Shown: positions 1 through 64,000 of the stretch, piece after piece | Position numbering within the stretch: the first letter of the stretch is position 1 | How the letters are laid out: each line of letters starts with the position of its first letter | Source: an uncultured Acidobacteriota bacterium | GTDB lineage: Bacteria; Acidobacteriota; Vicinamibacteria; Vicinamibacterales; 2-12-FULL-66-21 | Assembly (NCBI GenBank): GCA_963740275.1 | Contig: CAVUDT010000002.1 | Span: forward strand, 227,418 to 291,417 | Direction of reading: 5' to 3' | Length of the DNA stretch: 64,000 nucleotides | Notes under the pieces: model-generated | The model's database searches: none | What the model was told of the DNA's origin: nothing | Seen by the model: the letters and a program-made list of their open reading frames with translations, nothing else | Made by a program: the position numbers and the translations under genes

Positions 1-905
1 TCGCATCTACGAAGCGTTGAACTCCTCGAAGTACTCGATTCATGACCTGTCGCGGTGCAAAGGGGAAGGGGACGACAACGTTGCCAGGTTCAACATGCCG
101 CTGGAGTTCGGGATAGCTTTCGGCAAGGGATACCCTCACAAGGGTCGGCGCCTCCATCACTGGCTCGTCCTGCTCCCGAAGGAGCATTTCTACCGGAGAT
201 GCGTCTCGGACCTCGGTGCCTATGACCTGTCGACGCACGACAACACCGTCAAATCGATCGTGCAGCCAGTGATGTCCGGCTCGGCACCCGGCAGAATGCG
301 CGCCGCTGCCGGCCCGACGAGGTGCTCGAGGCGATGAAGCGCTTCCAGGCGGAGGTCGAAAAGTACCGGCAGGAATGGGGTGAGTATTATCCGTGGAAGG
401 ATCTGTTGCAGATCGCTCGCGAGTTCGCGCCGCTGCGGACCTCCGCGATGGCTCGCCTCCGATCAGCCGGACCGGGGCGATCGTCGCCGCCATCCTCGCC
501 GATCGTGCCAGAGGGCTCAGCACGATTCCCGACCAGGAAGTGGTGATCATCGCCGCGCATGGCCCGGTTCGCGACGACGAGAACCAGCGCTGGCTCGACG
601 ACATGCAGGTCCTTGCCAGCCATGTCGATGGCGCGACATCGTTCGCCGCGATCGAGTGGCTCACGGTTCGAGATGACGCGCCGCCACCGATTCGGGATGT
701 CGCGGCCGAGGAGCTTCGCGCGCTGGTTCGCAAGCACACGGCGGCAGGCCGCCGCGTGCTCATCGTGCCGCTGCTGCTCTCGTACGGCGGGATCGAGAAG
801 GGGATCCGGCAACGCCTCGACGGCTTGCCCTACGTGATGGCCACACAAGGGCTGATGCCGGACCCGCGGCTGGTCGACTGGGTACGGCAGGTCGTCGCCC
901 AATAG
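1..905 (+). pseudogene. 5'-truncated ORF ending in a CbiX/SirB-like (class II chelatase-type) domain; the coding frame switches twice (near 312 and near 462)
   Basis: C-terminal segment 393-905 reads ...VVIIAAHGPVRDDENQRW...RRVLIVPLLLSYGGIEKG..., which matches a CbiX half-domain pattern. The upstream sensible peptide continues in two other frames (2-337, then 322-~460). Both junctions lie in G/C runs. The N-terminal part has no recognisable family. Confidence 0.4.
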
Positions 906-962
906 TCGCCGCGGTTCGATCGGAGGATCTCAGGACGAGGCTGTTAGTCAGAATCCATCCGG

Positions 963-3341
963 TCAGTCGGGCTTTCCGGGCTGATCGCGACGCGCTACCG
1001 GCGCACGCCACGACACCACGAACTGTCCATCCACGGGACCGGCGGCGAACTCCCGCCAGCCGAAGAGCCGGGCCATGCCCGACAGCAGCGCCAGCCCGCC
1101 GTATTTGCTGCCCGGCAGCGCCCGATCGTCGCGGCGATCGTTCCCGATCGTGAAGTGGACCTCTTTCGTGACCCGGTCGCAGCGGATGGTGACCCGCGGC
1201 ACCGATCCGGCCGCGCCGTGGCGCATCGCGTTGGCGAGGACTTCGGTCAGGAAGAACCCGAGGCCGCCGCGCACCGGCAAAGTGGTTTCGTATTCCTCCG
1301 TCCAGTCCACCGAGCTCTCGAACGGTGGGCCGCCGGCGCTTCCCGACAACGGACCGTTGGTCCACCCGAGACGCGAACGCAGGTCGCTGTCGCCGCGCAC
1401 CTCCCTGAAGATCCGCTCGAGCGAGCTGAGCGTTTCGTGAACCTGCGCCGCGTCGACGACCGAATCGTGCGGGGGTGGGGGCTCGTTCCAGTGATCCAGC
1501 AGCCAGCCGGTCACATGGATCCGGCGCTGGAGATACTCCGCCAGCCACGGGCTGACCGAACCCGGCGACTCGAGCCGTCCGACGCTGCGCCGCAGGACAT
1601 CGGCCAGCGCGTCCAGGCCGTGCGACAGCAGGCCGGCGAGCCGGCGCCGCTCGTCGGTATGCGCCGCCGCTTCGACGTCTTCGAGCAGCAGCCGCAGGTC
1701 CGACCGCGGATCGACGACGAACAGGATCGCCAGCCGGTGCCGCTCGTCGGCCGCCAGCGCCTCGATCGGCGCGGTCACCGCGACCGAGCGGACGATGGCG
1801 AACTGTTCCGAGACGTCACCGGCAGCGGTTTCGACCCGGATCGGGACGCCGTAGGCGCGCCGGGCTTCGCTCGTCGCCACCTGGGTCCGTTCGTAGTGTT
1901 CGCGGGCACGCGGGTCGGTCGAGATGCGGTCGGCGAATCGCGCGCCGCGCCTGATCCCCATCGATTCGGCGACCTGGTTCGCCGAGACGATCTCGTCGGT
2001 GTTCGGGTCGACCACGATCAGCGGTACCTGCATGGTGTTGAGCAGGTTCTGCTTCTCGCCAAGAGCGCGGGCGGCGCGGTCGGCCTCGCGCTCCGCCCGG
2101 CGGCGATTGACTTCGAAGCCGGTCAGCAGCAGCGCGAGCACGACGCCGAGGAGCGCGACCGGACCGGCCGGAAATGACGGGGCCACGCTCGGGAAGAACG
2201 CCAGCAGCCAGGCGCGTTCGGACACGTGGAAAGCCGCGACCGCACCGGCGTCCTGCACCACCGCGTGGCTGATGGGGGAGAGGGCGCCGCTCGCCGTCCC
2301 TTCCCCGTTCACCACACCGTCCAGGGCCGCGCGCAGGGTAGCGGGAGCTCCGTCAGACAGGGCGCCGCGCAAGGTGGTCCAGGTCGCCGGCCCATCTTCG
2401 CCGACATGGACGATGGTTGCGGCCAGCGGAGCCGCGATCGTGGATGCGAACCGGTCCCAGTCGACGTCATGCGAGAGATCGAGCGCGAGCACGCCCGCCT
2501 GTCCGCCGCCGTCCATCGGCATCGTCAACGTGGAGACGAGCCCGCGACCGCCGAGGTCGACATAGAACCCGGAGTAACGAATGGAGTCCTGCTCGCCGTC
2601 GGGGAAGCGGAAGAAGAACTCCTCGGGGGCGAATGACGGCAGCGTCGGCCGCGACGACAGCTGCAGCGCCTCGCTCCGGGCGGCGCCGTCGGCGGTGTCG
2701 GTGGCGGCCGGCCAGGGAAGCGAGACCAGCGTGCCATCCTCGGCCAGCGCGTAGAGCCGGACCGGACGCGCGATCCGCCGCAGTGCGCCGTCCAGCCGCG
2801 GCCGGGCCGCGGCCATCGGCGCCAGCAGCCGGGCGACGAAGCGGTTCGAGCCGGCGTCCTGCTCGAGCCCGCGGCGGCGGGTCACCACGAACGTCCCGCC
2901 CGGCGCGGTCAGCAGCGCGAGCGACCGCCGCGAGGGACCGGCCTGCGCCAGCGATGTCTGCGCCGGCATCGGGACTTCGTGCGACGGGGCGGCGACGACG
3001 GTGCGCATCGCGTCCGCCGCGGGCACGAGCTCGTGCGGAATCCGATCGGTCTCGTCGGCGAGCCGCTCGAATGTCAGCGCGTCGGAGGGCGGCAGATGGC
3101 GGCGATAGGCGGACATCTGCTCGCGCAGCCAGGCGATCGCGCCGGGGGCCTCGATCGGCCGCGATGGCATCCGCTGCTGGACCAGCGCGAACACCGCCGC
3201 CGTCCGCGCCTGGCCGGCGCGCTCCTGCCAGGCCGTCCAGACGCTGCGCGCGGTCAGCCCCGCCAGCAGCACGAACAGGGCGAGTCCCGCGTAGAGCAGG
3301 CCGACGCGGCGGGCGCGCGCGGGGGGTAGAGTAGTGCGCAT
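963..3341 (-). CDS. sensor histidine kinase (two TM helices bracketing a ~330-aa periplasmic sensor; cytoplasmic PAS-like region; H-box; HATPase_c)
   Basis: N-terminal TM VGLLYAGLALFVLLAGL, second TM VALLGVVLALLLTGF, H-box-like ERRRLAGLLSHGLDA. C-terminal ATPase motifs GFFLTEVLANAMRHG, TIGNDRRD, KYGGLALLSGMARLFGW. Confidence 0.8.
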   Translation of the reverse strand: MRTTLPPARARRVGLLYAGLALFVLLAGLTARSVWTAWQERAGQARTAAVFALVQQRMPSRPIEAPGAIAWLREQMSAYRRHLPPSDALTFERLADETDRIPHELVPAADAMRTVVAAPSHEVPMPAQTSLAQAGPSRRSLALLTAPGGTFVVTRRRGLEQDAGSNRFVARLLAPMAAARPRLDGALRRIARPVRLYALAEDGTLVSLPWPAATDTADGAARSEALQLSSRPTLPSFAPEEFFFRFPDGEQDSIRYSGFYVDLGGRGLVSTLTMPMDGGGQAGVLALDLSHDVDWDRFASTIAAPLAATIVHVGEDGPATWTTLRGALSDGAPATLRAALDGVVNGEGTASGALSPISHAVVQDAGAVAAFHVSERAWLLAFFPSVAPSFPAGPVALLGVVLALLLTGFEVNRRRAEREADRAARALGEKQNLLNTMQVPLIVVDPNTDEIVSANQVAESMGIRRGARFADRISTDPRAREHYERTQVATSEARRAYGVPIRVETAAGDVSEQFAIVRSVAVTAPIEALAADERHRLAILFVVDPRSDLRLLLEDVEAAAHTDERRRLAGLLSHGLDALADVLRRSVGRLESPGSVSPWLAEYLQRRIHVTGWLLDHWNEPPPPHDSVVDAAQVHETLSSLERIFREVRGDSDLRSRLGWTNGPLSGSAGGPPFESSVDWTEEYETTLPVRGGLGFFLTEVLANAMRHGAAGSVPRVTIRCDRVTKEVHFTIGNDRRDDRALPGSKYGGLALLSGMARLFGWREFAAGPVDGQFVVSWRAPVARRDQPGKPD

Positions 3342-4419
3342 GTCGTCGCCACCACCAGGCTTCGAACGGCGCCACGTGGTCTCGGTGGAGGATCACTTGT
3401 ACCACACCGCCGAGCTGCTCGAGACCATCGCCCGCACCGCGCCGGCGATGCTGTGGTCGACGACCGTTTGCGCGATCGACGATCCCGGCGCCGACACCAC
3501 GGCCGCCGTTGCCGGCTGGCTCCAGCGGTTCGAGGGGGTCCAGATCGCGGCGCGCGTCGATCCGCGCGACCTCCCGCCCGAGCACGCGGCGCGGCTGCTC
3601 GCCATCGATGCCGCGCAGCTCGCCGAGGTCTCGGCGTTCGCGAGAATGGTGGCCTCGCTGCTGCTCCCGGGCGGTGTGCTGCTGCAGGACGTGCACCTTT
3701 CCACTCTCCGCTGCATTCCCGCCGACCGCTGGTGGGAATCGATCTACGTGGCCGCGACGGTGCGCGGGATGTTCGCGCGGCGGCAGCCGGCCGTCCGCTT
3801 CGTGTCGAACAAGCGGGGCTACACGGCGACCTTCGGGCGCGACCTGCTCGACGCCGGCTTCGACCCGCGCGAGGTGATGGACAAGGGGGAGCTCGAGCAG
3901 GTGATCGTGCCGTCGATCGCCCGGGACGTCGACGAGCGATTCCCGCTCGAGCTCACCACTGCCGGCCGCGCCATGCCGATGCCGGTTGCCGCCGACGAGG
4001 AATCGAGGCGCGAGATCGAGGACCGGCTCGATCTCGTCGAGTGGGAAGTCAGCGGCCGGGTCGAGCTGGGCGGGCGCCTGCTCGACGCCCCGGTGACGTT
4101 CCGCACCGGCTCGAACGAGGGGCTCACCTGGCAGCAGCTGATCGCCGATCGTATCGGCGGCGGGCCGGGGGTTTCGGTGGCCGAGGTCGGCCAGCGCCTT
4201 GCCGAGGCCGGGGCCGAGCGCGCCGAGATCTCCAACCTGGCGGCGCGGCACGTCCATGCCCTGCGCGCCCGGCTCTCCAATCCCGGGGCGATCGTCACCG
4301 CCAACCGTGCCTACCGGCTGGTCGATGACGTCCTGGTCGGACAGGTCCGCCGGCGCCCCTCCGTGCTCCTCCGCCAGCCTCCGGTTTCCCCGGCGCGCGA
4401 ATCGGATCGACCGGCATAG
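3334..4419 (+). CDS. putative transcription regulator: C-terminal OmpR/PhoB-type winged helix (Trans_reg_C-like) with a non-canonical N-terminal receiver-like domain
   Basis: C-terminus ...LTWQQLIADRIG...ARHVHALRARLSNPGAIVTANRAYRLV matches the Trans_reg_C ending pattern (xVHIxxLRxKL...IxTVRGxGYRL). N-terminus VVSVEDHLYH lacks the canonical DD/D/T/K receiver residues. It is divergent from the HK with overlapping start codons (CATG at 3339-3342). Confidence 0.5.
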   Translation: MRMSSPPPGFERRHVVSVEDHLYHTAELLETIARTAPAMLWSTTVCAIDDPGADTTAAVAGWLQRFEGVQIAARVDPRDLPPEHAARLLAIDAAQLAEVSAFARMVASLLLPGGVLLQDVHLSTLRCIPADRWWESIYVAATVRGMFARRQPAVRFVSNKRGYTATFGRDLLDAGFDPREVMDKGELEQVIVPSIARDVDERFPLELTTAGRAMPMPVAADEESRREIEDRLDLVEWEVSGRVELGGRLLDAPVTFRTGSNEGLTWQQLIADRIGGGPGVSVAEVGQRLAEAGAERAEISNLAARHVHALRARLSNPGAIVTANRAYRLVDDVLVGQVRRRPSVLLRQPPVSPARESDRPA

Positions 4420-4453
4420 CCAGGCGCCGCTCCCGGTCGCTACGCTGCCGGGC

Positions 4454-5935
4454 ATGTCGCTCTTCAGGACGAAGTCCATCGAGTCGCTCGCCGGCGGGGA
4501 ACACGGGGGTGGGCTGAAGCGGGTGCTGGGGCCGGCCAACCTGGTCTCGCTCGGCATCGGCGCGATCATCGGCACCGGCATCTTCGTGCTCACCGGCCAG
4601 GCAGCGGCCGCGCACGCGGGGCCGGCGATCGTCATCTCGATGATCCTCGCCGCCGTGGTCAGCGCGCTCGCCGGGCTGTGCTACGCCGAGTTCGCGTCCA
4701 CGGTTCCGATCGCCGGTTCCGCCTACACCTACTCGTATGCGACGCTCGGCGAGTTCGTCGCGTGGGTGATCGGGTGGGACCTCGTGCTCGAGTACGCGCT
4801 GGGCGCGGCAACGGTGGCGGTCGGGTGGTCCGGCTACTTCGTCAAGGCGCTCGCCGATGTCGGCATCTCGTTCCCCGCCGTCGTGAGCGCCGCCCCCGGC
4901 ACCGTCCTCGTCGGAGCGGATGGGAGCACGGTGACCGCGATCTTCAACCTGCCGGCGGTGCTGATCGCGGTCCTGGTGACCGCGCTGCTCGTCCGCGGTG
5001 TCCAGGAATCCGCCCGGGTCAACGGCGTGATGGTCGTGGTCAAGGTCGTCGTCGTCCTGCTGGTGATCGCCGCCGGCGTCTCGTTCGTGGACGCCGAGCG
5101 CTTCACGCCGCTGGTTCCGCCGAACACCGGCACGTTCGGGGAGTTCGGCTGGTCCGGGGTGATGCGCGGCGCGGCGGTGATCTTCTTCGCCTACATCGGC
5201 TTCGACGCCGTTTCGACCGCGGCCCAGGAAGCCCGGAACCCGCGCCGCGACATGCCGATCGGCATCCTGGGCTCGCTGGTGATCTGCACCGTTCTCTACA
5301 TCGCCGTGGCGGTGGTGATGATCGGCCTGGTGCCTTACGCCGAGCTCGGCGGGCCCGCACCGATCGCGGTCACCATCGACTACGCACGCGAAGCGGCCCG
5401 GGGAACGCCGCTCGAGGGACTGCTCCGGATGATGCCGCTGATCGTCAAGATCGGCATCCTCGCCGGGCTGACCTCGACGATGGTGGTGCAGATGATGGCG
5501 CAGCCGAGGATCTTCATGGCGATGTCGAAGGACGGCCTGCTGCCTCCCTGGATGGGACGGGTTCACCCGCGCTTCGGCACGCCGCATCTCACGACGATCG
5601 CGACCGGCGCGGTCGTCGCGATGGCGGCGGGGCTCACGCCGATCGATGTGCTCGGCCACATGGTGAGCATCGGCACGCTGTTCGCGTTCGTGGTGGTGTC
5701 GGGCGGCGTGCTGGTGCTGCGGCGAACTCACCCCGATCTCCCCCGGCCGTTCAGGGTTCCGTGGTCGCCGATCGTGCCGGCCCTGTCGGCGCTGGTGTCG
5801 CTGCTGCTGATGCTGAGCCTTCCGGGCGAGACCTGGACCAGGCTGGTGGTCTGGATGGGCATCGGCATCGCGATCTACTTCGCCTACGGCTACCGCCGCA
5901 GCCACGTGGGACGCGCCGAGTCAGAGGTGCCATAA
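4454..5935 (+). CDS. APC-superfamily amino acid permease (cationic amino-acid transporter-like), ~12 TM
   Basis: N-terminus MSLFRTKSIESLAGGEHGGGLKRVLGPANLVSLGIGAIIGTGIFVLTG is the typical APC signature region (GxGIF). The rest is hydrophobic. The longer ORF from 4199 is a low-complexity overextension. Confidence 0.85.
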   Translation: MSLFRTKSIESLAGGEHGGGLKRVLGPANLVSLGIGAIIGTGIFVLTGQAAAAHAGPAIVISMILAAVVSALAGLCYAEFASTVPIAGSAYTYSYATLGEFVAWVIGWDLVLEYALGAATVAVGWSGYFVKALADVGISFPAVVSAAPGTVLVGADGSTVTAIFNLPAVLIAVLVTALLVRGVQESARVNGVMVVVKVVVVLLVIAAGVSFVDAERFTPLVPPNTGTFGEFGWSGVMRGAAVIFFAYIGFDAVSTAAQEARNPRRDMPIGILGSLVICTVLYIAVAVVMIGLVPYAELGGPAPIAVTIDYAREAARGTPLEGLLRMMPLIVKIGILAGLTSTMVVQMMAQPRIFMAMSKDGLLPPWMGRVHPRFGTPHLTTIATGAVVAMAAGLTPIDVLGHMVSIGTLFAFVVVSGGVLVLRRTHPDLPRPFRVPWSPIVPALSALVSLLLMLSLPGETWTRLVVWMGIGIAIYFAYGYRRSHVGRAESEVP

Positions 5936-6723
5936 CCCGGCGCCGTCCTCGGCGAGTGGAGGATGCACATGCGTGGAGTGAATCGCGGTGCCGGGCTGGC
6001 TGCGATCGTAGCGCACGAATCTTTAGGTTCGTTTGCACGGCGTCTCTCCGCGCCGGCGACCTGCGGCCTGAATCTGATCACCCATTCGCTTCGGTCTGCG
6101 TGAGGTCCGTCCTCGGCGCGTCCGTTCCTCCGCATGAGACTTTTCTCTGGATTCAGAGTTGGCCGCGGGGAAGCGGATGCCACCTGGATGATCGAGCGCT
6201 AGACCGTCTTTCAGTTGCATCTGGTTGGCCGACGTGCGGCGGGTCCATGCCGCGCCTCCGCCGGTGGGATCGCCTCCGGACCGTTTTTCGAGCTGTCGCC
6301 GCGCGCTGTCCGCATTGCGCCGCGGTCCCGCCATGGACTCGCCGCAGACCGCCGGGGGTCGGGAGCGCGGCGGCGGAGGCACGTCAGGTCCCCGGCGCGA
6401 TGCGTCCAGCCCGCTGCTGCCCCGGGGTCTGTGACGGGGGCAGTCCCGAAAAATGCGCCGCAGGCGTCCCCATCCGGCGCGGGTGATTCGCCGCCGACGC
6501 GGCGGATCCCCCGAGCGCTGACCCTGATCATCGCCCAGCGTCGGGCCAGCCCCAGCCGCGACGGCAGCGTCAGGCACGCGCCGGAGGAGCATTTTTCCGG
6601 GCGTAGGACGAGGCGACGGGGAGCTGATGTGGCTCCGCCGCAGCGCGGTGCGCGGCACCCACGCGTCGGCAACTGCGGCGAGTCGACGGCGCGCATTGGG
6701 CGATCGGGTCGCTACAACGTTAG

Positions 6724-9700
6724 TTATGAAAAACGCTTTTTTAGCGGAGGCGGTCTCAACCGCCAGCCGGCCTGGCCGCTGGTGAGCTCTTTCAGGAAAT
6801 CCAGCGCCGCGCGCGCCGGCTTCGCGGCGGCCGGCGAGACGCGGGCGAAGTAAGGCGCAAGCACGAACTGCAGGTTGTCGTGGACCGAGCGCCACTGCGA
6901 GCCGCCCTGGGATCGCTTGAACACATCCTGAAACGCCCGTTCGATCGTTGGCAAGTCGCGGGCGAGATTCCCCTCTGCCAGTGCTTCGTAGAGTCCGAGC
7001 TCCGGCTCGGCGACCAGGCTCCAGAAGTCGGGATCGGTCCGGTTCTGTTCACGGGCGCTGCTGCGCGCTTCGGTGAGTAGCGCCGGATCGAGTCCTTTCC
7101 AGTTCCGGGTGCCCGCGTTGAGGGTGAGCTCGGCGGCGATCAGGTTCATCGCCGGGTAGAAGAGCGCCTTGTCGCCGCGGTCCCGGGCGATCTTCAGCGC
7201 TCGCCGGTAGTGGCGGGCCATCGCCGCAATTGCCTGCCGCGCCGCTGCCAGTCGGCCGTCGTCAGCTTCGAGCATCGCCAGCCGTTTCATCGCGGCGCCG
7301 CGAAGACTTTCCCGTTCGGGCGTTTCCTGGAACTCCGACAGCCGGGCGAGAACCTTCATCTGCTCCTTGATGATCGTCCGGGCAGACTGGGTTGCGGCGC
7401 GCACCCGCTCCACCGCCTCGCGGCGTTGCCGTGTCGCCCGCCGTCGTGCCGGCGCGCCGCGCTTCGCACCGCGACCGGCTTTGCCGGCCGCCGCCTGTTC
7501 GGCCTCCGCTCGCGCCACCCGGGCCGCCTGCACCGCCTGCCGGACCCGCAGATTGCTGGCCTGCTCCAGCATCCGGAACGAGACTTCACCTTCAGCGGCA
7601 CTCGTGGCGCTGTCGTACCACCGGACCGCGGCGTTCAGGTCGTCCGCCGCGGCGTACGCCCTGGCGAACAGCTCGGCCACCGGACCGGTTACCGGCCATC
7701 CCATCTTTTCCCAGCGTTGCTCGAGGTGGCCGAGACGACCGAGCTGGTAGGCCGGGTCGTACCCCTGGAAGGTGGACTGAACGATCAACGTCTCGAGCGC
7801 CTGCCGCAGCGACTCCTGCGATCCCACATCATCGAACTCTCCCTCGGGACCGGTCGACGACGTCCTGGCCCAGCCCGACTCCCGACGGAGCGTCCAGTCG
7901 GGATCCCCGTAGCACTGGTAGGCCGCCCAGGTATTGCCGCCGAAGCCTTCGAGCGCCTTCGTCCGCGCCTCGGACACGGCATCGATGAAGCGCCGGCCTC
8001 TGAGCAGCGCGTCGTAGAACGTGGTCGCGAAAGCGCTCGCCGCCTGGTCGTCCACCGCCCATCCGGCCGCGACGACGCACCGGACGCCGATGTCGATCAG
8101 CGCCTGGGCGACGCTCGACGCGAACGCCGAGCGATCGTAGGCCCTGGGTTGCGGCGGGCCCTCGCGCAGCACCGAACCGCTCAACGGGGCGGCGAGGTGA
8201 CAGCAGTTGACGAAGACGAGCTCGGGAACGACCCGCATCGCCTTGATTTCGGCGGCGCCGAGAAACGTGTCGTTCGAGAGGACCACGCCGCCGCGGTTCT
8301 CCTTGACGTCGATCGGTTCGCCGTGGCCGGCGACGTGGACCACGCGCCAGCTGCGTTCGAACAGCGCGTCCACGACCTGGCGCGCCTCCGGGCCGCTCTG
8401 CAGCTGGCCGCCGGCAAACAGGTCCTTGATCGAGTCGCGGCTGATGCCGCGCTCGGCCAGCAGGCCGCAGACGTCGGTCGCTTCGCGCAGCGCACCCGGC
8501 AGCGGCGGATATCCCGGCGGACAGGCCGGTTCGCCGATGACCAGGAATGAGCCGTCGGTGTCGGCGTCGCTGACCTGTGCCCGGAACGTTTCCGTCCGGA
8601 ACTTCCGCAGCAGCTTGGAGCGGATCGCCCACGGCGCCCGTAGCGACTGCGTGGTGGCGGTATCGTCGAGCAGCTCCCACGGGATGCCGGCGGTGCCTTC
8701 GTCGACCTCGATCTGCGTCTCCCCCGAGCCGGCGAGGAACGCTTCCAGCTCGATCGGGACCAGCAGGTTGTAAAGGCTGCGGCCGATCTGCGGATCGTCG
8801 TTCAGCTCGCTCGATGCGGTGGCGACCAGGTCGCGCAGCAGCCGGGCCTGGGTCGCCTGCGCGCGGACCTCGGTGCGCGCCCGCCGGGTGTCGAGCGCGT
8901 AGGCGATGAAGCTCTGGCCGTTGACGTCCTGCCGGGTCTCGGCGGTGATGAAGTCGTACTCGGCGCCGCGATAGCCGGATTGCGCCGGTCGCCGCAGCGC
9001 GCCGACCCCCTCCATGATCGGTTCGGCCACGCGGTAGCGCCTCGGGTTCGCCTGGGCCTGCATCTTCAGCGCTTCCCACGCCTCGGTGGCCCGGTTCAGA
9101 TACAGCTCGACGAAACGAAGCTCGCGCACTTCGGGCAGCCGCTGTCCGTTAGCGGACGATCGCCGAATCAGGTCGTTGGCCTCGTGCACGCCCTGGGCGA
9201 TCAGCTGTGCCGCCTGTCCCGGGGTCATGCCGGCGCCGCCGCTGCCGAGCAGCGTCGCGGCGATCGACAGCGTGGCCTGACGGCCGCCGCGCTCCCTGAC
9301 CCGTTCCGACCAGGCGATCGCCGCCTGGCGGACCGAGTGGATGGTGTGCGCCGACTGCAGCTTGCCTTCCTGCCCGAGGCCGGCGACGATCACCGCCTCC
9401 GGCCGCGGCGTCTGCCAGAACTTCCCCTTCTGGACCTTGCGATTGATGAAGATGCGGTGGCTGCCGGGCTCGACCGGGTAGACCCCCAGCGCGAGCGCGC
9501 TCGACATCGCGCGATCGAGCAGGCCATCGATGACCCGTTCCGTGCCGGTGAGCCGGGTCGAGCGATAGTGCCCGACCATCAGCGCGCGGTCCTCGAACGT
9601 CAGGTCGCCGTTGATCACCGCGATCTCGAGAGCGGGCGCGAGGTCGGCCGCTACCGTGGGCGCCGCGTGCGCGATCGCCCGCGCGCGCCGGACGGACTGG

Positions 9701-11249
9701 CCCGGGACGGCGGCGGCGAGGCCGGCGGCGGCCGCTGCCGGTGCGCCGGCACGGATCAGACGACGGTCCGGCAAGGTCTGCGACGGATCGAGCGCGCGCA
9801 ACTGGTGGGGCTGATCGCTGAGCGCGGCGACGAGAAACGCGACCGTCTCCGGCTGGGCAAAGAAATTGACGTGGGTCACGTCATTGCGGTCGATGTTGCC
9901 GCCCGGACCGAAGCATCCGATCCGTGATCCGGGAATGAAGGCGCCGCCCGACGGATCGACCCGCCATCCCCCCGCCGACGGCACGACCAGGTCGTTGGCC
10001 GTGTTGAAGAACTGGTCGACGCCGGTGTCGAGCAGCCGCTGCAGCACGGTGGCATTCGGGCTGTAGTTCGCCGCCAGTGCGAAGTAGCGGTCGGGCGGTG
10101 GTCCCGGCGGGGCCTGGAGCTCACGAATGAGGTCACCGTCGCCGTCCATCGAGTGCAGGCCGGGCAGGTCGCCCGACGCATGGCGGGCGATCCACACCAG
10201 ACCGTTCGCCACGAACTCGGCGCCGGTGGTGAAGGGGTTGTCCGGAAACAGCTCGAGCAGGTTCGCCACCCAGCCGACGGTGTCCTCCCAGCGTTGCGGC
10301 GTCGCCAGCGGCGTCCCTTCGTTGGGGGACGCCACCAGCACGGCGCGGCCCAGGGCGAAACGCGAGGCGAGCGCGTCGAACGCCTGCTGCCGTTCGACGA
10401 GGTTCCTCAACACCAGCCCGCCCCGCGAGTGGGTGATGACATCGAAGGTGAACGTCTTCTTCGGCAGTCCTTCGAGCAGCATCCGCGCGTTCTCTTCCGG
10501 CGTCCGGCTGATCGAGAAATGGTCGAACGCGAAGATGCGATCGCCGTAGAGCGGCGCCACTGCTTCGAAGAAGTTCGACGCGGCCAGGGGACCGAATGCG
10601 CTGGCGGCGTTCGAGAAGGTGCCGTGAATCAGCAGCAGCGACCGCTCGGTTGACGACGGCTTGCCGGGCGGCGAGGATGCCGGCGGCGAGCGTCTCCTTG
10701 TTGACCCTGAGCCAGGCCTCCTGCAGCCCTCGCGACTTCCACACGCTGGTCTCGAACATCCGGGCCAGCTTCGGCAGCACGAAACCGGCGGCGCTGTCGA
10801 CCACGCCGCCGGCGACCTTGACCACGATCGACCTTGACCGCCTTGCTGACGAAGCCGCGGCTGGTCGCGAGATCGGCGCCACCCTCCGCCCGGCGAACCG
10901 GGGCGACGAACCGGACTTCGACCGGACCGCCGCGGGTCCGGCCGACGGCCGTCCGCGGTCCGTGGAAGGTCAGCGCACCCGACGGGTAGCGCAGCACCAG
11001 CACGGCGGCCTCTCCCGGAGGGAGCTCGGCGCTGATGTCGAGAGTGGCTGGGGTGGGGCCCACTCCATGGGTGCGCGTTTCGCGCGTGCCCGCTCCGCGG
11101 ACCGGCGGCTTCGGGATCGCGACGAACTCTTCGGTTCCAATCGCGTGGGTCAGGAATTCGGGTGGCAGCCCGGGCATCGCCGCTTCGCGGCCACGCGTCG
11201 TCGCAGTCCTCTGGAGATCCCATCCCGGCGAGTTCAGTTTGACGGCCAT
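6724..11249 (-). CDS. ~1,500-aa multidomain protein: unknown N-terminal domain, alpha/beta-hydrolase (esterase/lipase-like), middle domain, CHAT caspase-like protease domain, and a C-terminal TPR-like helical domain. The reading frame is disrupted twice near the 5' end.
   Basis: Hydrolase: LLLIHGTFSN...FDVITHSRGGLV (nucleophile-elbow variant). CHAT: RVVHVAGHGEP...ELVFVNCCHLA...VRCVVAAGWAVDD (His/Cys dyad). C-terminal 400 aa is alpha-helical repeat. Start ATG 11249 has a GAGG SD. Frame changes at ~10830 (16-bp tandem duplication gaccttgacc...) and ~10665 (1-nt indel in gccgcccggc). All three frames read as sensible peptide across the junctions. Confidence 0.7.
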
Positions 11250-11266
11250 GTAACCTCTACGGCGGC

Positions 11267-13218
11267 TTGCGGAAGCCTATATCGTTTTGCGCAGCCCGTC
11301 AGCCGTCCACGCCCGGCACAATCCCGGCCGAACCTGACTATGATGAGCGCGTGCCCGCGCTGCTCATCGCCGCCCTGATCGGCCTCATCGTCCAGCAGCA
11401 GCCGACGTTCCGCAGCCGCGTCGAGCTGATTCGCCTCGACGTCGGGGTGGTCGACAAGGACGGCCGGCCCGTCCGCGATCTGCGGGCCGAAGACTTCGTG
11501 GTGCGGGTCGACGGCGCCGAGCGGCGCGTTTCCTTCGCGCACTTCTACGGAGCGGATGACGGGCCCCGCGCCGTGCAGGGCGATGCGCCGGTCGCGGTCG
11601 CCTCGAACGCGAGCGCCGTCCCCGGTCGCGTCGTCGTCCTGGTGGCCGATCTCGAGAGCGTCACCCAGGGTTACGAGAAGCCGATCTTCGATACCGCCGC
11701 AGGTCTCATCGACCGGCTGGCACCGTCGGACGCGGTCGGCCTGCTTGCCCTCAACGGGCGCAGCGTGGAGCTGACGCGGGACCATCGGAAGGTACGGGAA
11801 GCACTCGAGGGTCTGCGCGGATTTGCCTCGTCACCGACGTTTCGCTACCGGATGTCGGTCCGCGAGGCGGAAGCGTTCCGGAGCCGGCGACACCCGGATC
11901 ATCGGGGAAGTGGTCGAGCGAGAGTGCCGGGCCAGCGACACCATGTGCCCGCGGGAGCTGCGGGACCAGGCGATGCCGCTGCTGATCGAGGCCGACCGCC
12001 GGACCCAGGTGCTGGTGACCGCTCTCACTTCGCTGTTCGAGCGCCTCGAACCGATCGACGCGCCGAAGAGCGTCGTGCTGCTGTCAGGCGGCCTGCAGCG
12101 CCGGCAGGGCAGTGCCGGATGGTTCTCGGACCTGGAGCGGCGATCGCGGTCGGCCGGGATCTCGATGTCGATCGTCCAGATCGAGCAGGCCGAGAACGAC
12201 GCGTCCCGCCGCGGGCCCGGCGGAACGCCGCCGCGCGCCGATCTGACCGACGGCCTGTCCGCGATCGCCGGAGCGACAGACGCCGCGATGTATTACGGCA
12301 TCGCGTCGGGCGACGGGCGCGTTCGACCGTATCCGCAGCGAGATCGTCAATTCGTACCAGCTTGGCGTCGAGAGCCTGCCGTCGGACGCCGGCGATCGCA
12401 AGCACCGGTTGACGGTCGAGGTCAGGCGCAACGGCGTGACGGTGCGGGCGCGCAAGGAGATTGTCGTGTCGAGCACGCCGCGGGCCGCGTCCAACCCGGT
12501 CGACCTGCTGGCCCAACCGATCGATTTCACCGAGCTGCCGCTCACCGTCGCCACCTTCACCACGCGCGGCGAGGAGCCGTCCACCTTGAAGGTCATCGTG
12601 CTCGTGGAGGTCAGCGCCGGCGCTGCCGAAGCCGCCGGAGGCAGCTATGCCTTCTCAATCGCCGCGGCGCCTGCGAAGCCGGTGTTCGAGACGGCGGACC
12701 GGCTTGCCGCCGGTTCGCCGGCTTCCGCTGTGGCGGCGCAGATCCCGCCGGGCCGTTACCGGCTGCGCGCGGCCGCCGTTGATACCGCCGGCCGGCAGGG
12801 CTCGCTCGACATGCCGATCGTGGTTGGGCTGCGGCAGGTTGGCGCGCTGCAGTTCAGCGATCTCATTGTCGGACGGCTCGAGGGGGCGTTCACGCCGGCC
12901 ACGCGCGTACCGCCAGGGGTCCCGCTCGTGTCGGTCCTCGAGCTGTACAGCGCGGACCCGTCTCAGCTCGAAGGGCTCGACGTGTCGGTGGAGCTGCGAC
13001 GCGCCGGTGGGACCACGGAGCCGACGCTGGTGCCGGCGGAAGTGCGCAAGACGAGTCTCGACCGACGGCGGATCGCCAACGCGAACATTCCGGCCACGTC
13101 CCTCGCCTCCGGCACATGGCTCATCTCGGCGGTCGTGCGGCGAGGCAGCGAGGTCCTGGGTCAGGTAACCCGCGGCATTTCCGTCAGCCCCCCAGTTGGC
13201 GGGGATCAGCTCAAGTGA
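11267..13218 (+). CDS. VWA-domain protein of the acidobacterial TIGR03436-like family (~650 aa), frame-disrupted at ~11885 and ~12323
   Basis: N-terminus ...LIVQQQPTFRSRVELIRLDVGVVDKDGRPVRDLRAEDFVVRVDG parallels the two downstream paralogs (LRSGVELVSLNVSV...). Three consecutive ORF pieces (11267-, 11823-, 12409-13218) each read sensibly and join by 1-nt shifts. The start is uncertain (TTG 11267 or GTG 11351). Confidence 0.6.
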
Positions 13219-13231
13219 CAATCGACAATCA

Positions 13232-14762
13232 ATGACTGACACCAACAACAACGGTCTGATCGACCGCCGTTCGTTCATCGAGACCCTTGCCGCCCTGGCA
13301 ATCGTGCCGGGCGGGAGCCGCCCGGCAGGCGCAGCGGAGCAGCAGCCCGCGCCGGCGTCACGTCCGGCCGGGACGTTCAACGGCATCCAGATGGGCCCGC
13401 ACACCATCCTGGACGAAGGGATCGAGCGCACACTCGACCTGATCGGCGAGACGGCCGGGATCAACGCCGTGATGCCGTACAGCCATGCCTACAACGCCGG
13501 CCTCGTGAAGCGACTGCGGGACCGCGCCGATCATGGCGTGCCGCTCACCGATAACACCGCGCGCCGCTTCCCGCTGGTGTGGGTTCGCACGCACGATCGG
13601 TACTACAAAGACACCAGTCTCCGGCACCAGGTCGTCGCCCCGGAAGACGAACACTCGAAGCGCGATCTCTTCGCCGAGCTCGTCGAGCCCGCACGCAAGC
13701 GCGGGATGAAGATCTATGCCCGCATCCTCGAGTCATCGGCGATGAGCCGGGTCGTGGCCAACTACGCGCGGGTGGTCACCCGCGACGTCGACGACAAGCC
13801 GACCAACGTCGCCTGCTGGAACCATCCGGAGTACGTCGCGTTCTGGGCGGGGACGATGGAAGACCTGTTCCGCAGCTACGACCTCGACGGCGTCCAGTGG
13901 GGAGCCGAGCGGATGGGGCCGCTCATGAACGTCATCTCCCCATGGAACAACAACCCGCCGACCTGCTTCTGTGAACATTGCCGCGCCCGCGGCCGGGCGG
14001 TCGGGATCGAGGCCGAGCGCGCGCGCCAGGGTTACAAGGAGCTCCACGCATACGTGCAGGGGCAGATGGCCGGCGCCCCGCGTCCGCCCGAAGGCATGTT
14101 CGGCGGGTTCCTGAGGGTACTGATCCGATATCCCGAGATCCTGAGTTGGGAGTAACCAGTACCGTCTCGGCCGCGAAGCGATCTGCGCGGCGATGTACGC
14201 GCGTGCCAAGCAGGTCAAGCCGTCAGCGGAAATCGGCTGGCACGTCGATCATCAGCCCTCGAGCTGGGACCTCGTCTACCGCGCCGAGATGAGTTACGCG
14301 GAGATGGCGCCGCACAGCGACTTCGTCAAGTTCATCGGCTACCACAACGTGTTGTCGCCGCGCATCCGGGATTGGTATCTCCCGCGCTTCCAGAAGTCGA
14401 TCCTGGGAGAGATCTCGCTCGACGCCTCGCTCGAGCTCTACTACGACCTTTTCGGCTACGACAAGAAGGTGGAGCCGTCACTCACCGAGCTGGGGCAGCG
14501 CGGGTTCACGCCTGACTACGTGTTCAGGGAAACGAAGCGCAGCGTCGCGAGCGCGGCGGGCAAGACGAAGATCTACACCGGTGTCGGCTTCGATGTGCCG
14601 GGAAGCCCGGCGGATGATCCCGACCAGATTGCCGAGGCCGTGCGCCGGTCCTTTGCCGCCGGCGCCCACGGCATCGTCGTGTCGCGTGAATACGAGGAAA
14701 TGAAGGTCGAACACCTCCGCGCGGTCGGCCGCGGGTTCAGGGACGTGACCCGAAACGCCTGA
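13232..14762 (+). CDS. hypothetical exported protein with a twin-arginine signal (RRSFIETLAALAI), ~510 aa; a frame shift near 14145 joins two ORF pieces
   Basis: Tat motif after MTDTNNNGLID. There is a CxCxxC-like segment (PTCFCEHC). The second piece (14163-14762) continues in the +1 frame without an upstream start of its own. No family recognised. Confidence 0.45.
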
Positions 14763-14920
14763 AAGCGGCGGTCGAACCCTAAGGATCCGAGCTCAGCAGA
14801 AACAAAGCTACGAATTTGCTGTTGCAAGCCGACTGATCCGGGGGATCATCGCTCGCGATCTTCCGAGAGACCTCAGGCGTGGGAATTACCTGAAACGTGC
14901 TCGGTGAGGAAAGGACTCAC

Positions 14921-15950
14921 ATGCGCTCTGCCCGGATCCTATTACTTTCTGTCGTCGTCGTCGTCGCTGGCCTGCCCGTTTCGGCCCAGCAGCCGAAGCC
15001 GTACGACAGTTTCTATACGTTCGGCGACAGCCTCGCCGACAACGGCAACCTGCTGACCTACACCGCGCTTCTCAGAGCGGACCCGGCCATCCCTCCGTCG
15101 GTGAGCCCGCACCGGACTTACTTCCAGGGACGGTTCTCAAACGGGCCGGTTGCCTTCGAGTACCTGTGGTGGATGATCAAGCAGAAGCCGTTTCAGCTGA
15201 ACGGCGGGCTGCAGCCCTTCTTGAAGGCGCCGGTCCTCGGGAAGACTGGCGCAGTGAACTTCGCATTCGGTGGCGCTACCACTGGCCCGATCACGGAGCT
15301 GCCTGGGGGAATCTTCATCCCCGGCCTCAGCCGGCCAGGTCGCGCTGTTCAAGGCGGCGTTAGTCGGAAAGAAGCCATCGTCGCGCGCGCTCTACGCGAT
15401 CCTTGCCGGCTCCAACGATTACTTCAGTCTGCCGAACATTCCGGACGGCGGGCAGCAGGCGGTTGCCGCCCAGGTCGTCGGTAACATCGCCCAGGCGGTG
15501 GCCGCGCTACACAAGATCGGCGCCCGCAACCTGGTGCTGATCAACCAGCCGGACCTGGGAGCGATTCCGCTGGTCGCCTTCGATCCGGAGCGTGCCGCCA
15601 GCCTGTCCAGGCTCTCGGCCGCCCACAACGTGGCGCTTGCCGCCGCCATCCCGGCGCTCGAGGCGGCGTTGCCGGGCCTCAACATCATTCCGATCGACCT
15701 GGCGAACGTGCTGGGCGGTCTTCCTCCCGGCATCCAGCTCACGCCGGCGATCGACTCCATGCTGCTGCCGCCACCCGGCCTCGGCGGACTGCCGATGTCG
15801 GTCTGCCTCTTCGTCGCCCCGCAGTTCTGCGAAGACGTGCCCACGTTCGACGTCGGCTTCGGCTTCCTGTTCTGGGACGCCGAGCACCCGACGACGGCGA
15901 TTCACCAGGCCCTGGCGCAGTATCTCTACTTCGCGATCCAGAGCAACTGA
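14921..15950 (+). CDS. secreted SGNH/GDSL lipase/esterase; frame shift near 15335
   Basis: Signal peptide MRSARILLLSVVVVVAGLPVSAQQ. GDSL block YTFGDSLADNGN. C-terminal DxxH block LFWDAEHPT. SD gaggaaagg lies 7 nt before ATG 14921. The two ORF pieces join at ccggccagg. Confidence 0.7.
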
Positions 15951-16098
15951 GAGCGAGCGGACCAGACCCGTCGACCGGAACCGGAGCATCCACATGAGCA
16001 GAGTCGTCGTCTTAACCGGACTGACATCGGCCGTGACGCTCAAGGTTCCGGTCATCGGGTGAAGCACGATCGCCGGCCGAAGTGATCTCGACCGCCCG

Positions 16099-16959
16099 GT
16101 GGTGACGCCCCACCACCACTGTCTGAATTGTGGATCCGAGCTGCAGGGTCCGTTCTGCAGCCGGTGTGGGCAGCGGGCGATCGCAGCGTATCCCACCATC
16201 CGGGAGATGTTCGGGGACGCCTGGCACGAGCTGAGCGGCTATGACGGTCGCTTCGTGAGAACCTTCCGGCGGCTGCTCGGCCAGCCCGGTGCTCTCACCG
16301 TCGACGTCCTCGAAGGGCGGCGGGCCCGATACATCTCACCGGTCCGGCTCTACCTGATGGCCAGCGTGATTTATTTCATCTGCGCCGCGAGTGTGCCGAA
16401 TATCGAGCGGCCGCCACCAGCCGCCCTGCCGGGCTCGAAGGTAAAGGTGGCAATCGATGGATCGGGCCGGGCGTCGGACCTGTCGGCCGAGGATCGCGCG
16501 CGTGCATTGGAGGACCTCGAGCGCGCGCCGTGGGTGGTGCAGAAGGTCCTTCGACCGGTAGTGACCGACGCGGACGGGTTCAGGAGCCGGTTCCTTCACA
16601 CGCTGCCGCGCGTGCTGTTCGCGCTGGTGCCGCTGTTCGCCGCGATCGTCGGGCTGTTCCATCGCCGCCGCCGTTTCGCCCAGCACCTGGTCTTTGCCCT
16701 GCACCTTCAGACCACGATCTTCATCGCGCTGACCCTGCGCGAGCTCTCGCAGCTCACCTGGAGCCGAATCGTCCTCGGGATCTTCGAAGTCGGCAGCGCC
16801 GTGTTCATCATCGTCTACGGCGTGCGAGCCCTGCGCCGGGTCTACCGTGAAAGCTGGCCGCGAGTGCTGGCGAAGTCGGTGGGGATCACCGTGCTCTACG
16901 TGGTGGCCGGGGTTACCGCGATCCTGGTGACCGGGGTGTTGACGGCGGTGATCCAGTGA
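16099..16959 (+). CDS. DUF3667-type membrane protein with N-terminal zinc ribbon
   Basis: CLNCGSELQGPFCSRCGQ followed by several TM helices. Confidence 0.65.
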   Translation: MVTPHHHCLNCGSELQGPFCSRCGQRAIAAYPTIREMFGDAWHELSGYDGRFVRTFRRLLGQPGALTVDVLEGRRARYISPVRLYLMASVIYFICAASVPNIERPPPAALPGSKVKVAIDGSGRASDLSAEDRARALEDLERAPWVVQKVLRPVVTDADGFRSRFLHTLPRVLFALVPLFAAIVGLFHRRRRFAQHLVFALHLQTTIFIALTLRELSQLTWSRIVLGIFEVGSAVFIIVYGVRALRRVYRESWPRVLAKSVGITVLYVVAGVTAILVTGVLTAVIQ

Positions 16960-17246
16960 TGCGCCTGATCGGAGCGTGGGCCCTCGGCGTGGCCGGCCTG
17001 CTCTGGGCCAGCGTGCTGAACTTCGCCGGGTCGATGCGCAGCGCGCCCTCGATGACGCTGGTGGAGGCGCTGCTCACTACGCCGTTGCCGGCAGCCGCGC
17101 TGTTCCTGGCGTACGGGACCGTCACCCGGGCGCGACGGGGAGAGATACCACGCTCCCGCCTGTGGTGGGCTTCGCCGGTCTTCGTGATCGGCGCGCTCGC
17201 GCTGCTGGTGGGATGGAGCCTGTATTTCAGGCTCGGGCTGACCTAG
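16956..17246 (+). CDS. small hydrophobic membrane protein (96 aa), start overlaps the previous stop (ATGA)
   Basis: Three predicted TM segments. Translationally coupled to the DUF3667 gene. Confidence 0.4.
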   Translation: MMRLIGAWALGVAGLLWASVLNFAGSMRSAPSMTLVEALLTTPLPAAALFLAYGTVTRARRGEIPRSRLWWASPVFVIGALALLVGWSLYFRLGLT

Positions 17247-17271
17247 AGAGCGGCCTCGCCCTCGCGTGCCG

Positions 17272-18260
<989 letters not shown>

Positions 18261-18277
<17 letters not shown>

Positions 18278-19806
18278 GACCCGGCGGCAGATCCCTGAAG
18301 TGATCGACCAGCGCATCGACGAGATCCGGGATGGTATAGCGCTGCGGCTGCACCGTGGTGACGATCCCGAGCTGTTGCGCGGCTTCGGCGGTGACCGGCC
18401 CGATCGACGCGACCACGGTGCTGCGCAGCAGGTCGGCGGCCTGTTCCTGCCCGTGGATCTGGGCGAAATTGCGGACCGTGGAGGCGCTGGTGAACGTCAC
18501 GGCGTCGATGCGCCCGTCGAGCAGCATCCGGTAGATGTCGACGCCCCCGCCTGGATCCGCCGGGGCCAGCGTCGTGCGGTAGGCCACGACGTCGGTGACC
18601 TCGGTGCCGGCGGTGCGGAGTTCGTCGAGCAGCGTGTCACGGGCGATGTCGGCGCGCGGGAGGAGGACGCGCTTCCCCCGCAGCGGGCCGGCGGTCCGCA
18701 GCGAGTCCATCAGGGCCTCGGCCCGGAACTCCGGCGGCGTCAGGTCGGCGCGGATTCCGTAGCGCAGCAGCCGGGACGCGGTCGACGGTCCAACCGTGCA
18801 GATCTTCACGTCCTTCAGCTGGCGCACGTCGGCCACCGAGGTCAGCCGCGACATGAAGCTGTCGACCGCGTTGCCGCTGGTGAAGATGATCCAGTCGAAC
18901 GAGGAGGCGTCGGCGACCGCCTGGTCGAGCGGTGCGGGGTCCTCGGGTGCAGCGATCCGGATGGTCGGCGCCGGGATCGCTTCCGCTCCCCGTTCCTCGA
19001 GCATCTCGATCAGCTCCCCGGCCTGTTCGCGCGAGCGGGTCACCACGATGCGCCGCCCGAAGAGCGGCCGGTCGTCGAACCAGCGGAGATGTTCGCGCAA
19101 TGCGGCCACCCGTCCGATGACGAACACCGCCGGCAGATCGACCCGCGCATCCGCCGCAATGGTCGCGAGCGTGCCGGTCACGGTCTGCTGTCTTGCGGTC
19201 GTGACGTTGTAGACGAGGGCGGCGGGCTCCTCCGGCGGACGGCCGTGAGCCACCAGCGCCGACGCGATCGCGCCGATCTGGCGGGCGCCGGCGTAACAGA
19301 CGATGGTGCCGCCGAGGCTGCCGAGGCCGCTCCAGTTGACGTCCGGCGCCTCTTCCGATTCCCCCTCGTGCCCCCGCACGAAGGTCAGCACGTCGTCGGC
19401 CCCCGGGTAGGTGAGCGGGATGCCGGCGTAGGCGGCGCCGCCGATCGCCGCTGGAATGCCGGGCACGATCTCGAACGCGGATGCCCTGCTCCCGGAGCAG
19501 CAGCGCTTCCTTCCCGCCGCTGTCGAACACGAACGGGTCTCCCCACTTCAACCGAACGACCGATTTGCCCTCGCGCACCTTTTCCGCGAGCAGGATGCTG
19601 ATCGCCTCCTGGTCCATCGATCGCGGCGCCGCCGGGCCGACGTCGATCCGTTCCGCCCCCGGACGGGCGGCCCGCAGGAGCGCCGCCGGCACCTGGTGGT
19701 CGTAGACGACGACGTCGGTGGTCTCGAGCAAAGCCCGTCCACGGACGCTGATCAGCGACGGGTCGCCCGGGCCGGTTCCGACGATGTAGACGCAGAGTGG
19801 TGTCAT
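18261..19806 (-). CDS. cobA-hemD: uroporphyrinogen-III C-methyltransferase fused to uroporphyrinogen-III synthase; frame shift near 19474
   Basis: N-terminus VYIVGTGPGDPSLISVRGRALLETTDVVVYD (SUMT). ...FEIVPGIPAAIGGAAYAGIPLTY. The C-terminal half RRIVVTRSREQAGELIEMLEERGAEAI...FDWIIFTSGNAV is the HemD fold. Confidence 0.75.
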
Positions 19807-20745
19807 GAATTCAGCAGTTCCCGGGCGCCGCGTGACGCCAGCTCCCGACCGAGCCGCGTCCCGGCCCCGGCCGGGTCGCCCGGCTCTCCCGTGATCGCCG
19901 CTTCGATGATTTCCGTGCCGTCCGGCGACGCGGCGATCGCCCGGACGAGCAGCTCGCCGGACTGTATTTCAGCGAAGGCGCCGAGCGGCAGCTGACAGCC
20001 GCCACCGAGCTCCTCGACGACCGCCTGCTCGGCGGCCAGCGCCGCGCGTGCCGGAGCGTCGTTCACCCGTGCCAGCAGTTCGAGGATCTCGCCGTCCGCC
20101 GCGCGCGCCTCGATTGCGATGATGCCCTGTCCGGGGGCGGGCACGCAGTCGGTCACCGCCACCGCGGCGGTGATGCGATCGGCGAGGCCGAGGCGCCGCA
20201 GACCCGCACAGGCGAGGATCAGGGCGTCCACGGTCCCGCCATCGAGCTTGCGAAGGCGCGTGTCAACGTTACCGCGGATCGGCTCGAAGCGGGCGTCGGG
20301 AAACATCCGCCGGAATTGTGCGACCCGCCGGGGGCTGCCGGACCCTATCAGGGACAGAGGGTGCGGGGGGTGCGCACACGGGGTGCGGGGGGTGCGACGT
20401 GGACAACCCGTCGTGCGGGGGGTGCGGAAGGACCAGGGCGTCGCGTGGGTCTTCCCGCGGCAGCACGGCGCCGATGGTCAGGCCGGCGGGGGAGACGGCG
20501 GGCATGTCCTTGGCGCTGTGGACGGCGAGGTCGATCGTTCGGGCGAGCAGCGCTTCGTGGATCTCCTTGACGAACACGCCCTTGCCGCCGATCGCGGCGA
20601 GGGGGGCGTCCTGCTGGCGGTCGCCGCCGGTGGTGATCGTGACCAGCTCGGTCTCGACCCCGGCCTCGCTCAGCGCCGCCGCGACGGCCCGCGCCTGCCA
20701 GAGCGCCAGCGGGCTGCCCCGGGTGCCGATGCGCAGCGCCCTCAC
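19803..20745 (-). CDS. hemC: hydroxymethylbilane synthase (porphobilinogen deaminase), interrupted by a 52-nt repeat insertion that shifts the frame
   Basis: N-terminus [18 protein letters not shown]...[15 protein letters not shown]...[11 protein letters not shown]...[10 protein letters not shown]-terminus [40 protein letters not shown] start overlaps the hemA stop (GTGA). Confidence 0.8.
20362..20413. repeat. 52-nt insertion made of extra copies of a G-rich 14-mer (GTGCGGGGGGTGCG on the + strand) inside hemC
   Basis: Three copies of cgcaccccccgcac on the coding strand. Removing 20362-20413 restores [21 protein letters not shown] in one frame. Confidence 0.6.
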
Positions 20746-22061
20746 GGCTCCGTCCGCGGCGGCGGCCCGGGAGCGGTCTCGTCCGCCGGTGCGGGAGAGG
20801 GGAGGCTGAACAGCCGATTGAGCACATCCGAGTAGGTCGCCGCGAGCGAATTGTCGCTCAGCGCCTTGAGCTGTTCGGTCGGCGTGAGCAGCAGTTTCTC
20901 GACGATCAGCCTGGTGATGTGGTCGACCTGCGCCTGCGCGTCGGGGGGCAGCGCACTGAGCTTGGGCTGAAGCCGCTGCAGTTCCGCGCGCCGGATCGAC
21001 TCGAACCGCTCGCGCAGCGCGACCACCGTCAGGATGATCTCCCTCGACTGGAGCCAGGCGGCGAACTTGGCGGTTTCGACGTCGATGATCGCGTCGGCCT
21101 GGTCCAGCTCGGCGCTGCGGCGGGCGAGGTTCTCGCGGACGATCCCCTGAAGGTCGTCGATGTTGTAGAGAAAGACCTGCTCGATGCGCCCGGCCTCCGG
21201 CTCGACGTCGCGGGGCACCGCGATGTCGATGATGAACAGCGCCCGCTCGCGACGCGACTTCATCGCCGCGTCGATGTCGGCCCGCGAAAGGATGGCCGCC
21301 GGTGCGCCGGTCGCGGTCACCAGGATGTCGGCGCGGCCGATGGCGCCCTCGATCTCGCTCCAGTCCACCACCTCCGCCGACAGTTCGGCGCTGAGCCGCT
21401 CGGCGGCGGCGCGGGTGCGGCTGGCGATCGCGATCTGCCGGACATGCTGCGCCCGCAGGTGGACGGCGGTCAGCTTGGCCATCTCCCCGGCCCCGAGGAT
21501 CAAGACGCTGAGACCCTGCAGGTCGCCGAAGATCTTGCGGGCCAGGGCAATCGCCGCGTAGCTGACCGACACTGCCCCTTCGCCCAGGCCGGTTTCCGAG
21601 CGGACGCGCTTGGCGGCGGCGAACGCGAGGTGGAACAGCCGGTTCAACACCGTCCCGGTGCACCGCGCCTCGCTGGCGATGGTGTAGGCGGATTTCACCT
21701 GGCCGAGGATCTGCGGCTCGCCGACGACCAGCGAGTCGAGGCCGGCGGCGACCCGGAACAGGTGGCGGGCGACGTCGGCGCCGTGGTGCACGTACAGGTG
21801 CGGCGAGAGCTGATCGAGCGGCACGTCGTGGTACTCGGCGAAGAACGCGAACAGCTCGTCGATCGCGCGATCGGTGGGCGCCGCCACGTAGACTTCGGCG
21901 CGATTGCAGGTCGAGAGCACCGCCATCTCGCGGGCGATGTTGCGGGCGGCCAGCCCCTCGAGCGCCGCGGCGACCCCGGCGCGCGCGAAATCCACCTGCT
22001 CGCGCAGCTCGATCGGCGCGGTCCGGTGGCTCAACCCGACCGCGTAGAGACGCATCGTCAA
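20742..22061 (-). CDS. hemA: glutamyl-tRNA reductase
   Basis: [21 protein letters not shown]...[10 protein letters not shown]...[10 protein letters not shown]...; intact 439 aa. Confidence 0.9.
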
Positions 22062-22876
22062 AAGTTATGGCTCCTCGTGAGGAAGTAGCCGATCGGCACG
22101 AAGTTGAGGAGCACGATGACGAAACCGATCGCCGACAGCCACGCCGCGCGCCGGCCGCTCCACCCGATCACGCGGCGCGCGTAGAGAGCGAAGGAATACA
22201 GCCCCCAGCAGACGACGGCGACGAGGATCTTGGGGTCGGCGATCGACATCGCCTGGGCGCGCGGGTCCGGCGAGCTCTGGACGTCCATCGCCCAGACCCC
22301 GCCGACGATCACGCCGGTGGTCAGGAAGATCCAGCCGACCGCGATCGCCCGCCCGTTCATCACGTCCAGCACCCGAAGCGGCGGCAGCCGGGCGTAGAAG
22401 AAACCAAGGTGCTTCGCCTTGATCTCGTTGAACATCAGTACGTAGGTGAGGCCGAGCACGCCGCCGAGCGCGAAGCTCGCGTAGGCGAGCAGCATGGCCA
22501 TCACGTGGATCGTGAAGAGCGGGCTCTGCAGCACCGGGGGCCGGCGGCTCACCTCGCCGTCGAGCGCCGGGATGGTGCCGAGCGTCACCAGCAGCACCGC
22601 GACGAAGACCCCCATCGAGCGTTCGTCGGAGGTCAGCTCCACGTACAGGTAGGAAAGCCCGAGCAGCCAGACGAAGGCCGAGATCGCCGCGGTCGTGCCA
22701 ACCAGCGGCGCGTGCCCCGCGTGCACCGTCTGCATGCCGATGAGAAAGGTGTGCGCCAGCAGGCCGGCGCCGAGGAGCGCCGTCGCGAGCCGTCCGACCC
22801 GGATGTCGCGCCAGGCGAAATGGCCGGCGTACCCGGCCGCGGCGGCGGCGTAGAACAGGAGGGGAACGAGCCGCAT
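22058..22876 (-). CDS. cytochrome c assembly (CcsA)-family membrane protein heading the heme operon (HemX-like)
   Basis: 8 TM helices. [16 protein letters not shown] C-terminal region. Position immediately upstream of hemA as in hemAXCDBL-type operons. Confidence 0.7.
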
Positions 22877-22877
22877 C

Positions 22878-23795
22878 TCAGGGAGCCGTCGGCCCGTAGT
22901 AGCCCTGGCGGGTGCGTGCGAGCAAGCCCGGCCGCGCCAGCCGGACGACGATCCGCCGCCACGCCCCGTTCCGGGAAGGATTGCGCGAGGAATACGCGAC
23001 CGAGTACAGCGTCGACAGCTCCTGCGAGATCTGCTCGTAGATCTTCGGCAGCTCGTGGACGCTGGTCGGGAAGAACGAGCGTCCTCCAGTCTCCTGCGCC
23101 AGCTGCTTCAGCACGTATTCCGCTTCCTTGAAGCTGGCGCGGCCGGTCTCGCGCTGCTCGCGCAGACCGATGGTGTAGATCGCCGTTTCGGAGCGCTTCG
23201 CCAGGTCGAGCACTTCCTCGTACGGCAGCAGGCTCGAGGTGTCGTCCCCGTCCGAGAGCACGACGATGGCCTGGCGGCGGATCTCGTCCTCGGTCCGGGC
23301 CTTGATCTTCTTCAACTCCTTGAGCGAGATGTAGATCGCGTTGTAGAGCGCGGTCGAGCCGTCGGCGCGGGTGCTGCGGATCGCTTTTTCCAGCTCCGCG
23401 GCGTTGTTGGTGAATCCCTGGAGGATCCGAACCTGGCTGCTGAAGTCGATCACCTCGGCGACGTCGTCCTGCTGCAGCCGCTTGGCGAAGCCGACCGCCG
23501 CCTCCTGCGCGGTCGCCATCTTGTCTTCCATGCTGTTGCTGGTGTCGAGCAGGACGGCGAGCGCGATCGGCTGCTGCTTGCGCGAGTAGAACGTGATGTT
23601 CTGCCGGGCGCCATCTTCGAATACCTCGAAGTCCGCCTGCTCGAGGTCGGTGATGTACTTGCCGCCGCCATCGGTGACCGAGACGTTCAGCGAAACGAGC
23701 TCGACCCCCGACCGCAGCTTGGGCGGCTGCTGCTGCTGTGCGGCAAGCCCCGCCCCCACGCATGCGGCGGCGACGGCAGCGATGGCGAGGCGCAT
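22878..23795 (-). CDS. VWA-domain protein, acidobacterial TIGR03436-like family
   Basis: Signal peptide, then LRSGVELVSLNVSVTDGGGKYITDLEQADFEVFEDG..., then VWA MIDAS-like LLDTSNSM. Confidence 0.75.
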   Translation of the reverse strand: MRLAIAAVAAACVGAGLAAQQQQPPKLRSGVELVSLNVSVTDGGGKYITDLEQADFEVFEDGARQNITFYSRKQQPIALAVLLDTSNSMEDKMATAQEAAVGFAKRLQQDDVAEVIDFSSQVRILQGFTNNAAELEKAIRSTRADGSTALYNAIYISLKELKKIKARTEDEIRRQAIVVLSDGDDTSSLLPYEEVLDLAKRSETAIYTIGLREQRETGRASFKEAEYVLKQLAQETGGRSFFPTSVHELPKIYEQISQELSTLYSVAYSSRNPSRNGAWRRIVVRLARPGLLARTRQGYYGPTAP

Positions 23796-23799
23796 GGCT

Positions 23800-24690
23800 C
23801 TATTTGCCTTTCAAGCGGGTCCGGGCACGTGCCGTCAGGCCCGGTTTCTTGACCGATACCTGGACCTTCTCAGGGGGAATCAACGCATCAGGACGGCCGT
23901 AGGTCACCACGTACTGGTTCAGCAGTTCACCGGCCAGCCGATTCAGCGTCTCAGGTATCGCCATCTCGGACAGCAGCTGGTCACGCCGGCCGCCGGTCGC
24001 TTCGGTGCCCTCGGCGACGACCATGTTCTTGTTGCGGATCTCGTCGGACCGGTCGGCGTTCGGCGTGCCGATCGACAGCACGTGCAGGGTGGCGCCGCTG
24101 GCGTAGAGGTCCTCGAGCACCCGCTCGTACTGGGAGTTGCTGAACTCGACCGCTTCCATCGAGAGGGCCACGATCACCGGGCGCTTGGCCTCGCGCATCT
24201 TGAACCCGCGGCTCACTTCCACGATCGCTTCGAGCAGGTAGGCACCCGATCCGGGACGCGCGAAGATGCGGGTCGCCGCCTTTTTCAGGGCCGCGACGTC
24301 GGTGGTGCGCTCGGCGATCGAGGTCGGACGCTCGCCGATCGTTACCATCCCGATCGCGGCCTTGCCCTGGAGCTTGTCGATGAACTGGTTCAACCCGTCC
24401 CGCAGGTGAGGGATGGCGCGGGTCGCGGCCTGGCTGTCGTCGATCAGCAGCACGACGTCGAGCGGCTCGGTCGCCGGCTGGGCTCTCAGCACTTCCCGCG
24501 TGACGCCGTCTTCGCGAACGGTGAAATCGGCCGCCGACAGGCCGGTCGCGGCCACGCCCTTCGAGTCGACAACGCTGACGTAGATCTCACGGGTCTTGCC
24601 GTCGGTCGCCTGCGGCGGCTGCGCTCCGAGGGTGGCGCCCGCCGCCGCAAGAATGGCGGTAAGCGCAAGTAAAGACAGGGTCTTCTTCAT
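23800..24690 (-). CDS. VWA-domain protein, acidobacterial TIGR03436-like family
   Basis: MKKTLSLLALTAILAAAGATLGAQ signal; ...REIYVSVVDSKG...; VLLIDDSQA. Start ATG 24690 with GAGG SD. The longer ORF to 24801 is an overextension. Confidence 0.75.
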   Translation of the reverse strand: MKKTLSLLALTAILAAAGATLGAQPPQATDGKTREIYVSVVDSKGVAATGLSAADFTVREDGVTREVLRAQPATEPLDVVLLIDDSQAATRAIPHLRDGLNQFIDKLQGKAAIGMVTIGERPTSIAERTTDVAALKKAATRIFARPGSGAYLLEAIVEVSRGFKMREAKRPVIVALSMEAVEFSNSQYERVLEDLYASGATLHVLSIGTPNADRSDEIRNKNMVVAEGTEATGGRRDQLLSEMAIPETLNRLAGELLNQYVVTYGRPDALIPPEKVQVSVKKPGLTARARTRLKGK

Positions 24691-24958
24691 GTCAGGAGCC
24701 TCTTCGACCGAGTATACTCCGACGGTGGAAGAGGGCCCCCGCAAACAGTCCGGACTGGCCGACACCGTCCGCACTATCGGGGCGCTGAGCACCGTCGGCA
24801 TCTCGTTCGTGCTGGCGATCGTGCTGGGGGCCGGGTCCGGCTACTTCCTGATGAAGCAGTTCGGTCTGGGGAACTGGGTCTTCCTCCTCTTCTTCGTGTT
24901 CGGCGTGGTGGCCGGCATCCTCAACGTCTATCGAACGGCGCAGCGGTTCCTGAAATAA
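24689..24958 (+). CDS. AtpZ/AtpI-like small membrane protein preceding the ATP synthase genes
   Basis: 89 aa with two TM helices (...IGALSTVGISFVLAIVLGAG...WVFLLFFVFGVVAGIL). Its start codon overlaps the divergent VWA gene start (CATG). Confidence 0.55.
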   Translation: MSGASSTEYTPTVEEGPRKQSGLADTVRTIGALSTVGISFVLAIVLGAGSGYFLMKQFGLGNWVFLLFFVFGVVAGILNVYRTAQRFLK

Positions 24959-25345
24959 GTGCCGCAGGACCCCGTCATCGGGCGCATTGCGCGCGGGGCC
25001 GCGGTCATCTGCCTGGGTGCGGCCGTGGCGGCTCTTGTGGTGGCCGGCGTCCGGCCGGCCCTGGGGGTCGTCGGCGGGGGGCTGCTGATCGGCATCAGCT
25101 TCCATACGCTTGGCAGCGGGGTCGCCGCGGTGGTCACGGCGGCCTCGGGGCAGACGGCGGGGCGGCGCCTGATGGCGCGGAGCCTGCTGAAACTGGTGGT
25201 TCGCTACGCTTTACTCGGTTTTCTTGCGTACGTTATGATTGCGCGTTTGCGCCTGCACCCGATCGGGCTGCTGGTGGGCGCTTCATCAGTTCCGGCGGCC
25301 GCGTTCGTCGAAGCGGTTCGCCTTCTCGCGAAGAAAACGTCGTGA
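24959..25345 (+). CDS. atpI: ATP synthase protein I (AtpI)-like membrane protein
   Basis: 128 aa, 4 TM, GTG start overlapping the previous stop. Position upstream of atpB. Confidence 0.55.
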   Translation: MPQDPVIGRIARGAAVICLGAAVAALVVAGVRPALGVVGGGLLIGISFHTLGSGVAAVVTAASGQTAGRRLMARSLLKLVVRYALLGFLAYVMIARLRLHPIGLLVGASSVPAAAFVEAVRLLAKKTS

Positions 25346-25385
25346 CGCCGGTGCCCGGCCAACGCTGGGGACGGCGAGAGTCTGA

Positions 25386-26198
25386 ATGGCAGCATCACTC
25401 GAACATCCGCTCCTGATCGTCGACACGGTAAACGCCGTGCTGGGGCCGGTCGTGCACGCGGCCGGTGAGGCGGTTGGATATCACTTCGCCAAGCCCGAAG
25501 CGCCGATTCCCAATTACATGGTGATGATCGGCCTGATCACCGTTGGCGTCACCGCCGTCGGGTTGATCATCCGGTCGAGGCTCAGCGTCGAGAACCCGGG
25601 GAAGTTCCAGATCCTGCTCGAGGACGGGATCCGGGCGGTCATCGGATTGCTCGAAGAGTGGATCGGCCCGACCGGGGCGCGGTTCCTGCCGCTGATTGCC
25701 ACCCTGGGGCTGTTCATCCTGCTCGGCAACTACATGGGCCTCGTGCCCGGGCTGATGGCGCCGACGAGCAGCATCAACGTCACGCTCGGGTGCGCGCTGA
25801 CGATCTGGGTCTATTACCACTACCAGGGGATCCGGGCCCAGGGGCTCGGCGCCTACCTGCTGCACTTTGCCGCCCCTCCGGGCGCGCCGCTGCTGCTCGC
25901 GCCGATCATGCTGCCGATCGAGCTGATCAGCCACCTCTCGCGCGTGATGTCGCTCTCGCTGCGGCTGTTCGGCAACATCTTCGGCGAAGAGCTGGTGATC
26001 GCGATTCTCTTCAGCATCATTCCGTTCCTGATCCCGTTGCCGATGATGCTGCTCGGACTGGTAACCGGGGGCCTGCAGGCTTTCATCTTCATGCTGCTGT
26101 CGATCATCTACCTGCAGGGAGCCGTCGCGGTGGAGCACCACCAGGACGAGCACGGCCACGACGCGCCGCATGGGCACGAGGCGCCGGCAGCAGCGTGA
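25386..26198 (+). CDS. atpB: F0F1 ATP synthase subunit a
   Basis: ...LSLRLFGNIFGEELV... with the conserved Arg in LRLFGN. His-rich C-terminal tail. Confidence 0.9.
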   Translation: MAASLEHPLLIVDTVNAVLGPVVHAAGEAVGYHFAKPEAPIPNYMVMIGLITVGVTAVGLIIRSRLSVENPGKFQILLEDGIRAVIGLLEEWIGPTGARFLPLIATLGLFILLGNYMGLVPGLMAPTSSINVTLGCALTIWVYYHYQGIRAQGLGAYLLHFAAPPGAPLLLAPIMLPIELISHLSRVMSLSLRLFGNIFGEELVIAILFSIIPFLIPLPMMLLGLVTGGLQAFIFMLLSIIYLQGAVAVEHHQDEHGHDAPHGHEAPAAA

Positions 26199-26259
26199 TC
26201 GCGGATTCACGTCGAATTGTTACTTCGTCATTGGTAGTCGCTAAGAGGAGGCTGGGATC

Positions 26260-26607
26260 GTGAGTAAACGTTCAGTTCTGACAACCGCTCTCGTGGTCGC
26301 CGCGGGCGCGTTCTTCGCACCCGTCTACGCGCAGGAGGCGGCCGTCGGCGTCAACAACGAGATCGCCAAGTGGTCGATCATCACCGCCGGGTTCGCGCTG
26401 GCATTTGCCGCCGGTCTGGCGGCGCTGGCCCAGGGCCGCGCGGTCAGCGCCGCGGCCGAGGCGATCGCCCGCAACCCCGGCGCCGCCGGTGACATCCGCG
26501 GATCGCTGCTGCTCGGCCTCGTGCTGATCGAATCGCTCGCGATCTACGTGCTGCTGATCTCGCTGATCCTGTTCTTCCTGTTCCCGTTCGGCGGCGCGCC
26601 GGCCTAA
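26260..26607 (+). CDS. atpE: F0F1 ATP synthase subunit c with an N-terminal signal-peptide-like extension
   Basis: Core ...GLAALAQGRAVSAAAEAIARNPGAAGDIRGSLLLGLVLIESLAIYVLLISL (ARNP loop, conserved E). It is preceded by MSKRSVLTTALVVAAGAFFAPVYAQE. Confidence 0.85.
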   Translation: MSKRSVLTTALVVAAGAFFAPVYAQEAAVGVNNEIAKWSIITAGFALAFAAGLAALAQGRAVSAAAEAIARNPGAAGDIRGSLLLGLVLIESLAIYVLLISLILFFLFPFGGAPA

Positions 26608-26648
26608 GCCGGTCAGGCCGCACGGCCGATCGCCGCCAGTAAATCCAA

Positions 26649-26690
26649 CGACGGGGAGGCGCCTTGCGGCGCCTTCCCGTCGCGTTATCG
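26649..26690 (+). terminator. candidate intrinsic terminator after atpE
   Basis: gacggggaggcgcc-ttgc-ggcgccttcccgtc hairpin (one mismatch) followed by gcgttatcg. Confidence 0.45.
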
Positions 26691-26697
26691 TCCTCCC

Positions 26698-27642
26698 GTG
26701 TCATCCCGCCGCTTCTCGTTCATCGACCTTCTTCTGCTCCTGATGGCGATCATCTGGGGCACCAACTACTCCATCGTCAAGCGGGCGTTTCTCGAGATCG
26801 ACCCGCAGGTGTTCAACGCCGCGCGGATGGCCATGGCCTCGGTGGTCTTCCTGGTGATCATCGTGGCGGTGCGGGTCCGGGCCGCCCGGCGCGGCGCCGG
26901 TCAGGGGGCGAGCGTCGGTCTCGAGAGCATTTTCCTGACGCCCGAGCCGATCACGCCGCGCGACTGGCTCGCGCTGGCGGGTCTCGGGCTGGTCGGTCAT
27001 GCCGGCTATCAATACTTCTTCATCGGTGGTCTGGCACGGACCAGCGTGGCCAACAGCTCACTGATGCTGGCAGCGACTCCAGTGGTGATCGCGCTGATCA
27101 CCGCGGCGCTGGGGCAGGACCGCATCGGCCGGCTGCACTGGTTCGGCGCCGGCCTGTCGATCGCCGGCATCTACCTGGTCGTCGGGCACGGGGCGCCTGA
27201 AGGGGGCGCCAGCCTGGCGGGGGACGCGATGATGTTCGTGGCGGTCTGCTGCTGGGCGGTCTACACCCTCGGCGCGCGGCAGCTGATGCTGCGGCATTCC
27301 CCGGTCGGGGTCACCGGCCTGTCGATGGCGATCGGCACCGCCGTCTACGTGCCGCTGGTGATCGGCAAGGTCCGCGCAACCGACTGGAGCGGGCTGAGCA
27401 GCGGAACCTGGGTCTCGATCGTCTACTCGGCGTTGTTCGCGCTGTGCGTGGCCTACACCATCTGGTACATGGCGGTCCGGGAGATCGGCAGCGCGCGGAC
27501 GTCGGTCTACTCCAACCTGGTGCCGATCGTTGCGATGCTGACCGCGGTGATCTTCCTCGGCGAGGTCATGACTGTCTGGAGGGTCGCCGGTGCCGCTGCC
27601 GTCCTGCTGGGAGTGGGACTTACGAGGGTCCGGACGACCTGA
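26698..27642 (+). CDS. EamA/DMT-family transporter (10 TM)
   Basis: Two EamA-like halves. GTG start. Confidence 0.8.
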   Translation: MSSRRFSFIDLLLLLMAIIWGTNYSIVKRAFLEIDPQVFNAARMAMASVVFLVIIVAVRVRAARRGAGQGASVGLESIFLTPEPITPRDWLALAGLGLVGHAGYQYFFIGGLARTSVANSSLMLAATPVVIALITAALGQDRIGRLHWFGAGLSIAGIYLVVGHGAPEGGASLAGDAMMFVAVCCWAVYTLGARQLMLRHSPVGVTGLSMAIGTAVYVPLVIGKVRATDWSGLSSGTWVSIVYSALFALCVAYTIWYMAVREIGSARTSVYSNLVPIVAMLTAVIFLGEVMTVWRVAGAAAVLLGVGLTRVRTT

Positions 27643-27644
27643 AA

Positions 27645-27668
27645 GGTTCCAGGTTCCAGGTTCTGGGT
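27645..27668. repeat. heptamer tandem repeat, family 1 (GGTTCCA GGTTCCA GGTTCTG), 20 nt upstream of the desaturase start
   Basis: ggttccaggttccaggttctggg. Same family at 30588, 31183 (reverse) and 50292 (reverse). Confidence 0.55.
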
Positions 27669-27688
27669 GGGGCTGCCTGTTACAATCG

Positions 27689-28693
27689 ATGGAGCCTGTG
27701 AAAGACCACTATTATTCGCGCCACGCGGTCGCGCTGCGGGCCGAGCTGGGCGCGGCGATCACGCGCGAGCAGATGCGGCAGCTGCACCGGAAAAGCGCAG
27801 CCAGGCACCTGGTGATCGCAGCTCGTCAGTTTGCGATCCTGGCAGCCGGGACCTGGGGACTGATCCGGTTCGAGCATCCGCTCATCTGGATCCCGCTGGC
27901 GGTAATCCAGGGCTTCACGATCTTCAACTTCACCGTCCTGCTGCACGAGGTCGTGCACCACACGATCTTCGAGCGGCGCCATCCGGTGGCGGAACGCCTG
28001 CTGGGCTTCCTGTACGCGATCCCGAGCGGCATATCGGCAAGCCAGTTCACGCGGTGGCACCTGGACCATCACGCCGAGCTCGGGTCCGACGAAGACGATC
28101 CCAAGCGCGCCCACCTGTCGCCGAAGAAGAACGCGCGCTGGTACAAGCTGCTGTACTGCACCCCGGCGCTGTTTCCGATCTACTTCCGGGCCGCCCGCCT
28201 CGAAGCGGCGACCTACCCGGACGCGCTCCGCCGGAAGATCGCGTTCGAGCGCCAGCTGTCGATGGTCTTTCACTTCGGGGCGCTGGCGCTGCTCTGGTAT
28301 CTGTTCGGCTTCTACACCGCCGTGCGGGCCAGCATCGTGCCGGTGTTCTTCGTGTTCCCGATCGCCTTCACTCTCAACCGGCTGGGCCAGCACTACGACA
28401 TCGATCCGAGCGACCCGGCGAAGTGGGGCACGCTGATGCGCGGCAGCTGGTTCTGGGACTTCGCGTACCTGAACTCGAATTACCACCTCGAGCATCACTA
28501 TTTCCCGGGCGTGCCGTTCTATCGCCTGCCCGAGCTGCAGGTCGCGTTGCGGCCGTTCTACGAAAAGAAGCAGATGCGCTGGCGGACCTACGGCGAGCTC
28601 GTCTACGGATGGATCGTCGAGAACCACAAGCCCCACACCAACTGGGCCCAGTCAGACGTCGACCAGCACGCCAAAGACGCGGCGCGGGTCTAG
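27689..28693 (+). CDS. membrane fatty-acid desaturase (three His boxes)
   Basis: HEVVHH, HLDHH, HLEHH. Confidence 0.85.
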
Positions 28694-28835
28694 CAGCTTC
28701 CAGCTTCCAGCTGTCAGCTTCAATCTCAACTCCCAACTCCCAACTCCCAATCTCCAATTCGCGATCCCCAATCCGCAGTCCCCAATCCGCAGTCCCCAAT
28801 CCCCATCCCCCATTCCCGACAGCAATCCCCCACCC
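28694..28835. repeat. composite heptamer-periodic repeat, family 2: (CAGCTTC)n then (ACTCCCA / ATCCCCA / ATCCGCA)n, ~20 units, starting right after the desaturase stop
   Basis: cagcttccagcttccagctgtcagcttcaatctcaactcccaactcccaactcccaatctccaattcgcgatccccaatccgcagtccccaatccgcagtccccaatccccatccccc. Confidence 0.65.
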
Positions 28836-28858
28836 AGATTTACAGGTATTCTCAGCAG

Positions 28859-30587
28859 GTGCTCGCGAAAATTCTCGATTCCGGCCAGGACGAGCTGCTC
28901 AAGGAGGAGCGACGGGTCCTCACGCGTCTTCAGCTCGCGCTCGTGAAGTTCGACGCGGCGGCCGAGCACCGGGCGGCGCTCGAGCAATCCATCCACCAGC
29001 TGGATGAGCTCTTTCTGCTCGTGATCGTCGGTGAGTTCAACGCGGGCAAGAGCGCGTTCATCAACGCGCTGGTCGGGAGCCCGGTAGCGCAGGAAGGGGT
29101 GACGCCGACGACCGCCCAGATCAACGTGCTGCAGTACGGCGATCAGCCCGGACGGCAGGTCCGCGAAGACAACCTGCACATCATCACCGCCCCAGCCCCG
29201 ATCCTTCGCGACATCCACATCGTCGATACCCCGGGCACGAATGCGATCATCCGCGAGCACGAGGCGATCACCTCGGAGTTCGTGCCCCGGTCGGATCTCG
29301 TGCTGTTCGTGACCTCCGCCGACCGTCCGTTCACCGAGACCGAGCGGGCCTTTCTCGAGCAGATCCGCGGCTGGGGGAAGAAGGTCGTCATCGTCATCAA
29401 CAAGATCGACATCCTGGGCGGGGCCGGGGAGGTGGCCGAGGTCCGCACCTTCGTCGCCGACAACGCCCGCGCGCTGCTCGGATTCAGTCCGGAGGTCTTT
29501 CCGGTCAGCGCCCGGCTGGCGCTGCGGGCGAAGCAGGGGGACCCGGCATCCTGGGCGGCCAGCGGCTTCGAGGATCTCGAGCGATATATCGCGGCTACGC
29601 TCGACGCTCCGGGGCGGGTCCACCTCAAGCTGCTCAACCCGCTCGGTGTCGGCGCCGCGATCAGCGAGCGGCATGGCACGATCGTCCGCGAGCGCCTCGG
29701 CCTCCTGAAAGAGGACTTCACGACGCTCGAAGGGGTCGACCAGCAGCTGTCGGTCTACCAGGAGGACCTGACGCGGGACTTCGAGTTCCGCATGGCCGAT
29801 ATCGACAAGATCCTGCTCGAGATGGAGCGGCGCGGGCAGGACTATTTCGACGAGACCATCCGCATCGGCCGCGTGATGGACCTGCTGAACCGCAGCCGGA
29901 TCCAGCAGGGCTTCGAGCAGCAGGTCGTCGCCGACACGCCGCAGCAGATCGAGCGGAAGGTCGGGGAGCTGGTCGACTGGCTGGTGGCCGCGGATCTCCG
30001 CCAGTGGCAGGCGGTCACCACGCATCTCGCCGAGCGCCGGCGGCAGTATCAGAACCGGATCGTCGGCGAAGACTCCGGTCAGTTTCACTACGACCGCACC
30101 CGCATGATCGACGCCGTCAGCCGCGAGGCGCAGCGGGTGGTCGAGTCGTACGACAAGAAGCGCGAGGCCCAGCATGCTGGCCGACAACGCCCGGAACGCC
30201 GTCGCCGCGGCCGCGGCCGCCGGCGCGACCGCGCTCGGCCTCGGCGCCGTCATCACGTTCGCCGCCTCCACGGTCACCGCCGACTTCACCGGGATCGCGC
30301 TGGCCTCGCTGGTCGCCGCCCTGGGGTTCTTCATCCTGCCGGCCAAGCGCCAGAAGGCGAAGAACGAGATGCGCGAGAAGATCGCGGACGTGCGGAAGCG
30401 GCTGTCGGAGGCGCTGCGGAAGCAGTTTTCGACCGAGATCCAGCGCAGCGGCGACCGCATTCGAGAGAGCATCGCCCCATACAGCCGGTTCATCCGCGCC
30501 GAGGGGAACAAGCTGAAGGAAGTGGATGCGGAGCTGACCGAGATCAGCGCCGCGCTCGCCAGCCTCCGCGCCCGGATCGACTCTTGA
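28859..30587 (+). CDS. bacterial dynamin-like GTPase (BDLP/DynA-type) with a C-terminal membrane paddle; 1-nt frame shift near 30172
   Basis: G1 [17 protein letters not shown]3 DTPG, G4 INKID. C-terminal hydrophobic [33 protein letters not shown] plus coiled coil. Junction ...KKREAQ|[10 protein letters not shown]. Confidence 0.7.
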
Positions 30588-30610
30588 GGTTCCAGGTTCA
30601 GGTTCTAGGG
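30588..30610. repeat. heptamer tandem repeat, family 1, right after the dynamin stop
   Basis: ggttccaggttcaggttctaggg. Confidence 0.5.
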
Positions 30611-30882
30611 CAGTGCCGGGTGGTGACTTTCTACAAGAGGCCAGGAGTTCAAGAGGCCGTTTTTGAAAGAGTTTTCCTGATCTTCTGAGCTCCTGTTGAA
30701 GGATACCGAAGTCGCTGAACCCGGAACCGAGTGGCCTGTCGCGGCTGATTCAGTAGTGGCAGAAACAGAAGCACCGCTGAGCGCGCTGAGGGCGCAGAGA
30801 AGAACCGCCAGAAGAATCCTCTGCGCCGCTCTGCGGCCTTGCGGTGAGGGCTTTGTCGAGGGACTGATTCATCGAGGACGAG
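30605..30882 (-). pseudogene. decayed paralog of the small secreted protein (start codon out of frame after 3 single-nt indels)
   Basis: The signal-peptide frame ...GRRAAQRILLAVLLCALSALSGASVSA... has no start codon. The ATG-containing frame terminates after 40 aa. Confidence 0.35.
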
Positions 30883-31158
30883 CTACTGGCCCGACCGGAA
30901 CCAGGGACGTCCCGGGTGGTGGAGCGACAGAGGCCAGGAGTTCAAGAGGTCGTTTTTGAAAGAGTTTCCTGACTGCGATCTCCTGTTGAGGGCTGCGAAG
31001 TCTGAACCCGGAACCGAGTGGCCTGTCGCGGCTGATTCAGTAGTGGCAGAAACAGAAGCACCGCTGAGCGCGCCGAGGGCGCAGAGAAGAACCGCCAGAA
31101 GAATCCTCTGCGCCGCTCTGCGGCCTGCGGTGAGGTTTTGTCGAGGGTACTGATTCAT
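30883..31158 (-). CDS. small secreted protein, 91 aa, with a signal peptide
   Basis: MNQYPRQNLTAGRRAAQRILLAVLLCALGALSGASVSA|TTESAATGHS... The antisense + strand ORFs 30696-30959/30956-31153 lack such features. Confidence 0.5.
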   Translation of the reverse strand: MNQYPRQNLTAGRRAAQRILLAVLLCALGALSGASVSATTESAATGHSVPGSDFAALNRRSQSGNSFKNDLLNSWPLSLHHPGRPWFRSGQ

Positions 31159-31182
31159 CGAGGACGAGCCACTGGACCCGAA

Positions 31183-31207
31183 GAACCCGGAACCCGGAAC
31201 CTGGAAG
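31183..31207. repeat. heptamer tandem repeat, family 1 (reverse orientation), between flotillin and the small secreted-protein gene
   Basis: gaacccggaacccggaacctggaag. Confidence 0.5.
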
Positions 31208-31210
31208 CGA

Positions 31211-32791
31211 TCAGGATTGGGGCGGAACGGTGGCGGCTGAAACTGCGGGAGGGGCGCCGGTCGCGACGGCGGCCTGGTTGACCCCGAGCTGCTGCAGGAC
31301 GGTCGGCAGGTTGAGCCCGAGCGCCTCCAGCTGCTGGAGCAGGTTGAACACGAGCGCCGGGCTCGTCTGCGCCAGGCGTCCGAGGCTGGTGCTGCCGTTC
31401 TCGCCATTCCCGTGCCCCTGGTCGATCACGACGAGCTTGTCGATGTTGCCCAGGGGGGCAGCGATCGCGCCGAAGACGCCGGTCGAGGCTTCGATGATCG
31501 CCGGCAGCTTCTCGAGGATGGTCTGCAGCCGGGCGGCGTCGTTGAATTCCTTCCACGCCTCGGCCTTGCGCAGGATCGCGGCCGCTTCCGCGACACCCTG
31601 GGCCTCGATCGCCTTGGCCTGGGCGAGACCGATGGCCTCGATCCGCGACGCTTCCGCGCGCCCTTCCGCTTCGACCGCGGCGGCCCGGCCGGTGCCTTCC
31701 TTCTTCAGCTTTTCCTGTTCCGCTTCCGCCATCGCGATCATCGCCGAGCGCCGGCCCTCGGCCTCGAGGATCGCCGACTGCTTCGCCGCCTCGGCGCGAA
31801 CGACCGCGGCCTGGCGATCCGCTTCCGCCGGCTTGATCACCGTGGCATCGAGTTCCTTCTGCCGGCGGAGGACCTCCTGCTCCTGGACCGAGATCATCTC
31901 CTGCGTGCGGGTCTTCTCGACGCGGACTTCCTCGGCGACGACCCCCTGCCGCGCGGTGGCCTCCGAGAGCGGTCCGGCCTGTTCCGCACGGGCTTTCTGG
32001 GTCTCGATCTCCGCCTGGTACTGGGCCTGCCGGATCATGAAGTCCCTGGACGACTGCGCGATCTCGGCCTCGGCCTGGAACTTCGCCTTCTCGCCTTCCT
32101 GCAGCGCCTGCGAGGATTTGATCTTGGCATCGCGGTGCGCCTCGGCCTCGCCGATCGTCGCGTCCCGCTTGACCTCGGCGGTCCGCCGCTTGCCGAGCGC
32201 GTCGAGGTAGCCCTCTTCGTCACTGATTTCCTGGATCGTCAGCACGTCGACGCCGATCCCCATCTTCTCGAGATCCTGCGCCGCTTCAGTGGTGAGCTTC
32301 TGCGCGAAGCTCTGACGGTCGCTGTTGACCTCCTCGACCGTCAGCGTGCCCAGGATCGACCGCAGGTGTCCCTCGAGCGTCTGGAAGATGACTCTCTGGA
32401 CCTGGTCGTGGGTCATGCCGAGAAACCGCTCGGCCGCGGCCTGCAGCGAGGTGTCGTCGCCGCGGATCTTGACGTTGGCCACCGCCTTCACCGAAACCGG
32501 CACACCCTTCAATGTGTACGCCCGCTTGATCTCGAGCGGGATGGTCATCACGTTGAGGTGGAGGTACTCGACCTTTTCGAGCAGCGGGATCCGCAGCGCG
32601 GCGCCGCCGCGAACCATCCGGTAGCCGACGACCCGGCCGTCGGGCAGCTTCCGCTTCCGTCCGCTCAGCACCGCCACGGCGTTCGGCGAAACCTTGATGT
32701 AGTTCCGGCTGAACACATAACCGGCGGCAAAGAAGGACAGGACGATGGCGAGAACGCCGAGGATGACCCCGATCGTGGTGTTGTCCGGCAT
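31211..32791 (-). CDS. flotillin (SPFH/band-7 family, FloT/YqiK-like)
   Basis: N-terminal TM, SPFH domain, long Ala/Glu-rich coiled-coil (AEAEIAQSSRD...EAEGRAEASRIEAIGLAQAKAIEAQ). Confidence 0.9.
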   Translation of the reverse strand: MPDNTTIGVILGVLAIVLSFFAAGYVFSRNYIKVSPNAVAVLSGRKRKLPDGRVVGYRMVRGGAALRIPLLEKVEYLHLNVMTIPLEIKRAYTLKGVPVSVKAVANVKIRGDDTSLQAAAERFLGMTHDQVQRVIFQTLEGHLRSILGTLTVEEVNSDRQSFAQKLTTEAAQDLEKMGIGVDVLTIQEISDEEGYLDALGKRRTAEVKRDATIGEAEAHRDAKIKSSQALQEGEKAKFQAEAEIAQSSRDFMIRQAQYQAEIETQKARAEQAGPLSEATARQGVVAEEVRVEKTRTQEMISVQEQEVLRRQKELDATVIKPAEADRQAAVVRAEAAKQSAILEAEGRRSAMIAMAEAEQEKLKKEGTGRAAAVEAEGRAEASRIEAIGLAQAKAIEAQGVAEAAAILRKAEAWKEFNDAARLQTILEKLPAIIEASTGVFGAIAAPLGNIDKLVVIDQGHGNGENGSTSLGRLAQTSPALVFNLLQQLEALGLNLPTVLQQLGVNQAAVATGAPPAVSAATVPPQS

Positions 32792-32801
32792 GGTTCGACC
32801 C

Positions 32802-33335
32802 CTATTGCTGCTTGACGATCACGGTTTCGCCGAGAACTTCGTCGATCGTGACCGACGCGTTCTCGCCGATCGGCACGCCGTCACGCGTCCGGGCGATTTT
32901 GTCCATCAGCTCCTCGCCGAGCCGGACCCGGATCTGCCCGACGCCACCGGCCGGGATCGCGATGACGACACGGGCGACGGCGCCGACCAGGTCCCCCGAG
33001 CGCACCTCGGTGCTCGCCTGCTGGTTGAACAGGAAGCGGGCGAAGGCGTAGATCGCGCCGCCGAAGATCATGCCGCTGACCAGCCCGGCGATCGCGGCAG
33101 GCACGGGGGAGAGGCCGTAATAGGTCGCGACCGCGCCGGATCCGCCGAAGGTCGTGACGAACACCGCCATGACGCGGCTGCTGAAGAACCCGGGCCCGCC
33201 GGCATCGAAGTCGTGGTCCGCCTCGAAGAAATCGAACAGCCCGCCGAACACCAGCGCGGTCATCAGGAACAGGAAGCCGATCGCGCAAATGGCGAGGAAG
33301 ACCGAAAATGCCGAGAGTGGTGGCAGAAAATCCAT
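32802..33335 (-). CDS. NfeD-like membrane protein (YqiJ-type) upstream of flotillin
   Basis: N-terminal TM helices plus C-terminal OB-fold-like ...GQIRVRLGEELMDKIART...; canonical nfeD-flotillin pairing. Confidence 0.75.
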   Translation of the reverse strand: MDFLPPLSAFSVFLAICAIGFLFLMTALVFGGLFDFFEADHDFDAGGPGFFSSRVMAVFVTTFGGSGAVATYYGLSPVPAAIAGLVSGMIFGGAIYAFARFLFNQQASTEVRSGDLVGAVARVVIAIPAGGVGQIRVRLGEELMDKIARTRDGVPIGENASVTIDEVLGETVIVKQQ

Positions 33336-33466
33336 GGTGTCAGGGAAGCGGGATCGAGCCCACTCTAGGGGCCGGGGAAAGCAAAGTCAAATTCGGCTGC
33401 TAACATTCACGGCGATGGATCATCGGCTTCCACGCACGGCGGTACGGACCGCGTTTTCCCTCCGGC

Positions 33467-34963
33467 GTGGCCTCAGCAGCTTCTAGCCTCACGCGCGAAC
33501 GATGGCTGGCGATTGCCGCGATCACCGCCATCGTGTGCTATCGCTCGGCCGTCTTCGTGTTCTGGCCGCAGGCGCACTTCGACGCCGACTCCGCCATCAC
33601 CGGGCTGATGGCCACGCACATCAGCCAGGGCCGTGCCTTCCCGGTCTTCTGGTACGGGCAGAGCTACATGCTCGCCGTCGAGTCCTATCTCGCGGCGCCG
33701 CTGTTCTTCGTGTTCGGCCCATCGGTGGCGGCGCTCAAGCTGCCGCTCCTCGGGATCAACCTCGCGATCGCGGTGCTGCTGCTGCGCGTGCTGGAACGCG
33801 ACGCCGGCCTGCGGCCGGCCCGGGCGATTCTTCCGGTGCTGTTCTTCGCCCTGCCGGCGCCCGGCACCGCGGCGCGCATCCTCGAAGCCAATGGCGGCAA
33901 CGTCGAACCCTTCCTCTACGTCGTCCTGATCTGGATGACCCGCAACCGCCCGGCATGGTGCGGGCTGGTGCTCGGCTTCGGCTTCCTGCAGCGGGAATTC
34001 ACGCTCTACGGTCTGTTCGCGCTGATCGCAATCGATCTCATGCGACGGCAGCCGTCACTTCGCGACCGAATGCTGGCGCGGACGGCCAGCGTCGGTGTCG
34101 CCGCCGTCGTCTGGATGCTGGCCCAGTGGGTGAAGCGGTTCACCGCCGCCGCCGGGCCGGGCACGACGCTGGCGGACGTCTACAAGGCGCAGTCGAACGT
34201 GTTCGAGCTGGCCAGCCGCATCTGCCTCGATCCGGCGGCGACCTGGGCCGGATTGCCCAAACTGGCGACAGAGCACTGGCCGGTGTTGTTCGGGACGCAG
34301 CGCGTCGCGCTGCTCGACTTCGGCATCGACAGCACGCTGATACAGGGACTCGACGGGAGCTGGGTGCTGCTGGCGGGGTTGTTCGCGGCTGCGGCGGGCT
34401 GGATCGTGCGGCGGCTCCTGATCTCGCGCGCGTGGCTCACCGACTACGACGTCTGCGCCTACTTCGTGCTCGTGGCGCTGTTCTCGCTGGTTGGATACCT
34501 GGGTGGCCGCTGCGGGGAAGTGGGCTTCTTCTGGATGCGCTACGACCTGCTCGCGCTCCTCGGCGGCGTCGGGTTGTCAGCCTGGTTTCTGCGCGCGGAT
34601 CCGCCGCGCCTTCTCACCTGGGGCTGGGGCGTGACCTTCGGCCTGTGGCTGGCGATCGCCGGGGTCGTTCATGGCCGGCTGTGGCTGGAGTACCTGGTGG
34701 CGGCGCCCCCCGGCGGCAAGCAGCAGATGATCCGGCAGCTCGAGGCGGACGGCATACGCTACGTCCTGTCGGATTACTGGATCGCGTACCCGATCACGTT
34801 CCTCACGAACGAGCGGATCGTCGCCGCCTCGACCGATCTCGTCCGGATACCGGAATACACGCGAATCGTCGGCGAACACCGGGCGGAGGCGGTACGCATC
34901 TCCCGCAATCCATGCCCCGGCGGTCGCGAGGTGATTCGCCGCGTCTGGTTCTGCTCGCAGTAA
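33467..34963 (+). CDS. polytopic membrane protein (~13 TM), possibly a GT-C-type glycosyltransferase
   Basis: 498 aa, almost entirely hydrophobic helices with one acidic periplasmic loop (HFDADSAITG). Family assignment is tentative. Confidence 0.45.
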   Translation: MASAASSLTRERWLAIAAITAIVCYRSAVFVFWPQAHFDADSAITGLMATHISQGRAFPVFWYGQSYMLAVESYLAAPLFFVFGPSVAALKLPLLGINLAIAVLLLRVLERDAGLRPARAILPVLFFALPAPGTAARILEANGGNVEPFLYVVLIWMTRNRPAWCGLVLGFGFLQREFTLYGLFALIAIDLMRRQPSLRDRMLARTASVGVAAVVWMLAQWVKRFTAAAGPGTTLADVYKAQSNVFELASRICLDPAATWAGLPKLATEHWPVLFGTQRVALLDFGIDSTLIQGLDGSWVLLAGLFAAAAGWIVRRLLISRAWLTDYDVCAYFVLVALFSLVGYLGGRCGEVGFFWMRYDLLALLGGVGLSAWFLRADPPRLLTWGWGVTFGLWLAIAGVVHGRLWLEYLVAAPPGGKQQMIRQLEADGIRYVLSDYWIAYPITFLTNERIVAASTDLVRIPEYTRIVGEHRAEAVRISRNPCPGGREVIRRVWFCSQ

Positions 34964-34968
34964 GCCGT

Positions 34969-35235
34969 TCAGGCGAATCGCGCTTGCGAGCGTTCCTGCG
35001 CCTTGCGGGCCTCTTCCTCGCGGTTTCTCGGTGGTGCCGAGGTCTTCAGCGAACGAATGAGCTGACGCGCGACCCGGGTGACCTCGTCGACCGCGGTATT
35101 GAAGGCCTCTTCGTTGAGCTTGGACGGACGGCTTGATCCGCTCAGCTTGCGGACGAACTGCAGCGCCGAGGCGCGGATCTCATCGTCAGTGGCCGGGGGA
35201 GCGAAGTTTGCGAGCGTTTTGATGTTGCGGCACAT
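34969..35235 (-). CDS. DUF2277-family small protein
   Basis: MCRNIKTLANFAPPATDDEIRASALQFVRKLSG... matches the DUF2277 N-terminal signature. Confidence 0.65.
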   Translation of the reverse strand: MCRNIKTLANFAPPATDDEIRASALQFVRKLSGSSRPSKLNEEAFNTAVDEVTRVARQLIRSLKTSAPPRNREEEARKAQERSQARFA

Positions 35236-35265
35236 GGAGAATTCCTGGGTCTATTGTCGCAGATT

Positions 35266-35330
35266 CCCATGCCCCATCCCCCATTCCCCATCCCCGATTC
35301 CCCGACTCCCCATCCCCCCGACCCCGATTG
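35266..35330. repeat. heptamer tandem repeat, family 2 (CCCCATC/CCCCATT/CCCGATT...), in the divergent promoter region
   Basis: cccatgccccatcccccattccccatccccgattccccgactccccatccccccgaccccgattg. Confidence 0.6.
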
Positions 35331-35334
35331 ATAT

Positions 35335-35358
35335 AGAGTCTGTCTTTATATAGACTCT
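35335..35358. promoter_or_regulatory. inverted repeat AGAGTCT-N10-AGACTCT, 7 nt upstream of the PadR start; candidate PadR autoregulatory operator
   Basis: agagtctgtctttatatagactct; AT-rich spacer in an otherwise GC-rich region. Confidence 0.4.
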
Positions 35359-35364
35359 CTGCCC

Positions 35365-35698
35365 ATGGAACCGCTCCACGGACTGCTGGACATGCTGGTG
35401 CTGCAAACGCTGATCCTCGGGCCGTTGCACGGGTACGGCATTGCCAAGTCCATCCACGACAGGTCCGATGAAGCCCTGGCGATCGAGTTCGGTTCACTCT
35501 ATCCGGCGCTGAAGCGCCTCGAGCTCAAGGGCTGGATCGCGTCGAAGTGGGACCTGTCCGAGCACAACCGGCGGGCCAAGTACCTATCGGCTCACGCCGG
35601 CAGGCAGAAAAAAGCTTCGGCAAGAGCAGTCAGACTGGCAGCATTTCGCCTCGGCCATCACCCGGGTCATGAAGATCGTACCGGAGGGCCAGTCATGA
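35365..35698 (+). CDS. PadR-family transcriptional regulator; 1-nt frame shift near 35588
   Basis: LDMLVLQTLILGPLHGYGIAKSI...GSLYPALKRLELKGWI...NRRAKY|YRLTPAGRKKLRQEQSDWQHF... The stop overlaps the permease start (ATGA). Confidence 0.7.
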
Positions 35699-38439
35699 CC
35701 ATCTGGAAAAAGCTCCTGCTCCTGTTGCCCTCCCGCCGTCGCGCCGCAGAGCGCGACATGCAAGAAGAACTTGAATCACTCCGGGACATGGCCGAGCCTC
35801 ACGAGCTCGGTAACCTGACGCTCGTCGCCGAGGACGGGCGCGCGACGTGGAGCTGGAGGTGGCTCGAACACCTGGGGCAGGACCTGCGCTACGCACGGCG
35901 TTCCATGCTCCACGACAAGACCTTCACCGCGCTGGCCGCGCTCTCGCTCGCGCTGGGGATCGGTGCCAACACCGCGATCTACAGCTTCACCGAGTCGATT
36001 CTGCTGCGGTCCTTGCCGGTATCGGAGCCGGAAGCCCTTGTGATCATGACGTGGCGGGCCCGGTCGTCGTACACGTCCGCCGCGTCCAGCGGAATGTCGT
36101 TCTCCACCGGGGGCAGCTACAGCGATCCGACGGAAGGCTACATCGGCAGCCAGTTTTCCTATCCCGCCCTCGAGATCTTCCAGCGCAACACCGATGTGCT
36201 GTCGAGTGCGTTCTGCTACTTCGTCGCAGATCGTCTGCATCTCACGATCGACGACGCAACCGAAGTCGTTCGCGGGCAATACGTGTCGGGCAGCTACTTC
36301 AGCGGAATGGGAGTGCCGCCTGCCGCCGGGCGTCTCATCCTGGCGGGCGACGACGAGGAGGGCGCCGCGAGTGTCGCCATTCTCAGCCATCGCTTCAGCC
36401 AGCTCCGATTCGGAGACGCCCGGCAGGCCGTCGGCCGGACCGTGCGAATCAATGACAAGCCGTTCTCGGTGGTTGGCGTGACCCCGCCGGGTTTTTTTGG
36501 CGCAGAGCCGGGGTCGGTGCCCGACGTCTTCGTTCCGATGCATGCCCAGGCGGTTATCGAGTCCGCCGGGGTGATGACCAGCACACTGAACCGCAATCAC
36601 CTCAATCCGAACTACTACTGGATCGAGATCATGGGTCGGCTCGCGCCAGGCGTGAGCCTCGCGCAGGCACAGGCCGTGCTCGCGCCCCAGTTTCGAAGAT
36701 TCGTCGACGCGACTGCGACAACGGAACGGCAGCGCACGAATCTCCCGGATCTGAGGATCACAGACGGCTCGGCGGGTCTCGATAGCATCCGGCGGCGTTA
36801 TGCGAAGCCGGTATTCGTGTTGATGACGATGGCCGGGCTCATTCTGCTCATTGCCTGCGCCAACCTCGCCAACCTTCTGCTCGCGCGCGCCATGTCACGG
36901 CGGCGCGAGATCGCCGTTCGGCTCAGCATCGGCGCCAGCCGGATGCGCATCGTCCGGCAGATGCTGACCGAGAGCGTACTGCTGTCCTCGATTGGTGGTC
37001 TGCTCGGTGTCCTCTGCGCATGGTGGGGCATCCGCGTGCTTACAGCCCTGCTCGCCAGCGGTCGCGAGAACTTCACGCTGCATGCCGAGTTGAACTGGCA
37101 TGTGCTGGCCGCGACTTTCGCACTGTCGGTGTTGACCGGCTTGTTGTTCGGGTCGGTGCCCGCCCTTCAAGCCACCCGCGTTGATGTGATGCCCGCCTTG
37201 AAGCAGAGCAGGACGGCCACCGTGGCGGCGCCCCCCAGGCCTCGTCGTATCGGGTTGAGCCAAACGCTCGTCGTCGCGCAGATCGCCTTCTCGCTCGTGT
37301 TGCTCGTCGCCGCGGGGCTGTTCGGAGGCACGCTATCGAGGCTGCATGCCATCGAGACCGGGTTCAATCGGGAGGACGTCCTGCTGTTTACAGTCAGAGC
37401 CACGTCGGCCGGTTATGAGGGACCGGCGTTGACCCGTGTCTATGAAGACTTGCGAGGACGATTGCAACCGGTACCGGGGGTTGTCAGTGTCAGCCTCTCC
37501 AGTCGGGCGCTGCCGGCGGGAGGAGGCACGATGTCGCGGGTGACGGTGGTCGGCGCGCCACCGGCGCCTCCACCTGTTGCCGGCGAGCGTCCGCCAGACT
37601 ACGCCGGCTTGTTGAGCGTCGGGCCGGCGTTCTTCGAGACCATGCAGATCCCGCTGACGGCCGGGCGCGAGTTCGATGAGCGCGACGTCGCGGGCGCGAC
37701 TCGCGTGGCGATCGTCAATCAGAAGCTCGCCACGGTGCTGGGCCTCAGAAACCCGGTTGGCACGAGAATCATCACCGGTGGCGGCCGCGCCGCGATCGAG
37801 TATGAGATCGTCGGGGTAGTCGGAGACGCGCTCTTTCTGAAACTCAAAGACGAGCAAAGGCCGATGGTCTACTTTTCGTACGTGCAGGATTCGCCGCCAT
37901 GGTCCATGACCTACGAGGTGCGTTCTGCCGGCCATCCGCTGGCGCTTGCCAACACCGTCCGCCAGATCGTCCGCCAGATCGATCCGCGCCTCGCGGTGTC
38001 AGATGTGAAGACGCAGGCGGTACACATCGACCAGGGGATCAGTCAGGAGATCGCGCTCGCACGGCTGTGCACGGTGTTCGCGGGGCTGGCGCTCGTCATC
38101 GCGTGTGTCGGCCTGTATGGAACGGTCGCGTTCAATGTCAGCCGACGCGTCGTCGAGATCGGGGTTCGCATGGCGCTCGGCGCTCAGCGCGCCGGGATCG
38201 TGTGGCTGATCCTTCGCTCGGTGCTGATCCTCGAGCTGCTCGGACTCGCGATCGGCGTGCCGATCGTTCTGCTCGGATCGCGCTACGTTGAGTCGCTGTT
38301 GTTCGGCATCAAGCCGAACGACCCGTTGGTCGTCTCGGCCGGCGTGGCCGCCCTGCTCAGCGCGGGCCTGGTGGCCAGCTACGTGCCGGCGCGACGCGCC
38401 TCGAGCGTCGATCCGATGGTCGCTTTGCGTAACGAGTAG
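35695..38439 (+). CDS. ADOP-family duplicated FtsX/MacB-type permease (915 aa), intact
   Basis: N-terminus MTIWKKLLLLLPSRRRAAERDMQEELESL...LGQDLRYARRSMLHDKTFT... Two FtsX-like 4-TM bundles (…LIACANLANLLLARA… and …IACVGLYGTVAFNVSRR…). Confidence 0.85.
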   Translation: MTIWKKLLLLLPSRRRAAERDMQEELESLRDMAEPHELGNLTLVAEDGRATWSWRWLEHLGQDLRYARRSMLHDKTFTALAALSLALGIGANTAIYSFTESILLRSLPVSEPEALVIMTWRARSSYTSAASSGMSFSTGGSYSDPTEGYIGSQFSYPALEIFQRNTDVLSSAFCYFVADRLHLTIDDATEVVRGQYVSGSYFSGMGVPPAAGRLILAGDDEEGAASVAILSHRFSQLRFGDARQAVGRTVRINDKPFSVVGVTPPGFFGAEPGSVPDVFVPMHAQAVIESAGVMTSTLNRNHLNPNYYWIEIMGRLAPGVSLAQAQAVLAPQFRRFVDATATTERQRTNLPDLRITDGSAGLDSIRRRYAKPVFVLMTMAGLILLIACANLANLLLARAMSRRREIAVRLSIGASRMRIVRQMLTESVLLSSIGGLLGVLCAWWGIRVLTALLASGRENFTLHAELNWHVLAATFALSVLTGLLFGSVPALQATRVDVMPALKQSRTATVAAPPRPRRIGLSQTLVVAQIAFSLVLLVAAGLFGGTLSRLHAIETGFNREDVLLFTVRATSAGYEGPALTRVYEDLRGRLQPVPGVVSVSLSSRALPAGGGTMSRVTVVGAPPAPPPVAGERPPDYAGLLSVGPAFFETMQIPLTAGREFDERDVAGATRVAIVNQKLATVLGLRNPVGTRIITGGGRAAIEYEIVGVVGDALFLKLKDEQRPMVYFSYVQDSPPWSMTYEVRSAGHPLALANTVRQIVRQIDPRLAVSDVKTQAVHIDQGISQEIALARLCTVFAGLALVIACVGLYGTVAFNVSRRVVEIGVRMALGAQRAGIVWLILRSVLILELLGLAIGVPIVLLGSRYVESLLFGIKPNDPLVVSAGVAALLSAGLVASYVPARRASSVDPMVALRNE

Positions 38440-38449
38440 GGCAGCCGCG

Positions 38450-39916
38450 TCAGGCCGGGCGCCGCGCGAACATCAGGTAGACACCGCCGGCGACCGCGAA
38501 CCCGATGAACCACGCGTAGTCGAACAGCGGCCGCAACGGTTCGTAGACGAGCCCGATCCACGCCACCGCGCAGCCGGCAAGCGTGGCGAGGATCCCGGCC
38601 GGGTTCCACGCCCCATACCGCCCCTCGCTGAGATAGAGATCCTCGAGCGCCAGCTGACGCCGACGGACGATCCAGTAGTCGGCGATCAGCACCCCGGCGA
38701 TGGATCCAAGGCCGCCGGAATAGCCGACCAGCCAGCTGAAGATGTAGCCGGACGGATCCGCCAGCAGCTTCCACGGCATGATGACGATGCCGAGGATGCC
38801 GGTGATGAGTCCACCGGTCTTGAAGTTGATGGCCTTGGGAAACGCATTGGCGAAATCGTTCGCGGGTGAGACGACGTTGGCGGCAATGTTGACCGCCAGC
38901 GTGGCGACCACGGCGGTGAACATCGAGATGGCGATGACCAGCGGTGAGCTGAAACGGCCGACCAGCTTGATTGGATCCCAGATCACCTCGCCATAGATGA
39001 TCGTCGTCGCGCTGGTGATGAGCACGCCCATCGCCGCGAAGAGAAACATCGTCGTCGGCAGCGCGACCGTCTGGCCGATGACCTGCTCGCGCTGGCTGCG
39101 GCCGAAGCGGGTGAAGTCGGGCATGTTCAGCGACAGCGTCGCCCAGTAGCCGACCATCGCCGTCAGCGACGGGATGAAGATCGGCATGAATTCGCCGAGC
39201 GTCTGGAACTTGCCGGGTTGTGAAAGGAGAGGGCCGAGGCCGTCGGCCTCGGACACCGCCCAGGCGAGCAATACGCCGGTCATGATCAGGACGAACGGCG
39301 CGGCCCAGTTCTCCACCGCCCGCAGCAGGTCCATGCCCTTGTAGATGATCCCGATGTTCAGGCCCCAGAACAGCAGGAAGGAGATCCATTCGGTGGTCGT
39401 GTGGCCGTCGAAGCCGGCGCCGAGCAGCGTCGGCCAGCCCGGGATCACGCTGGTGAAGAACGTCTGCAGCGCCTCGCCGCCGATCCAGCCCTGGATGCCG
39501 AACCAGCCGCAGGCCACCAGCGCGCGCATCAGCGCCGGGAGGTTCGAGCCGAGGGTGCCGTACGCAGCTCGCGCGTAGACGGGGAATGGGATGCCGTACT
39601 TCGTGCCGGGGTGAGAGTTGAGCAGGATCGGGATGAGCACGATCGTGTTGCCCAGTCCCACCGTGAACAGGGCCTGTCCCCAGCTCATGCCGGCGGCCAT
39701 CAGTCCGGCCGACAGCATGTAGGTGGGGATGCAGTGCGCCATGCTGATCCAGAGCGCGGCGTAGTTATAGGTCGTCCAGGTGCGGCGCACGATCGGCACC
39801 GGCGCGAGATCCTCGTTGTAGAGCGCGCTCTGTTCGACCCGGGACGTGTCGGTCAACTCGACGCGCCCGTCAGGGTGCTCGACCTGGCTCCTTGCCACTG
39901 GGATCATCGCGCGCAT
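38450..39916 (-). CDS. NCS1-family nucleobase/hydantoin:cation symporter
   Basis: 12 TM. Motifs WISMAHCIPTY, FGxQGWIGG-like (CGWFGIQGWIGGEAL). The longer ORF to 40120 is an overextension. Confidence 0.85.
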   Translation of the reverse strand: MRAMIPVARSQVEHPDGRVELTDTSRVEQSALYNEDLAPVPIVRRTWTTYNYAALWISMAHCIPTYMLSAGLMAAGMSWGQALFTVGLGNTIVLIPILLNSHPGTKYGIPFPVYARAAYGTLGSNLPALMRALVACGWFGIQGWIGGEALQTFFTSVIPGWPTLLGAGFDGHTTTEWISFLLFWGLNIGIIYKGMDLLRAVENWAAPFVLIMTGVLLAWAVSEADGLGPLLSQPGKFQTLGEFMPIFIPSLTAMVGYWATLSLNMPDFTRFGRSQREQVIGQTVALPTTMFLFAAMGVLITSATTIIYGEVIWDPIKLVGRFSSPLVIAISMFTAVVATLAVNIAANVVSPANDFANAFPKAINFKTGGLITGILGIVIMPWKLLADPSGYIFSWLVGYSGGLGSIAGVLIADYWIVRRRQLALEDLYLSEGRYGAWNPAGILATLAGCAVAWIGLVYEPLRPLFDYAWFIGFAVAGGVYLMFARRPA

Positions 39917-39935
39917 TGTATAGGCAGCGCGCGGA

Positions 39936-40576
39936 TCAAGAGCGCTGAACGACTCCGGCGCCACCCCGTGAAGGGATCCGGTACGCCTTTTTGATCTCGA
40001 TCGCTGGAGCGAGGCTCTGGCCCTGGACGGGCTGCCGCTGAATGACGCGCACGACATCCAGGCCGGCGACCACCCGGCCGAACGCCGCCGTGCCCTGGCC
40101 ATCGTCGAATCGCTTGCCACCGTGGTTCAGCGAGGGCTGATCGTTCAGGTGAATCGACGAACCCGGACCGCGCCGAGTCGGCCTGGTCGCCGCGCGGCAT
40201 CGAGACCGTGCCGACGACGTGGGTGAGTCCGGTGACGCTGGTGCGCTCGAGCGGGATTGCCGGAAATCGCTCGGCGCCGCGCGCCGGGTTGATGTCTGCC
40301 TGGATGATCTCCAGGAGAGGACGGTTGGGCAGGTTGGGCGTGTAGTTGTCGGCCCGGGTCGCGCGATGAACGCGGCCGCCGTCGTAGAACCCTCCGTCGA
40401 CGTACTTGAGGAAGTTGCCGGCGGTGATCGGCGCCCGAGCCGATGTCGATGGCGAGATCGACGTTGCCGAACGCGGTTTCGATCCGGACGAGGACCTCGC
40501 CTCGCGCCGGATCGGATTGCTGGGCCGCCGGGGCCGCCAGCAGGACGGCGGCGAGGAGCATGACTCGTGTCCGCAT
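39936..40576 (-). pseudogene. secreted cyclophilin-type peptidyl-prolyl isomerase, frame shifted twice (~40425 and ~40185)
   Basis: Signal MRTRVMLLAAVLLAAPAAQQ. PITAGNFLKYVDGGFYDGGRVHR. ...GTVSM... then ...HLNDQPSLNHGGKRFDDGQGTAAFGRVVAGLDVV in a third frame. Confidence 0.6.
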
Positions 40577-40777
40577 CGGTTCCTCCCTCCGGCAACCTGA
40601 CCAGCCTCCGCCAAGGCTTCGGCGGTCCGCCGTAGCTTTAGCGAAGGCGGAACGGCTGCGCTACAGGCCTTCAGTTGTGTAGATCGTAGCCTGCGCGCGC
40701 GCTTCACGAAACCTCTAACGCTGCCGCGTCGCGCCACCGGTTGACGTTCGACCCGAGCGGATGCATACTCCGGTCGT

Positions 40778-41131
40778 ATGTCTACCCGAAGAGGCGAACG
40801 TGACCCCGTGACTCTCTTGCAGGGCACGCTGGACCTGCTGATCCTTCGAACCCTGATCTTTGGTCGCCAGCACGGGCAGGGGATTGCGCGCGCGATCGAA
40901 CAGCAGGCGGAAGACACACTGCTCGTGGATCACGGCTCGCTCTATCCGGCGCTGCAACGGCTCGAAACCCGCGGATGGATCTCGGCCGAGTGGGGTGCCT
41001 CCGACAACAACCGCAAGGCGCGCTTCTACACGCTGACCCGGACCGGGCGCAAGCAGCTCGTCGCCGAGACCCGGCAGTGGCGGCGCCTGGCCGCCGCGAT
41101 CGGCCGGATCATCGGGCCGGAGGAGGCATAG
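40778..41131 (+). CDS. PadR-family transcriptional regulator (intact)
   Basis: [23 protein letters not shown]...[42 protein letters not shown]. Confidence 0.85.
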
Positions 41132-41135
41132 CGCG

Positions 41136-43830
41136 ATGTTCTGGCGGAAACGGCGCACCGAGGAGGATTTCGCCGACGAGATCCGCGCGCACCTCGAGCA
41201 CGAGGTCGAGCGGCTGGTCGACGCGGGGATGACGCGCGACGATGCGCACATGGCCGCGCATCGCCGGTTCGGCAGTCTCACCCGCACGCGCGAACAATTC
41301 CACGACGCGCGGACGCACCATCTGGCTGGAGCAGTTCGCGCAGGATCTCCGCTACGCCTGGCGCGGACTGTGGCAGAGCCCGACGTTTGTCGCCACCACC
41401 GTGCTGACGCTCGCGGTCGGCATGAGCCTCGTAACGGTGGTGTTCGCCATCTTCAATGCGTACGTGCTCCGCCCCTTCGCCGTCCGCGATCCGTACGATC
41501 TGTATGCGATCGGCTGGCGATCGCAGGAGGCCGGCGGATCCACGTTCCGCTGGCGTGATTACGAAGAGATCCGGACCCGGGACGATCTGTTCGACGGGAT
41601 GGTCGGCGAGGCGACGGCGCGGCAGGATCTCGGCGGAGGGGCAGCAGCTCCTCGTCGGGTTCGTAACCGGCGATTACTTCGAGACGCTTGGCCCCCGCGT
41701 CCTCCTGGGCCGCGCCCTGACGGCTGACGATGCGCGGACTCCAGGTGGCGAGCCCGTCGCGGTGCTCACCGATCAGGCCTGGGCGCGCCTGTTCGACCGT
41801 GATCCGTCGGTCCTCGGCCGCGAGCTCGAGGTGAGCGGCCGGAAGCTGGTAGTCGTGGGGGTGATGGCCGGGTTCGGCGGGCTCGATGATCTGCCGCGGG
41901 ACCTCTGGGTTCCGGTCACCATGTTTGATGCGCTGGCCGGCGGGGACCTGTTCGGATCAAAACAACCGCGCCAGCTGCGGCTGACCGCCCGGTTGCGCGC
42001 CGGCGTGACACCGCAGCAAGTGCAGGGTTCTCTCGCCCTCTCGCCGTTCGAGACGCGCGTGGCCGGACGGATCGGACCCAGTGCGGGCGCATCTCGAATT
42101 GCAGGCCACGCCGAATCAGCTGACGCTTGAGGGAATGGCCCTGCTGTCCCCGGTGGTCGCAGCGTTCGGGCTGGTGCTGGTCGCCGCCTGCGCGAACGCG
42201 TCGAACGTGATGATGGCCCGGGCGAACGCGCGACATCGAGAGATCGGCGTCCGGCTGTCGATCGGAGCCAGCCGCGGCCGCATCGTGCGGCAGCTGACGA
42301 CCGAGGGTCTGCTGCTCGCGCTGCTGGCCGGGGTCACCGGTCTCGCGCTCGCGGGCGCGTTGCTCCGAATCGGCATGGTCCTGTTCGTCGCGATGTTGCC
42401 GCCGGCTCTCGCGCTCCGCGTGAGGTTTGTGCCACTCGATTTCGACCACCGGGTGTTTCTCTTCGCGCTCCTGGTCGCCGGTGCCACCACCACCGTGTTT
42501 GCGCTGCTGCCGGCACTGCAGTCCACGCGGTTGACCTTGACCGAGGCGCTTCGAGGACAGGTCAGCGCCACCATCCGAAGCTCCAGCCTCAGGAGCCTGC
42601 TGGTGACCAGCCAGGTTGCAGTCTCGCTGCTGCTTCTGGTGGTCTCCGCGACGCTGGTGCGGAACGGCGCCGCGATTCGGGCGACCGATCTCGGCATGAA
42701 AACCTCAGGCGTGATCTCGGTCAGACCGGGTGGAAATGATGCTCAGGCGCTGCTGGCTCGCGCGCACACGGCGCTGACGCAGGACCCCCTCGTCGAACAG
42801 ATCGTCGTCACCAGCCGCAACCCGCTGTTCGGAGAATCACCGAAGACGCCGGTGCTGCAGGCGTCCGGCGTGGTGCTGGCGTCCTATCGGTTCGTATCAC
42901 CCGGATACTTCGCCATGTTGGGGATGCCGATCGTTCGGGGCCGTGGGTTCGCCCCGGAGGACGCACGTCAGGAAGCGCCGGTGGCGATCGTCAGCGCTGC
43001 TGGTGCCAGACGGTTATGGCCTGACGACGATCCGATCGGCAAGACGCTGCGGATCAGTATTCCCCCGGCCGGCCAGCGACGGGTCGCGGATACCGTCCAC
43101 GAAATTCGCAAGGTGGGGGACGTCTGGGCGGGCGCGTTGGTCGTGACCGTCATCGGCGTCACGACGGACGTCGTGAGCGGCTTCGTGTACGAGGGCACCG
43201 ATCCGGCGCACCTCTATCTGCCGACCAGCCCGACCGGCTCTCGAGCCGGCGAGCTCATGGTTCGTCTTCGCTCGGATACACGCGGGCCTGCGGCCGGACA
43301 GCTCGATGGAATCCAGTCCGGCATTCCTCTCGACGAGCTCAAGACGGTCCTCACCCGGGCGCATCCCGACCCGCTGGCGTTCGACATCCTCTCGCTGGAT
43401 GAGATCGTCGCCCTCCAGATGTTTCCGCTGCGCGCGGCATCGTGGATCGGATCGCTGTTGAGCGCAGTCGCGGTGGCGCTGAGCGTCTCAGGCCTCTACG
43501 GCGTCCTGACCTACGTGTTCGGGCAGCGCAGACAGGAGATCGGCATCCGGATGGCGCTCGGTGCGAGCGGCTCTGCGGTCATCGGGCTCGTGGTCCGCCA
43601 GTCTGCTCGACTGGCCGGACTCGGCGCCGCCATCGGCGTGGCTCTCGCGTTCACCGTAATGAAGGTCCTGAGCAGCCATCGTTCGGCTGGACAACGTCTC
43701 GGTGATCGACCCCGGCGCCTTTGCCGTCAGCATCGCGCTGATCGCCGCTGCCGTGGCCGTCGCCTCCTATGCCCCGGCGCGCCGCGCGGCCCGAATCGAT
43801 CCGTTGTCGATGCTCCGAACGGACCAGTGA
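41136..43830 (+). pseudogene. ADOP-family duplicated FtsX/MacB-type permease with at least four frame shifts (~41318, ~41640, ~42085, ~43680)
   Basis: N-terminus MFWRKRRTEEDFADEIRAHLEHEVERLVDAGMTRDDAHMAAHRRFGSL. ...LEQFAQDLRYAWRGLWQSPTFVATTV... FtsX halves continue in four successive frames. The true C-terminus ...YAPARRAARIDPLSMLRTDQ is in yet another frame. Confidence 0.65.
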
Positions 43831-44090
43831 GATCGGTGCCCCGCGTGGCCATCGGCGATGTCATGCTGCCGCGTTGACTGAGCGCAAGTGCTTTTCCTAC
43901 ACCTGCCGTCACCGCTATGGCCTCAGGTTTTGCACCCACGGCGATGTCAGTCTCGTCCTTCATGAGTCAGACGGTTGCACTGCGGCTGGTCTCAGATTCT
44001 GCGAAGCCGGCGAGCGCATGTTCACATCGTCGCGCATTGTATAATCCGATTCCCCCCTCGACCCCGGCAGCTCCCGTTTCTGGAGGCGTC

Positions 44091-46949
44091 ATGCGCATTC
44101 GGCAGCAGCTTCTGTTCGCATTCACCGCCGTGGCGCTCGCCTGCAGTGCCGGCGTGGTCGGCGCCCGGCAGCAGGCCGTGCCGGCGGCGCCCGTCACCTC
44201 GACTGCCGCAACCGCGGCGCTCGACCAGCCGGTGCCGCTCGACCCGGCGATCACCGCCGGCCGGTTCGAGAACGGTCTTCGTTACTTCATTCGCAAGACC
44301 CGGCGTCCGGAACAGCGTGCCGAACTGAGGCTGGTCGTCGATGTCGGCTCGATCGTCGAAGAAGACGACCAGCGCGGGCTGGCGCACTTCGTCGAGCACA
44401 TGGCCTTCAACGGCACGAAGAACTTTCCCAAGCAGGAGACGGTGACCTTTCTCGAATCGCTGGGCATGCGGTTCGGCCCGAGCATCAATGCGTCCACCAG
44501 CTTCGACGAGACCGTCTACATGCTGCAGGTGCCGACGGAAAAGCCCGAGGTCCTGGACCGGGCCTTCCTGATCCTGGAGGACTGGGCGCACGGGGTGACG
44601 TTCGACCCGGCCGAGATCGACAAGGAGCGCGGCGTGATCCGGGAAGAGTGGCGCATCCGGCGCGGCGCCGGCGCCCGCATGCAGGACAAGCAGCTGCCGG
44701 TCATGCTGAAGGGCTCCCGCTACGCCGACCGCATCCCCATCGGCACGATGGCGGTGATCGACAACTTCAAGCACGAGCGGCTGACCCAGTTCTACCGGGA
44801 CTGGTACCGGCCGGATCTCATGACCGTCGTGGCGGTCGGGGACTTCGATCCACCCGCGGTCGAGAAGATGATCAAGGCCCACTTCGAGCCGATCCCGGCG
44901 GCAAAGACGCCCAGACCGCGTCCGAGCTATCCGGTGGCCGATCATCCGGGCACGCTCTACGCTATCGCCACCGACGCCGAGGCGCAGTCCGCCACGATCA
45001 ACGTCCAGAGCAAGATGCCGCTGCGCGATCCGCGCTCGGTCGGCGCCCAGCGCGGAGACATCGTCGAACGTCTCTTCAGCAGCATGCTCGGCGCTCGCTT
45101 CGCCGAGCTGGCGCAGAGGCCGGATGCGCCGTTTATCGCCGCCGGCGCCGGGCGCGGCCTTTTCGTCCGGACGAAGTCGTTGTCTACCCTGAGCGCGGTC
45201 GCCAAGGGGAACGCCATCGACAAGACGCTGGAGGTGCTGTTCACGGAAACAGAACGGGTGGCGCGGTTCGGGTTCACGCCGGGTGAGCTGGAACGCACGA
45301 AGTCGAACCTGCTGAACAGCTTCGAACGAGCGGTGAACGAGAGGGAAAATACCCTGGCTGCGTCGCTGGCCAACGAGCTGGTGCGGCACGTCACCGCCCG
45401 CGAACCGGTGCCGGGGATCGTGTATGAGACCGCGCTGTATCGGCGCTTTCTGCCGGAGATCACCCTGACGGAGGTGAACGCGCTCGCCCGCGACTGGGCT
45501 CCCGACCGCAGCCGGGTCATCACCGTCAGCGCCCCTGAGAAACCGGGGATTGCGGTCCCCGACGAGAAGGCGTTGGCGGCGGTGATCGCGTCGATTCCCG
45601 GCCGGGAGATCACCGCCTACGTCGATACCGTCAATTCCACGCCGCTGCTCGAGACGCTTCCCCCACCGGGCGCGGTCGTCAGCACCGACACGAAACCGGC
45701 TTTCGGCATCACCGAATGGAAGCTGGCGAACGGCGTCAAGGTGGTGCTCAAGCCGACCGACTTCAGGGCCGACGAGATCCTGTTCCGCGCGATCAGCTAC
45801 GGCGGTTCCTCGCAGGCCTCCGACGCCGACTTCGTGCCGGCCAGCAGCGCCGCGATGGTCATGGGCGCCGGCGGCATCGGCCAGTTCAGCCTGGTCGACG
45901 TCCGCAAGAAGCTGACGGGCAAGTCGGCCGGGGTCACGGCGTTCATCACCGACTACGAGGAGGGGCTGACCGGTAATTCGTCGAGGAAGGACCTGGAAAC
46001 GATGTTCCAGCTGCTTCACCTGCGCTTCACCCAGCCGCGCGCGGACCCCAATGCGTTCCGGATCATGCAGGTGCAGATGAAATCCCAGCTGCCGCTGCAG
46101 CGCGGCAACCCGGCATTTCTCTTCGCCGAGGCCCTGACCGCGGCCCTGCGCGGGAACCACCTGCGGTCGAGACTCGGCACCATGGAGCAGGTCGAGCAGA
46201 TGAACCTCGAGAAGTCGCTGGCGTTCTACAAGGACCGCTTTGGCGACGCCGGCGACTTCACCTTCGTGTTCGTCGGCAACTTCACCCTCGACGAGCTGAA
46301 GCCGCTGGTCGAGCGATATATCGGGTCGCTGCCGGCTACCGGCCGCAAGGAGACGTGGAAGGACACCGGCCAGCGCTACGCCCGCGGGGTGATCGAGAAG
46401 CGGGTGGAGAAGGGGCTGGAGCCGAAGAGCCAGGCGGCGATCGTCTTCACCGGTGACTTCAAGTACGTCCAGGAACAGCGGGTGGCGATCACCGCGCTCA
46501 ACGAGGTGCTCCAGGCGCGGCTCCACGAGACGCTGCGCGAGGATCTCGGCGGCACCTACGGGGTCACCTCGTCGGTGAACTACCTCCGCATTCCGGTGCC
46601 GGAGTACACGATCACCGTCAGTTTCAGCTGTGCCCCGGAACGCACCGAGGAGCTCGTCAAGGCGGTCTTCCAGCAGGTGGAGCGGTTGAAGGCCGAGGGG
46701 CCGGCGGAGACGCAGGTCACCGACGCCCGGGAAAAGCTGCTGCGCGACTACGAGACCAATCGGAAGCAGAACGGCTACTGGGTGACGCAGCTGGCAGGAC
46801 GATACCAGTCAGGGGAGCCGGTCGATTCGCTGTTCGGGATGTTGGAGCACTACCGGCAGATCACGCCGGCGATGATCCGCGATGCCGCCAGGCTGTACCT
46901 GAACCCCGCCAACCATGTGACGGTGACGCTGTTCCCGGGGATCAAATGA
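44091..46949 (+). CDS. secreted two-domain M16-family zinc metallopeptidase (insulinase/pitrilysin-like)
   Basis: Signal MRIRQQLLFAFTAVALACSAGVVGA. HxxEH box GLAHFVEHMAFNG. Second inactive M16 half. GGAGG SD before ATG 44091. Confidence 0.85.
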   Translation: MRIRQQLLFAFTAVALACSAGVVGARQQAVPAAPVTSTAATAALDQPVPLDPAITAGRFENGLRYFIRKTRRPEQRAELRLVVDVGSIVEEDDQRGLAHFVEHMAFNGTKNFPKQETVTFLESLGMRFGPSINASTSFDETVYMLQVPTEKPEVLDRAFLILEDWAHGVTFDPAEIDKERGVIREEWRIRRGAGARMQDKQLPVMLKGSRYADRIPIGTMAVIDNFKHERLTQFYRDWYRPDLMTVVAVGDFDPPAVEKMIKAHFEPIPAAKTPRPRPSYPVADHPGTLYAIATDAEAQSATINVQSKMPLRDPRSVGAQRGDIVERLFSSMLGARFAELAQRPDAPFIAAGAGRGLFVRTKSLSTLSAVAKGNAIDKTLEVLFTETERVARFGFTPGELERTKSNLLNSFERAVNERENTLAASLANELVRHVTAREPVPGIVYETALYRRFLPEITLTEVNALARDWAPDRSRVITVSAPEKPGIAVPDEKALAAVIASIPGREITAYVDTVNSTPLLETLPPPGAVVSTDTKPAFGITEWKLANGVKVVLKPTDFRADEILFRAISYGGSSQASDADFVPASSAAMVMGAGGIGQFSLVDVRKKLTGKSAGVTAFITDYEEGLTGNSSRKDLETMFQLLHLRFTQPRADPNAFRIMQVQMKSQLPLQRGNPAFLFAEALTAALRGNHLRSRLGTMEQVEQMNLEKSLAFYKDRFGDAGDFTFVFVGNFTLDELKPLVERYIGSLPATGRKETWKDTGQRYARGVIEKRVEKGLEPKSQAAIVFTGDFKYVQEQRVAITALNEVLQARLHETLREDLGGTYGVTSSVNYLRIPVPEYTITVSFSCAPERTEELVKAVFQQVERLKAEGPAETQVTDAREKLLRDYETNRKQNGYWVTQLAGRYQSGEPVDSLFGMLEHYRQITPAMIRDAARLYLNPANHVTVTLFPGIK

Positions 46950-47097
46950 TTGCGGATTGGGGATTGCGGATTGTTGACTGACGGATTGTAGATTGGGGAT
47001 TGTGGATTGATGGTCGAAGCGCTTGCAATCAACACTCGACAATCCCAATCCGCGATCCCTAATCCGTCGATCAGCAATCCGCGATCCCCAATCCGCA
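46949..47097. repeat. ~150-bp imperfect palindrome built from family-2 heptamers (GATTGCG/GATTGGG arm, centre AAGCGCTT, then CCCAATC/CCGCAATC arm) between convergent genes
   Basis: gattgcggattggggattgcggattg...gattggggattgtggattg | tcgaagcgcttgcaatc | caatcccaatccgcgatccctaatccg...caatccgcgatccccaatccgc. Confidence 0.7.
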
Positions 47098-47098
47098 C

Positions 47099-48496
47099 TC
47101 AAAGAGTTGGTGCCTGTGAGGCCCCCCGCGTCAGGAAGCGGCCGGCGCCTTTCTTGCCGACGAAGGTGTCGCCGTCGATCACCACCTGGCCGTTGCAGAT
47201 GACCATCGACGGCGATCCCTGCACGGTCCGGCCCTCGTAGGGGTTGTAGTCCACGTTCATGTGGAGGGTCTTCACCCCCAGCGTGGCGGAGCGGTTCGGA
47301 TCGAAGACCACCAGGTCGGCGTCGCTGCCGACCGCGATCGTTCCCTTGCGCGGGAACAGGCCGAACATCTTGGCCGGCGTGGTCGAACACAGCTCGACGA
47401 ACCGGTTCATCGTGATCCGCCCGGGGCGGACGCCGCCGTCGTGGACCAGCGTCAGCCGGGTCTCGATCCCGGGCGCGCCGTTCGGGATCTTGCTGAAGTC
47501 GTCTTTGCCGAGCGCCTTTTCCGCCATGCAGAACGGGCAATGGTCGGTCGAGATCACCTGCAGATCGTTCTTCGCCAGCCCCTTCCACAGCACGTCCTGG
47601 TGCCACTTCTCCCGCAGCGGTGGCGACATCACGTACTTCGAGCCTTCGAACCCCGGCTCCTCGTAGTTGTCGTACGACAGGAACAGGTACTGCGGGCAGG
47701 TCTCGGCGTAGGCCGGCAGGCCCATGTCGCGCGCCTGCCTGACCTTCTCGAGCGCATGCGCGGCCGAGAGATGGACGATGTAGATGGGGACGCCGGCCAT
47801 TTCCGCCAATGCGATCGCCCGGCCGGTGGCTTCTCCCTCGGCGGTCGGCGGACGGGTCAGGGCGTGATACTTCGGCGCCGTCTCGCCCTTGCGGAGCGCC
47901 TCCCGCACCAGCTCGTCGATCACCCCGCCGTTCTCGGCGTGCATGCAGACCAGCCCGCCGTTCTCGCCGGTGCGCCGCAACGCTCTGAAGATCGTCGCGT
48001 CGTCCACCATGAAGACGCCGGGGTAGGCCATGAACAGCTTGAAGCTGGTGATCCCTTCGTCGCGGACCATGCGGTCCATCTCGCCGAGCCCGGCGTCCTC
48101 CAGCTCGGTGATGATCATGTGGAAGCCGTAGTCGATCACCGCCTTGCCGTCGGCGCGCTGCCGCCAGTCGTCGAGCGCGTGCCTCATCGTCTGGCCGCGA
48201 TACTGGATCGCGAAGTCGACGATCGAGGTGGTGCCGCCGAACGCCGCCGCGATCGTGCCGGTCTCGAAGTCGTCGGCCGACGTGGCGCCGCCGAACGGCA
48301 TGTTCAGGTGGGTATGGACGTCGATGCCACCAGGGATCACGTACTGGCCCGTTGCGTCGATCGTCCGCTCCGCCTGGAAGCGGTGGGCCGGCAGGTCGCG
48401 GCCGATCGCCGCGATCGTGCCGTTTTCGCAGTACACGTCGGCGACATAGTCGTCCGACGCCGTGACGATGCGTCCGTTGGTGATGAGAAGCGACAC
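47099..48496 (-). CDS. dihydropyrimidinase / D-hydantoinase (cyclic amidohydrolase)
   Basis: GGIDVHTHLNMPF...; carboxylated-Lys region ITSFKLFMAY; ...VISTDHCPF... Confidence 0.85.
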   Translation of the reverse strand: MSLLITNGRIVTASDDYVADVYCENGTIAAIGRDLPAHRFQAERTIDATGQYVIPGGIDVHTHLNMPFGGATSADDFETGTIAAAFGGTTSIVDFAIQYRGQTMRHALDDWRQRADGKAVIDYGFHMIITELEDAGLGEMDRMVRDEGITSFKLFMAYPGVFMVDDATIFRALRRTGENGGLVCMHAENGGVIDELVREALRKGETAPKYHALTRPPTAEGEATGRAIALAEMAGVPIYIVHLSAAHALEKVRQARDMGLPAYAETCPQYLFLSYDNYEEPGFEGSKYVMSPPLREKWHQDVLWKGLAKNDLQVISTDHCPFCMAEKALGKDDFSKIPNGAPGIETRLTLVHDGGVRPGRITMNRFVELCSTTPAKMFGLFPRKGTIAVGSDADLVVFDPNRSATLGVKTLHMNVDYNPYEGRTVQGSPSMVICNGQVVIDGDTFVGKKGAGRFLTRGASQAPTL

Positions 48497-48497
48497 C

Positions 48498-48797
48498 TCA
48501 GGTCCTGGCGGCAGCGGGGGAGGCGTGCTCAGCCGAGGTCGGATCGAAGATGTTCTTCACTTCATCTATCCGGTTGGCGGGAAAGCCGCCTCGCGACGCA
48601 TGTTCCCGAATCATCTCTTCGTTGGGAGCGATGTAGATGCAATAGATCTTGTCGCCGGTGACGTAGCTGTGAACCCATTGGATCCGCGGACCGAGCGCGT
48701 TCAACACTTCATTCGACTTCTGAGCGACGCCGCGCAGCTGCTCGGCGGTGAACGCACCCGCTCCCGGAATCTCACGTTCGATCACGTACTTCGGCAT
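48498..48797 (-). CDS. DUF4242-family small protein
   Basis: MPKYVIEREIPGAG...IQWVHSYVTGDKIYCIYIAPNEEMIREHASRGGFPA. Confidence 0.6.
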   Translation of the reverse strand: MPKYVIEREIPGAGAFTAEQLRGVAQKSNEVLNALGPRIQWVHSYVTGDKIYCIYIAPNEEMIREHASRGGFPANRIDEVKNIFDPTSAEHASPAAART

Positions 48798-48806
48798 ACG
48801 GGCCTC

Positions 48807-50285
48807 CTAATAGAGATTTCCTGATCGCTTGCCGCCGGTGTAGTCGACGTAGACGACCTTCAGTTCGGTATAGAAGTCGATCGCCACGCTGCCCATCTCG
48901 CGGAGCCCGACGCCGGTCGCCTTCATGCCGCCGAAGGGGATGTGGGCCTCGCCGCCGACGGTCGGCGAGTTCACGTGGATGATTCCGGCCTCGAGCTCGT
49001 CGACGAAGTGGAACATCGAGGCAACATCGGTGGTGTAGATCGATGCCGACAGACCAAACCTGACCTCGTTGGCGATGCGCAGGGCGGTCTTCGCGTCTGC
49101 GGCACGGATGACCGAAAGGACCGGCCCGAAGATCTCTTCCTGCGCGATCCGCATGCCGGGATCGACGTGGTCGAAGATGGCCGGCGCCACGAAGTAGCCG
49201 CGGTCGCGTCCGCCGTCGCCGAGTCGCTCGCCGCCGCGGACCAGTTGTGCCCCCTCGCTCCTGCCGATGCCGACGTACTCGAGCACCGTTTCCAGCTGCT
49301 TGTCGTCCACCGACGGGCCGACGTTCGTCTTCGGGTCCATGCCGTTGCCGGTGACCAGCGAGGCCGCGCGCGCGTGCAGGCGCTCGACGAATTCGCTGGC
49401 GATCGAATCCGCGACCACCGCCCGGCTGGTGGCGGTGCAGCGCTGGCCGGTCGATCCGAACGCTCCCTGGATCGTGCTCTCGACCGCCAGCTCGAGATCC
49501 GCGTCGGCCAGCACCACGATCGGGTTCTTGCCCCCCATCTCGCACTGGCACTTGATGCCGCGGGCCGCCGCGGCGGAGTAGAGGCCGACGCCGACGTCAT
49601 TCGAGCCGGTGAACGACACCGCCTGGATCGCCGGATGCTTCACGATCGTGTCGCCGACCTCGCGTCCGCCGCCGTAGATCAGGTTCAGCACGCCTGGCGG
49701 CAGGCCGCATTCCTCGAAGATCTCGACGATCAACGTCGCGGTGAGCGGCGTCAGGCTCGCCGGCTTGAACACGATCGTATTGCCCGAGACCAGCGCCGGA
49801 GCGATCTTCCAGATCGGGATCGCGATCGGGAAGTTCCAGGGCGTGATGATCGCCACCGGGCCAACCGGCTGCTTGAGGGTGTAGCAGAAGTTGCTCGGCA
49901 GCTCGGACGGTATCGTCTCGCCGGTGATCCGGCGCGCCTGCCCGGCGAAGAACTCGACGACGTTGATCGCGCGCTGGACCTCGCCGCGGGACTCGCCGAT
50001 CGTCTTGCCCTCTTCGCGGGTCAGGGCTTCCGCCAGCTCCTGCTTGCGGTCCTCCATCCGCCGCTGGACCTTGAACAGGATCTGGCCGCGGACCGGCGCC
50101 GGCGTCCGGCGCCAGCCCTCGAACGCGCGGGCGGCGGCCTCGCACGCCTGCGCCGCCTCGGCCGCGGTCGAAGCCGGGGCCTCGGCTACGACCTCGGAGG
50201 CGTCGGCCGGGTTGTAATCGGGGATCATCTTCCCGCTCTGCGAGTCGGTCCATTGACCGGCGATGAAATTCTTCAGTGTGCGCAT
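48807..50285 (-). CDS. NAD(P)-dependent aldehyde dehydrogenase (semialdehyde dehydrogenase candidate in the pyrimidine/beta-alanine pathway)
   Basis: ...ITPWNFP...FTGS...; catalytic GQRCTA; glutamate box ...EEIFGPV... Confidence 0.85.
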
Positions 50286-50291
50286 CGGGAA

Positions 50292-50354
50292 CCTGAACGA
50301 AACTCAGAACTCAGAACTCAGCATCCAGAACCTGGAACCCAGAACCTAGAACCT
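50292..50354. repeat. heptamer tandem repeat, family 1 (reverse orientation, ~8 units), in the divergent promoter region
   Basis: aactcagaactcagaactcagcatccagaacctggaacccagaacctagaacctga. Confidence 0.6.
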
Positions 50355-50421
50355 GATGAGCCCCCCTGTCAAGGCAGCGAGTGCTAAGATGCCGGCTTCA
50401 ACCCCGCAAGGAGATCATCAA

Positions 50422-51555
50422 ATGGGCGCTGATTTGTCGGTCACATTCACCGGCCTGCGATTCCCGAACCCGTTCCTGTTGTCGTCGGCGCCGCCGACCG
50501 AATCCGACAGCAACATCATGCGTGCCTTCGACGCCGGATGGGGCGGCGTGGTCACCAAGACGATCGGCCTGCACCCGGTGACCAACGTCGCCGGACCCAA
50601 GACCAAGTTCCTGCGGACAGACCCGGCGACGACGCGGATGTCGATGCAGAAGCGACCGGGGAGCGCGCTCCACTCATCGTGGAACTGGGAGCTCATCTCC
50701 GACAAGACGATCGACTGGTGGCTGCCGAAGATCGAGCGCATCAAGGCGGCGCATCCCGACCGGATCCTGGTGGCGTCGATCATGGCCGGATCCGGCAGCG
50801 ACAAGGAGCTGCGGCACTGGCAGGAGCTGGCGGCGGGGTGCCAGGATGCCGGCGCCGACGCCTTCGAGCTCAACCTCTCGTGCCCGCACATGGACCGGCA
50901 AGACATGGGATCCAATGTCGGCAAGGATGCCGGCCTGATCTCCGTCGTCACCAAGGTCGTGAAGGAAGTCGCGCGGGTGCCGGTGTGGTGCAAGCTGACG
51001 CCGTCCACGACCGACATCGCCGCCGAGGCGCGCGCGTCGTTCGCCGCCGGCGCCGACGCGATCGTGTCGTCGAACACGTTCCCGTCGCTGCCGCCGATCG
51101 ACCCGGCGACGCTGGAGTTCGAGGTCAACGTCGACGGCTACGTGTCGAGCGGCGGTCTCGGCGGCCCGGCCATCCTGCCGCTCTCGCTCGCCAAGATGGC
51201 GCAGATGACGCAGGTCTTCCCCGATAAGGCCTTCTCCGGCATCGGCGGCGTCTCGGATTTCTCGCACGCGCTCAGTTTTTTCCTGCTCGGCTGCGGCACC
51301 GTCCAGGTCTGCACCGCCGCGATGCTCGACCATGCGATCGGTCCCGGCGTGATCAAGGGACTGAACGAGGGGCTGGCGGCGTTTCTCGAGGCGAACGCCG
51401 ACCGGGGCTGGAAGTCGGTCGACGACTTCCGCGGCCTCCGCCGCGACCGTGTCGTTCAGCACTCGAAGATCCGGCGGCCGGAGGGGAAGGAATACTTCGG
51501 TGGGCAGGATGCGCCGGAAGGCTACGCCGCGCCGTCAGAGGTAGCGGGCCGCTGA
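50422..51555 (+). CDS. dihydroorotate/dihydropyrimidine dehydrogenase-family flavoprotein (PreA-like catalytic subunit candidate)
   Basis: LRFPNPFLLSSAPPTES...GWGGVVTKTI...ELNLSCPHM...CKLTP...VSSNT...; AAGGAG SD 8 nt before ATG 50422. Confidence 0.75.
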   Translation: MGADLSVTFTGLRFPNPFLLSSAPPTESDSNIMRAFDAGWGGVVTKTIGLHPVTNVAGPKTKFLRTDPATTRMSMQKRPGSALHSSWNWELISDKTIDWWLPKIERIKAAHPDRILVASIMAGSGSDKELRHWQELAAGCQDAGADAFELNLSCPHMDRQDMGSNVGKDAGLISVVTKVVKEVARVPVWCKLTPSTTDIAAEARASFAAGADAIVSSNTFPSLPPIDPATLEFEVNVDGYVSSGGLGGPAILPLSLAKMAQMTQVFPDKAFSGIGGVSDFSHALSFFLLGCGTVQVCTAAMLDHAIGPGVIKGLNEGLAAFLEANADRGWKSVDDFRGLRRDRVVQHSKIRRPEGKEYFGGQDAPEGYAAPSEVAGR

Positions 51556-51567
51556 CGGCATGGCAAA

Positions 51568-51627
51568 GGGAAATGGCAGATGGTAGAAAGCGGCTAACAG
51601 TCGCCCGTCTACCATCTACCATTTCCC
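51568..51627. terminator. 20-bp-stem hairpin between convergent genes (candidate bidirectional terminator, no clear U-tract)
   Basis: gggaaatggcagatggtaga-N20-tctaccatctaccatttccc (one mismatch). Confidence 0.35.
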
Positions 51628-51638
51628 ATCACCATTAC

Positions 51639-52190
51639 TTACTTGATCGTCCAGAGATAGACGTTGCGGCCGTCGACGTCGATCGTCTTTTCCGGCGGCC
51701 ACTGCTCGCCCATGCTGAAACTCTGTGACACCACACGCGTGCCTGGCTTCAGCTCTTTCTGAAGTTTCGGCATCAGCTTGATGTTGAGCGACTGCAGCAG
51801 GTAGAGGGTGACCACCGTGGCGTCCTTGATGTCGGCCTCGAACAGGTCTCCCTGCCGGATCTCGACCTTGTCGGAGACCCCCATCTTCTGGGCGCGCTCG
51901 GTGGCTTCCTTGACGCGCTGCGGGTCGATGTCGATCCCGACGGCGCGCGCGCCGTACTTCTGTGCCGCCGTCGCGACGATGACGCCGTCGCCACAGCCGA
52001 GGTCGTAGACCACATCGGTCGGCTTGACGTCGGCCAGCTTCAGCATGGCGTCGACGACCGCGGGAGGTGTCGGCACCCAGTGAATGTCGGGCCGCCGCAG
52101 CGGCGCCTGGGTCTGCGCCTGCTGCGCCGCAATCGGCAGAACGGAGACCACCGCCGCCAGAAGGATCGCCGCAATCACTCGAAATCTCAT
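51639..52190 (-). CDS. class I SAM-dependent methyltransferase with an N-terminal signal peptide
   Basis: MRFRVIAAILLAAVVSVLPIAAQQ then motif I VVYDLGCGDGVIV. Confidence 0.7.
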   Translation of the reverse strand: MRFRVIAAILLAAVVSVLPIAAQQAQTQAPLRRPDIHWVPTPPAVVDAMLKLADVKPTDVVYDLGCGDGVIVATAAQKYGARAVGIDIDPQRVKEATERAQKMGVSDKVEIRQGDLFEADIKDATVVTLYLLQSLNIKLMPKLQKELKPGTRVVSQSFSMGEQWPPEKTIDVDGRNVYLWTIK

Positions 52191-52192
52191 CA

Positions 52193-52288
52193 GTTCAGCT
52201 CCTAGTCAAGCTGTCAGCTCTCAGCCCTCAGCTATCAGCAAATCCTCAAACACCAATCACCGATCCGCAGTCCCCATCCCCCATCCCC
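52193..52288. repeat. composite heptamer-periodic repeat, family 2 (CAGCTNN units then CACCAAT/CCGCAGT/CCCCATC units)
   Basis: cagttcagctcctagtcaagctgtcagctctcagccctcagctatcagcaaatcctcaaacaccaatcaccgatccgcagtccccatcccccatcccc. Confidence 0.6.
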
Positions 52289-52861
52289 TCAGTAACCCAT
52301 TTCCCGCTGAATCCCTCTGACTATACGTTCGAGCTCTTCGACCAGCTTACCGCCGCCGGCATGCCGGAAGGCGCGCACCAGCCCTTCGTAGTAGGCGATC
52401 ACGTCGTCGGCGGGCGCGTTGAACCGGTCCCAGACCTCCTCGCCGGTGTTCCGCAGGTCCCGCAGGATCGCGTAGGAATTGTGCACCTTGTCGGCCGCCG
52501 CCACTCGCAGGCTGGGGGCAGGAAGCGCACGGGCGTGTTCGATGTAGTCGCGCTTGCGATCGATCCAGGGACGCTTGGGCGTTTCCCACGAGTCGGTGCA
52601 GTCTTCGACGATGCGGGCGACCGGCTCGCCGAAGCGGGCGCGGATCTCCTCGAGCCGCGGGCGCCCGCCATGATCCTCGGCGGCGTCGTGCAGCAGCGCG
52701 CCAATCGCTTCGTCCTCGGTGCCGCCGTCGTCGATCACGATCGACGCGACACCCAACAGGTGACCGACGTACGGGGAGCCGTTGCCTTTTCGCCGCTGCT
52801 GGCGATGCACGTCGTGCGTGTATTTCAGGGCGTCATCGAACCGGGCGGTGAGCTCCGTCAT
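52289..52861 (-). CDS. HD-domain metal-dependent phosphohydrolase
   Basis: ...YVGHLLGVA...LLHDAAEDHGG... Confidence 0.7.
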   Translation of the reverse strand: MTELTARFDDALKYTHDVHRQQRRKGNGSPYVGHLLGVASIVIDDGGTEDEAIGALLHDAAEDHGGRPRLEEIRARFGEPVARIVEDCTDSWETPKRPWIDRKRDYIEHARALPAPSLRVAAADKVHNSYAILRDLRNTGEEVWDRFNAPADDVIAYYEGLVRAFRHAGGGKLVEELERIVRGIQREMGY

Positions 52862-52925
52862 CGCGCCTCACTCTCTCGGCCACTATTCTAGGTCACGCTA
52901 GTATCTGGGCAGCACCGACCGCGGA

Positions 52926-55548
52926 TTGTTTCGACTGGATGGAGCGGACGGACGGGTTTCGCTGCGGGCCGTCGACATCCAGCTCCCTCGCGAATATCCA
53001 GAGCAACGGGTGATCGCCGATGTATTGGAGGATGCCGAGGGCTCGCTGTGGATCGCCGCGCCCAGTGGCTTATATCGCCGAAGGCCGGACGGCCGATCCG
53101 ATCGGTACACGCGAGCCGACGGCCTGCCGAGCGATTTCCTTCAAGACCTGCTCGAGGACCGTGCGGGCCGGCTGTGGGTCGGCACCCGGCTTGGCGGGTT
53201 CTTTCGGTTTCAGGCTCGCCCGGCGGGGGGCCGCCCGCTCATCGACCAGGCTTTCACCTATCTTCCCGAGGATGAATATGGCCTGCAGACGTCCTGGGTG
53301 TTCCAGCTCTTCGAGACATCCGACCGGCGGTTGTTGCTTGCGACCGCCCGTGGGCTGGTGGAGTTCTCTACGGATGCGGCCCGACCGCAGCGCTTCCGCA
53401 ACTACACGGCGCGGAACGGGCTGAGCGATCACAACATCACGGCCATCGCCGAAGATTCCGGCGGCAACGTGTGGCTCGGCACGAGCACCGCGGGCGCGAT
53501 GAAGTTGACGCGAAGCGGCTTCACGTCCTACAACGACCTCGACGGAATCGCGTCCGTGAATGCGATCTTCGAAGATCGCGCCGGGCACGTCTGCTTCCGC
53601 GGTACGTCGTTCGACGTCCGTTCCAGCGTCTTCGCGCATGCCAGAAAGGATCTCAATCGCGCGCCGGATCCTCTGATCAAGCCGCAGCTTGGATGTCTGG
53701 ACGGTCAGCGGGTCAACTGGTTCAAGCCGTCGGCGGTCAACGATCTCGGCTGGGTCATCGAGCGGGTCACGCTCCAGAGCCGCAGTGGCGACTGGTGGGT
53801 CGGCACCGGGGAGGGGCTCTACCGCTTCCCGCCGTCCGCCGATTTCGCACAGCTCGCAACCGCACGACCGGCAGCCGTCTATACGGTGAAGGCCGGCCTG
53901 GCCGGCCCGCAGATCTACCGGCTGTTCGAAGACTCCAGAGGGAACGTCTGGATCTCGACCACATCGCCGACCGCAAGCGGGCTGGCGCGGTGGGAACCAG
54001 GGAGTCAGCGCATCACCAGTCTGGCGGCCCGGCCGGACCTCGCCGCTCTCGCGGACGACCGGCCGGCGCGATCCTTCGCCGAGGACGCGGCCGGGAGCAT
54101 CTGGATCGGTTTTGACAGCGAGCTGGTGCGCTACAAAGAGGGCCGGTTCGACATCTTCGATTCGGACGACGGGCTGCCGCCCGGCGCGATCAGCGACATC
54201 CACCCCGACCGCGCCGGACGGATCTGGTTCGCGTCTTCGCAGAGCGGACTCGTGCTGGTCAGCAACCCGGGTGAAGACCGTCCTGCTTTCATCAGTTACA
54301 CGACCGCCCACGGCCTGTCGAGCAACAACACCGAGGTGATCAGCGAGGATCGCCGGGGCCGGATCTATCTCGGAGGCGGGCGCGGCCTGGACCGGTTCGA
54401 CCCTGCGAGCGGCGTGGTCAAACACTTCACGACCGCCGATGGTCTGCCATCCGGGCTCTTTCGCACCGCCTTTCACGACCGGGCCGGCGTGCTCTGGCTC
54501 GGCATGACCGGTGGCCTTGCGCGGCTCCACCAGGCGTCGGAAGAGGTGCAGCCACCCCCGCTCGTGTTGATCAGCGCTCTGCGCTTGCGAGGCGTACCGC
54601 AAGCGATCTCTCCGCTGGGCGAACGACGCCTGGTGTATCCGGCCTTCGGGGCGGACGAGAATCAAATGCAGATCGACTTCACCGGGCTGAACTCGCCGGG
54701 AGAGGTTCTGCGTTACCAGTACCCGGTTGGGAGGCAGCGACGAGGATTGGAGTGTCCTCTCGGAGCAACGAAGTGTGACCTACGCCAGCCTGTCGCCTGG
54801 GCGGTACACGTTCGCCGTCCGCGCAATGAACTCCGACGGCGTCGTGAGCTCGGCCCCGGCCGAAGTGATCTTCGCGATCATGCCCCCGATCTGGCAGCGC
54901 CCGTATTTCATCGCCTTGCTCGCCCTCGCCTGCGGGGCGCTGGCCTACGCGGCCTACCGTTACCGGGTCGCGAGGCTGCTCGAGATCGCCGACATGCGCA
55001 CGCGCATCGCCACGGATCTCCATGACGACATCGGCGCCAATCTGACCCGGATCGCACTGCTAACCCAGGTCGTGGGCCACGGCCGCCACGACGATGGGCC
55101 GGTGAGCTCGATCGCCCGGATCGCCCGCGAATCAGTTGACTCGATGCGCGACATCGTCTGGGCCATCAACCCCGGGCGTGAGAGCCTGGTGGATCTGACC
55201 CGCCGCATGCGCCAGCACGCCGACGAGATCTTCACCTTGCGCGAGATCGAGCTGCACTTCAGCGCGCCAGGACCGGCCGACAACATCAAGCTCGGGGTCG
55301 ACGTTCGCCGCGATCTCCTGCTGATCTTCAAGGAAGCCGTGAGCAACGTCGCTCGTCACGCCGGCTGCAGGAGTGTCCGCATCGATCTGCAGCATCGCCG
55401 CGGACGCCTGACGCTGACGGTCAGCGACGACGGGACCGGCTTCGACACCTCGATCGAGACCGACGGCCAGGGGCTGACCAGCATACGGCGGCGGGCCGCC
55501 AGGCTGCAGGGTCAGGTCGCGATCACCTCTACTTCTTCGGGGTACTGA
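52926..55548 (+). CDS. sensor histidine kinase with a ~690-aa beta-propeller (Reg_prop repeats) plus Y_Y_Y sensor region, one TM, and HisKA_3/HATPase_c; lacks an N-terminal signal/TM; frame shift near 54722
   Basis: Repeated ...G.LW.GT..GL blades. Y_Y_Y RLGGSDEDWSVL...SPGRYTFAVRA. TM PYFIALLALACGALAYAAY. H-box TDLHDDIGANLTRIAL. ATPase ...TVSDDGTGFD...GQGLTSIRRR. TTG start with a stop immediately upstream. Confidence 0.65.
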
Positions 55549-55570
55549 CGGTCTCGGTGAATCTGCCGAC

Positions 55571-56209
55571 ATGACTTCGATCAAGGTCGTGTTGATCGAG
55601 GACCTGCGTGAAGTGCGTGACGGCCTCGCCGCCCTGATCAACGGTGCAGAGGGTTTCCAGTGTGCCGGCAGCTACCGGACGATGGAGGACGCTCTCAAGG
55701 CGCTGAATGCACAGCCGCCCGACGTGATCCTGACCGACATCGGGTTGCCGGGCATGAACGGGATCGACGGCACCCGTCTTCTCCATGATCGCTTTCCGCA
55801 GGTGCCGATTCTGGCAATCACCGTGTATGACGACGACGAGAGCGTGTTCAAGGCTATCTGCGCCGGCGCGTCAGGTTATCTGTTGAAGAACACGGCGCCG
55901 GATCGCCTGTTGGAGTCTTTGAGAGAAGTGGTCAATGGCGGCGCGCCGATGTCGCCCGACATCGCGCGGCGGGTGATCACCCTGTTCCGCAAGGTTCGTC
56001 CACCGGAGCGCGCCACCTACCGGCTCACGCCTCAGGAAACGGAACTGCTGAAGCTGATGGTGGAGGGGCATCACTACAAGACCGCAGCGGGCGTGATGGG
56101 GATCTCCGTCAATACCGTCTCGTTCCACTTGAAACACATCTACGAAAAGCTGCAGGTGCATTCCAAGACCGAAGCCGTCGCCAAGGCGCTCCGCGAACAC
56201 CTGATCTAG
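55571..56209 (+). CDS. NarL/FixJ-family response regulator (REC + LuxR-type HTH)
   Basis: VVLIEDLREVRDG...DVILTDIGLPGMNG...; C-terminal LTPQETELLKLMVEGHHYKTAAGVMGISVNTVSFHLKHIYEKLQV. Confidence 0.9.
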   Translation: MTSIKVVLIEDLREVRDGLAALINGAEGFQCAGSYRTMEDALKALNAQPPDVILTDIGLPGMNGIDGTRLLHDRFPQVPILAITVYDDDESVFKAICAGASGYLLKNTAPDRLLESLREVVNGGAPMSPDIARRVITLFRKVRPPERATYRLTPQETELLKLMVEGHHYKTAAGVMGISVNTVSFHLKHIYEKLQVHSKTEAVAKALREHLI

Positions 56210-56228
56210 TCCCGCTATCCGACCCACC

Positions 56229-56243
56229 TACGTATCTACGTAG
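56229..56243. promoter_or_regulatory. tandem/palindromic TACGTAT-C-TACGTAG heptamers downstream of the NarL-type regulator gene; candidate LuxR-family binding site
   Basis: tacgtatctacgtag (TACGTA is self-complementary), in an AT-richer patch. Confidence 0.3.
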
Positions 56244-56305
56244 TTATGCCGCGCCATTTCGCGGTGCTACACCTATCTCTTCATCTGGGGTGAGGAGGTA
56301 CGGCA

Positions 56306-56371
56306 GTGGCGAGGCGTGTGGTGATCGGCGCGGTCATGCTGGTGCTGTCGTCGGCACTCTCCGGACGGTGA
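56306..56371 (+). CDS. candidate 21-aa hydrophobic small ORF upstream of the lipoprotein gene
   Basis: GAGGAGG SD 6 nt before GTG; VARRVVIGAVMLVLSSALSGR*. Confidence 0.2.
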   Translation: MARRVVIGAVMLVLSSALSGR

Positions 56372-56393
56372 TCAGGAACAGCCAGGAGATCAA

Positions 56394-57065
56394 ATGCGAC
56401 TCACGCACTTCAACCGGATTGTCATGACGGTTGTCGGCCTGGGGCTGGCGGCGTGCTCGGGCGACCCGGCGACCTCACCGGGCCCAGCCCCGCCTCTGCC
56501 CGTCCTGACGCACATTCTGCCGCTGAGTGGACCGACCACCGGCGGGACAGCCGCAACGATAAGCGGCAGCGGATTCCTGGCGGGCGCCACGGTCAGGTTC
56601 GCCGACACCGCGGCCCAGGTCACATCGATCAGCAGCAACGCAATCGTGATCGTCACTCCGCCGCACCCTTTCGGGTTCGCAGACGTCGTGGTGATAAACC
56701 CGGATGGCCATCGGGGGATGCTGTCACGTGGGTTCTCGTTTGTCCTGGAAGATCCCAGCCTGCCCGGAGATGGGGCCCTCTACAAGCTCACCGCCAGCCC
56801 GGAGATCGTGGCGCCAGGGCGTGAACTGACCCTCACCTGGAACGGACCACGCCCTACCCATACCGATTGGGTAGGTCTGTTCAAGGTTGGGGACCCGAAT
56901 ACGGCCCAGGTCTGGGCCAACTGGGCCAACAACTCGAACAAGTTCACGATTCCGGCACCTGCGTCGAGCGGCGAATACGAGTTTCGCTATCTGCCGAACG
57001 AGGGGATCGTCGATATCGCGAGGAGCAATCCCGTCAAGGTGGTTGTTCCGTCCGCGAACCGCTGA
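56394..57065 (+). CDS. lipoprotein with an IPT/TIG domain
   Basis: Lipobox LGLAAC|SG. VLTHILPLSGPTTGGTAATISGSGFLAGATVRF...IVIVTPP... AGGAG SD. Confidence 0.7.
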   Translation: MRLTHFNRIVMTVVGLGLAACSGDPATSPGPAPPLPVLTHILPLSGPTTGGTAATISGSGFLAGATVRFADTAAQVTSISSNAIVIVTPPHPFGFADVVVINPDGHRGMLSRGFSFVLEDPSLPGDGALYKLTASPEIVAPGRELTLTWNGPRPTHTDWVGLFKVGDPNTAQVWANWANNSNKFTIPAPASSGEYEFRYLPNEGIVDIARSNPVKVVVPSANR

Positions 57066-57154
57066 TTCGTCAGTGCGGCATGCACGGACGTGAGCCGTAC
57101 AATCAGCAGCGGTGGACGAGCTGAGCGACTCCGGTATTCGAGTCACTCCAGACG

Positions 57155-57610
57155 ATGGGCATTGATCACGATGCCTACGAGCATCCGCCTGTCTTCACCA
57201 CCGAGGACGTCGAGAAATACTGGCGCGGCATACCGGCGACCCCGGTCAAGAACCTGTTCCTGCGTAACAAGAAGGGGAACCGGCATTACTTGGTGATCGT
57301 CGGCGTCGACAAGCGGGTGGACCTGCACCAGCTCGTCAAGGTCATCGGTGACGACAGGCTCAGCTTCGGTTCGGCCGAGCGGCTGATGGAGAAACTCGGC
57401 CTGACCCCAGGGTCGGTCTCCCCGTTCGGCCTGCTGCACGAGGGGAGCGCCGATGTGCGGGTGATCATCGACGAGGATCTTCGCCAGGCCGAGCGGCTGA
57501 TCTTTCATCCGAACATCAACACCGCCAGCGTGACGATCTCGTTCGCGGACTTCGAGAGGTTCCTCGCGTCCAGAGGCAACGCCGTACGTTTCCTGACGAT
57601 GGGATCGTGA
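57155..57610 (+). CDS. YbaK/ProX-type aminoacyl-tRNA deacylase
   Basis: ...VKNLFLRNKKGNRHYLVIV...SFGSAERLMEKLGLTPGSVSPFGLL... Confidence 0.75.
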   Translation: MGIDHDAYEHPPVFTTEDVEKYWRGIPATPVKNLFLRNKKGNRHYLVIVGVDKRVDLHQLVKVIGDDRLSFGSAERLMEKLGLTPGSVSPFGLLHEGSADVRVIIDEDLRQAERLIFHPNINTASVTISFADFERFLASRGNAVRFLTMGS

Positions 57611-57623
57611 GGTGAACGGCAGA

Positions 57624-57765
57624 CATTGCGGATCAGGGGATTGCGGATTGCCGATCGACGGATCTTTGATCGTGGATTGGAGCGCCGAATCAGCATCCCA
57701 ATCAAGAATCCAAAATCCCCAATCCGTCAATCAGCAGTCCGCAATCCACAATCCGCAATCCGCAA
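57624..57765. repeat. ~140-bp imperfect palindrome of family-2 heptamers between convergent ProX and typA genes
   Basis: cattgcggatcaggggattgcggattgcc...gtggattgg | agcgccgaatcagc | atcccaatcaagaatccaaaatccccaatccgtcaatc...caatccacaatccgcaatccgcaac. Confidence 0.7.
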
Positions 57766-59607
<1,842 letters not shown>

Positions 59608-59664
59608 CTCTACAGTGTACCTGCAATGCTGACCCCTCGACAGGCTCGGGGCTGCGGGTTTATT

Positions 59665-59732
59665 GATGAATGCTGAAGTAAAGGGGAAATGCTGAAGTAT
59701 CTGAGTCCTTGCCCCTTATTTCAGCATTCAAC
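59665..59732 (-). terminator. ~18-bp-stem imperfect hairpin between the OMP gene and typA (candidate terminator or typA 5'-UTR structure)
   Basis: gaatgctgaagtaaagggg...ccccttatttcagcattc. Confidence 0.3.
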
Positions 59733-59757
59733 ATTCAGCCCTCAGCCTTGCGGAGGG

Positions 59758-60318
59758 TCATCTCTTGATCCAGAACGTAAGGCCCCCGTAGAACCGCCAG
59801 TGGTCCGGGGCCAGGTCGTTGACCTGGAACCGCCGCAGGTCCGCGCGGGCGAGCAGCCGGTCGCCGAGCGGGACCTTGACGCCGCCGCCGAGGTGCCACC
59901 CGACCTCCGTGCTCGACTGCTGTTCCACGGGGAGGAGTACCTCGGCGTCAGCGTCCAGGTTGGATCGTTCCCACCCAATCCCGGCGACCGCGTAAGGCGT
60001 GACTTGCGGAACATCGAAGTGGAAGATGGCGCTGGCGCTCATGTTGGTCAGCGACCAGTCGAGATCCACGGTGTCACCCGCGACGTCGAACACCTGTCCG
60101 ACCTCGAATTCGAAGCCGATGTTCTTGGTCCAGTCGTAACCGACGGCCCCGCCGATGCCCAGGCTGCTGCCGAGGTCGTCCGACGTGCCGAATGAGCCAC
60201 TCAGGAACGGTGTAACGGTGATAGTCCTGGGCTCGGCGACCGATTGCGCCTGCGCTGCCGCCGGAACGAGCGTGACTGCCGCCAGTGCGGCGCCGGAAAT
60301 AAGTGAACGAATCAACAA
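59758..60318 (-). CDS. small outer-membrane beta-barrel protein (OmpW/OmpA-like porin family), TTG start
   Basis: GGAGGA SD then TTG. Signal LLIRSLISGAALAAVTLVPAAAQAQS. Alternating hydrophobic beta strands. C-terminal F/W (TFWIKR). Confidence 0.6.
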   Translation of the reverse strand: MLIRSLISGAALAAVTLVPAAAQAQSVAEPRTITVTPFLSGSFGTSDDLGSSLGIGGAVGYDWTKNIGFEFEVGQVFDVAGDTVDLDWSLTNMSASAIFHFDVPQVTPYAVAGIGWERSNLDADAEVLLPVEQQSSTEVGWHLGGGVKVPLGDRLLARADLRRFQVNDLAPDHWRFYGGLTFWIKR

Positions 60319-60556
60319 TGCGAATCCTCCTGATGTGATAGGTGTCGTAGCCCTAAGGCCAAGCCTCACGGGACTTTAGACGTAGCTGGCGTGCAAATCG
60401 GCTGCCTCCGGCGATTTCCGCCTCGCACTCAACCTTCCCGGAGCCACCTGCGTCATATTGCTGACACGGATGACTGCGACCCGAGAGGAGTGGGCGTCAT
60501 GGCCCGCGGCAACAGCCAAAGCCAGGCGGGCCCCTCCAGACGCTGCGGAACGAGCG

Positions 60557-61132
60557 ATGACGCCTGATTCCGAATTGATCTCCCGGGCCGCCGCCGGGGA
60601 CCATTCGGCGTTTCATGCGCTCGTGGAGCGGCATCGTTCGATGGTGTACCGCGTCGCGTACCAGTTCGCCGGGAATCACCACGACGCGGAAGATATTGCG
60701 CAGGAAGTGTTTATCAAGGTCTACCGGTCGCTGGGCCGGTTCAGGCAGGACGCCCAGCTGACCTCGTGGATGTATCGGATCGCCATGAACGCCTGTATCG
60801 ACCATCGCCGCCGGCACACGCCGGCCGGCGCCGCCCCGTTCGGAGAAGAAGCCGAACACCGCATGCTGAACACGCCAGAAGAAGCGCCGGGTCCGGAAGA
60901 GCGGGCCTACGCCGGGGAGCTCGGCCAGGTCCTCGAAGCCGAGATTCTTCGGCTGCCCCCGGGGCAGCGCGTCGTCTTCGTCATGAGGCATCACCAGGGA
61001 TTGAAGCTCGGCGAGATCGCGACGGCTCTCGGCCTGGCCGAGGGGACGGTGAAACGCCAGCTGCACGCGGCGGTGCACCGGCTCCGCCAGGCGCTGACGC
61101 TCGCCAATGTCACCGCGAGAGAGGGGGCATGA
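60557..61132 (+). CDS. ECF-type sigma-70 factor
   Basis: Region 2 ...VYRVAYQFAGNHHDAEDIAQEVFIKVYRSL... Region 4 LPPGQRVVFVMRHHQGLKLGEIATALGLAEGTVKRQLHAA. Confidence 0.85.
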   Translation: MTPDSELISRAAAGDHSAFHALVERHRSMVYRVAYQFAGNHHDAEDIAQEVFIKVYRSLGRFRQDAQLTSWMYRIAMNACIDHRRRHTPAGAAPFGEEAEHRMLNTPEEAPGPEERAYAGELGQVLEAEILRLPPGQRVVFVMRHHQGLKLGEIATALGLAEGTVKRQLHAAVHRLRQALTLANVTAREGA

Positions 61133-61963
61133 CGATGTGCCCGATTCAGGAAAAGGGAGCGATCGAGCTCTATTTCTACGGCGAGCTCCACGGACGCGGA
61201 GCGCACCGGTGTCGAAACCCACCTTGCTCAATGCCGGGAGTGCACCGCGGCGCTCGACGAGTTGCGGGTGATCCAGGCAGCGCTCGCCGCCCGCCCGGTG
61301 GTGTCGGCTCCTCCATCCGGCGACTGGTCCGGCTTCAGCGAACGTCTCGACGCTGCCCTGCGGACCGAAGCGGGACCGGCAGTGCCGCTGCCATTTGTCT
61401 CGAGACCGGCGGCGGCCCGCCGTCCGTTCGTCGGGCTGCTCGCCACCGCCGCGCTGCTCGCGGTTGTCTCGGCGAGCGTGTTCATGGCCTCGCAGGCCGG
61501 TCAGCGCATGCTGCGCAACGAGGGCGGTACCGGCAATGCTGGCCCTGGTGGTAGTGACGATCTCTATGCCCGGGCAGCGATCGCGCAGGCTGCGGCGGAC
61601 GCTGCGTCGCCGATCCAGGCAGGGCTGACGGCGGTCGGCGCCCGGCATCTCGAGCGCTCGAAACTGGTGGTGCTGGGGCTGTCGGCAAAGGCGCCGGGCG
61701 CCATGCGGGCGACCGACTGGGCCTACGAGCGCGAGCTCGCAACCGCGCTGTTGACCGACACCCAGCTTTACCGGATGGCGGCCGAGGAGCGCGGGCTGAC
61801 TTCGCTTGCGGGAGTGATGCGCGATCTCGAGATCGTGCTGCTCCAGACCTCGATGGCGCAGGCGACCGATGACACCGCGCTGCCGCAGATCCAGCGGTTG
61901 ATCCGCAAGCGCGGTCTCGTCGAGAAGATGGACGGCGTGGGAACCACAGGATTGATGCCATGA
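61129..61963 (+). CDS. anti-sigma factor (zf-HC2 N-terminus, one TM, periplasmic domain); frame shift near 61192
   Basis: MTMCPIQEKGAIELYFYGELHG | DAERTGVETHLAQCRECTAALDEL...; TM FVGLLATAALLAVVSASVFMA. ATGA overlaps at both ends. Confidence 0.6.
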
Positions 61964-63289
61964 AGTACCACCTCCCCCTCTCTCCGTGCCTGGATCTTCG
62001 CCGCCCTCGCCGCGATAGCGGCGGCCACGCCGGCCGGCGCCGCCGTCGAGCCGCTGCAGTCGCCGCGGATGGAACGGGCCAAGGACCTCATCGCCGACGA
62101 ACAATGGGAACGCGCGATCGAGCAGCTGAAGGCGGCGGTCGCGGATGCCAAGGAACGCCACAAGGACGAAGCGCTGTTCTGGCTGGCCCACAGCCAGCAC
62201 CAGGCGCGGGATCTCGCCGCCGCGGTGCAGACGATCTCGCTGCTGGAGCAGCAGCACCGGGCCAGCCCGTGGGTGAAGCCGGCCCGTTCGCTGCGGGTCG
62301 AGATCGCGCAGAAGCTGCGGCGCAACGATGTGCTCTGGTGGACGGCGGATCCGCCGCCGCCCCCGGCTGCGCCGCCGGCCCCCACGCCCGCCGCGCCGCC
62401 CGCCGCCCCGCTCCCGACACGTACTGGTCGTCCGCCGGCGGCTCCGGCGAACGCACCAGTGCCACTCCCGGCCAGCGTTCCTCCGCCGCCTGCGTCCCCC
62501 GCGCCAGCGGCGCCGGCCGCTCCGGCGGCAAGCCCGACACCGCCGCCGCCGCCACCGTCGCCGCCCAGGTCCGCCGGGATGCGCGCCTTCACCCGCACCG
62601 GCGAAGGCACCCCGATGCCCTCCAGCCTATGGATTCCTGCGGACTGGGCTCCCGACATGAATCTGCGCATCCAGGCGCTCGGCAGCCTGATCCAGACGGA
62701 CGCGGTGCGGGTCATTCCGATCCTCCGCGAGATTGCGCTCGAAAGCCCCGACGCGCACGAGGCCAGCCGCGCAGTCTTCGTGCTGGCCCAGTCGGGCCGG
62801 GCCGACGCGAGATCCACCGTGGTCGAAGTTGCCAAGAGCGGCAGTGAGCTGGTTCAGATCGCCGCCGTCCGCGAGCTCGGGCGATTCGGCGGACCCAAAG
62901 CCGCGGAGGAACTGCTGCAGGTCTACACCAGCGTCAACCTGCGGGTGAAGTACCAGGTCGTTAATTCCCTTGGCGAGCGCTCCGCCACCAGCGCCCTGCT
63001 GCGCATTGCCGAAACCGAGCCCGACCTGAAGCTCCAGGAGAGCGCTATCGTGCGTCTCGGCCAGGCGGGTGCGCGCGATCAGCTGGTGCGGTTCTACAGC
63101 CGCGCGTCCCCCGACCTCAAACGCCCGATCATCATCGGGCTGTTCATCGCGCGGGCCGAAGACGAGCTGATTCGCATCGCCGACCACGAGCGCGACGAGC
63201 CGATCCGCCTGGAAGTACTCACCCGACTCCGCCTTCTCGGCACGGAGAAGGCGCGGAGCTACCTCGAAAAGCAGAACAAGAACAGGTAA
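61960..63289 (+). CDS. exported repeat protein: TPR-like N-domain, ~90-aa Pro/Ala-rich linker, C-terminal HEAT/PBS-lyase-type repeats; frame shift ~25 nt after the start
   Basis: MKYHLPLS | RAWIFAALAAIAAATPAGAAVEPLQ signal peptide, readable only after a 1-nt shift. PPPPAAPPAPTPAAPPAAPLP... Repeats ...VRELGRFGGPKAAEELL... Confidence 0.55.
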
Positions 63290-63333
63290 CATCCGAAAAC
63301 ACTTACGAATCCCGGAAGGGGCCGGGCCTCGGC

Positions 63334-63372
63334 GCGGCGGCCAGATCCTCCACTGGCCGCCGTTTCGCTGTA
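63334..63372 (+). terminator. candidate intrinsic terminator after the TPR/HEAT gene
   Basis: gcggcggccag-atcctcca-ctggccgccg followed by tttcgctgtat. Confidence 0.5.
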
Positions 63373-63411
63373 TAGGCGCGCTGGCCCCGGGTTCGCAGAA
63401 GGATTTTCGCG

Positions 63412-63870
63412 ATGCATCGCCGCCGTGCTCTCGTTCTGTTCGTCAACTCCGTCGTCGCGCTGATCGGCGGCGGTCTCTCCGCCGTGCTCGGCGCCTTCGC
63501 CTGGCGCCCGACCAGGGCGGCCGAGGGTCGCTGGCTCAGTGCCGGCGCGCTCACCGACCTGACCCCCAACGTCCCCGTGCCGCGGGTGCTCGCGGTGTCG
63601 CGGCAGGACGGCTGGTACCGCGAGCGCGCCCGTGAGACGGTGTTTCTCGTCTGGGACGGCGACAAGAGCGTCCACGCGCTGTCGGCGACCTGCACCCACC
63701 TCGGTTGCCGGGTCCGCTGGGACGACGCGACCACGCACTTTCGCTGTCCGTGTCACGGCGGCGTCTTCGACGCGCAGGGGAACGTCGTCGAAGGGCCGCC
63801 GCCGCGGGCGCTGAATAAGGTCGATGCGCGGATCGACGCCACGGGGGGCACCGTCCTGGTGCGGCTGTGA
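63412..63870 (+). CDS. Rieske [2Fe-2S] subunit of a cytochrome bc-type complex
   Basis: N-terminal TM. CTHLGC...CPCHGG boxes. Confidence 0.85.
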   Translation: MHRRRALVLFVNSVVALIGGGLSAVLGAFAWRPTRAAEGRWLSAGALTDLTPNVPVPRVLAVSRQDGWYRERARETVFLVWDGDKSVHALSATCTHLGCRVRWDDATTHFRCPCHGGVFDAQGNVVEGPPPRALNKVDARIDATGGTVLVRL

Positions 63871-64000
63871 AGCGGCTCTTCGACTGGCTGCAGTCACGGA
63901 CCGGGTTCCGCGGGGCGCAGCACGCGCTGCTCGACGAACCGCTGCCCCCCGGCACCGGCTGGTTCTTCACGCTCGGCAGCATCCTGCTGGCGCTGCTCGG
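63867..64000 (+). CDS. cytochrome b (bc/b6 complex), 5' part only (window ends)
   Basis: GTG start overlapping the Rieske stop (GTGA). ...TGWFFTLGSILLALL typical cytochrome b N-terminus. Confidence 0.65.
   Translation, partial: MKRLFDWLQSRTGFRGAQHALLDEPLPPGTGWFFTLGSILLALL

What the first reader, a model, noticed from the sequence alone, without database searches (positions are those of the whole stretch)
30605..31207. 293-bp tandem duplication carrying a small secreted-protein gene; one copy intact (91 aa), one freshly decayed, directly downstream of flotillin
Two units are more than 90% identical. The upstream minus-strand copy (31158-30883) encodes MNQYPRQNLTAGRRAAQRILLAVLLCALGALSGASVSA|TTESAATGHSVPGSDFAALNRRSQSGNSFKNDLLNSWPLSLHHPGRPWFRSGQ. 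That is a clean signal peptide plus a ~60-aa Ser/Gly-rich mature part. The downstream copy differs by three 1-nt indels within the first 45 nt, so its ATG is out of frame with the signal peptide. The pair lies between flotillin and the convergent dynamin-like gene and is flanked on both sides by family-1 heptamer repeats. Tandem gene duplication with one decaying copy, bounded by short repeats, suggests repeat-mediated unequal recombination. The secreted peptide could be a flotillin/NfeD-associated factor.
Basis: seen in the sequence. Interest (0 to 1): 0.55.

Follow-up and report, generated by a model that had tools for sequence, protein, structure and literature searches.

The report
Duplicated terminator-like spacer, doubtful small gene
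The 290-bp tandem duplication between the flotillin and dynamin-like genes is real, but it is most likely a duplicated non-coding spacer built around a terminator-like hairpin, and the "secreted-protein gene" on it is probably a chance reading frame.

Summary
Observation confirmed. Two head-to-tail units (about 30607-30894 and 30903-31181) fill the 622-bp spacer between the convergent dynamin-like (+) and flotillin (-) genes. They are flanked by inverted heptamer arrays. Identity is 90% overall but uneven: 96% in a 180-nt core and 80% in the rest.

The 91-aa minus-strand ORF exists and has a signal-peptide-like N-terminus.

The gene reading is weak:
- No homologue turned up in the protein, metagenome-contig or viral-contig searches, or in 80 related loci.
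- Codon usage is non-coding-like (GC3 0.65 against 0.89 for real genes).
- There is no Shine-Dalgarno sequence or promoter match.
- Six syntenic relatives have no such ORF.

The conserved core is a long GC-rich imperfect palindrome (CACCGC..GCGCAGAG-loop-CTCTGCGC..GCGGTG) with U-rich tails on both strands. A related palindrome sits at the same site in relative L008, where no ORF exists. The "signal peptide" is the translation of this hairpin's loop, descending arm and U-tract.

Best reading: a lineage-specific tandem duplication of a bidirectional-terminator-like spacer in a genome full of heptamer arrays. The assembly also carries frameshifts in hemC and two other genes, so calling one copy "decayed" is unsafe. 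Interest is low.

The parts
28859..30587 (+). Dynamin-family GTPase gene, convergent with flotillin. It has an apparent +1 frameshift (extra T near 30175) relative to relative L002.
   Evidence: Pfam Dynamin_N 2.5e-25. Alignment with L002 shows a 1-nt insertion. tblastn hits fall in two frames.
30587..30609 (.). Left heptamer array (AGGTTCC x3.4), directly after the dynamin stop codon. It is the inverted partner of 31183-31206.
   Evidence: TRF. Inverted repeat I1, 13 nt at 92%. Motif enrichment 11 vs 1.0 expected. These ends pair in the MFE fold of the spacer.
30607..30714 (.). Unit A, divergent part (79.8% identical to 30903-31001, with 8 indel events). Contains a conserved 39-nt block at 30636-30674.
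30717..30728 (.). Internal heptamer dimer GAACCCGGAACC of unit A, in the same orientation as the right flank.
   Evidence: (family D5)
30729..30894 (.). Unit A core: a long imperfect hairpin. Its palindrome CACCGC..GCGCAGAG-loop-CTCTGCGC..GCGGTG lies at 30772-30846.
   Evidence: Fold of 30708-30895: MFE -78.8 kcal/mol, z -2.35 on +. Motif scans.
30750..30872 (-). 40-aa ORF opened by the ATG of copy A. It is out of frame with the hydrophobic stretch.
30895..30906 (.). Unit junction: heptamer remnant CCGGAACC joined to AGGG (start of unit B). It overlaps the 10-nt palindrome GGGACGTCCC.
   Evidence: (I2)
30903..31001 (.). Unit B, divergent part.
31004..31015 (.). Internal heptamer dimer GAACCCGGAACC of unit B.
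31016..31181 (.). Unit B core: a long imperfect hairpin. Palindrome at 31059-31132, apex loop at 31087-31105. U-rich tails follow on both strands: on - strand CUUCUGUUUCUG (31058-31047), on + strand GGUUUUGUCG (31135-31144).
   Evidence: Fold of 30995-31182: MFE -81.8, z -3.19 on +; -76.9, z -2.69 on -. 111-nt fold. Terminator-like hits 4 vs 1.1 expected. Motif scans.
30883..31158 (-). 91-aa ORF ('ORF91') with a signal-peptide-like N-terminus. Probably fortuitous. Residues 12-40 are encoded by the palindrome and its U-tract.
   Evidence: No homologues.
31183..31206 (.). Right heptamer array (GAACCCG x3.4), 4 nt from the flotillin stop codon.
31211..32791 (-). Flotillin gene (SPFH/Band 7 + Flot), 91-93% identical to Vicinamibacterales MAG proteins.
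32802..33335 (-). NfeD-like membrane protein gene upstream of flotillin.
   Evidence: Precomputed NfeD_TM hit, marked 'faint' by the tool. The gene precedes flotillin in nearly all of the 80 related loci.

Best explanation
The 622-bp spacer between the convergent flotillin and dynamin-like genes is non-coding DNA that has been duplicated in tandem in this lineage.

Each ~290-bp unit has three pieces:
- a fast-diverging ~105-nt piece;
- a heptamer dimer;
- a ~170-nt GC-rich imperfect palindrome. Its inner ~75 nt (CACCGC..GCGCAGAG-loop-CTCTGCGC..GCGGTG) is followed by a U-rich tract on either strand.

That is the layout of a bidirectional intrinsic terminator or 3'-end-protecting hairpin for two transcripts that run into each other. 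The whole spacer sits inside a stem formed by inverted heptamer arrays. Such arrays are the usual filling of gene boundaries in this genome.

The duplication most likely arose by slipped or template-switch recombination at the heptamer sequences. The cores were later kept near-identical, either by gene conversion or by constraint on the hairpin.

The 91-aa ORF is a by-product. Read on the pyrimidine-rich strand, the ascending arm gives GRRAAQR, the loop plus descending arm gives ILLAVLLCALGAL, and the stem base plus U-tract gives SGASVSA. Together these imitate a signal peptide.

Shown: the anatomy, the hairpins, the lack of homologues, the non-coding codon statistics, and the related palindrome at the syntenic site. 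Inferred: the terminator function, the recombination mechanism, and that the ORF is not translated.
For: Position and flanks:
- The pair occupies exactly the stop-to-stop spacer of convergent genes.
- Other convergent spacers in the window (46948-47096, 57625-57765) are also hairpins made of inverted heptamer arrays. So is the syntenic spacer of L002.

Hairpin:
- Each core folds into one long hairpin, z -2.4 to -3.2. The whole spacer gives z -3.8 and -4.3.
- T-run terminator-like hits: 4 against 1.1 +/- 1.1 expected, at the same place in both units.
- The palindrome motif occurs 4 times in the window (both strands of the two units) against 0.04 expected.
- Among 80 related loci the full motif occurs only in L008, exactly in the flotillin/dynamin spacer, and in L016.
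- The L008 spacer is the top Smith-Waterman match of 79 post-flotillin regions (score 69-73 against median 36 and 95th percentile about 50; z 5.3-7.4). It folds the same way (z -3.45). L016 folds with z -7. L008 has no ORF there.

Against coding:
- ORF91 has GC3 0.65 and codon log-odds -0.32. Real genes give 0.89 +/- 0.06 and 0.51 +/- 0.25. Off-frame sequence gives -0.51 +/- 0.47. All six frames of both units are equally flat.
- No SD and no promoter-like site.
- No homologue in the word-indexed search of 5.8 billion sequences. Only one spurious TPR-repeat hit in the exhaustive search of 1.84 billion representatives.
- No relative in metagenome or viral contig scans, Pfam, NCBIfam or PDB.
- The high-identity block is identical at the nucleotide level, synonymous sites included. 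The 'mature' part differs partly by frameshifting and compensating indels. That is conservation of DNA, not of protein.
Against: - In a crude test of all 631 Met positions with at least 60 codons to a stop, 16 looked signal-peptide-like. The other 15 all lie in evident real coding frames, so ORF91 is the only such hit in a non-coding-like frame.
- The same frame stays open in both units through 8 indel events whose net length is +9 nt. I estimate this happens by chance perhaps 15-20% of the time (my own rough estimate, not computed).
- The hairpin z-scores are moderate. The U-tracts are imperfect. L008 and L016 lack U-tracts.
- Only two or three sequences carry the palindrome, so covariation could not be tested.
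- No transcript data are available. The rest of the genome could not be searched.
Confidence: 0.58

Rival explanations
1. One reading: ORF91 is a genuine, young or horizontally acquired orphan gene for a small Sec-exported or membrane-anchored peptide. It would probably be co-transcribed with NfeD-flotillin. Copy A is either a pseudogene or an intact paralogue whose 5' indels are assembly errors.
For: - It has a canonical n-h-c pattern with VSA|T, the only such hit outside evident coding frames among 631 tested Met positions.
- The frame is kept open in both units despite many indels.
- It lies 50 nt downstream of flotillin on the same strand.
- Real genes with lowish GC3 (0.72) exist in the window.
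- The assembly has indel errors, so copy A could be intact.
Against: - No homologue anywhere, and absent from all six syntenic relatives.
- Non-coding codon statistics and no GC3 periodicity.
- No SD or promoter.
- The N-terminal half matches a non-coding palindrome in L008.
- Conservation is at DNA level, not protein level.
- One SP-like chance hit among the several hundred non-coding-frame Met positions in a 64-kb window is about what a low false-positive rate would give.
Confidence: 0.2
2. The unit, or its palindromic core, is a non-autonomous mobile or REP/ERIC/MITE-like palindromic element. It inserted at the apex of an L002-like heptamer hairpin and now sits in two adjacent copies.
For: - Relative to L002, the units lie exactly between the two heptamer arms.
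- The core is a long imperfect palindrome of a type also seen at unrelated sites (L016).
- The cores are 96-99% identical while their surroundings differ.
- Each core is bracketed by direct GAACCCGGAACC-type heptamers.
Against: - No other copy in the 64-kb window or in 1.38 Mb of related loci by blastn.
- No hit to a 24-mer of the core in metagenome contigs.
- No terminal inverted repeats or target-site duplications apart from the heptamers.
- No transposase or RAYT was identified among the genes adjacent to the spacer.
- The L008 palindrome at the same site argues for residence rather than insertion.
Confidence: 0.12
3. The spacer encodes small regulatory RNA(s) or antisense RNAs, for example against the 3' ends of flotillin or dynamin. 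Alternatively, the plus-strand ORFs are the expressed ones.
For: - Structured, lineage-specific intergenic sequence with a conserved core.
- The + strand is the purine-rich strand, like coding strands in this window.
Against: - No Rfam match even at E <= 10.
- No promoter-like site on either strand.
- The plus-strand frames have no homologues and have non-coding codon statistics.
Confidence: 0.07
4. Assembly artefact: the duplication, or most of the differences between the copies, comes from long-read assembly or polishing errors.
For: - Frameshifts in hemC (at C6 runs), a MacB-like gene and the dynamin-like gene.
- 12 gap events against 14 substitutions between the units is an unusually indel-rich pattern.
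Against: - The copies also differ by 14 substitutions and by multi-nucleotide indels concentrated in one third of the unit. Random errors at about 1 per 10-20 kb cannot produce that.
- Artefactual duplications are normally identical.
Confidence: 0.03

Closest known systems
Bidirectional intrinsic terminators between convergent bacterial genes (A-tract / GC-rich hairpin / U-tract read on both strands; from my own knowledge of the terminator literature)
   Same: It lies between the two stop codons of convergent genes. It is a GC-rich stem-loop with a purine/A-rich 5' flank (CAGAAACAGAAG) and a U-rich 3' flank on each strand.
   Different: The stem is much longer and more bulged (75-170 nt) than classical terminators. 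The U-tracts are interrupted. It is present twice and is nested inside a heptamer-array stem. Termination was not measured.
REP/BIME and ERIC-type extragenic imperfect palindromes
   Same: An extragenic GC-rich imperfect palindrome, in adjacent copies at the 3' ends of genes, with family-like relatives at other loci (L008, L016).
   Different: No evidence of high copy number. The copies are direct rather than alternating. No RAYT-type transposase was seen. The unit also carries about 105 nt of non-palindromic sequence.
Heptameric intergenic tandem repeats (cyanobacterial STRR; GGGNATC repeats of Xanthomonas and Nostoc, PMC4692102)
   Same: Period-7 arrays of 3-9 units concentrated at gene boundaries. 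Some arrays in the window (GATTGGG/CCCCAATC) are of the GGGNATC type.
   Different: The arrays flanking this finding (AGGTTCC/GGAACCY) are a different, non-G4 motif. They occur as inverted pairs that form a stem around the spacer. The organism is an acidobacterium (Vicinamibacterales).
Orphan or de novo small ORFs arising from non-coding DNA
   Same: A lineage-restricted ORF with non-native codon usage, whose start region aligns to non-coding sequence in a relative (ATG against ATT of L008's ...GATTAG).
   Different: No evidence of expression or of selection on the protein.

Membership tests
Genuine protein-coding gene for a Sec-secreted small protein | Open reading frame with a canonical start and an n-h-c signal peptide with an AXA site | tested here: met
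   ATG at 31158. R-rich n-region, ILLAVLLCALGAL h-region, VSA|T c-region. It passes a crude SP filter that otherwise hit only real coding frames. No SignalP was available.
Genuine protein-coding gene for a Sec-secreted small protein | Codon usage and third-position GC periodicity like the host's genes | tested here: not met
   GC3 0.65 against 0.89 +/- 0.06. Codon log-odds -0.32 against 0.51 +/- 0.25. Only 2.7% of real-gene windows score as low, and all six frames are alike.
Genuine protein-coding gene for a Sec-secreted small protein | Homologues, or conservation at the syntenic site in relatives | tested here: not met
   No hits (the one hit is spurious). Absent from 80 related loci and from six syntenic spacers.
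Genuine protein-coding gene for a Sec-secreted small protein | Translation initiation signal (Shine-Dalgarno) and a promoter or operon context | tested here: inconclusive
   No SD in ggctcgtcctcgATG, whereas several real secreted-protein genes in the window have one. No sigma-70-like site. Co-transcription with flotillin remains possible.
Genuine protein-coding gene for a Sec-secreted small protein | Evidence of translation or export | not testable with these tools
   Needs Ribo-seq, proteomics or reporter fusions.
Intrinsic (bidirectional) transcription terminator | Stable GC-rich stem-loop just downstream of the stop codon(s) | tested here: met
   The palindrome at 31059-31132 (and 30772-30846) lies inside a 170-nt hairpin. 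MFE -82/-77 kcal/mol, z -3.2/-2.7 for unit B. It lies in the stop-to-stop spacer of convergent genes.
Intrinsic (bidirectional) transcription terminator | U-rich tract directly 3' of the stem on the transcribed strand(s) | tested here: inconclusive
   The - strand has CUUCUGUUUCUG, flagged by the scan (4 hits against 1.1 expected). The + strand has GGUUUUGUCG in unit B and GGGCUUUGUCG in unit A. The tracts are interrupted, and the related hairpins in L008 and L016 have none.
Intrinsic (bidirectional) transcription terminator | Transcript 3' ends map to the hairpin | not testable with these tools
   Needs Term-seq or 3'-RACE.
MITE / REP-like mobile palindromic element | Multiple dispersed copies in the genome | tested here: inconclusive
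   No other copy in the 64-kb window, the related loci or the metagenome scan. The rest of the source genome was not available. The palindrome motif recurs in L008 and L016.
MITE / REP-like mobile palindromic element | Terminal inverted repeats with target-site duplication | tested here: not met
   The repeat finder shows only the heptamer arms and a 10-nt palindrome at the junction.
Tandem segmental duplication by unequal recombination between direct repeats | Two head-to-tail copies with a junction inside a repeat that is present in direct orientation at both ends | tested here: inconclusive
   The head-to-tail copies are confirmed. The junction CCGGAACC|AGGG is heptamer sequence. However, the left array (AGGTTCC) is the inverted complement of the right one (GGAACCY), so only 2-3 nt of microhomology or 4/6 homeology is available.
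Known RNA families (Rfam 15) | Covariance-model match | tested here: not met
   Nothing relevant even at E <= 10 in 30000-31800.

The most novel reading that the evidence does not exclude
A terminator hairpin caught turning into a gene. In this lineage the palindromic 3'-end hairpin of flotillin acquired an ATG (ATT in relative L008). Because its pyrimidine-rich strand translates into an R-rich / hydrophobic / AXA sequence, it now encodes a bona fide exported 91-aa peptide that is co-transcribed with NfeD-flotillin. Tandem duplication then produced a second copy that is either decaying or diverging in its C-terminal part. A related variant: a one-base change in the G4 run at 31219-31222 would fuse this frame to flotillin and give it a membrane-spanning C-terminal extension.
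Probability: 0.1. Interest if true: 0.6.

Novelty: new member of a known kind. Interest (0 to 1): 0.2.

Why it matters
If the main reading is right, this is ordinary genome texture: a duplicated hairpin-bearing spacer in a repeat-rich acidobacterial genome. It matters mainly as a caution. GC-rich terminator palindromes read on their pyrimidine-rich strand can imitate signal peptides convincingly. Single-base indels in long-read MAGs should not be read as pseudogenisation. The more general point of some interest is the dense use of species-specific heptamer arrays and long hairpins at gene boundaries in Vicinamibacterales. I did not find a description of this for the group in the one literature search made. 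Only if ORF91 proved to be translated would the locus become a neat example of de novo gene birth from a terminator.

Tried and rejected
- Tandem Repeats Finder did not report the 290-bp period. The repeat was established with the repeat finder, blastn and global alignment instead.
- Exact look-ups of the flotillin protein and of the 137-aa dynamin C-terminal ORF found no contig.
- The NfeD protein is identical on three other contigs (Logan ERR11592907, ENA ERZ27251491, JGI 3300018469). All are too short (1.1-2.5 kb) to reach the spacer.
- A search with the flotillin C-terminus found nothing above 92% identity, so no same-species second assembly of the spacer could be obtained.
- A 24-mer of the core gave no hit in metagenome contigs.
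- Back-translated peptide scans of metagenome and viral contigs gave no confirmed relatives.
- The single phmmer hit (E 9e-5) is a TIR-CHAT-TPR protein matched through summed weak repeats, so it is rejected.
- Apparent co-linear similarity of the whole unit to the L004 spacer (z 4.3) was rejected. Its score (55) is not an outlier among 79 control regions, where L014, L021 and L024 score 55-58 with gappy noise alignments.
- Covariation analysis of the palindrome across the window, L008 and L016 was uninformative. There were too few sequences and MAFFT misaligned loops of different length.
- RiPP precursor and type I toxin readings were considered because of the identical N-terminal and variable C-terminal pattern and the tandem copies. 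I dropped them: the adjacent genes (flotillin, NfeD-like, dynamin-like) are not modification enzymes, no antitoxin signal was seen, and the ORF is long for a type I toxin. No dedicated search was run.
- Structure prediction was not attempted. An orphan 52-aa polar tail without an alignment would not give an interpretable model.
Full report
**Context.** The window is high-GC DNA (67%) from an acidobacterium of the Vicinamibacterales. Its flotillin protein (31211-32791, minus strand; Pfam Band_7 and Flot) is 91-93% identical to proteins encoded in Vicinamibacterales and Acidobacteriota MAGs. The finding fills the spacer 30588-31210 between two convergent genes. One is a dynamin-family GTPase on the plus strand, with its stop at 30585-30587. 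The other is flotillin on the minus strand, with its stop at 31211-31213. Flotillin is preceded by an NfeD-like gene.

- blastn of the spacer against the whole window finds a single strong self-match: 88.4% over 309 columns, E 5e-101. There is no other copy in 64 kb.
- The repeat finder shows co-linear blocks with offsets of 286-296 nt, including 125 nt at 99%.
- A global alignment of 30607-30894 with 30903-31181 gives 262 matches, 14 substitutions and 12 gap events, or 90.0% identity.
- The identity is very uneven. It is 79.8% in the dynamin-proximal 108 nt of each unit and 96.2% in the remaining 180 nt (Fisher p = 1.5e-4).
- Copy A has three 1-nt indels within 33 nt after its ATG, so that ATG opens a 40-aa frame without the hydrophobic stretch.
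- Heptamer arrays flank the pair. The two arrays are inverted with respect to each other and pair with each other in the minimum-energy fold of the whole spacer.
- A heptamer dimer GAACCCGGAACC also lies inside each unit, and a remnant lies at the unit junction.

**Is the ORF a gene? Evidence against.**
- No homologue was found in a word-indexed search of 5.8 billion proteins.
- An exhaustive phmmer search of 1.84 billion representatives gave one hit. It is a TPR-repeat protein matched through summed weak repeats and is rejected.
- Pfam, NCBIfam and PDB gave nothing. Scans of metagenome and viral contigs gave nothing.
- The plus-strand frame is equally orphan.
- Codon statistics are those of non-coding sequence. 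GC3 is 0.65 against 0.89 +/- 0.06 in 91-codon windows of real genes. The codon log-odds is -0.32 against 0.51 +/- 0.25 for real genes and -0.51 +/- 0.47 for off-frame sequence. All six frames of both units look alike.
- There is no Shine-Dalgarno sequence, whereas several genuine secreted-protein genes in the window have one. There is no promoter-like site.

**Evidence for the ORF.**
- I tested every Met with at least 60 codons to a stop, in all six frames, with a crude signal-peptide filter. Sixteen of 631 passed. The other fifteen all lie in evident coding frames. The resemblance is therefore not trivial.
- Even so, one chance hit among the several hundred non-coding-frame Met positions in a 64-kb window is about what a low false-positive rate would give.
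- The frame also stays open in both copies through eight indel events that sum to +9 nt. I rate this as weak support.

**What relatives show.** Six related loci (L002, L004, L008, L011, L013, L047) keep the NfeD-flotillin / dynamin arrangement.
- Their spacers are 20-400 bp long, mutually unrelated, and contain no equivalent ORF.
- L002 and L011 have only inverted arrays of short tandem repeats that form a hairpin. L002's repeats are of the same GGTTCC type as the arrays in this window.
- blastn finds no copy of the unit in any of the 80 loci.
- The inner part of each unit core is a palindrome: CACCGC..GCGCAGAG-loop-CTCTGCGC..GCGGTG. The apex pattern occurs four times in the window (both strands of the two units) against 0.04 expected.
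- In 1.38 Mb of related loci the full pattern occurs only twice. One is in the flotillin/dynamin spacer of L008. The other is in L016.
- The L008 spacer is the best Smith-Waterman match to the unit among 79 post-flotillin regions. It scores 69-73 against a median of 36 and a 95th percentile of about 50, with z 5.3-7.4 against shuffles.
- All three sequences fold into the same hairpin, with conserved ends and apex and a different but still paired middle.
- In L008 the sequence aligned to the ORF's ATG is the ATT of flotillin's own ...GAT TAG end. No ORF is present there.
- A similarity to the L004 spacer did not stand out from controls, so I discard it.

**Anatomy and likely function.** Each unit core folds into one long imperfect hairpin. 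For unit B the MFE is -81.8 kcal/mol (z -3.2) on the plus strand and -76.9 (z -2.7) on the minus strand. Unit A is somewhat weaker.
- The 75-nt palindrome is followed by CUUCUGUUUCUG on the minus strand. The terminator scan flagged this at the same place in both units, 4 hits against 1.1 expected.
- On the plus strand it is followed by GGUUUUGUCG in unit B.
- This A-rich / hairpin / U-rich layout, readable in both directions between convergent genes, is that of a bidirectional intrinsic terminator or 3'-end-protecting hairpin. That comparison rests on my own knowledge of such terminators.
- Mapping ORF91 onto the hairpin explains the signal-peptide look. Residues 12-18 (GRRAAQR) come from the ascending arm. 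Residues 19-31 (ILLAVLLCALGAL) come from the loop and the descending arm. Residues 32-38 (SGASVSA) come from the stem base and the U-tract.
- The near-identity of the cores includes synonymous positions. In the divergent part, shared DNA is read in different frames in the two copies. What is conserved is DNA, not protein.

**Origin of the duplication.** The junction reads CCGGAACC|AGGG. It joins heptamer sequence from the right-hand array to the first bases after the left-hand array.
- Because the two arrays are inverted, classical unequal crossing-over between direct repeats does not fit.
- Slippage or template switching on microhomology is more plausible. A stem formed by the inverted arrays, which brings the two ends together, may have helped. 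This step is inferred.
- The 20% divergence of the dynamin-proximal part shows that the duplication is not fresh. Gene conversion, or constraint on the hairpin, must have kept the cores alike.

**Assembly quality.** At least three genes are frameshifted.
- hemC is split between two frames: Pfam Porphobil_deam positions 1-104 and 116-206. The site has C6 runs.
- A MacB-like permease is split near 41615.
- The dynamin-like gene has an extra T near 30175 relative to L002.
- A frameshifted hemC points to indel errors in the assembly rather than to real pseudogenes.
- Twelve gap events against fourteen substitutions between the units is also indel-rich.
- The substitutions and multi-base indels show that the copies truly differ. 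Whether copy A is really "decayed" still cannot be decided without reads.

**Verdict.**
- The duplication is real.
- The gene interpretation is weakly supported, at about 0.2.
- The best explanation, at about 0.58, is a lineage-specific tandem duplication of a non-coding, terminator-like spacer embedded in heptamer arrays.
- This is a new instance of known kinds of things and is of low interest.
- There is a small chance, about 0.1, that it is a de novo secreted-peptide gene born from a terminator hairpin.

Noticed in passing
window 27644-27663, 28694-28817, 35266-35325, 46948-47096, 50301-50355, 51608-51635, 52209-52288, 57625-57765, 59720-59739: Period-7 tandem arrays of several different motifs sit at many gene boundaries. 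In convergent spacers (46948-47096, 57625-57765) they come as inverted pairs that would form long hairpins. The GATTGGG/CCCCAATC type resembles the GGGNATC repeats described in Xanthomonas and Nostoc (PMC4692102).
   Followed up: partly
L002 11584-11760; L011 2745-2990: The same flotillin/dynamin spacer in relatives is filled with species-specific inverted short-repeat arrays: GGGGTTCCAA-type in L002 and GACGTGC-type in L011. The spacer is hypervariable between genomes whose flotillins are 84-93% identical to the window's.
   Followed up: partly
window 19851-20778 (-): Porphobilinogen deaminase (hemC) is split between two reading frames (Pfam positions 1-104 and 116-206). The switch region carries CGCACCCCCCGCAC repeats with C6 runs. 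This is likely an assembly indel error.
   Followed up: partly
window 41314-41884 (+): The MacB-like periplasmic core domain is split between two frames near 41615-41625. Neighbouring short high-GC3 segments at 40976-41291 are in still other frames. The gene is either broken or error-ridden.
   Followed up: partly
window ~30175 (+): The dynamin-like gene has one extra base (CAGCA-T-GCTGG) relative to L002. This splits it into a 28859.. frame and a 30174-30587 frame.
   Followed up: yes
window 31211-31225 and 31219-31222: The flotillin tail is ...PPQS* here but ...PPKLD* in relatives. The difference involves a 1-nt shift in a C/G4 run. Removing one base of that run would fuse flotillin in frame, through the heptamer array, to ORF91.
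   Followed up: partly
L016 18050-18150: A very stable 100-nt palindrome (MFE -71 kcal/mol, z -7) has the same CACCGC..GCAGAG / CTCTGC..GCGGTG ends as the window's core, at an unrelated locus. It may belong to a family of Vicinamibacterales extragenic palindromes.
   Followed up: partly
window 32802-33335 (-): The NfeD-like protein is 100% identical on contigs from three other samples (Logan ERR11592907, ENA ERZ27251491, JGI 3300018469), and the tool's block summary shows a fourth block whose longest contig is 0.2-1 Mb. The organism therefore recurs in public soil data, but the three contigs returned are too short to reach the spacer.
   Followed up: yes
window 33400-44000 vs L002: Synteny with L002 is continuous on the dynamin side. 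On the NfeD side it resumes only at about 38.4-50 kb of the window. This suggests an insertion or rearrangement next to the NfeD-flotillin pair.
   Followed up: no

Follow-up and report, generated by a model that had tools for sequence, protein, structure and literature searches.

Heptanucleotides are described as the commonest long simple repeats of prokaryotes (Mrazek 2007, as summarised in PMC4679880), and their excess has been ascribed to polymerase slippage (Mrazek 2007, as cited in PMC4679880 and PMC4692102). In Xanthomonas and in Nostoc PCC 7120, arrays of GGGAATC and GGGGA(T/C)T, respectively, form inverted pairs; each Xanthomonas genome holds 70–75 such pairs, the arrays lie about 28 nt past the upstream ORF and are mostly transcribed, and no regulatory effect was detected for them (Rehm et al. 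2015, PMC4692102). The STRR heptamers of cyanobacteria (Calothrix) are cited in the same work (ref. 39 of PMC4692102). Direct repeats of TAACTGA occur in marine Beggiatoaceae, cyanobacteria and Bacteroidetes, and an RNA-binding protein with a 7-nt footprint has been proposed as their reader (MacGregor 2015, PMC4679880). Among dispersed palindromes, REP/BIME elements between convergent ORFs are found no more than 20 bp from either 3' end (PMC3733652), and terminator, mRNA stabiliser and gyrase site have been proposed as their roles (PMC3733652; PMC3116915). Despite this abundance, the function and origin of heptamer repeats have been established in no organism.

Here we describe a heptamer palindrome at positions 46947–47101 of a 64-kb stretch of DNA (hereafter the window) from a soil acidobacterium of the order Vicinamibacterales, with a GC content here of 67%. 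It falls into an established class, that of intergenic heptanucleotide simple-sequence repeats, which is very abundant in the source Vicinamibacterales (Acidobacteriota) genome as sampled over 64 kb.

Results

Architecture of the element

The original prediction was of a palindrome of ~150 bp, assembled from heptamers and wedged exactly between convergent stop codons, and this is what we find: 46947–47101 is a 155-bp imperfect palindrome that runs from the stop codon of an M16-family peptidase gene (43917–46949, plus strand; Pfam Peptidase_M16 and M16_C) to that of a dihydropyrimidinase gene (47099–48496, minus strand; NCBIfam TIGR02033 at 641 bits, cut-off 393). Its best inverted repeat joins 46947–47002 to 47046–47101 over 56 nt with 82% complementarity, and each arm is a tandem array of degenerate heptamers, GGATTGN in one and its complement in the other. 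The left, G-rich arm, which had been expected to extend for ~65 nt after the M16 stop, spans 46948–47012 by unit parsing and Tandem Repeats Finder (46948–47009, period 7, 8.7 copies, 73% matches, unit GATTGCG); it starts GATTGCG GATTGGG GATTGCG GATTGTT GACTGACG and continues GATTGTA GATTGGG GATTGTG GATTGAT. The central spacer or loop (47013–47035) holds the anticipated self-complementary centre, AAGCGCTT, at 47017–47024. The right, C-rich arm (47036–47098) is delimited by the inverted repeat, a register test and the order of its units; Tandem Repeats Finder calls it at 47040–47094 with period 7 and 7.9 copies or, alternatively, at 47044–47096 with period 14, 80% matches and the unit CCCAATCCGCGATC.

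The palindrome occupies the entire 149-nt gap, because the TGA stop of the M16 gene (46947–46949) overlaps the first heptamer of the left arm and the dihydropyrimidinase stop (TCA on the plus strand, 47099–47101) adjoins the final heptamer of the right. The terminal M16 codons (GGG ATC AAA) are also in phase with the array. Self-match at period 7 is 0.58 across the gap, against at most 0.32 at other periods. The periodicity had been called strict, which overstated it: each arm includes a single 8-nt unit (GAYYGACG) as well as degenerate inner units. Across the outer five units the right arm mirrors the left unit by unit, and in the register test the arms agree at 73% at offset 0 versus 61–64% at ±7. 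We could rule out two independent 3'-flank arrays inverted by chance, since one arm repeats the unit order of the other in mirror image and both contain the irregular 8-mer.

Predicted folding

A long imperfect hairpin had been foreseen on either strand, and a stem of ~64 bp is indeed predicted on both, with minimum free energies of −98.9 kcal/mol for the plus-strand RNA (z = −10.1) and −90.4 for the minus-strand RNA (z = −10.5); none of 200 dinucleotide shuffles was as stable. Folded as DNA, the element reaches −54.5 (z = −9.7). The stem comprises 32 GC, 26 AU and 6 GU pairs, and in its outermost predicted base pairs the M16 stop codon pairs with the dihydropyrimidinase stop codon. No U-tract or T run follows the stem on either strand of 46947–47101, and a canonical terminator scan made no call there; having a stem without a U-tract, the element is not a canonical intrinsic terminator. 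Rfam covariance models at the gathering score matched nothing anywhere in the 64-kb window.

A G-quadruplex or i-motif element, as proposed for the G-rich heptamers of Xanthomonas and Nostoc, is highly improbable here. The GGGGATT unit of that comparison is present in the arms, as GATTGGG units (PMC4692102), but the majority of units are GCGGATT, which leaves the element without G4 potential, unlike the Xanthomonas and Nostoc repeats. A regex scan of both strands of 46940–47110 found no run of four G3+ tracts and one two-tetrad motif only, and the complementary arm offers a far stabler duplex.

A second copy with the same order of units

A homologous palindrome (nhmmer E 1e-16) lies at 57624–57766, between a convergent gene with a tRNA-editing domain (stop 57610) and BipA/TypA (stop 57766). 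It folds to −68.9 and −84.4 kcal/mol, with a gap z of −7.9. The two palindromes are 10.7 kb apart in unrelated flanks, with arms of ~57–60 nt in elements of 143–155 bp; in the 64 kb, this family amounts to two full copies and one solo array of weak arm similarity. The original prediction depended on the arrays not being unique, and besides this copy there are relatives in other Vicinamibacterales loci, and weaker nhmmer matches occur in L013 and L005.

All four arms of the two palindromes have one unit order in common: GCG, G(G/T)G, GCG, GC(T/C), then the irregular GAYYGACG. The between-element alignment scores 33.75, compared with 17.7 ± 2.3 for unit-order shuffles, none of which (0 of 2000) scored as high. 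From the identical order of unit variants in all four arms it follows that 46947–47101 was copied from a pre-existing palindrome; the element is shown to be a copy and not the outcome of slippage growth in place. The irregular module GGATTGNNGAYYGACGGATT had no occurrence beyond the window in the fetched loci. Arms are 70–81% similar within one element versus 73–84% across elements, and the differences among the four arms are singletons, not compensatory pairs. Because arms of the same element are no closer to each other and the changes are singletons, the pattern fits neutrally decaying copies, not a selected stem.

Two homologous copies with unrelated flanks, together with the weaker relatives in L013 and L005 and a REP-like placement (PMC3733652), would suit a non-autonomous mobile element akin to REPINs or MITEs, whose arms would serve as terminal inverted repeats (TIRs) for a transposase encoded elsewhere, for example a RAYT- or TIRYT-like Y1 (HUH) enzyme. 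Like a MITE, the element has terminal inverted repeats and a size within 50–500 bp; moreover, tyrosine transposases associated with TIRs form a distinct group in Acidobacteria, and the TIRs of one such Koribacter transposase make up a repeat family (PMC3733652). We nevertheless consider this origin unlikely. No target-site duplication is seen, that is, no direct repeat longer than 2 nt at either copy, the boundaries being fuzzy; the sequence of the arms departs from GGGGWSAS, the motif reported for the TIRs of TIRYTs; and when the ~56 ORFs of the 64-kb window were scanned with Pfam, 19 had no match, none of the rest belonged to a transposase family, and no RAYT was found.

The resemblance to REP/BIME elements proposed at the outset holds for position (PMC3733652) but not for membership. 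Both are dispersed extragenic palindromes that are rare between divergent ORFs, and REP dimers, like 46947–47101, fold as one long hairpin (PMC3733652; PMC3116915). A REP unit, however, is itself an imperfect palindrome of 20–40 nt (stem 5–13 bp), whereas the arms here are unstructured tandem arrays: folded alone, the single arms of the two copies (n = 4) give −0.2 to −7.2 kcal/mol, with z from −0.01 to +0.44. Since single arms do not fold, the element falls outside the REP definition. The terminal GTAG/CGTC tag is likewise lacking; CGTC (as GACG) occurs in every arm, mid-arm in the irregular unit and not at a stem-loop end, and GTAG occurs in one arm only.

Heptamer elements across the window

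Further intergenic gaps of the window contain two more heptamer palindromes and no fewer than seven solo heptamer arrays. A palindrome of another family, ATGGTAG/CTACCAT (51560–51638; p7 0.55, z −7.6), fills the whole convergent gap between a PreA-like gene and a methyltransferase gene. A third family, ATGCTGA/TTCAGCA (59665–59752; z −6.1), lies between co-directional minus-strand genes and recurs at L001:6905–7000. The solo array with weak similarity to the C-rich arm described above (28746–28794; nhmmer E 4e-6, Tandem Repeats Finder) sits in a 130-nt composite heptamer array (28694–28824) directly 3' of a fatty-acid desaturase stop. Three shorter solo arrays also lie at stop codons: AGGTTCC ×3 at 27644–27663, 2 nt past an EamA transporter stop; an AGGTTCC-type array at 30587–30609 that overlaps a stop codon and has an inverted partner 573 nt off; and GAACCCG/GAACCTG at 31183–31206, 4 nt from the stop of a Band_7 gene. 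A CCCCATC-type array (35266–35325) is found in a divergent gap, and AACTCAG/GAACCTG arrays without a hairpin (50296–50357; p7 0.65) take up a 70-nt divergent gap between aldehyde dehydrogenase and PreA-like genes. A composite array (AGCTCTC … CCCCATC) at 52209–52289 separates co-directional minus-strand genes. We do not claim homology between the composite arrays at 28694–28824 and 52209–52289, the low-complexity alignment being unconvincing.

Of the 34 gaps in the window that measure 40 nt or more, 8 show heptamer periodicity. Over 1.74 Mb (the window plus related loci, with the source genome sampled over 64 kb) there are 157 period-7 arrays versus 63 in shuffles; periods 8, 10 and 11 stand at shuffle level, and 7 is the sole period other than multiples of three that is in excess.

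Placement, polarity and relatives

Palindromes of this kind are restricted to gene 3' ends, where they start within ~15 nt of the stop codon. All 27 palindromes from the window and related loci lie in convergent or co-directional gaps, with the first arm usually beginning −15 to +17 nt relative to the upstream stop. Divergent gaps make up 21% of all gaps but contain none of the 26 compact palindromes (P about 0.002–0.004), and three of the four window convergent gaps of 40–400 nt bear a palindrome that fills them from stop codon to stop codon. The exclusion concerns the hairpin form, since solo arrays are present in divergent gaps (35266, 50296). The absence of hairpins there may merely reflect purifying selection against them in promoters, with no positive function at 3' ends.

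The G-rich arm comes first in 23 of the 27 palindromes (p = 3e-4) and in all six palindromes of the IMG/VR loci, and neighbouring arrays form 24 inverted pairs versus 1 direct pair. For the IMG/VR loci, a polarity test based on ORF proximity was dropped as confounded by TTG codons within the repeat; under the GC3-based gene call that replaced it, 26 arrays still fall within possibly spurious ORFs. The vocabulary is also a privileged one: 47 IMG/VR stretches contain exact (ATTGCGG)3.6, versus 0, 1 and 2 for three composition-matched heptamers, and ATTGCGG is 20–50 times commoner than such controls. GGGGATT counts from IMG/VR are excluded as evidence because eukaryote-like telomeric contigs inflate them.

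Relatives have comparable palindromes at gene 3' ends, with motifs that differ at identical sites. The orthologous M16–dihydropyrimidinase gap of L001 (91% amino-acid identity) holds a different palindrome with an MFE of −173, and the L001 M16 protein ends in ...FPEKKS*, compared with ...FPGIK* in the window. We had at first taken the L001 element for a heptamer palindrome of another family; its units are in fact 10-mers. No alignable ortholog of 46947–47101 was found, the nearest relatives reaching 91% amino-acid identity in the genome scan and 66–71% in the metagenome scan; look-ups of exact protein sequences gave no hit. The sole alignable orthologous pair, L058 and L072 (Pyrinomonadaceae), has few stem differences. 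Some window genes have frameshift-like breaks, so that the assembly is not error-free; a chimeric fold-back or other assembly or sequencing artefact is nevertheless scarcely credible, given that the flanking orthologous genes are intact, that a second copy exists, and that like architecture appears in more than 10 independent assemblies.

Terminator-like sites number 11 against 9.4 expected over 40–60 kb, with none at palindrome-bearing 3' ends, and the canonical terminator and promoter scan gave no excess over chance.

Comparison with described repeats

The features that place 46947–47101 in the heptamer class are its head-to-tail 7-nt units (8.7 and 7.9 copies), its intergenic position with arms at or beside both stop codons, the period-7 excess and the close proximity of inverted array pairs. 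The heptamer periodicity had not been recognised from described repeat families, but it has precedents in the Xanthomonas GGGAATC and Nostoc GGGGA(T/C)T arrays (PMC4692102). As in those genomes, the repeats are degenerate tandem heptamers, nearly all intergenic and near the upstream ORF, frequently in 'convergent' inverted pairs capable of forming stem-loops, and their length and sequence vary among close relatives at one gene pair (PMC4692102). What differs is the host, an acidobacterium, and the presence of several unrelated heptamer families in one genome; the common unit order of copies, the G-first polarity and the divergent-gap exclusion quantified here go beyond the 2015 study (PMC4692102). 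The TAACTGA repeats are alike in being a privileged heptamer, arranged in intergenic tandems and common to distant lineages, but they lie just 5' of start codons, have 2–6 copies and are inverted in 1 of 170 cases (PMC4679880).

With the STRR repeats, the elements described here have in common the multiple heptamer families per genome and tandem amplification in intergenic DNA. STRR motifs are CCCCAGT, TTGGTCA and CAACAGT; AGTCCCC, the complement of GGGGACT, is present in the window array at 28776–28800, but phylum and base composition differ, and motif-defined STRR membership is not matched. High-GC bacteria also possess hairpin-only ('I-shaped') intrinsic terminators and 'X-shaped' ones shared by convergent genes (WebGeSTer classification), with stems that are typically 10–20 bp long and of unique sequence. 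Like these, 46947–47101 is a stable stem directly 3' of a stop codon, lacks a U-tract and is common to two convergent genes; unlike them, it has a ~60-bp stem built of repeats and is a member of a dispersed family.

Discussion

We interpret 46947–47101 as a member of a dispersed family of ~150-bp heptamer palindromes that would define the 3' ends of both convergent mRNAs, a joint reading to which we give about an even chance. Its most likely role would be that of a bidirectional terminator without a U-tract or of a hairpin that protects the 3' end, and the context statistics favour a role at the 3' end. Each ~60-nt arm is a degenerate GGATTGN array, the G-rich arm leading and the CNCAATC arm following; transcription of either convergent gene would produce an RNA stem of ~64 bp right 3' of the stop codon. 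We envision that this stem could halt or stall RNA polymerase without the help of a U-tract, block 3'-to-5' exonucleases, or do both; it would thereby set the 3' ends of both mRNAs and prevent each polymerase from running into the antisense strand of the neighbouring gene. G-first polarity would mean that the C-rich arm is paired once synthesised, and as tandem units can pair in several registers, the stem should withstand the addition or deletion of entire units. An RNA duplex of 64 bp could also be a substrate for RNase III, which would destabilise the message and not protect it.

A possible but less probable account is that the palindromes are a neutral or selfish by-product: arrays born of slippage, turned into palindromes by template switching or copying, and tolerated in 3' flanks with no host function. 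The arms decay by singleton changes without compensation, relatives differ in motif at the identical site, and solo arrays of like units occur in all gap types; heptamer excess has been ascribed to slippage (Mrazek 2007, as cited in PMC4679880 and PMC4692102), and no function was found for the Xanthomonas repeats (PMC4692102). Generic slippage, however, predicts neither the privileged vocabulary seen for (ATTGCGG)3.6 (47 versus 0, 1 and 2) nor G-first polarity, and the filling of three of four mid-sized convergent gaps from stop to stop is not predicted either.

The same vocabulary raises the quite unlikely alternative that heptamer arrays are no debris of slippage but a sequence-specific system that many uncultured bacteria and their phages have in common and that would draw on a restricted set of heptamers. 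Arrays would be placed directly after stops with fixed polarity and sometimes duplicated into G-first palindromes; a reader with a 7-nt footprint, such as a cold-shock-domain protein, one per unit, might open or close the hairpin and so create condition-dependent terminators, or else a dedicated writing enzyme might lay the arrays. The element may also, though we judge this very unlikely, be a protein-binding platform, in which one heptamer is one site for a single-strand binder with a 7-nt footprint (cold-shock domain), or in which the duplex, like BIMEs, binds gyrase or a nucleoid protein. Each arm offers 8–9 phased units with ATTGG/CCAAT-like cores, of the kind to which the cold-shock proteins CspA and CspB bind, and the privileged ATTGCGG motif suggests sequence-specific recognition. 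CspB of B. subtilis is reviewed as binding heptamer direct repeats with one protein per heptamer (PMC4679880). Against such a platform, many unrelated heptamers serve in one genome, and units within the hairpin are paired and inaccessible as single strands.

The window and its relatives add the Acidobacteriota, through the order Vicinamibacterales, to the phyla with heptamer repeats, and they constrain any explanation of such repeats: the palindromic forms are dispersed copies that keep their unit order; they sit only at gene 3' ends and are absent from divergent promoter regions; their polarity, with the G arm in front, is strong; and at least one unit, ATTGCGG, is far commoner in environmental contigs than composition-matched heptamers. 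For annotation, the palindromes serve well as markers of gene ends, and they are a likely source of assembly breaks. Should the hairpins prove to terminate or protect transcripts, this lineage, which seems to lack canonical terminators, would have in them a rapidly evolving substitute built from repeats.

A heptamer palindrome joins two convergent stop codons

The gap between an M16 peptidase gene (43917-46949, plus strand; Pfam M16 and M16_C) and a dihydropyrimidinase gene (47099-48496, minus strand; TIGR02033, 641 bits) holds, as originally predicted, a ~150-bp palindrome of heptamers, located at 46947-47101 (the main element). Tandem Repeats Finder places a period-7 array of 8.7 copies of the unit GATTGCG at 46948-47009 and its complement array at 47040-47096; the longest inverted repeat, 46947-47002 with 47046-47101, is 56 nt long and 82% complementary. 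The M16 peptidase gene ends in a TGA that forms part of the first unit, and the last unit adjoins the dihydropyrimidinase stop; the outermost stem pairs are those between the two stop codons. The 7-nt periodicity is less strict than had been claimed, as each arm contains one 8-nt unit and degenerate inner units, whereas the proposed long hairpin holds on either strand, with ~64 bp folded on both. The RNA folds reach -98.9 and -90.4 kcal/mol for the two strands, and the DNA fold -54.5 kcal/mol (z about -10, with no shuffle equally good). The main element is real and beyond chance. No structure was found in either arm folded alone, no G-quadruplex potential in the element, no U-tract after its stem and no match in Rfam.

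Heptamer arrays are widespread and turn over between relatives

The window has a GC content of 67%. Of the 34 intergenic gaps in it that span 40 nt or more, 8 are heptamer-periodic, with several unrelated units (AGGTTCC, CAGCTTC, CAACTCC, CCCCAAT/CCGCAAT, CCCCATC, AACTCAG, ATGGTAG and ATGCTGA). Four of the eight are palindromic (46947-47101, 51560-51638, 57624-57766 and 59665-59752); their gap z-scores range from -6 to -17. Across the window and 129 fetched loci (1.74 Mb), 157 period-7 arrays compare with 63 in shuffled sequence; periods 8, 10 and 11 lie at shuffle level, and period 7 is the sole excess among periods not divisible by three. Two further arrangements were observed. The 70-nt gap at 50286-50355 separates divergent genes for aldehyde dehydrogenase and a PreA-like dihydropyrimidine dehydrogenase; AACTCAG/GAACCTG heptamers fill it entirely, and it shows no recognisable promoter or Shine-Dalgarno sequence. 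At 30610-31183, a ~290-nt unit occurs in two tandem copies flanked by inverted AGGTTCC-type arrays (30587-30609 and 31183-31206); in each copy, a small ORF on the minus strand encodes an N-terminus resembling a signal peptide (MNQ...RRAAQRILLAVLLCALGALSGASVSA) and has no Pfam match.

By its flanking proteins the window belongs to Vicinamibacterales (Acidobacteriota), and the genome loci best matching these proteins do so at 83-91% amino acid identity. In one that is syntenic with the window (L001), the M16-dihydropyrimidinase gap also holds a long palindrome mirrored from both stop codons (L001 11415-11625; ~100-bp stem, MFE -173 kcal/mol), composed of 10-mers (GGGTTCCAGA) and a mirrored, non-repeat outer segment (AACGGCCTTCGGCCGGGG). 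Its methyltransferase-PreA gap contains an ATGCTGA/TTCAGCA heptamer palindrome, a family that the window has at 59665-59752; at the methyltransferase-PreA site itself, the window carries ATGGTAG. In other relatives, GGGCTCA, GGACACA, GTAAATN or AACTCTG arrays lie 3' of the dihydropyrimidinase stop. The architecture returns at identical sites while the sequence turns over. In another relative (L006), inverted GTTCGCG and CGCGAAC arrays in successive gaps (5289-5321 and 6494-6542) enclose a whole gene, a 1.2-kb fatty-acid desaturase ortholog.

The main element is a copy

The palindrome at 57624-57766, adjoined by convergent tRNA-editing-domain and BipA genes, can be aligned with the main element in all arms, across their outer ~57 nt. 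The four arms all arrange their unit variants in one order (GCG, G(G/T)G, GCG, GC(T/C), then an irregular GAYYGACG), and the between-element alignment score of 33.75 compares with 17.7 +/- 2.3 after unit-order shuffling of one element, a score that 0 of 2000 shuffles reach. Since arms within one element (70-81% identity) are no more alike than arms between elements (73-84%), and their differences are singletons, both elements descend from a common palindrome and now diverge independently. The main element is a copy, not an array grown locally. The two copies show no sign of compensatory change between arms. By a profile of the arms, weak similarity extends to an array without an inverted partner (a solo array) at 28746-28794, and weaker relatives occur in two fetched loci (L013 and L005). 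As in MITEs, the ends are inverted, but no target-site duplication is visible. The RAYT/TnpA_REP-like gene envisaged in the original prediction did not emerge in the window: none of its ~56 ORFs scanned with Pfam has a transposase-family match, 19 being without any match.

Placement, polarity and a proposed transcript-level role

In the window and related loci, all 27 palindromes (26 compact) lie in convergent or co-directional gaps, their first arm typically starting -15 to +17 nt relative to the upstream stop codon. Divergent gaps, which make up 21% of all gaps, contain no compact palindrome (0 of 26; P about 0.002-0.004) but do hold solo arrays (35266, 50296). Of the neighbouring array pairs with common 7-mers, 24 are inverted and 1 is direct, and the G-rich arm precedes the C-rich arm in 23 of the 27 palindromes (p = 3e-4). 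Canonical intrinsic terminators show no enrichment in 40-60 kb, and none occurs at these 3' ends. This placement, which runs from one stop to the other between convergent genes, keeps to 3' ends and avoids divergent promoter regions, matches those of REP/BIME elements (PMC3733652) and the Xanthomonas heptamer repeats (PMC4692102). Given this placement and the missing canonical terminators, we favour a transcript-level role for the main element. A very stable hairpin without a U-tract, formed directly 3' of each stop codon, would make polymerase stop or stall and/or act as a barrier to 3' exonucleases, which may insulate the convergent genes from each other. With the G-rich arm first, the C-rich arm, where Rho could load, would never be exposed unpaired, and the observed polarity would agree with such Rho avoidance. 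That the main element is neutral or selfish seems less likely to us, but the absence of compensatory change and of a U-tract, as well as negative functional results in Xanthomonas (PMC4692102), speak for such a reading.

The ATTGCGG unit recurs in IMG/VR contigs

Exact (ATTGCGG)3.6 matches 47 stretches of IMG/VR contigs (L130-L181) with diverse flanks and 39-70% GC, as against 0, 1 and 2 matches for three composition-matched heptamers; AGGTTCC gives 6 and GGGGATT 12, some of the latter accounted for by telomere-like ends of low-GC one-gene contigs. Perfect (ATTGCGG)n arrays lie in 47 unrelated contigs of this viral collection, several of which carry 3-7 each. By a rough GC3-based gene call, the G-rich strand is sense in 13 of 18 context-clear arrays, at ~10 nt or less from the flanking gene, on what reads as its stop-codon side. 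An inverted partner accompanies 6 of 60 arrays, always with the G-rich arm first (6/6). Two low-GC contigs, L185 (1-2085; ribonucleotide reductase small subunit) and L190 (1-3253; SNF2 helicase), have a single gene each, with CCCCAAT... at the left end and ...GGGGATT at the right. They resemble gene-sized chromosomes of the ciliate type, capped by heptamer telomeres and catalogued as viral.

Other genes in the window

A pyrimidine-catabolism neighbourhood spans 38450-51555, with a cytosine/uracil-type permease (38450-40120), the dihydropyrimidinase, an SCO4226-like small protein (48498-48797), an aldehyde dehydrogenase (48807-50285) and the PreA-like gene (50356-51555). Because the permease comes directly after dihydropyrimidinase in two related loci (L002 and L006), the M16 gene beside dihydropyrimidinase in the window reflects a rearrangement. 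Two sets of PadR and MacB_PCD/FtsX permease genes occur (35365-38439 and 40778-43877); the first set has its PadR domain (aa 12-82) and permease within one ORF, owing to a fusion or else to a missed stop. Heme-biosynthesis genes at 17243-20741 are apparently broken, the ALAD ORF matching only profile positions 2-193 of 317 and the HemC ORF holding only the C-terminal part, with gaps lacking an assigned gene at 19467-19802 and 20307-20741; either assembly indel errors or pseudogenes would explain this. A 1499-aa protein with DUF7379 and CHAT (caspase-like) domains is encoded at 6724-11223.

Relation to known repeats

The periodicity had not been recognised from described families; the main element comes nearest to the heptameric repeats of Rehm et al. 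2015 (PMC4692102). In Xanthomonas this class is represented by GGGAATC, each genome having 70-75 inverted pairs, and in Nostoc by GGGGA(T/C)T (PMC4692102). The Nostoc unit is identical to the GATTGGG units of the main element. Cyanobacterial STRR sequences also belong to the class. The class falls in turn within the general heptamer excess of prokaryotes described by Mrazek et al. 2007, as relayed in PMC4679880. Of the REP/BIME resemblance first proposed, the placement stands, but the main element, which behaves like a REPIN/BIME, falls outside the REP definition because its arms are unfolded and a terminal tag is absent. Among the papers listed in a literature search, none reports intergenic heptamer repeats in Acidobacteria, and the RAYT/REPIN papers mentioning Acidobacteria describe no such repeats. 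The main element belongs to a known, functionally unexplained kind and is not categorically new. What it adds are dispersed copies with conserved unit order, restriction to 3' ends, G-first polarity and a privileged ATTGCGG unit, which make it a useful test case.

Follow-up and report, generated by a model that had tools for sequence, protein, structure and literature searches.

Tandem repeats of seven-base units near gene ends have been described from several bacterial groups. The closest of these to the locus analysed here are the GGGAATC repeats of Xanthomonas and the GGGGA(C/T)T repeats of Nostoc PCC 7120 (Rehm et al. 2015, PMC4692102). Approximately 185 repeats are found per Xanthomonas genome, 89-93% of which are intergenic at a mean distance of 28 nt from the nearest ORF, and 70-75 paired convergent arrays per genome have stem-loop potential (PMC4692102). 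Near stop codons they are found on the coding strand and near start codons on the non-coding strand, in both cases at no more than 50 bp; they are transcribed, differ in length from species to species and adopt G-quadruplex structures in vitro, and no settled function was assigned to them (PMC4692102). Heptamer repeats near gene ends are also known from Beggiatoaceae (PMC4679880), from Geobacter metallireducens (PMC2700814) and from Nostoc recF/recO, with speculative functions. Among them, the TAACTGA repeats of Beggiatoaceae, Cyanobacteria and Bacteroidetes are located just upstream of start codons and include one indirect repeat among 170 sets (MacGregor 2015, PMC4679880). In the account of Mrazek, Guo and Shah (2007) given in PMC4679880, heptanucleotides outnumber all other classes of long SSR in many prokaryotes, 7 nt dominates among the non-triplet periods, occurrence across taxa is sporadic, and polymerase slippage is proposed as the source.

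The window analysed here, a 64-kb stretch of acidobacterial DNA with a GC content of approximately 67%, contains an element (e2, 57625-57765) that belongs to the described class of intergenic heptamer repeats (Rehm et al. 2015). e2 consists of a G-rich GNGGATT heptamer array, a 9-nt loop and a complementary C-rich array. As in the Xanthomonas and Nostoc repeats (PMC4692102), the units are tandem, 7 nt long and built around a GG..AT core, and the element is intergenic, 0 and 14 nt from two stop codons and thus within 50 bp of both. It is G-rich on the coding strand after stops, arrays of the same clade are G-rich on the non-coding strand before starts, and both e2 and a sister element (e1, 46949-47097) are paired in convergent orientation and capable of forming stem-loops; variability of length and sequence from one close species to another is a further shared trait. 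The described repeats have GGGNATC or GGGGA(C/T)T units; in e1 and e2 each arm contains one or two copies of GGGGATT, and most units are GCGGATT or GTGGATT, in which the GGAT core is kept and the G-tract is broken. With GCGGATT dominant in e2, the potential to form G-quadruplexes (G4) is largely lost. Further differences from PMC4692102 are the acidobacterial host and the fixed order of unit variants (a 29-nt period with an octamer) common to the arms of e1 and e2, an order not described there. e2 resembles the cyanobacterial STRR and TAACTGA repeats (PMC4679880) in being a short intergenic array of tandem heptamers near gene ends, and the GGATTGN unit has a similarly patchy spread across phyla; its units differ from the direct, start-proximal TAACTGA repeats. 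The LSSR survey (Mrazek et al. 2007), as summarized in PMC4679880, concerns direct arrays, to which e1 and e2 add palindromic pairing, polarity relative to gene ends and paralogous composite arms.

The sequence of positions 57624-57765 (142 bp) was checked and agreed with that quoted in an initial annotation, which had described a heptamer palindrome filling the convergent space between proX and typA. This description was borne out by the sequence, the unit parse, the predicted folds and the Pfam assignments of the flanking genes. The first of these genes (57155-57610, + strand) encodes a YbaK/ProX-type aminoacyl-tRNA editing domain protein (tRNA_edit, Pfam PF04073, E 1.6e-31), and the convergent gene (57766-59607, − strand) encodes a TypA/BipA GTPase (Pfam GTP_EFTU and BipA_C). 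e2 takes up nearly all of the 155-nt stop-to-stop gap. Its left arm begins 14 nt after the ProX TGA, and its right arm ends directly at the typA stop codon (CTA, 57766-57768), with 0 nt between them instead of the 1 nt given originally.

The left arm (57625-57683, + strand) is G-rich and contains eight units of the GNGGATT type (written ATTGNGG), two of which are octamers: ATTGCGG, ATCAGGGG, ATTGCGG, ATTGCCG, ATCGACGG, ATCTTTG, ATCGTGG and ATTGGAG. The right arm (57693-57765, + strand), with which it pairs in the folds, is composed of C-rich CAATCCN units, the reverse complement of the left-arm family, and Tandem Repeats Finder (TRF) returned periods of 7, 14, 21 and 29 for it. Read as the reverse complement, its units are TTGCGG, ATTGCGG, ATTGTGG, ATTGCGG, ACTGCTG, ATTGACGG, ATTGGGG, ATTTTGG, ATTCTTG and ATTGGGATG. 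The non-repeat centre (57684-57692, no strand) forms the terminal hairpin loop in the minimum free energy (MFE) structure and does not align to the e1 spacer. The best ungapped inverted repeat in e2 extends over 41 nt with 78% complementarity. Across e1 and e2 the arms contain 8-10 units each, with a TRF period of 7/14. The annotation had also suggested testing whether arm length is always a multiple of 7; this did not hold, the unit parse giving lengths of 58-78 nt with 8-mers and 6-mers present.

e2 was confirmed as a real, non-random, hairpin-forming palindrome of 7-base repeats. The 13-mer GGATTGNGGATTG was matched 19 times in the window with at most one mismatch against an expected 0.20, and none of 200 shuffled sequences folded as well; the element is far beyond chance. 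By sliding autocorrelation, windows at threshold were obtained for period 7 (n = 18), period 14 (n = 44) and period 12 (n = 1) and for no other period. A CRISPR array was dismissed, given that repeat-spacer alternation is absent, the units are 7 nt long and the two halves are mutually complementary. The two ORFs crossing e2 (57612-57839 on the + strand, 57143-57730 on the − strand) were likewise rejected as genes; they overlap well-supported genes and are typical of spurious ORFs at 67% GC.

The sister element has a left arm at 46949-47013 (+ strand; G-rich, nine units), the first unit of which overlaps the TGA of an M16 peptidase gene, and a C-rich right arm at 47036-47097 (+ strand), which ends 1 nt before the stop codon of an amidohydrolase gene (ORF 47099-48496, − strand). 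In order to compare the elements, both strands of e1 and e2 were aligned. The four arms fell into register one to one and the spacers were unalignable, in agreement with the earlier observation that the architecture is shared, the arms are conserved and the spacer differs. All four arms follow the order ATTGCGG, ATTGgGG, ATyGCGG, AyTGyyG and the octamer AyyGACGG as unit 5, after which come three to four heptamers. This shared order of variant units produces the higher-order TRF period of 29 nt (7+7+7+8) found in both elements.

A 19-nt signature around the octamer was present in the four arms only and was absent from 1.36 Mb of other loci, a comparison set that includes 120 loci picked for GGATTGN arrays. 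When 200 loci were searched with a 37-mer (up to seven substitutions) and with the degenerate 19-nt signature, the composite arm was not recovered, and only generic (GCGGATT)n arrays were found. The alignment showed the arms of e1 and e2 to descend from one composite arm with a 29-nt period. The same unit order in all four, down to the octamer at unit 5, means that the two elements are paralogous copies of that arm as opposed to independent slippage products, and the annotation's two independent instances become two copies of one. The window holds these two full copies and two partial arrays. One partial array (28746-28817, − strand) is unpaired, is located in a co-directional gap and has the 17-mer GCGGATTGGGGATCGCG in common with an e1 arm; the other (52240-52288, − strand) is short and degenerate, with units CGGATCG, GGGACTG and GGGGATG on the − strand directly after the stop codon of an HD-domain gene. 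Together with large palindromes of the same unit in other genomes (L048, L108 and L109, below), they are further copies and relatives of the family.

Folding of e2 as RNA gave −68.9 kcal/mol for the + strand (z −5.8) and −83.6 kcal/mol for the − strand (z −8.2), with 0 of 200 shuffles as good in either case, and the whole gap is predicted to form a single long imperfect hairpin on either strand. The corresponding value for e1 was −98.9 kcal/mol (z −14.4). When the order of units was permuted in one arm, folds of −53 to −76 kcal/mol were still obtained, and the mirrored unit order contributed only z of approximately −4 (e1) and −2 (e2); hairpin energy is therefore due mostly to composition. Arm identity was 0.81 within e1 and 0.75 within e2, against 0.76-0.85 between elements, and this four-arm comparison yielded no sign of compensatory or concerted evolution between arms. 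With identity within an element not above that between elements (n = 4 arms), nothing points to maintenance of the pairing.

Canonical bidirectional terminators are short GC stems flanked by an A-tract and a U-tract that serve both convergent transcripts. e2 is likewise one hairpin for two convergent genes, but it has approximately 50 imperfect base pairs and the flanking tracts are absent. A scan of 46000-60500 (14.5 kb) placed no T-run or terminator-like site at e1 or e2, and no T or A runs flank either element (a GC stem with a U-tract after it and an A-tract before it being the canonical form). On these grounds e2 was rejected as a canonical intrinsic terminator. Comparison of the whole window with Rfam 15 gave no match at gathering threshold; for e2 there was only a sub-threshold resemblance to a miRNA hairpin (25 bits, 83 needed), and a known structured RNA family was discarded as well. 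Runs of three or more G number one in the left and two in the right arm of e2, and two and three in the corresponding arms of e1, where a canonical intramolecular G4 needs four, and a G-quadruplex reading of e2 was rejected on this count.

Among the genomes fetched, the only long DNA match to the window came from a Vicinamibacterales (Acidobacteriota) metagenome-assembled genome (MAG), at 74% identity over 4.2 kb. Conservation of e2 was examined in 80 soil-metagenome loci encoding TypA orthologues (protein identity 77-90%), which together with the window make up 546 kb of analysed DNA. Ten of these relatives share the convergent typA/proX synteny. Their gaps measure 3-127 nt, and the GGATTGN palindrome is found in none of the ten: in three the gap is 3-7 nt and hairpin-free, L121, L122 and L132 contain short GC hairpins, and one has a palindrome of different heptamers. 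In less close relatives, arrays were often observed right after the typA stop with the units CAGCTGA, CACGGAN, GGGGACT, GCTGGTG, GAACTGA, CAGGTGC and GGATTGA, some of them paired. Examples at the typA stop within L121-L200 are GCTGGTG in L160, GAACTGA/GAAGTGA in L167, CAGGTGC in L194 and GGATTGA in L197. Neither the ten syntenic relatives nor the less close typA loci have e2 at the orthologous junction. As arrays of differing units are found at the typA stop and e2 is absent, the site has been recurrently colonised, with neither sequence nor presence conserved. The comparison showed e2 to be a lineage-specific gain. The relatives that lack it have ProX identities of 60-76%, and a function of e2 in this lineage is compatible with absence at that distance. 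The functional class of element proposed in the annotation was not supported, given the ten syntenic relatives without the element, three of them with gaps of 3-7 nt, and the lack of maintained pairing.

Over the 546 kb, 57 of 81 period-7-type arrays were intergenic in DNA that is 88% coding, and most were within approximately 20 nt of a gene end. The typA loci alone contained 62 period-7 arrays with 49 distinct units, which indicates that the process behind them is not sequence-specific. An exact three-unit GGATTGN query, GGATTGNGGATTGNGGATTG, was found in at least 120 stretches of one-genome-per-species GTDB contigs. Hosts among the matches listed were Acidobacteriota (Vicinamibacteria, Blastocatellia, Pyrinomonadaceae, Thermoanaerobaculia and Terriglobales), Planctomycetota, Verrucomicrobiota, Gemmatimonadota, Chloroflexota, Bacteroidota, Cyanobacteria (Nostoc, Anabaena and Microcystis), Xanthomonas, Lysobacter and others. 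The same query was found in at least 120 IMG/VR viral contigs (L201-L320), with a median GC of 0.60 among the matches listed. Large G-arm-first GGATTGN palindromes with unrelated centres were present in other Vicinamibacterales MAGs (L048, L108 and L109). The one at 214-620 of L108 (Vicinamibacterales MAG JBMDXB010000155) is very large, with a G-rich part of approximately 180 nt (20 GGATTG cores), a spacer of approximately 90 nt and a C-rich part of more than 130 nt.

The paired arrays have a strong strand polarity. Among the matches listed, the G-rich arm came first in 25 of 25 paired GGATTGN arrays at genome loci and in 4 of 4 on IMG/VR viral contigs; for paired arrays of any unit across phyla the count was 64 of 68 (64:4, binomial p 6e-15). 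A rare palindrome with the C-rich arm first, CCAACTC…GGGAGTT, was noted in L185. Both e1 and e2 are G-arm first; at e2, the sense strand of either flanking gene carries the G-rich arm. For arrays beside stop codons the sense strand was G-rich in 22 and C-rich in 6, and beside start codons the ratio was 5:10 (Fisher p 0.007); in single arrays the G-rich strand runs 5'->3' away from the adjacent gene. The arrays in this clade are numerous, intergenic, built from many unrelated units and polar, the sense strand being G-rich downstream of stops and C-rich upstream of starts. Polarity of this strength is not predicted by plain neutral slippage, so either a selection filter or a polar mechanism is needed.

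Approximately 12 other heptamer unit types were found in the window, nearly all of them intergenic and abutting gene ends. They include AGGTTCC arrays at 27644 and 30587 with an inverse array at 31183, CAGCTTC, CAACTCC and CCCAATC arrays at 28694-28817, a CCCATCC array at 35266, AACTCAG and AGAACCT arrays at 50301-50355, an ATGGNAG palindrome at 51562-51636, AGCTCTC and CCCCATC arrays at 52209-52288 and a GCTGAAN array at 59650-59747. The link to convergent junctions drawn in the annotation did not survive this survey, in which single arrays of the e2 family and of the other units, approximately 12 in number, were also found where neighbouring genes are co-directional or divergent. The units of e2 are likewise seen in unpaired form and ahead of start codons. 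Among convergent gaps longer than 80 nt, in a tally that leaves out the 788-nt gap at 5936-6723, those of e1, e2 and 51556-51638 are taken up almost entirely by a heptamer palindrome, and that at 30689-31210 is bracketed by a distant AGGTTCC pair. A 220-nt convergent gap between two short, weakly called ORFs has no array, and the remaining convergent gaps in the window measure 5-57 nt.

Several of these arrays have individual features. The palindrome at 51562-51636 (ATGGNAG…CTNCCAT; −43 kcal/mol) has its G-rich arm first and fills the convergent gap between a dihydroorotate dehydrogenase (DHODH)-family gene and a methyltransferase gene. At 59650-59747, a 39-nt inverted repeat (79%) of GCTGAAN/TTCAGC heptamers, also with the G-rich arm first, lies at a co-directional junction, after the stop codon of an OMP beta-barrel gene and before the typA start. 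At 50301-50355, three AACTCAG units are followed by four of AGAACCT type that reach the ATG of the DHODH-family gene (50356), an arrangement resembling the start-codon-abutting TAACTGA repeats of Beggiatoaceae. The units CAGCTTC, CAACTCC, CCCAATC/CGCAGTC and CCCCATC follow one another at 28694-28817, as if arrays had been added serially, and fill most of a 165-nt gap between a fatty-acid desaturase gene and a dynamin-like GTPase gene. A tandem duplication of approximately 290 nt in two copies (30607-31180; 30715-30839 is 99% identical to 31002-31126) is flanked by the AGGTTCC array (30587-30609) that follows a dynamin-like GTPase ORF and by the inverse array (31183-31206) that follows a flotillin/SPFH stop, and each copy terminates in GAACCCGGAACC-like heptamers. 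The divergent gap upstream of a single-frame 1024-aa ORF (35365-38439) contains a CCCCATC/GGGGATG array (35266-35325); the ORF combines PadR (residues 12-82), MacB_PCD and FtsX domains and represents either a gene fusion or a read-through of two genes.

These observations were used to weigh what e2 might be. If it were a selected bidirectional terminator or insulator, the shared hairpin would stop read-through from both sides in a genome without U-tract terminators. Such a role would suit an element placed exactly between two stops with strong predicted folds on both strands, in a 14.5-kb region free of T-run terminators; the G-arm-first rule means that both transcripts meet the same hairpin, three convergent gaps of the window above 80 nt are palindrome-filled with a fourth bracketed, and small GC hairpins occupy the same junction in L121, L122 and L132. 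The stem, however, has no flanking U or A tract, three syntenic relatives make do with 3-7 nt and no hairpin, other convergent gaps in the window measure only 5-25 nt, the four arms drift independently and the same units are also found without a partner array and before start codons. Selection for termination is therefore regarded as unlikely. Still more doubtful is a non-autonomous mobile element of REPIN or MITE type, moved whole by a trans-acting transposase (e.g., a RAYT-type Y1 enzyme), of which the heptamers would be just the internal make-up. Its appeal lies in two extragenic copies with position-specific homologous arms and unrelated spacers, in a genome-specific 19-nt signature and in syntenic relatives that supply "empty sites". 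The arms act as long inverted repeats, yet no target-site duplication or conserved terminal motif was visible at the four ends of e1 and e2 (flanking bases …AAATG and …CACTCAA for e1, …GGCAGAC and CTATTCC… for e2), as a MITE would be expected to have. No transposase was detected among the 16 window ORFs scanned against Pfam (of approximately 53 predicted), those scanned being housekeeping genes; arm divergence of approximately 20% speaks against recent activity, and the inner part of the arms resembles a further slippage product (TRF period 29).

Polarity itself could be a signature of how palindromes are produced, as opposed to a selection filter, although we consider this very unlikely. In the form considered, and held to be equally improbable, G-rich heptamers would be added to both 3' ends of an intergenic double-strand break, healing it in a telomere-like manner; the adder would be a repeat-adding or slipping polymerase or a reverse transcriptase, with fill-in and joining to follow, a sequence of steps given the same slight credence. 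If true, break healing would explain why the arms start in the same register at the flanks, why they share a unit order with a template-like 29-nt period and why the centre is unrelated filler. Polarity in any case offers a handle for testing a translation or termination filter against a polar production mechanism. Two readings that assign a direct role to the repeat units carry the least credence. In one, the G-rich arm would form a DNA or RNA G4 that modulates transcription or replication: GGGGATT units are present in the arms, the position and polarity rules of e2 match those of the Rehm repeats, and the consensus repeats of Xanthomonas and Nostoc form G4 in vitro (PMC4692102). This is highly improbable for arms with one to three G3+ runs where four are needed and with GCGGATT dominant; moreover, the complementary arm only 10-30 nt away competes via a duplex of approximately 50 bp, and many other unit types of the same genome are not G-tract-rich. 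In the other, e2 would be a binding-site array for a sequence-specific protein, for example a nucleoid protein that binds DNA or an RNA-binding regulator that reads GGA at 7-nt intervals. GGA does recur in 7-nt phase, S1, Csp or CsrA have been speculated to bind TAACTGA repeats (PMC4679880), and a binding partner has likewise been speculated on for Nostoc, but no single protein could read 49 distinct units in 62 arrays of relatives and 12 unit types in the window, and e2 is not conserved at its orthologous site, which leaves little room for this explanation.

A dispensable repeat undergoing drift fits the evidence better than does a conserved functional module. With some reserve, we regard it as probable that e2 is a drifting copy, specific to this lineage, of a palindrome built from heptamer repeats, and that its hairpin in the 3' UTR is a by-product. 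Arrays of this kind would grow by replication slippage or by unequal exchange of units and blocks, and palindromes would arise through inverted duplication, or when an entire element is copied into a new gap. Arrays would then last only where coding sequence, ribosome-binding sites and operon expression are undisturbed, a survival filter that would also yield the polarity observed.

REP/BIME elements (REPINs) are extragenic imperfect palindromes of Enterobacteria and Pseudomonas that occur as tens to hundreds of nearly identical copies in a genome, often after stops or between convergent genes; they have units of 20-40 nt with no 7-nt periodicity, are tied to RAYT transposases and are transcribed into 3'-UTR hairpins that stabilise the upstream mRNA. 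e2 resembles them as an extragenic imperfect palindrome at gene 3' ends, and differs in arms of approximately 60-70 nt made of heptamers, shared with e1, and in having two copies within the 64-kb window. For a drifting repeat copy of this kind, the transcript of either gene would present a G/U-rich arm and then a C/A-rich arm, predicted to close each of the two mRNAs with an imperfect 3'-terminal hairpin of approximately 50 bp. Its likeliest effect would be REP/BIME-like, a barrier to 3' exonucleases and to convergent read-through. Such an effect is probably a by-product and not the reason for which e2 exists; given that some relatives have almost no typA/proX gap, it must be dispensable.

For annotation, e2 is best treated as a 3'-UTR hairpin of repeat origin; labels such as gene, riboswitch or CRISPR-like array do not apply to it. 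In several large bacterial phyla, few unexplained repeats are as abundant as the intergenic heptamers. The present analysis adds Vicinamibacterales-type Acidobacteria to their hosts, extends the GGATTGN unit to at least a dozen phyla and to viral contigs, and confirms on independent data their strict strand polarity relative to gene ends. It further shows that heptamer palindromes can be paralogues of one another in which the higher-order arrangement of units is fixed.
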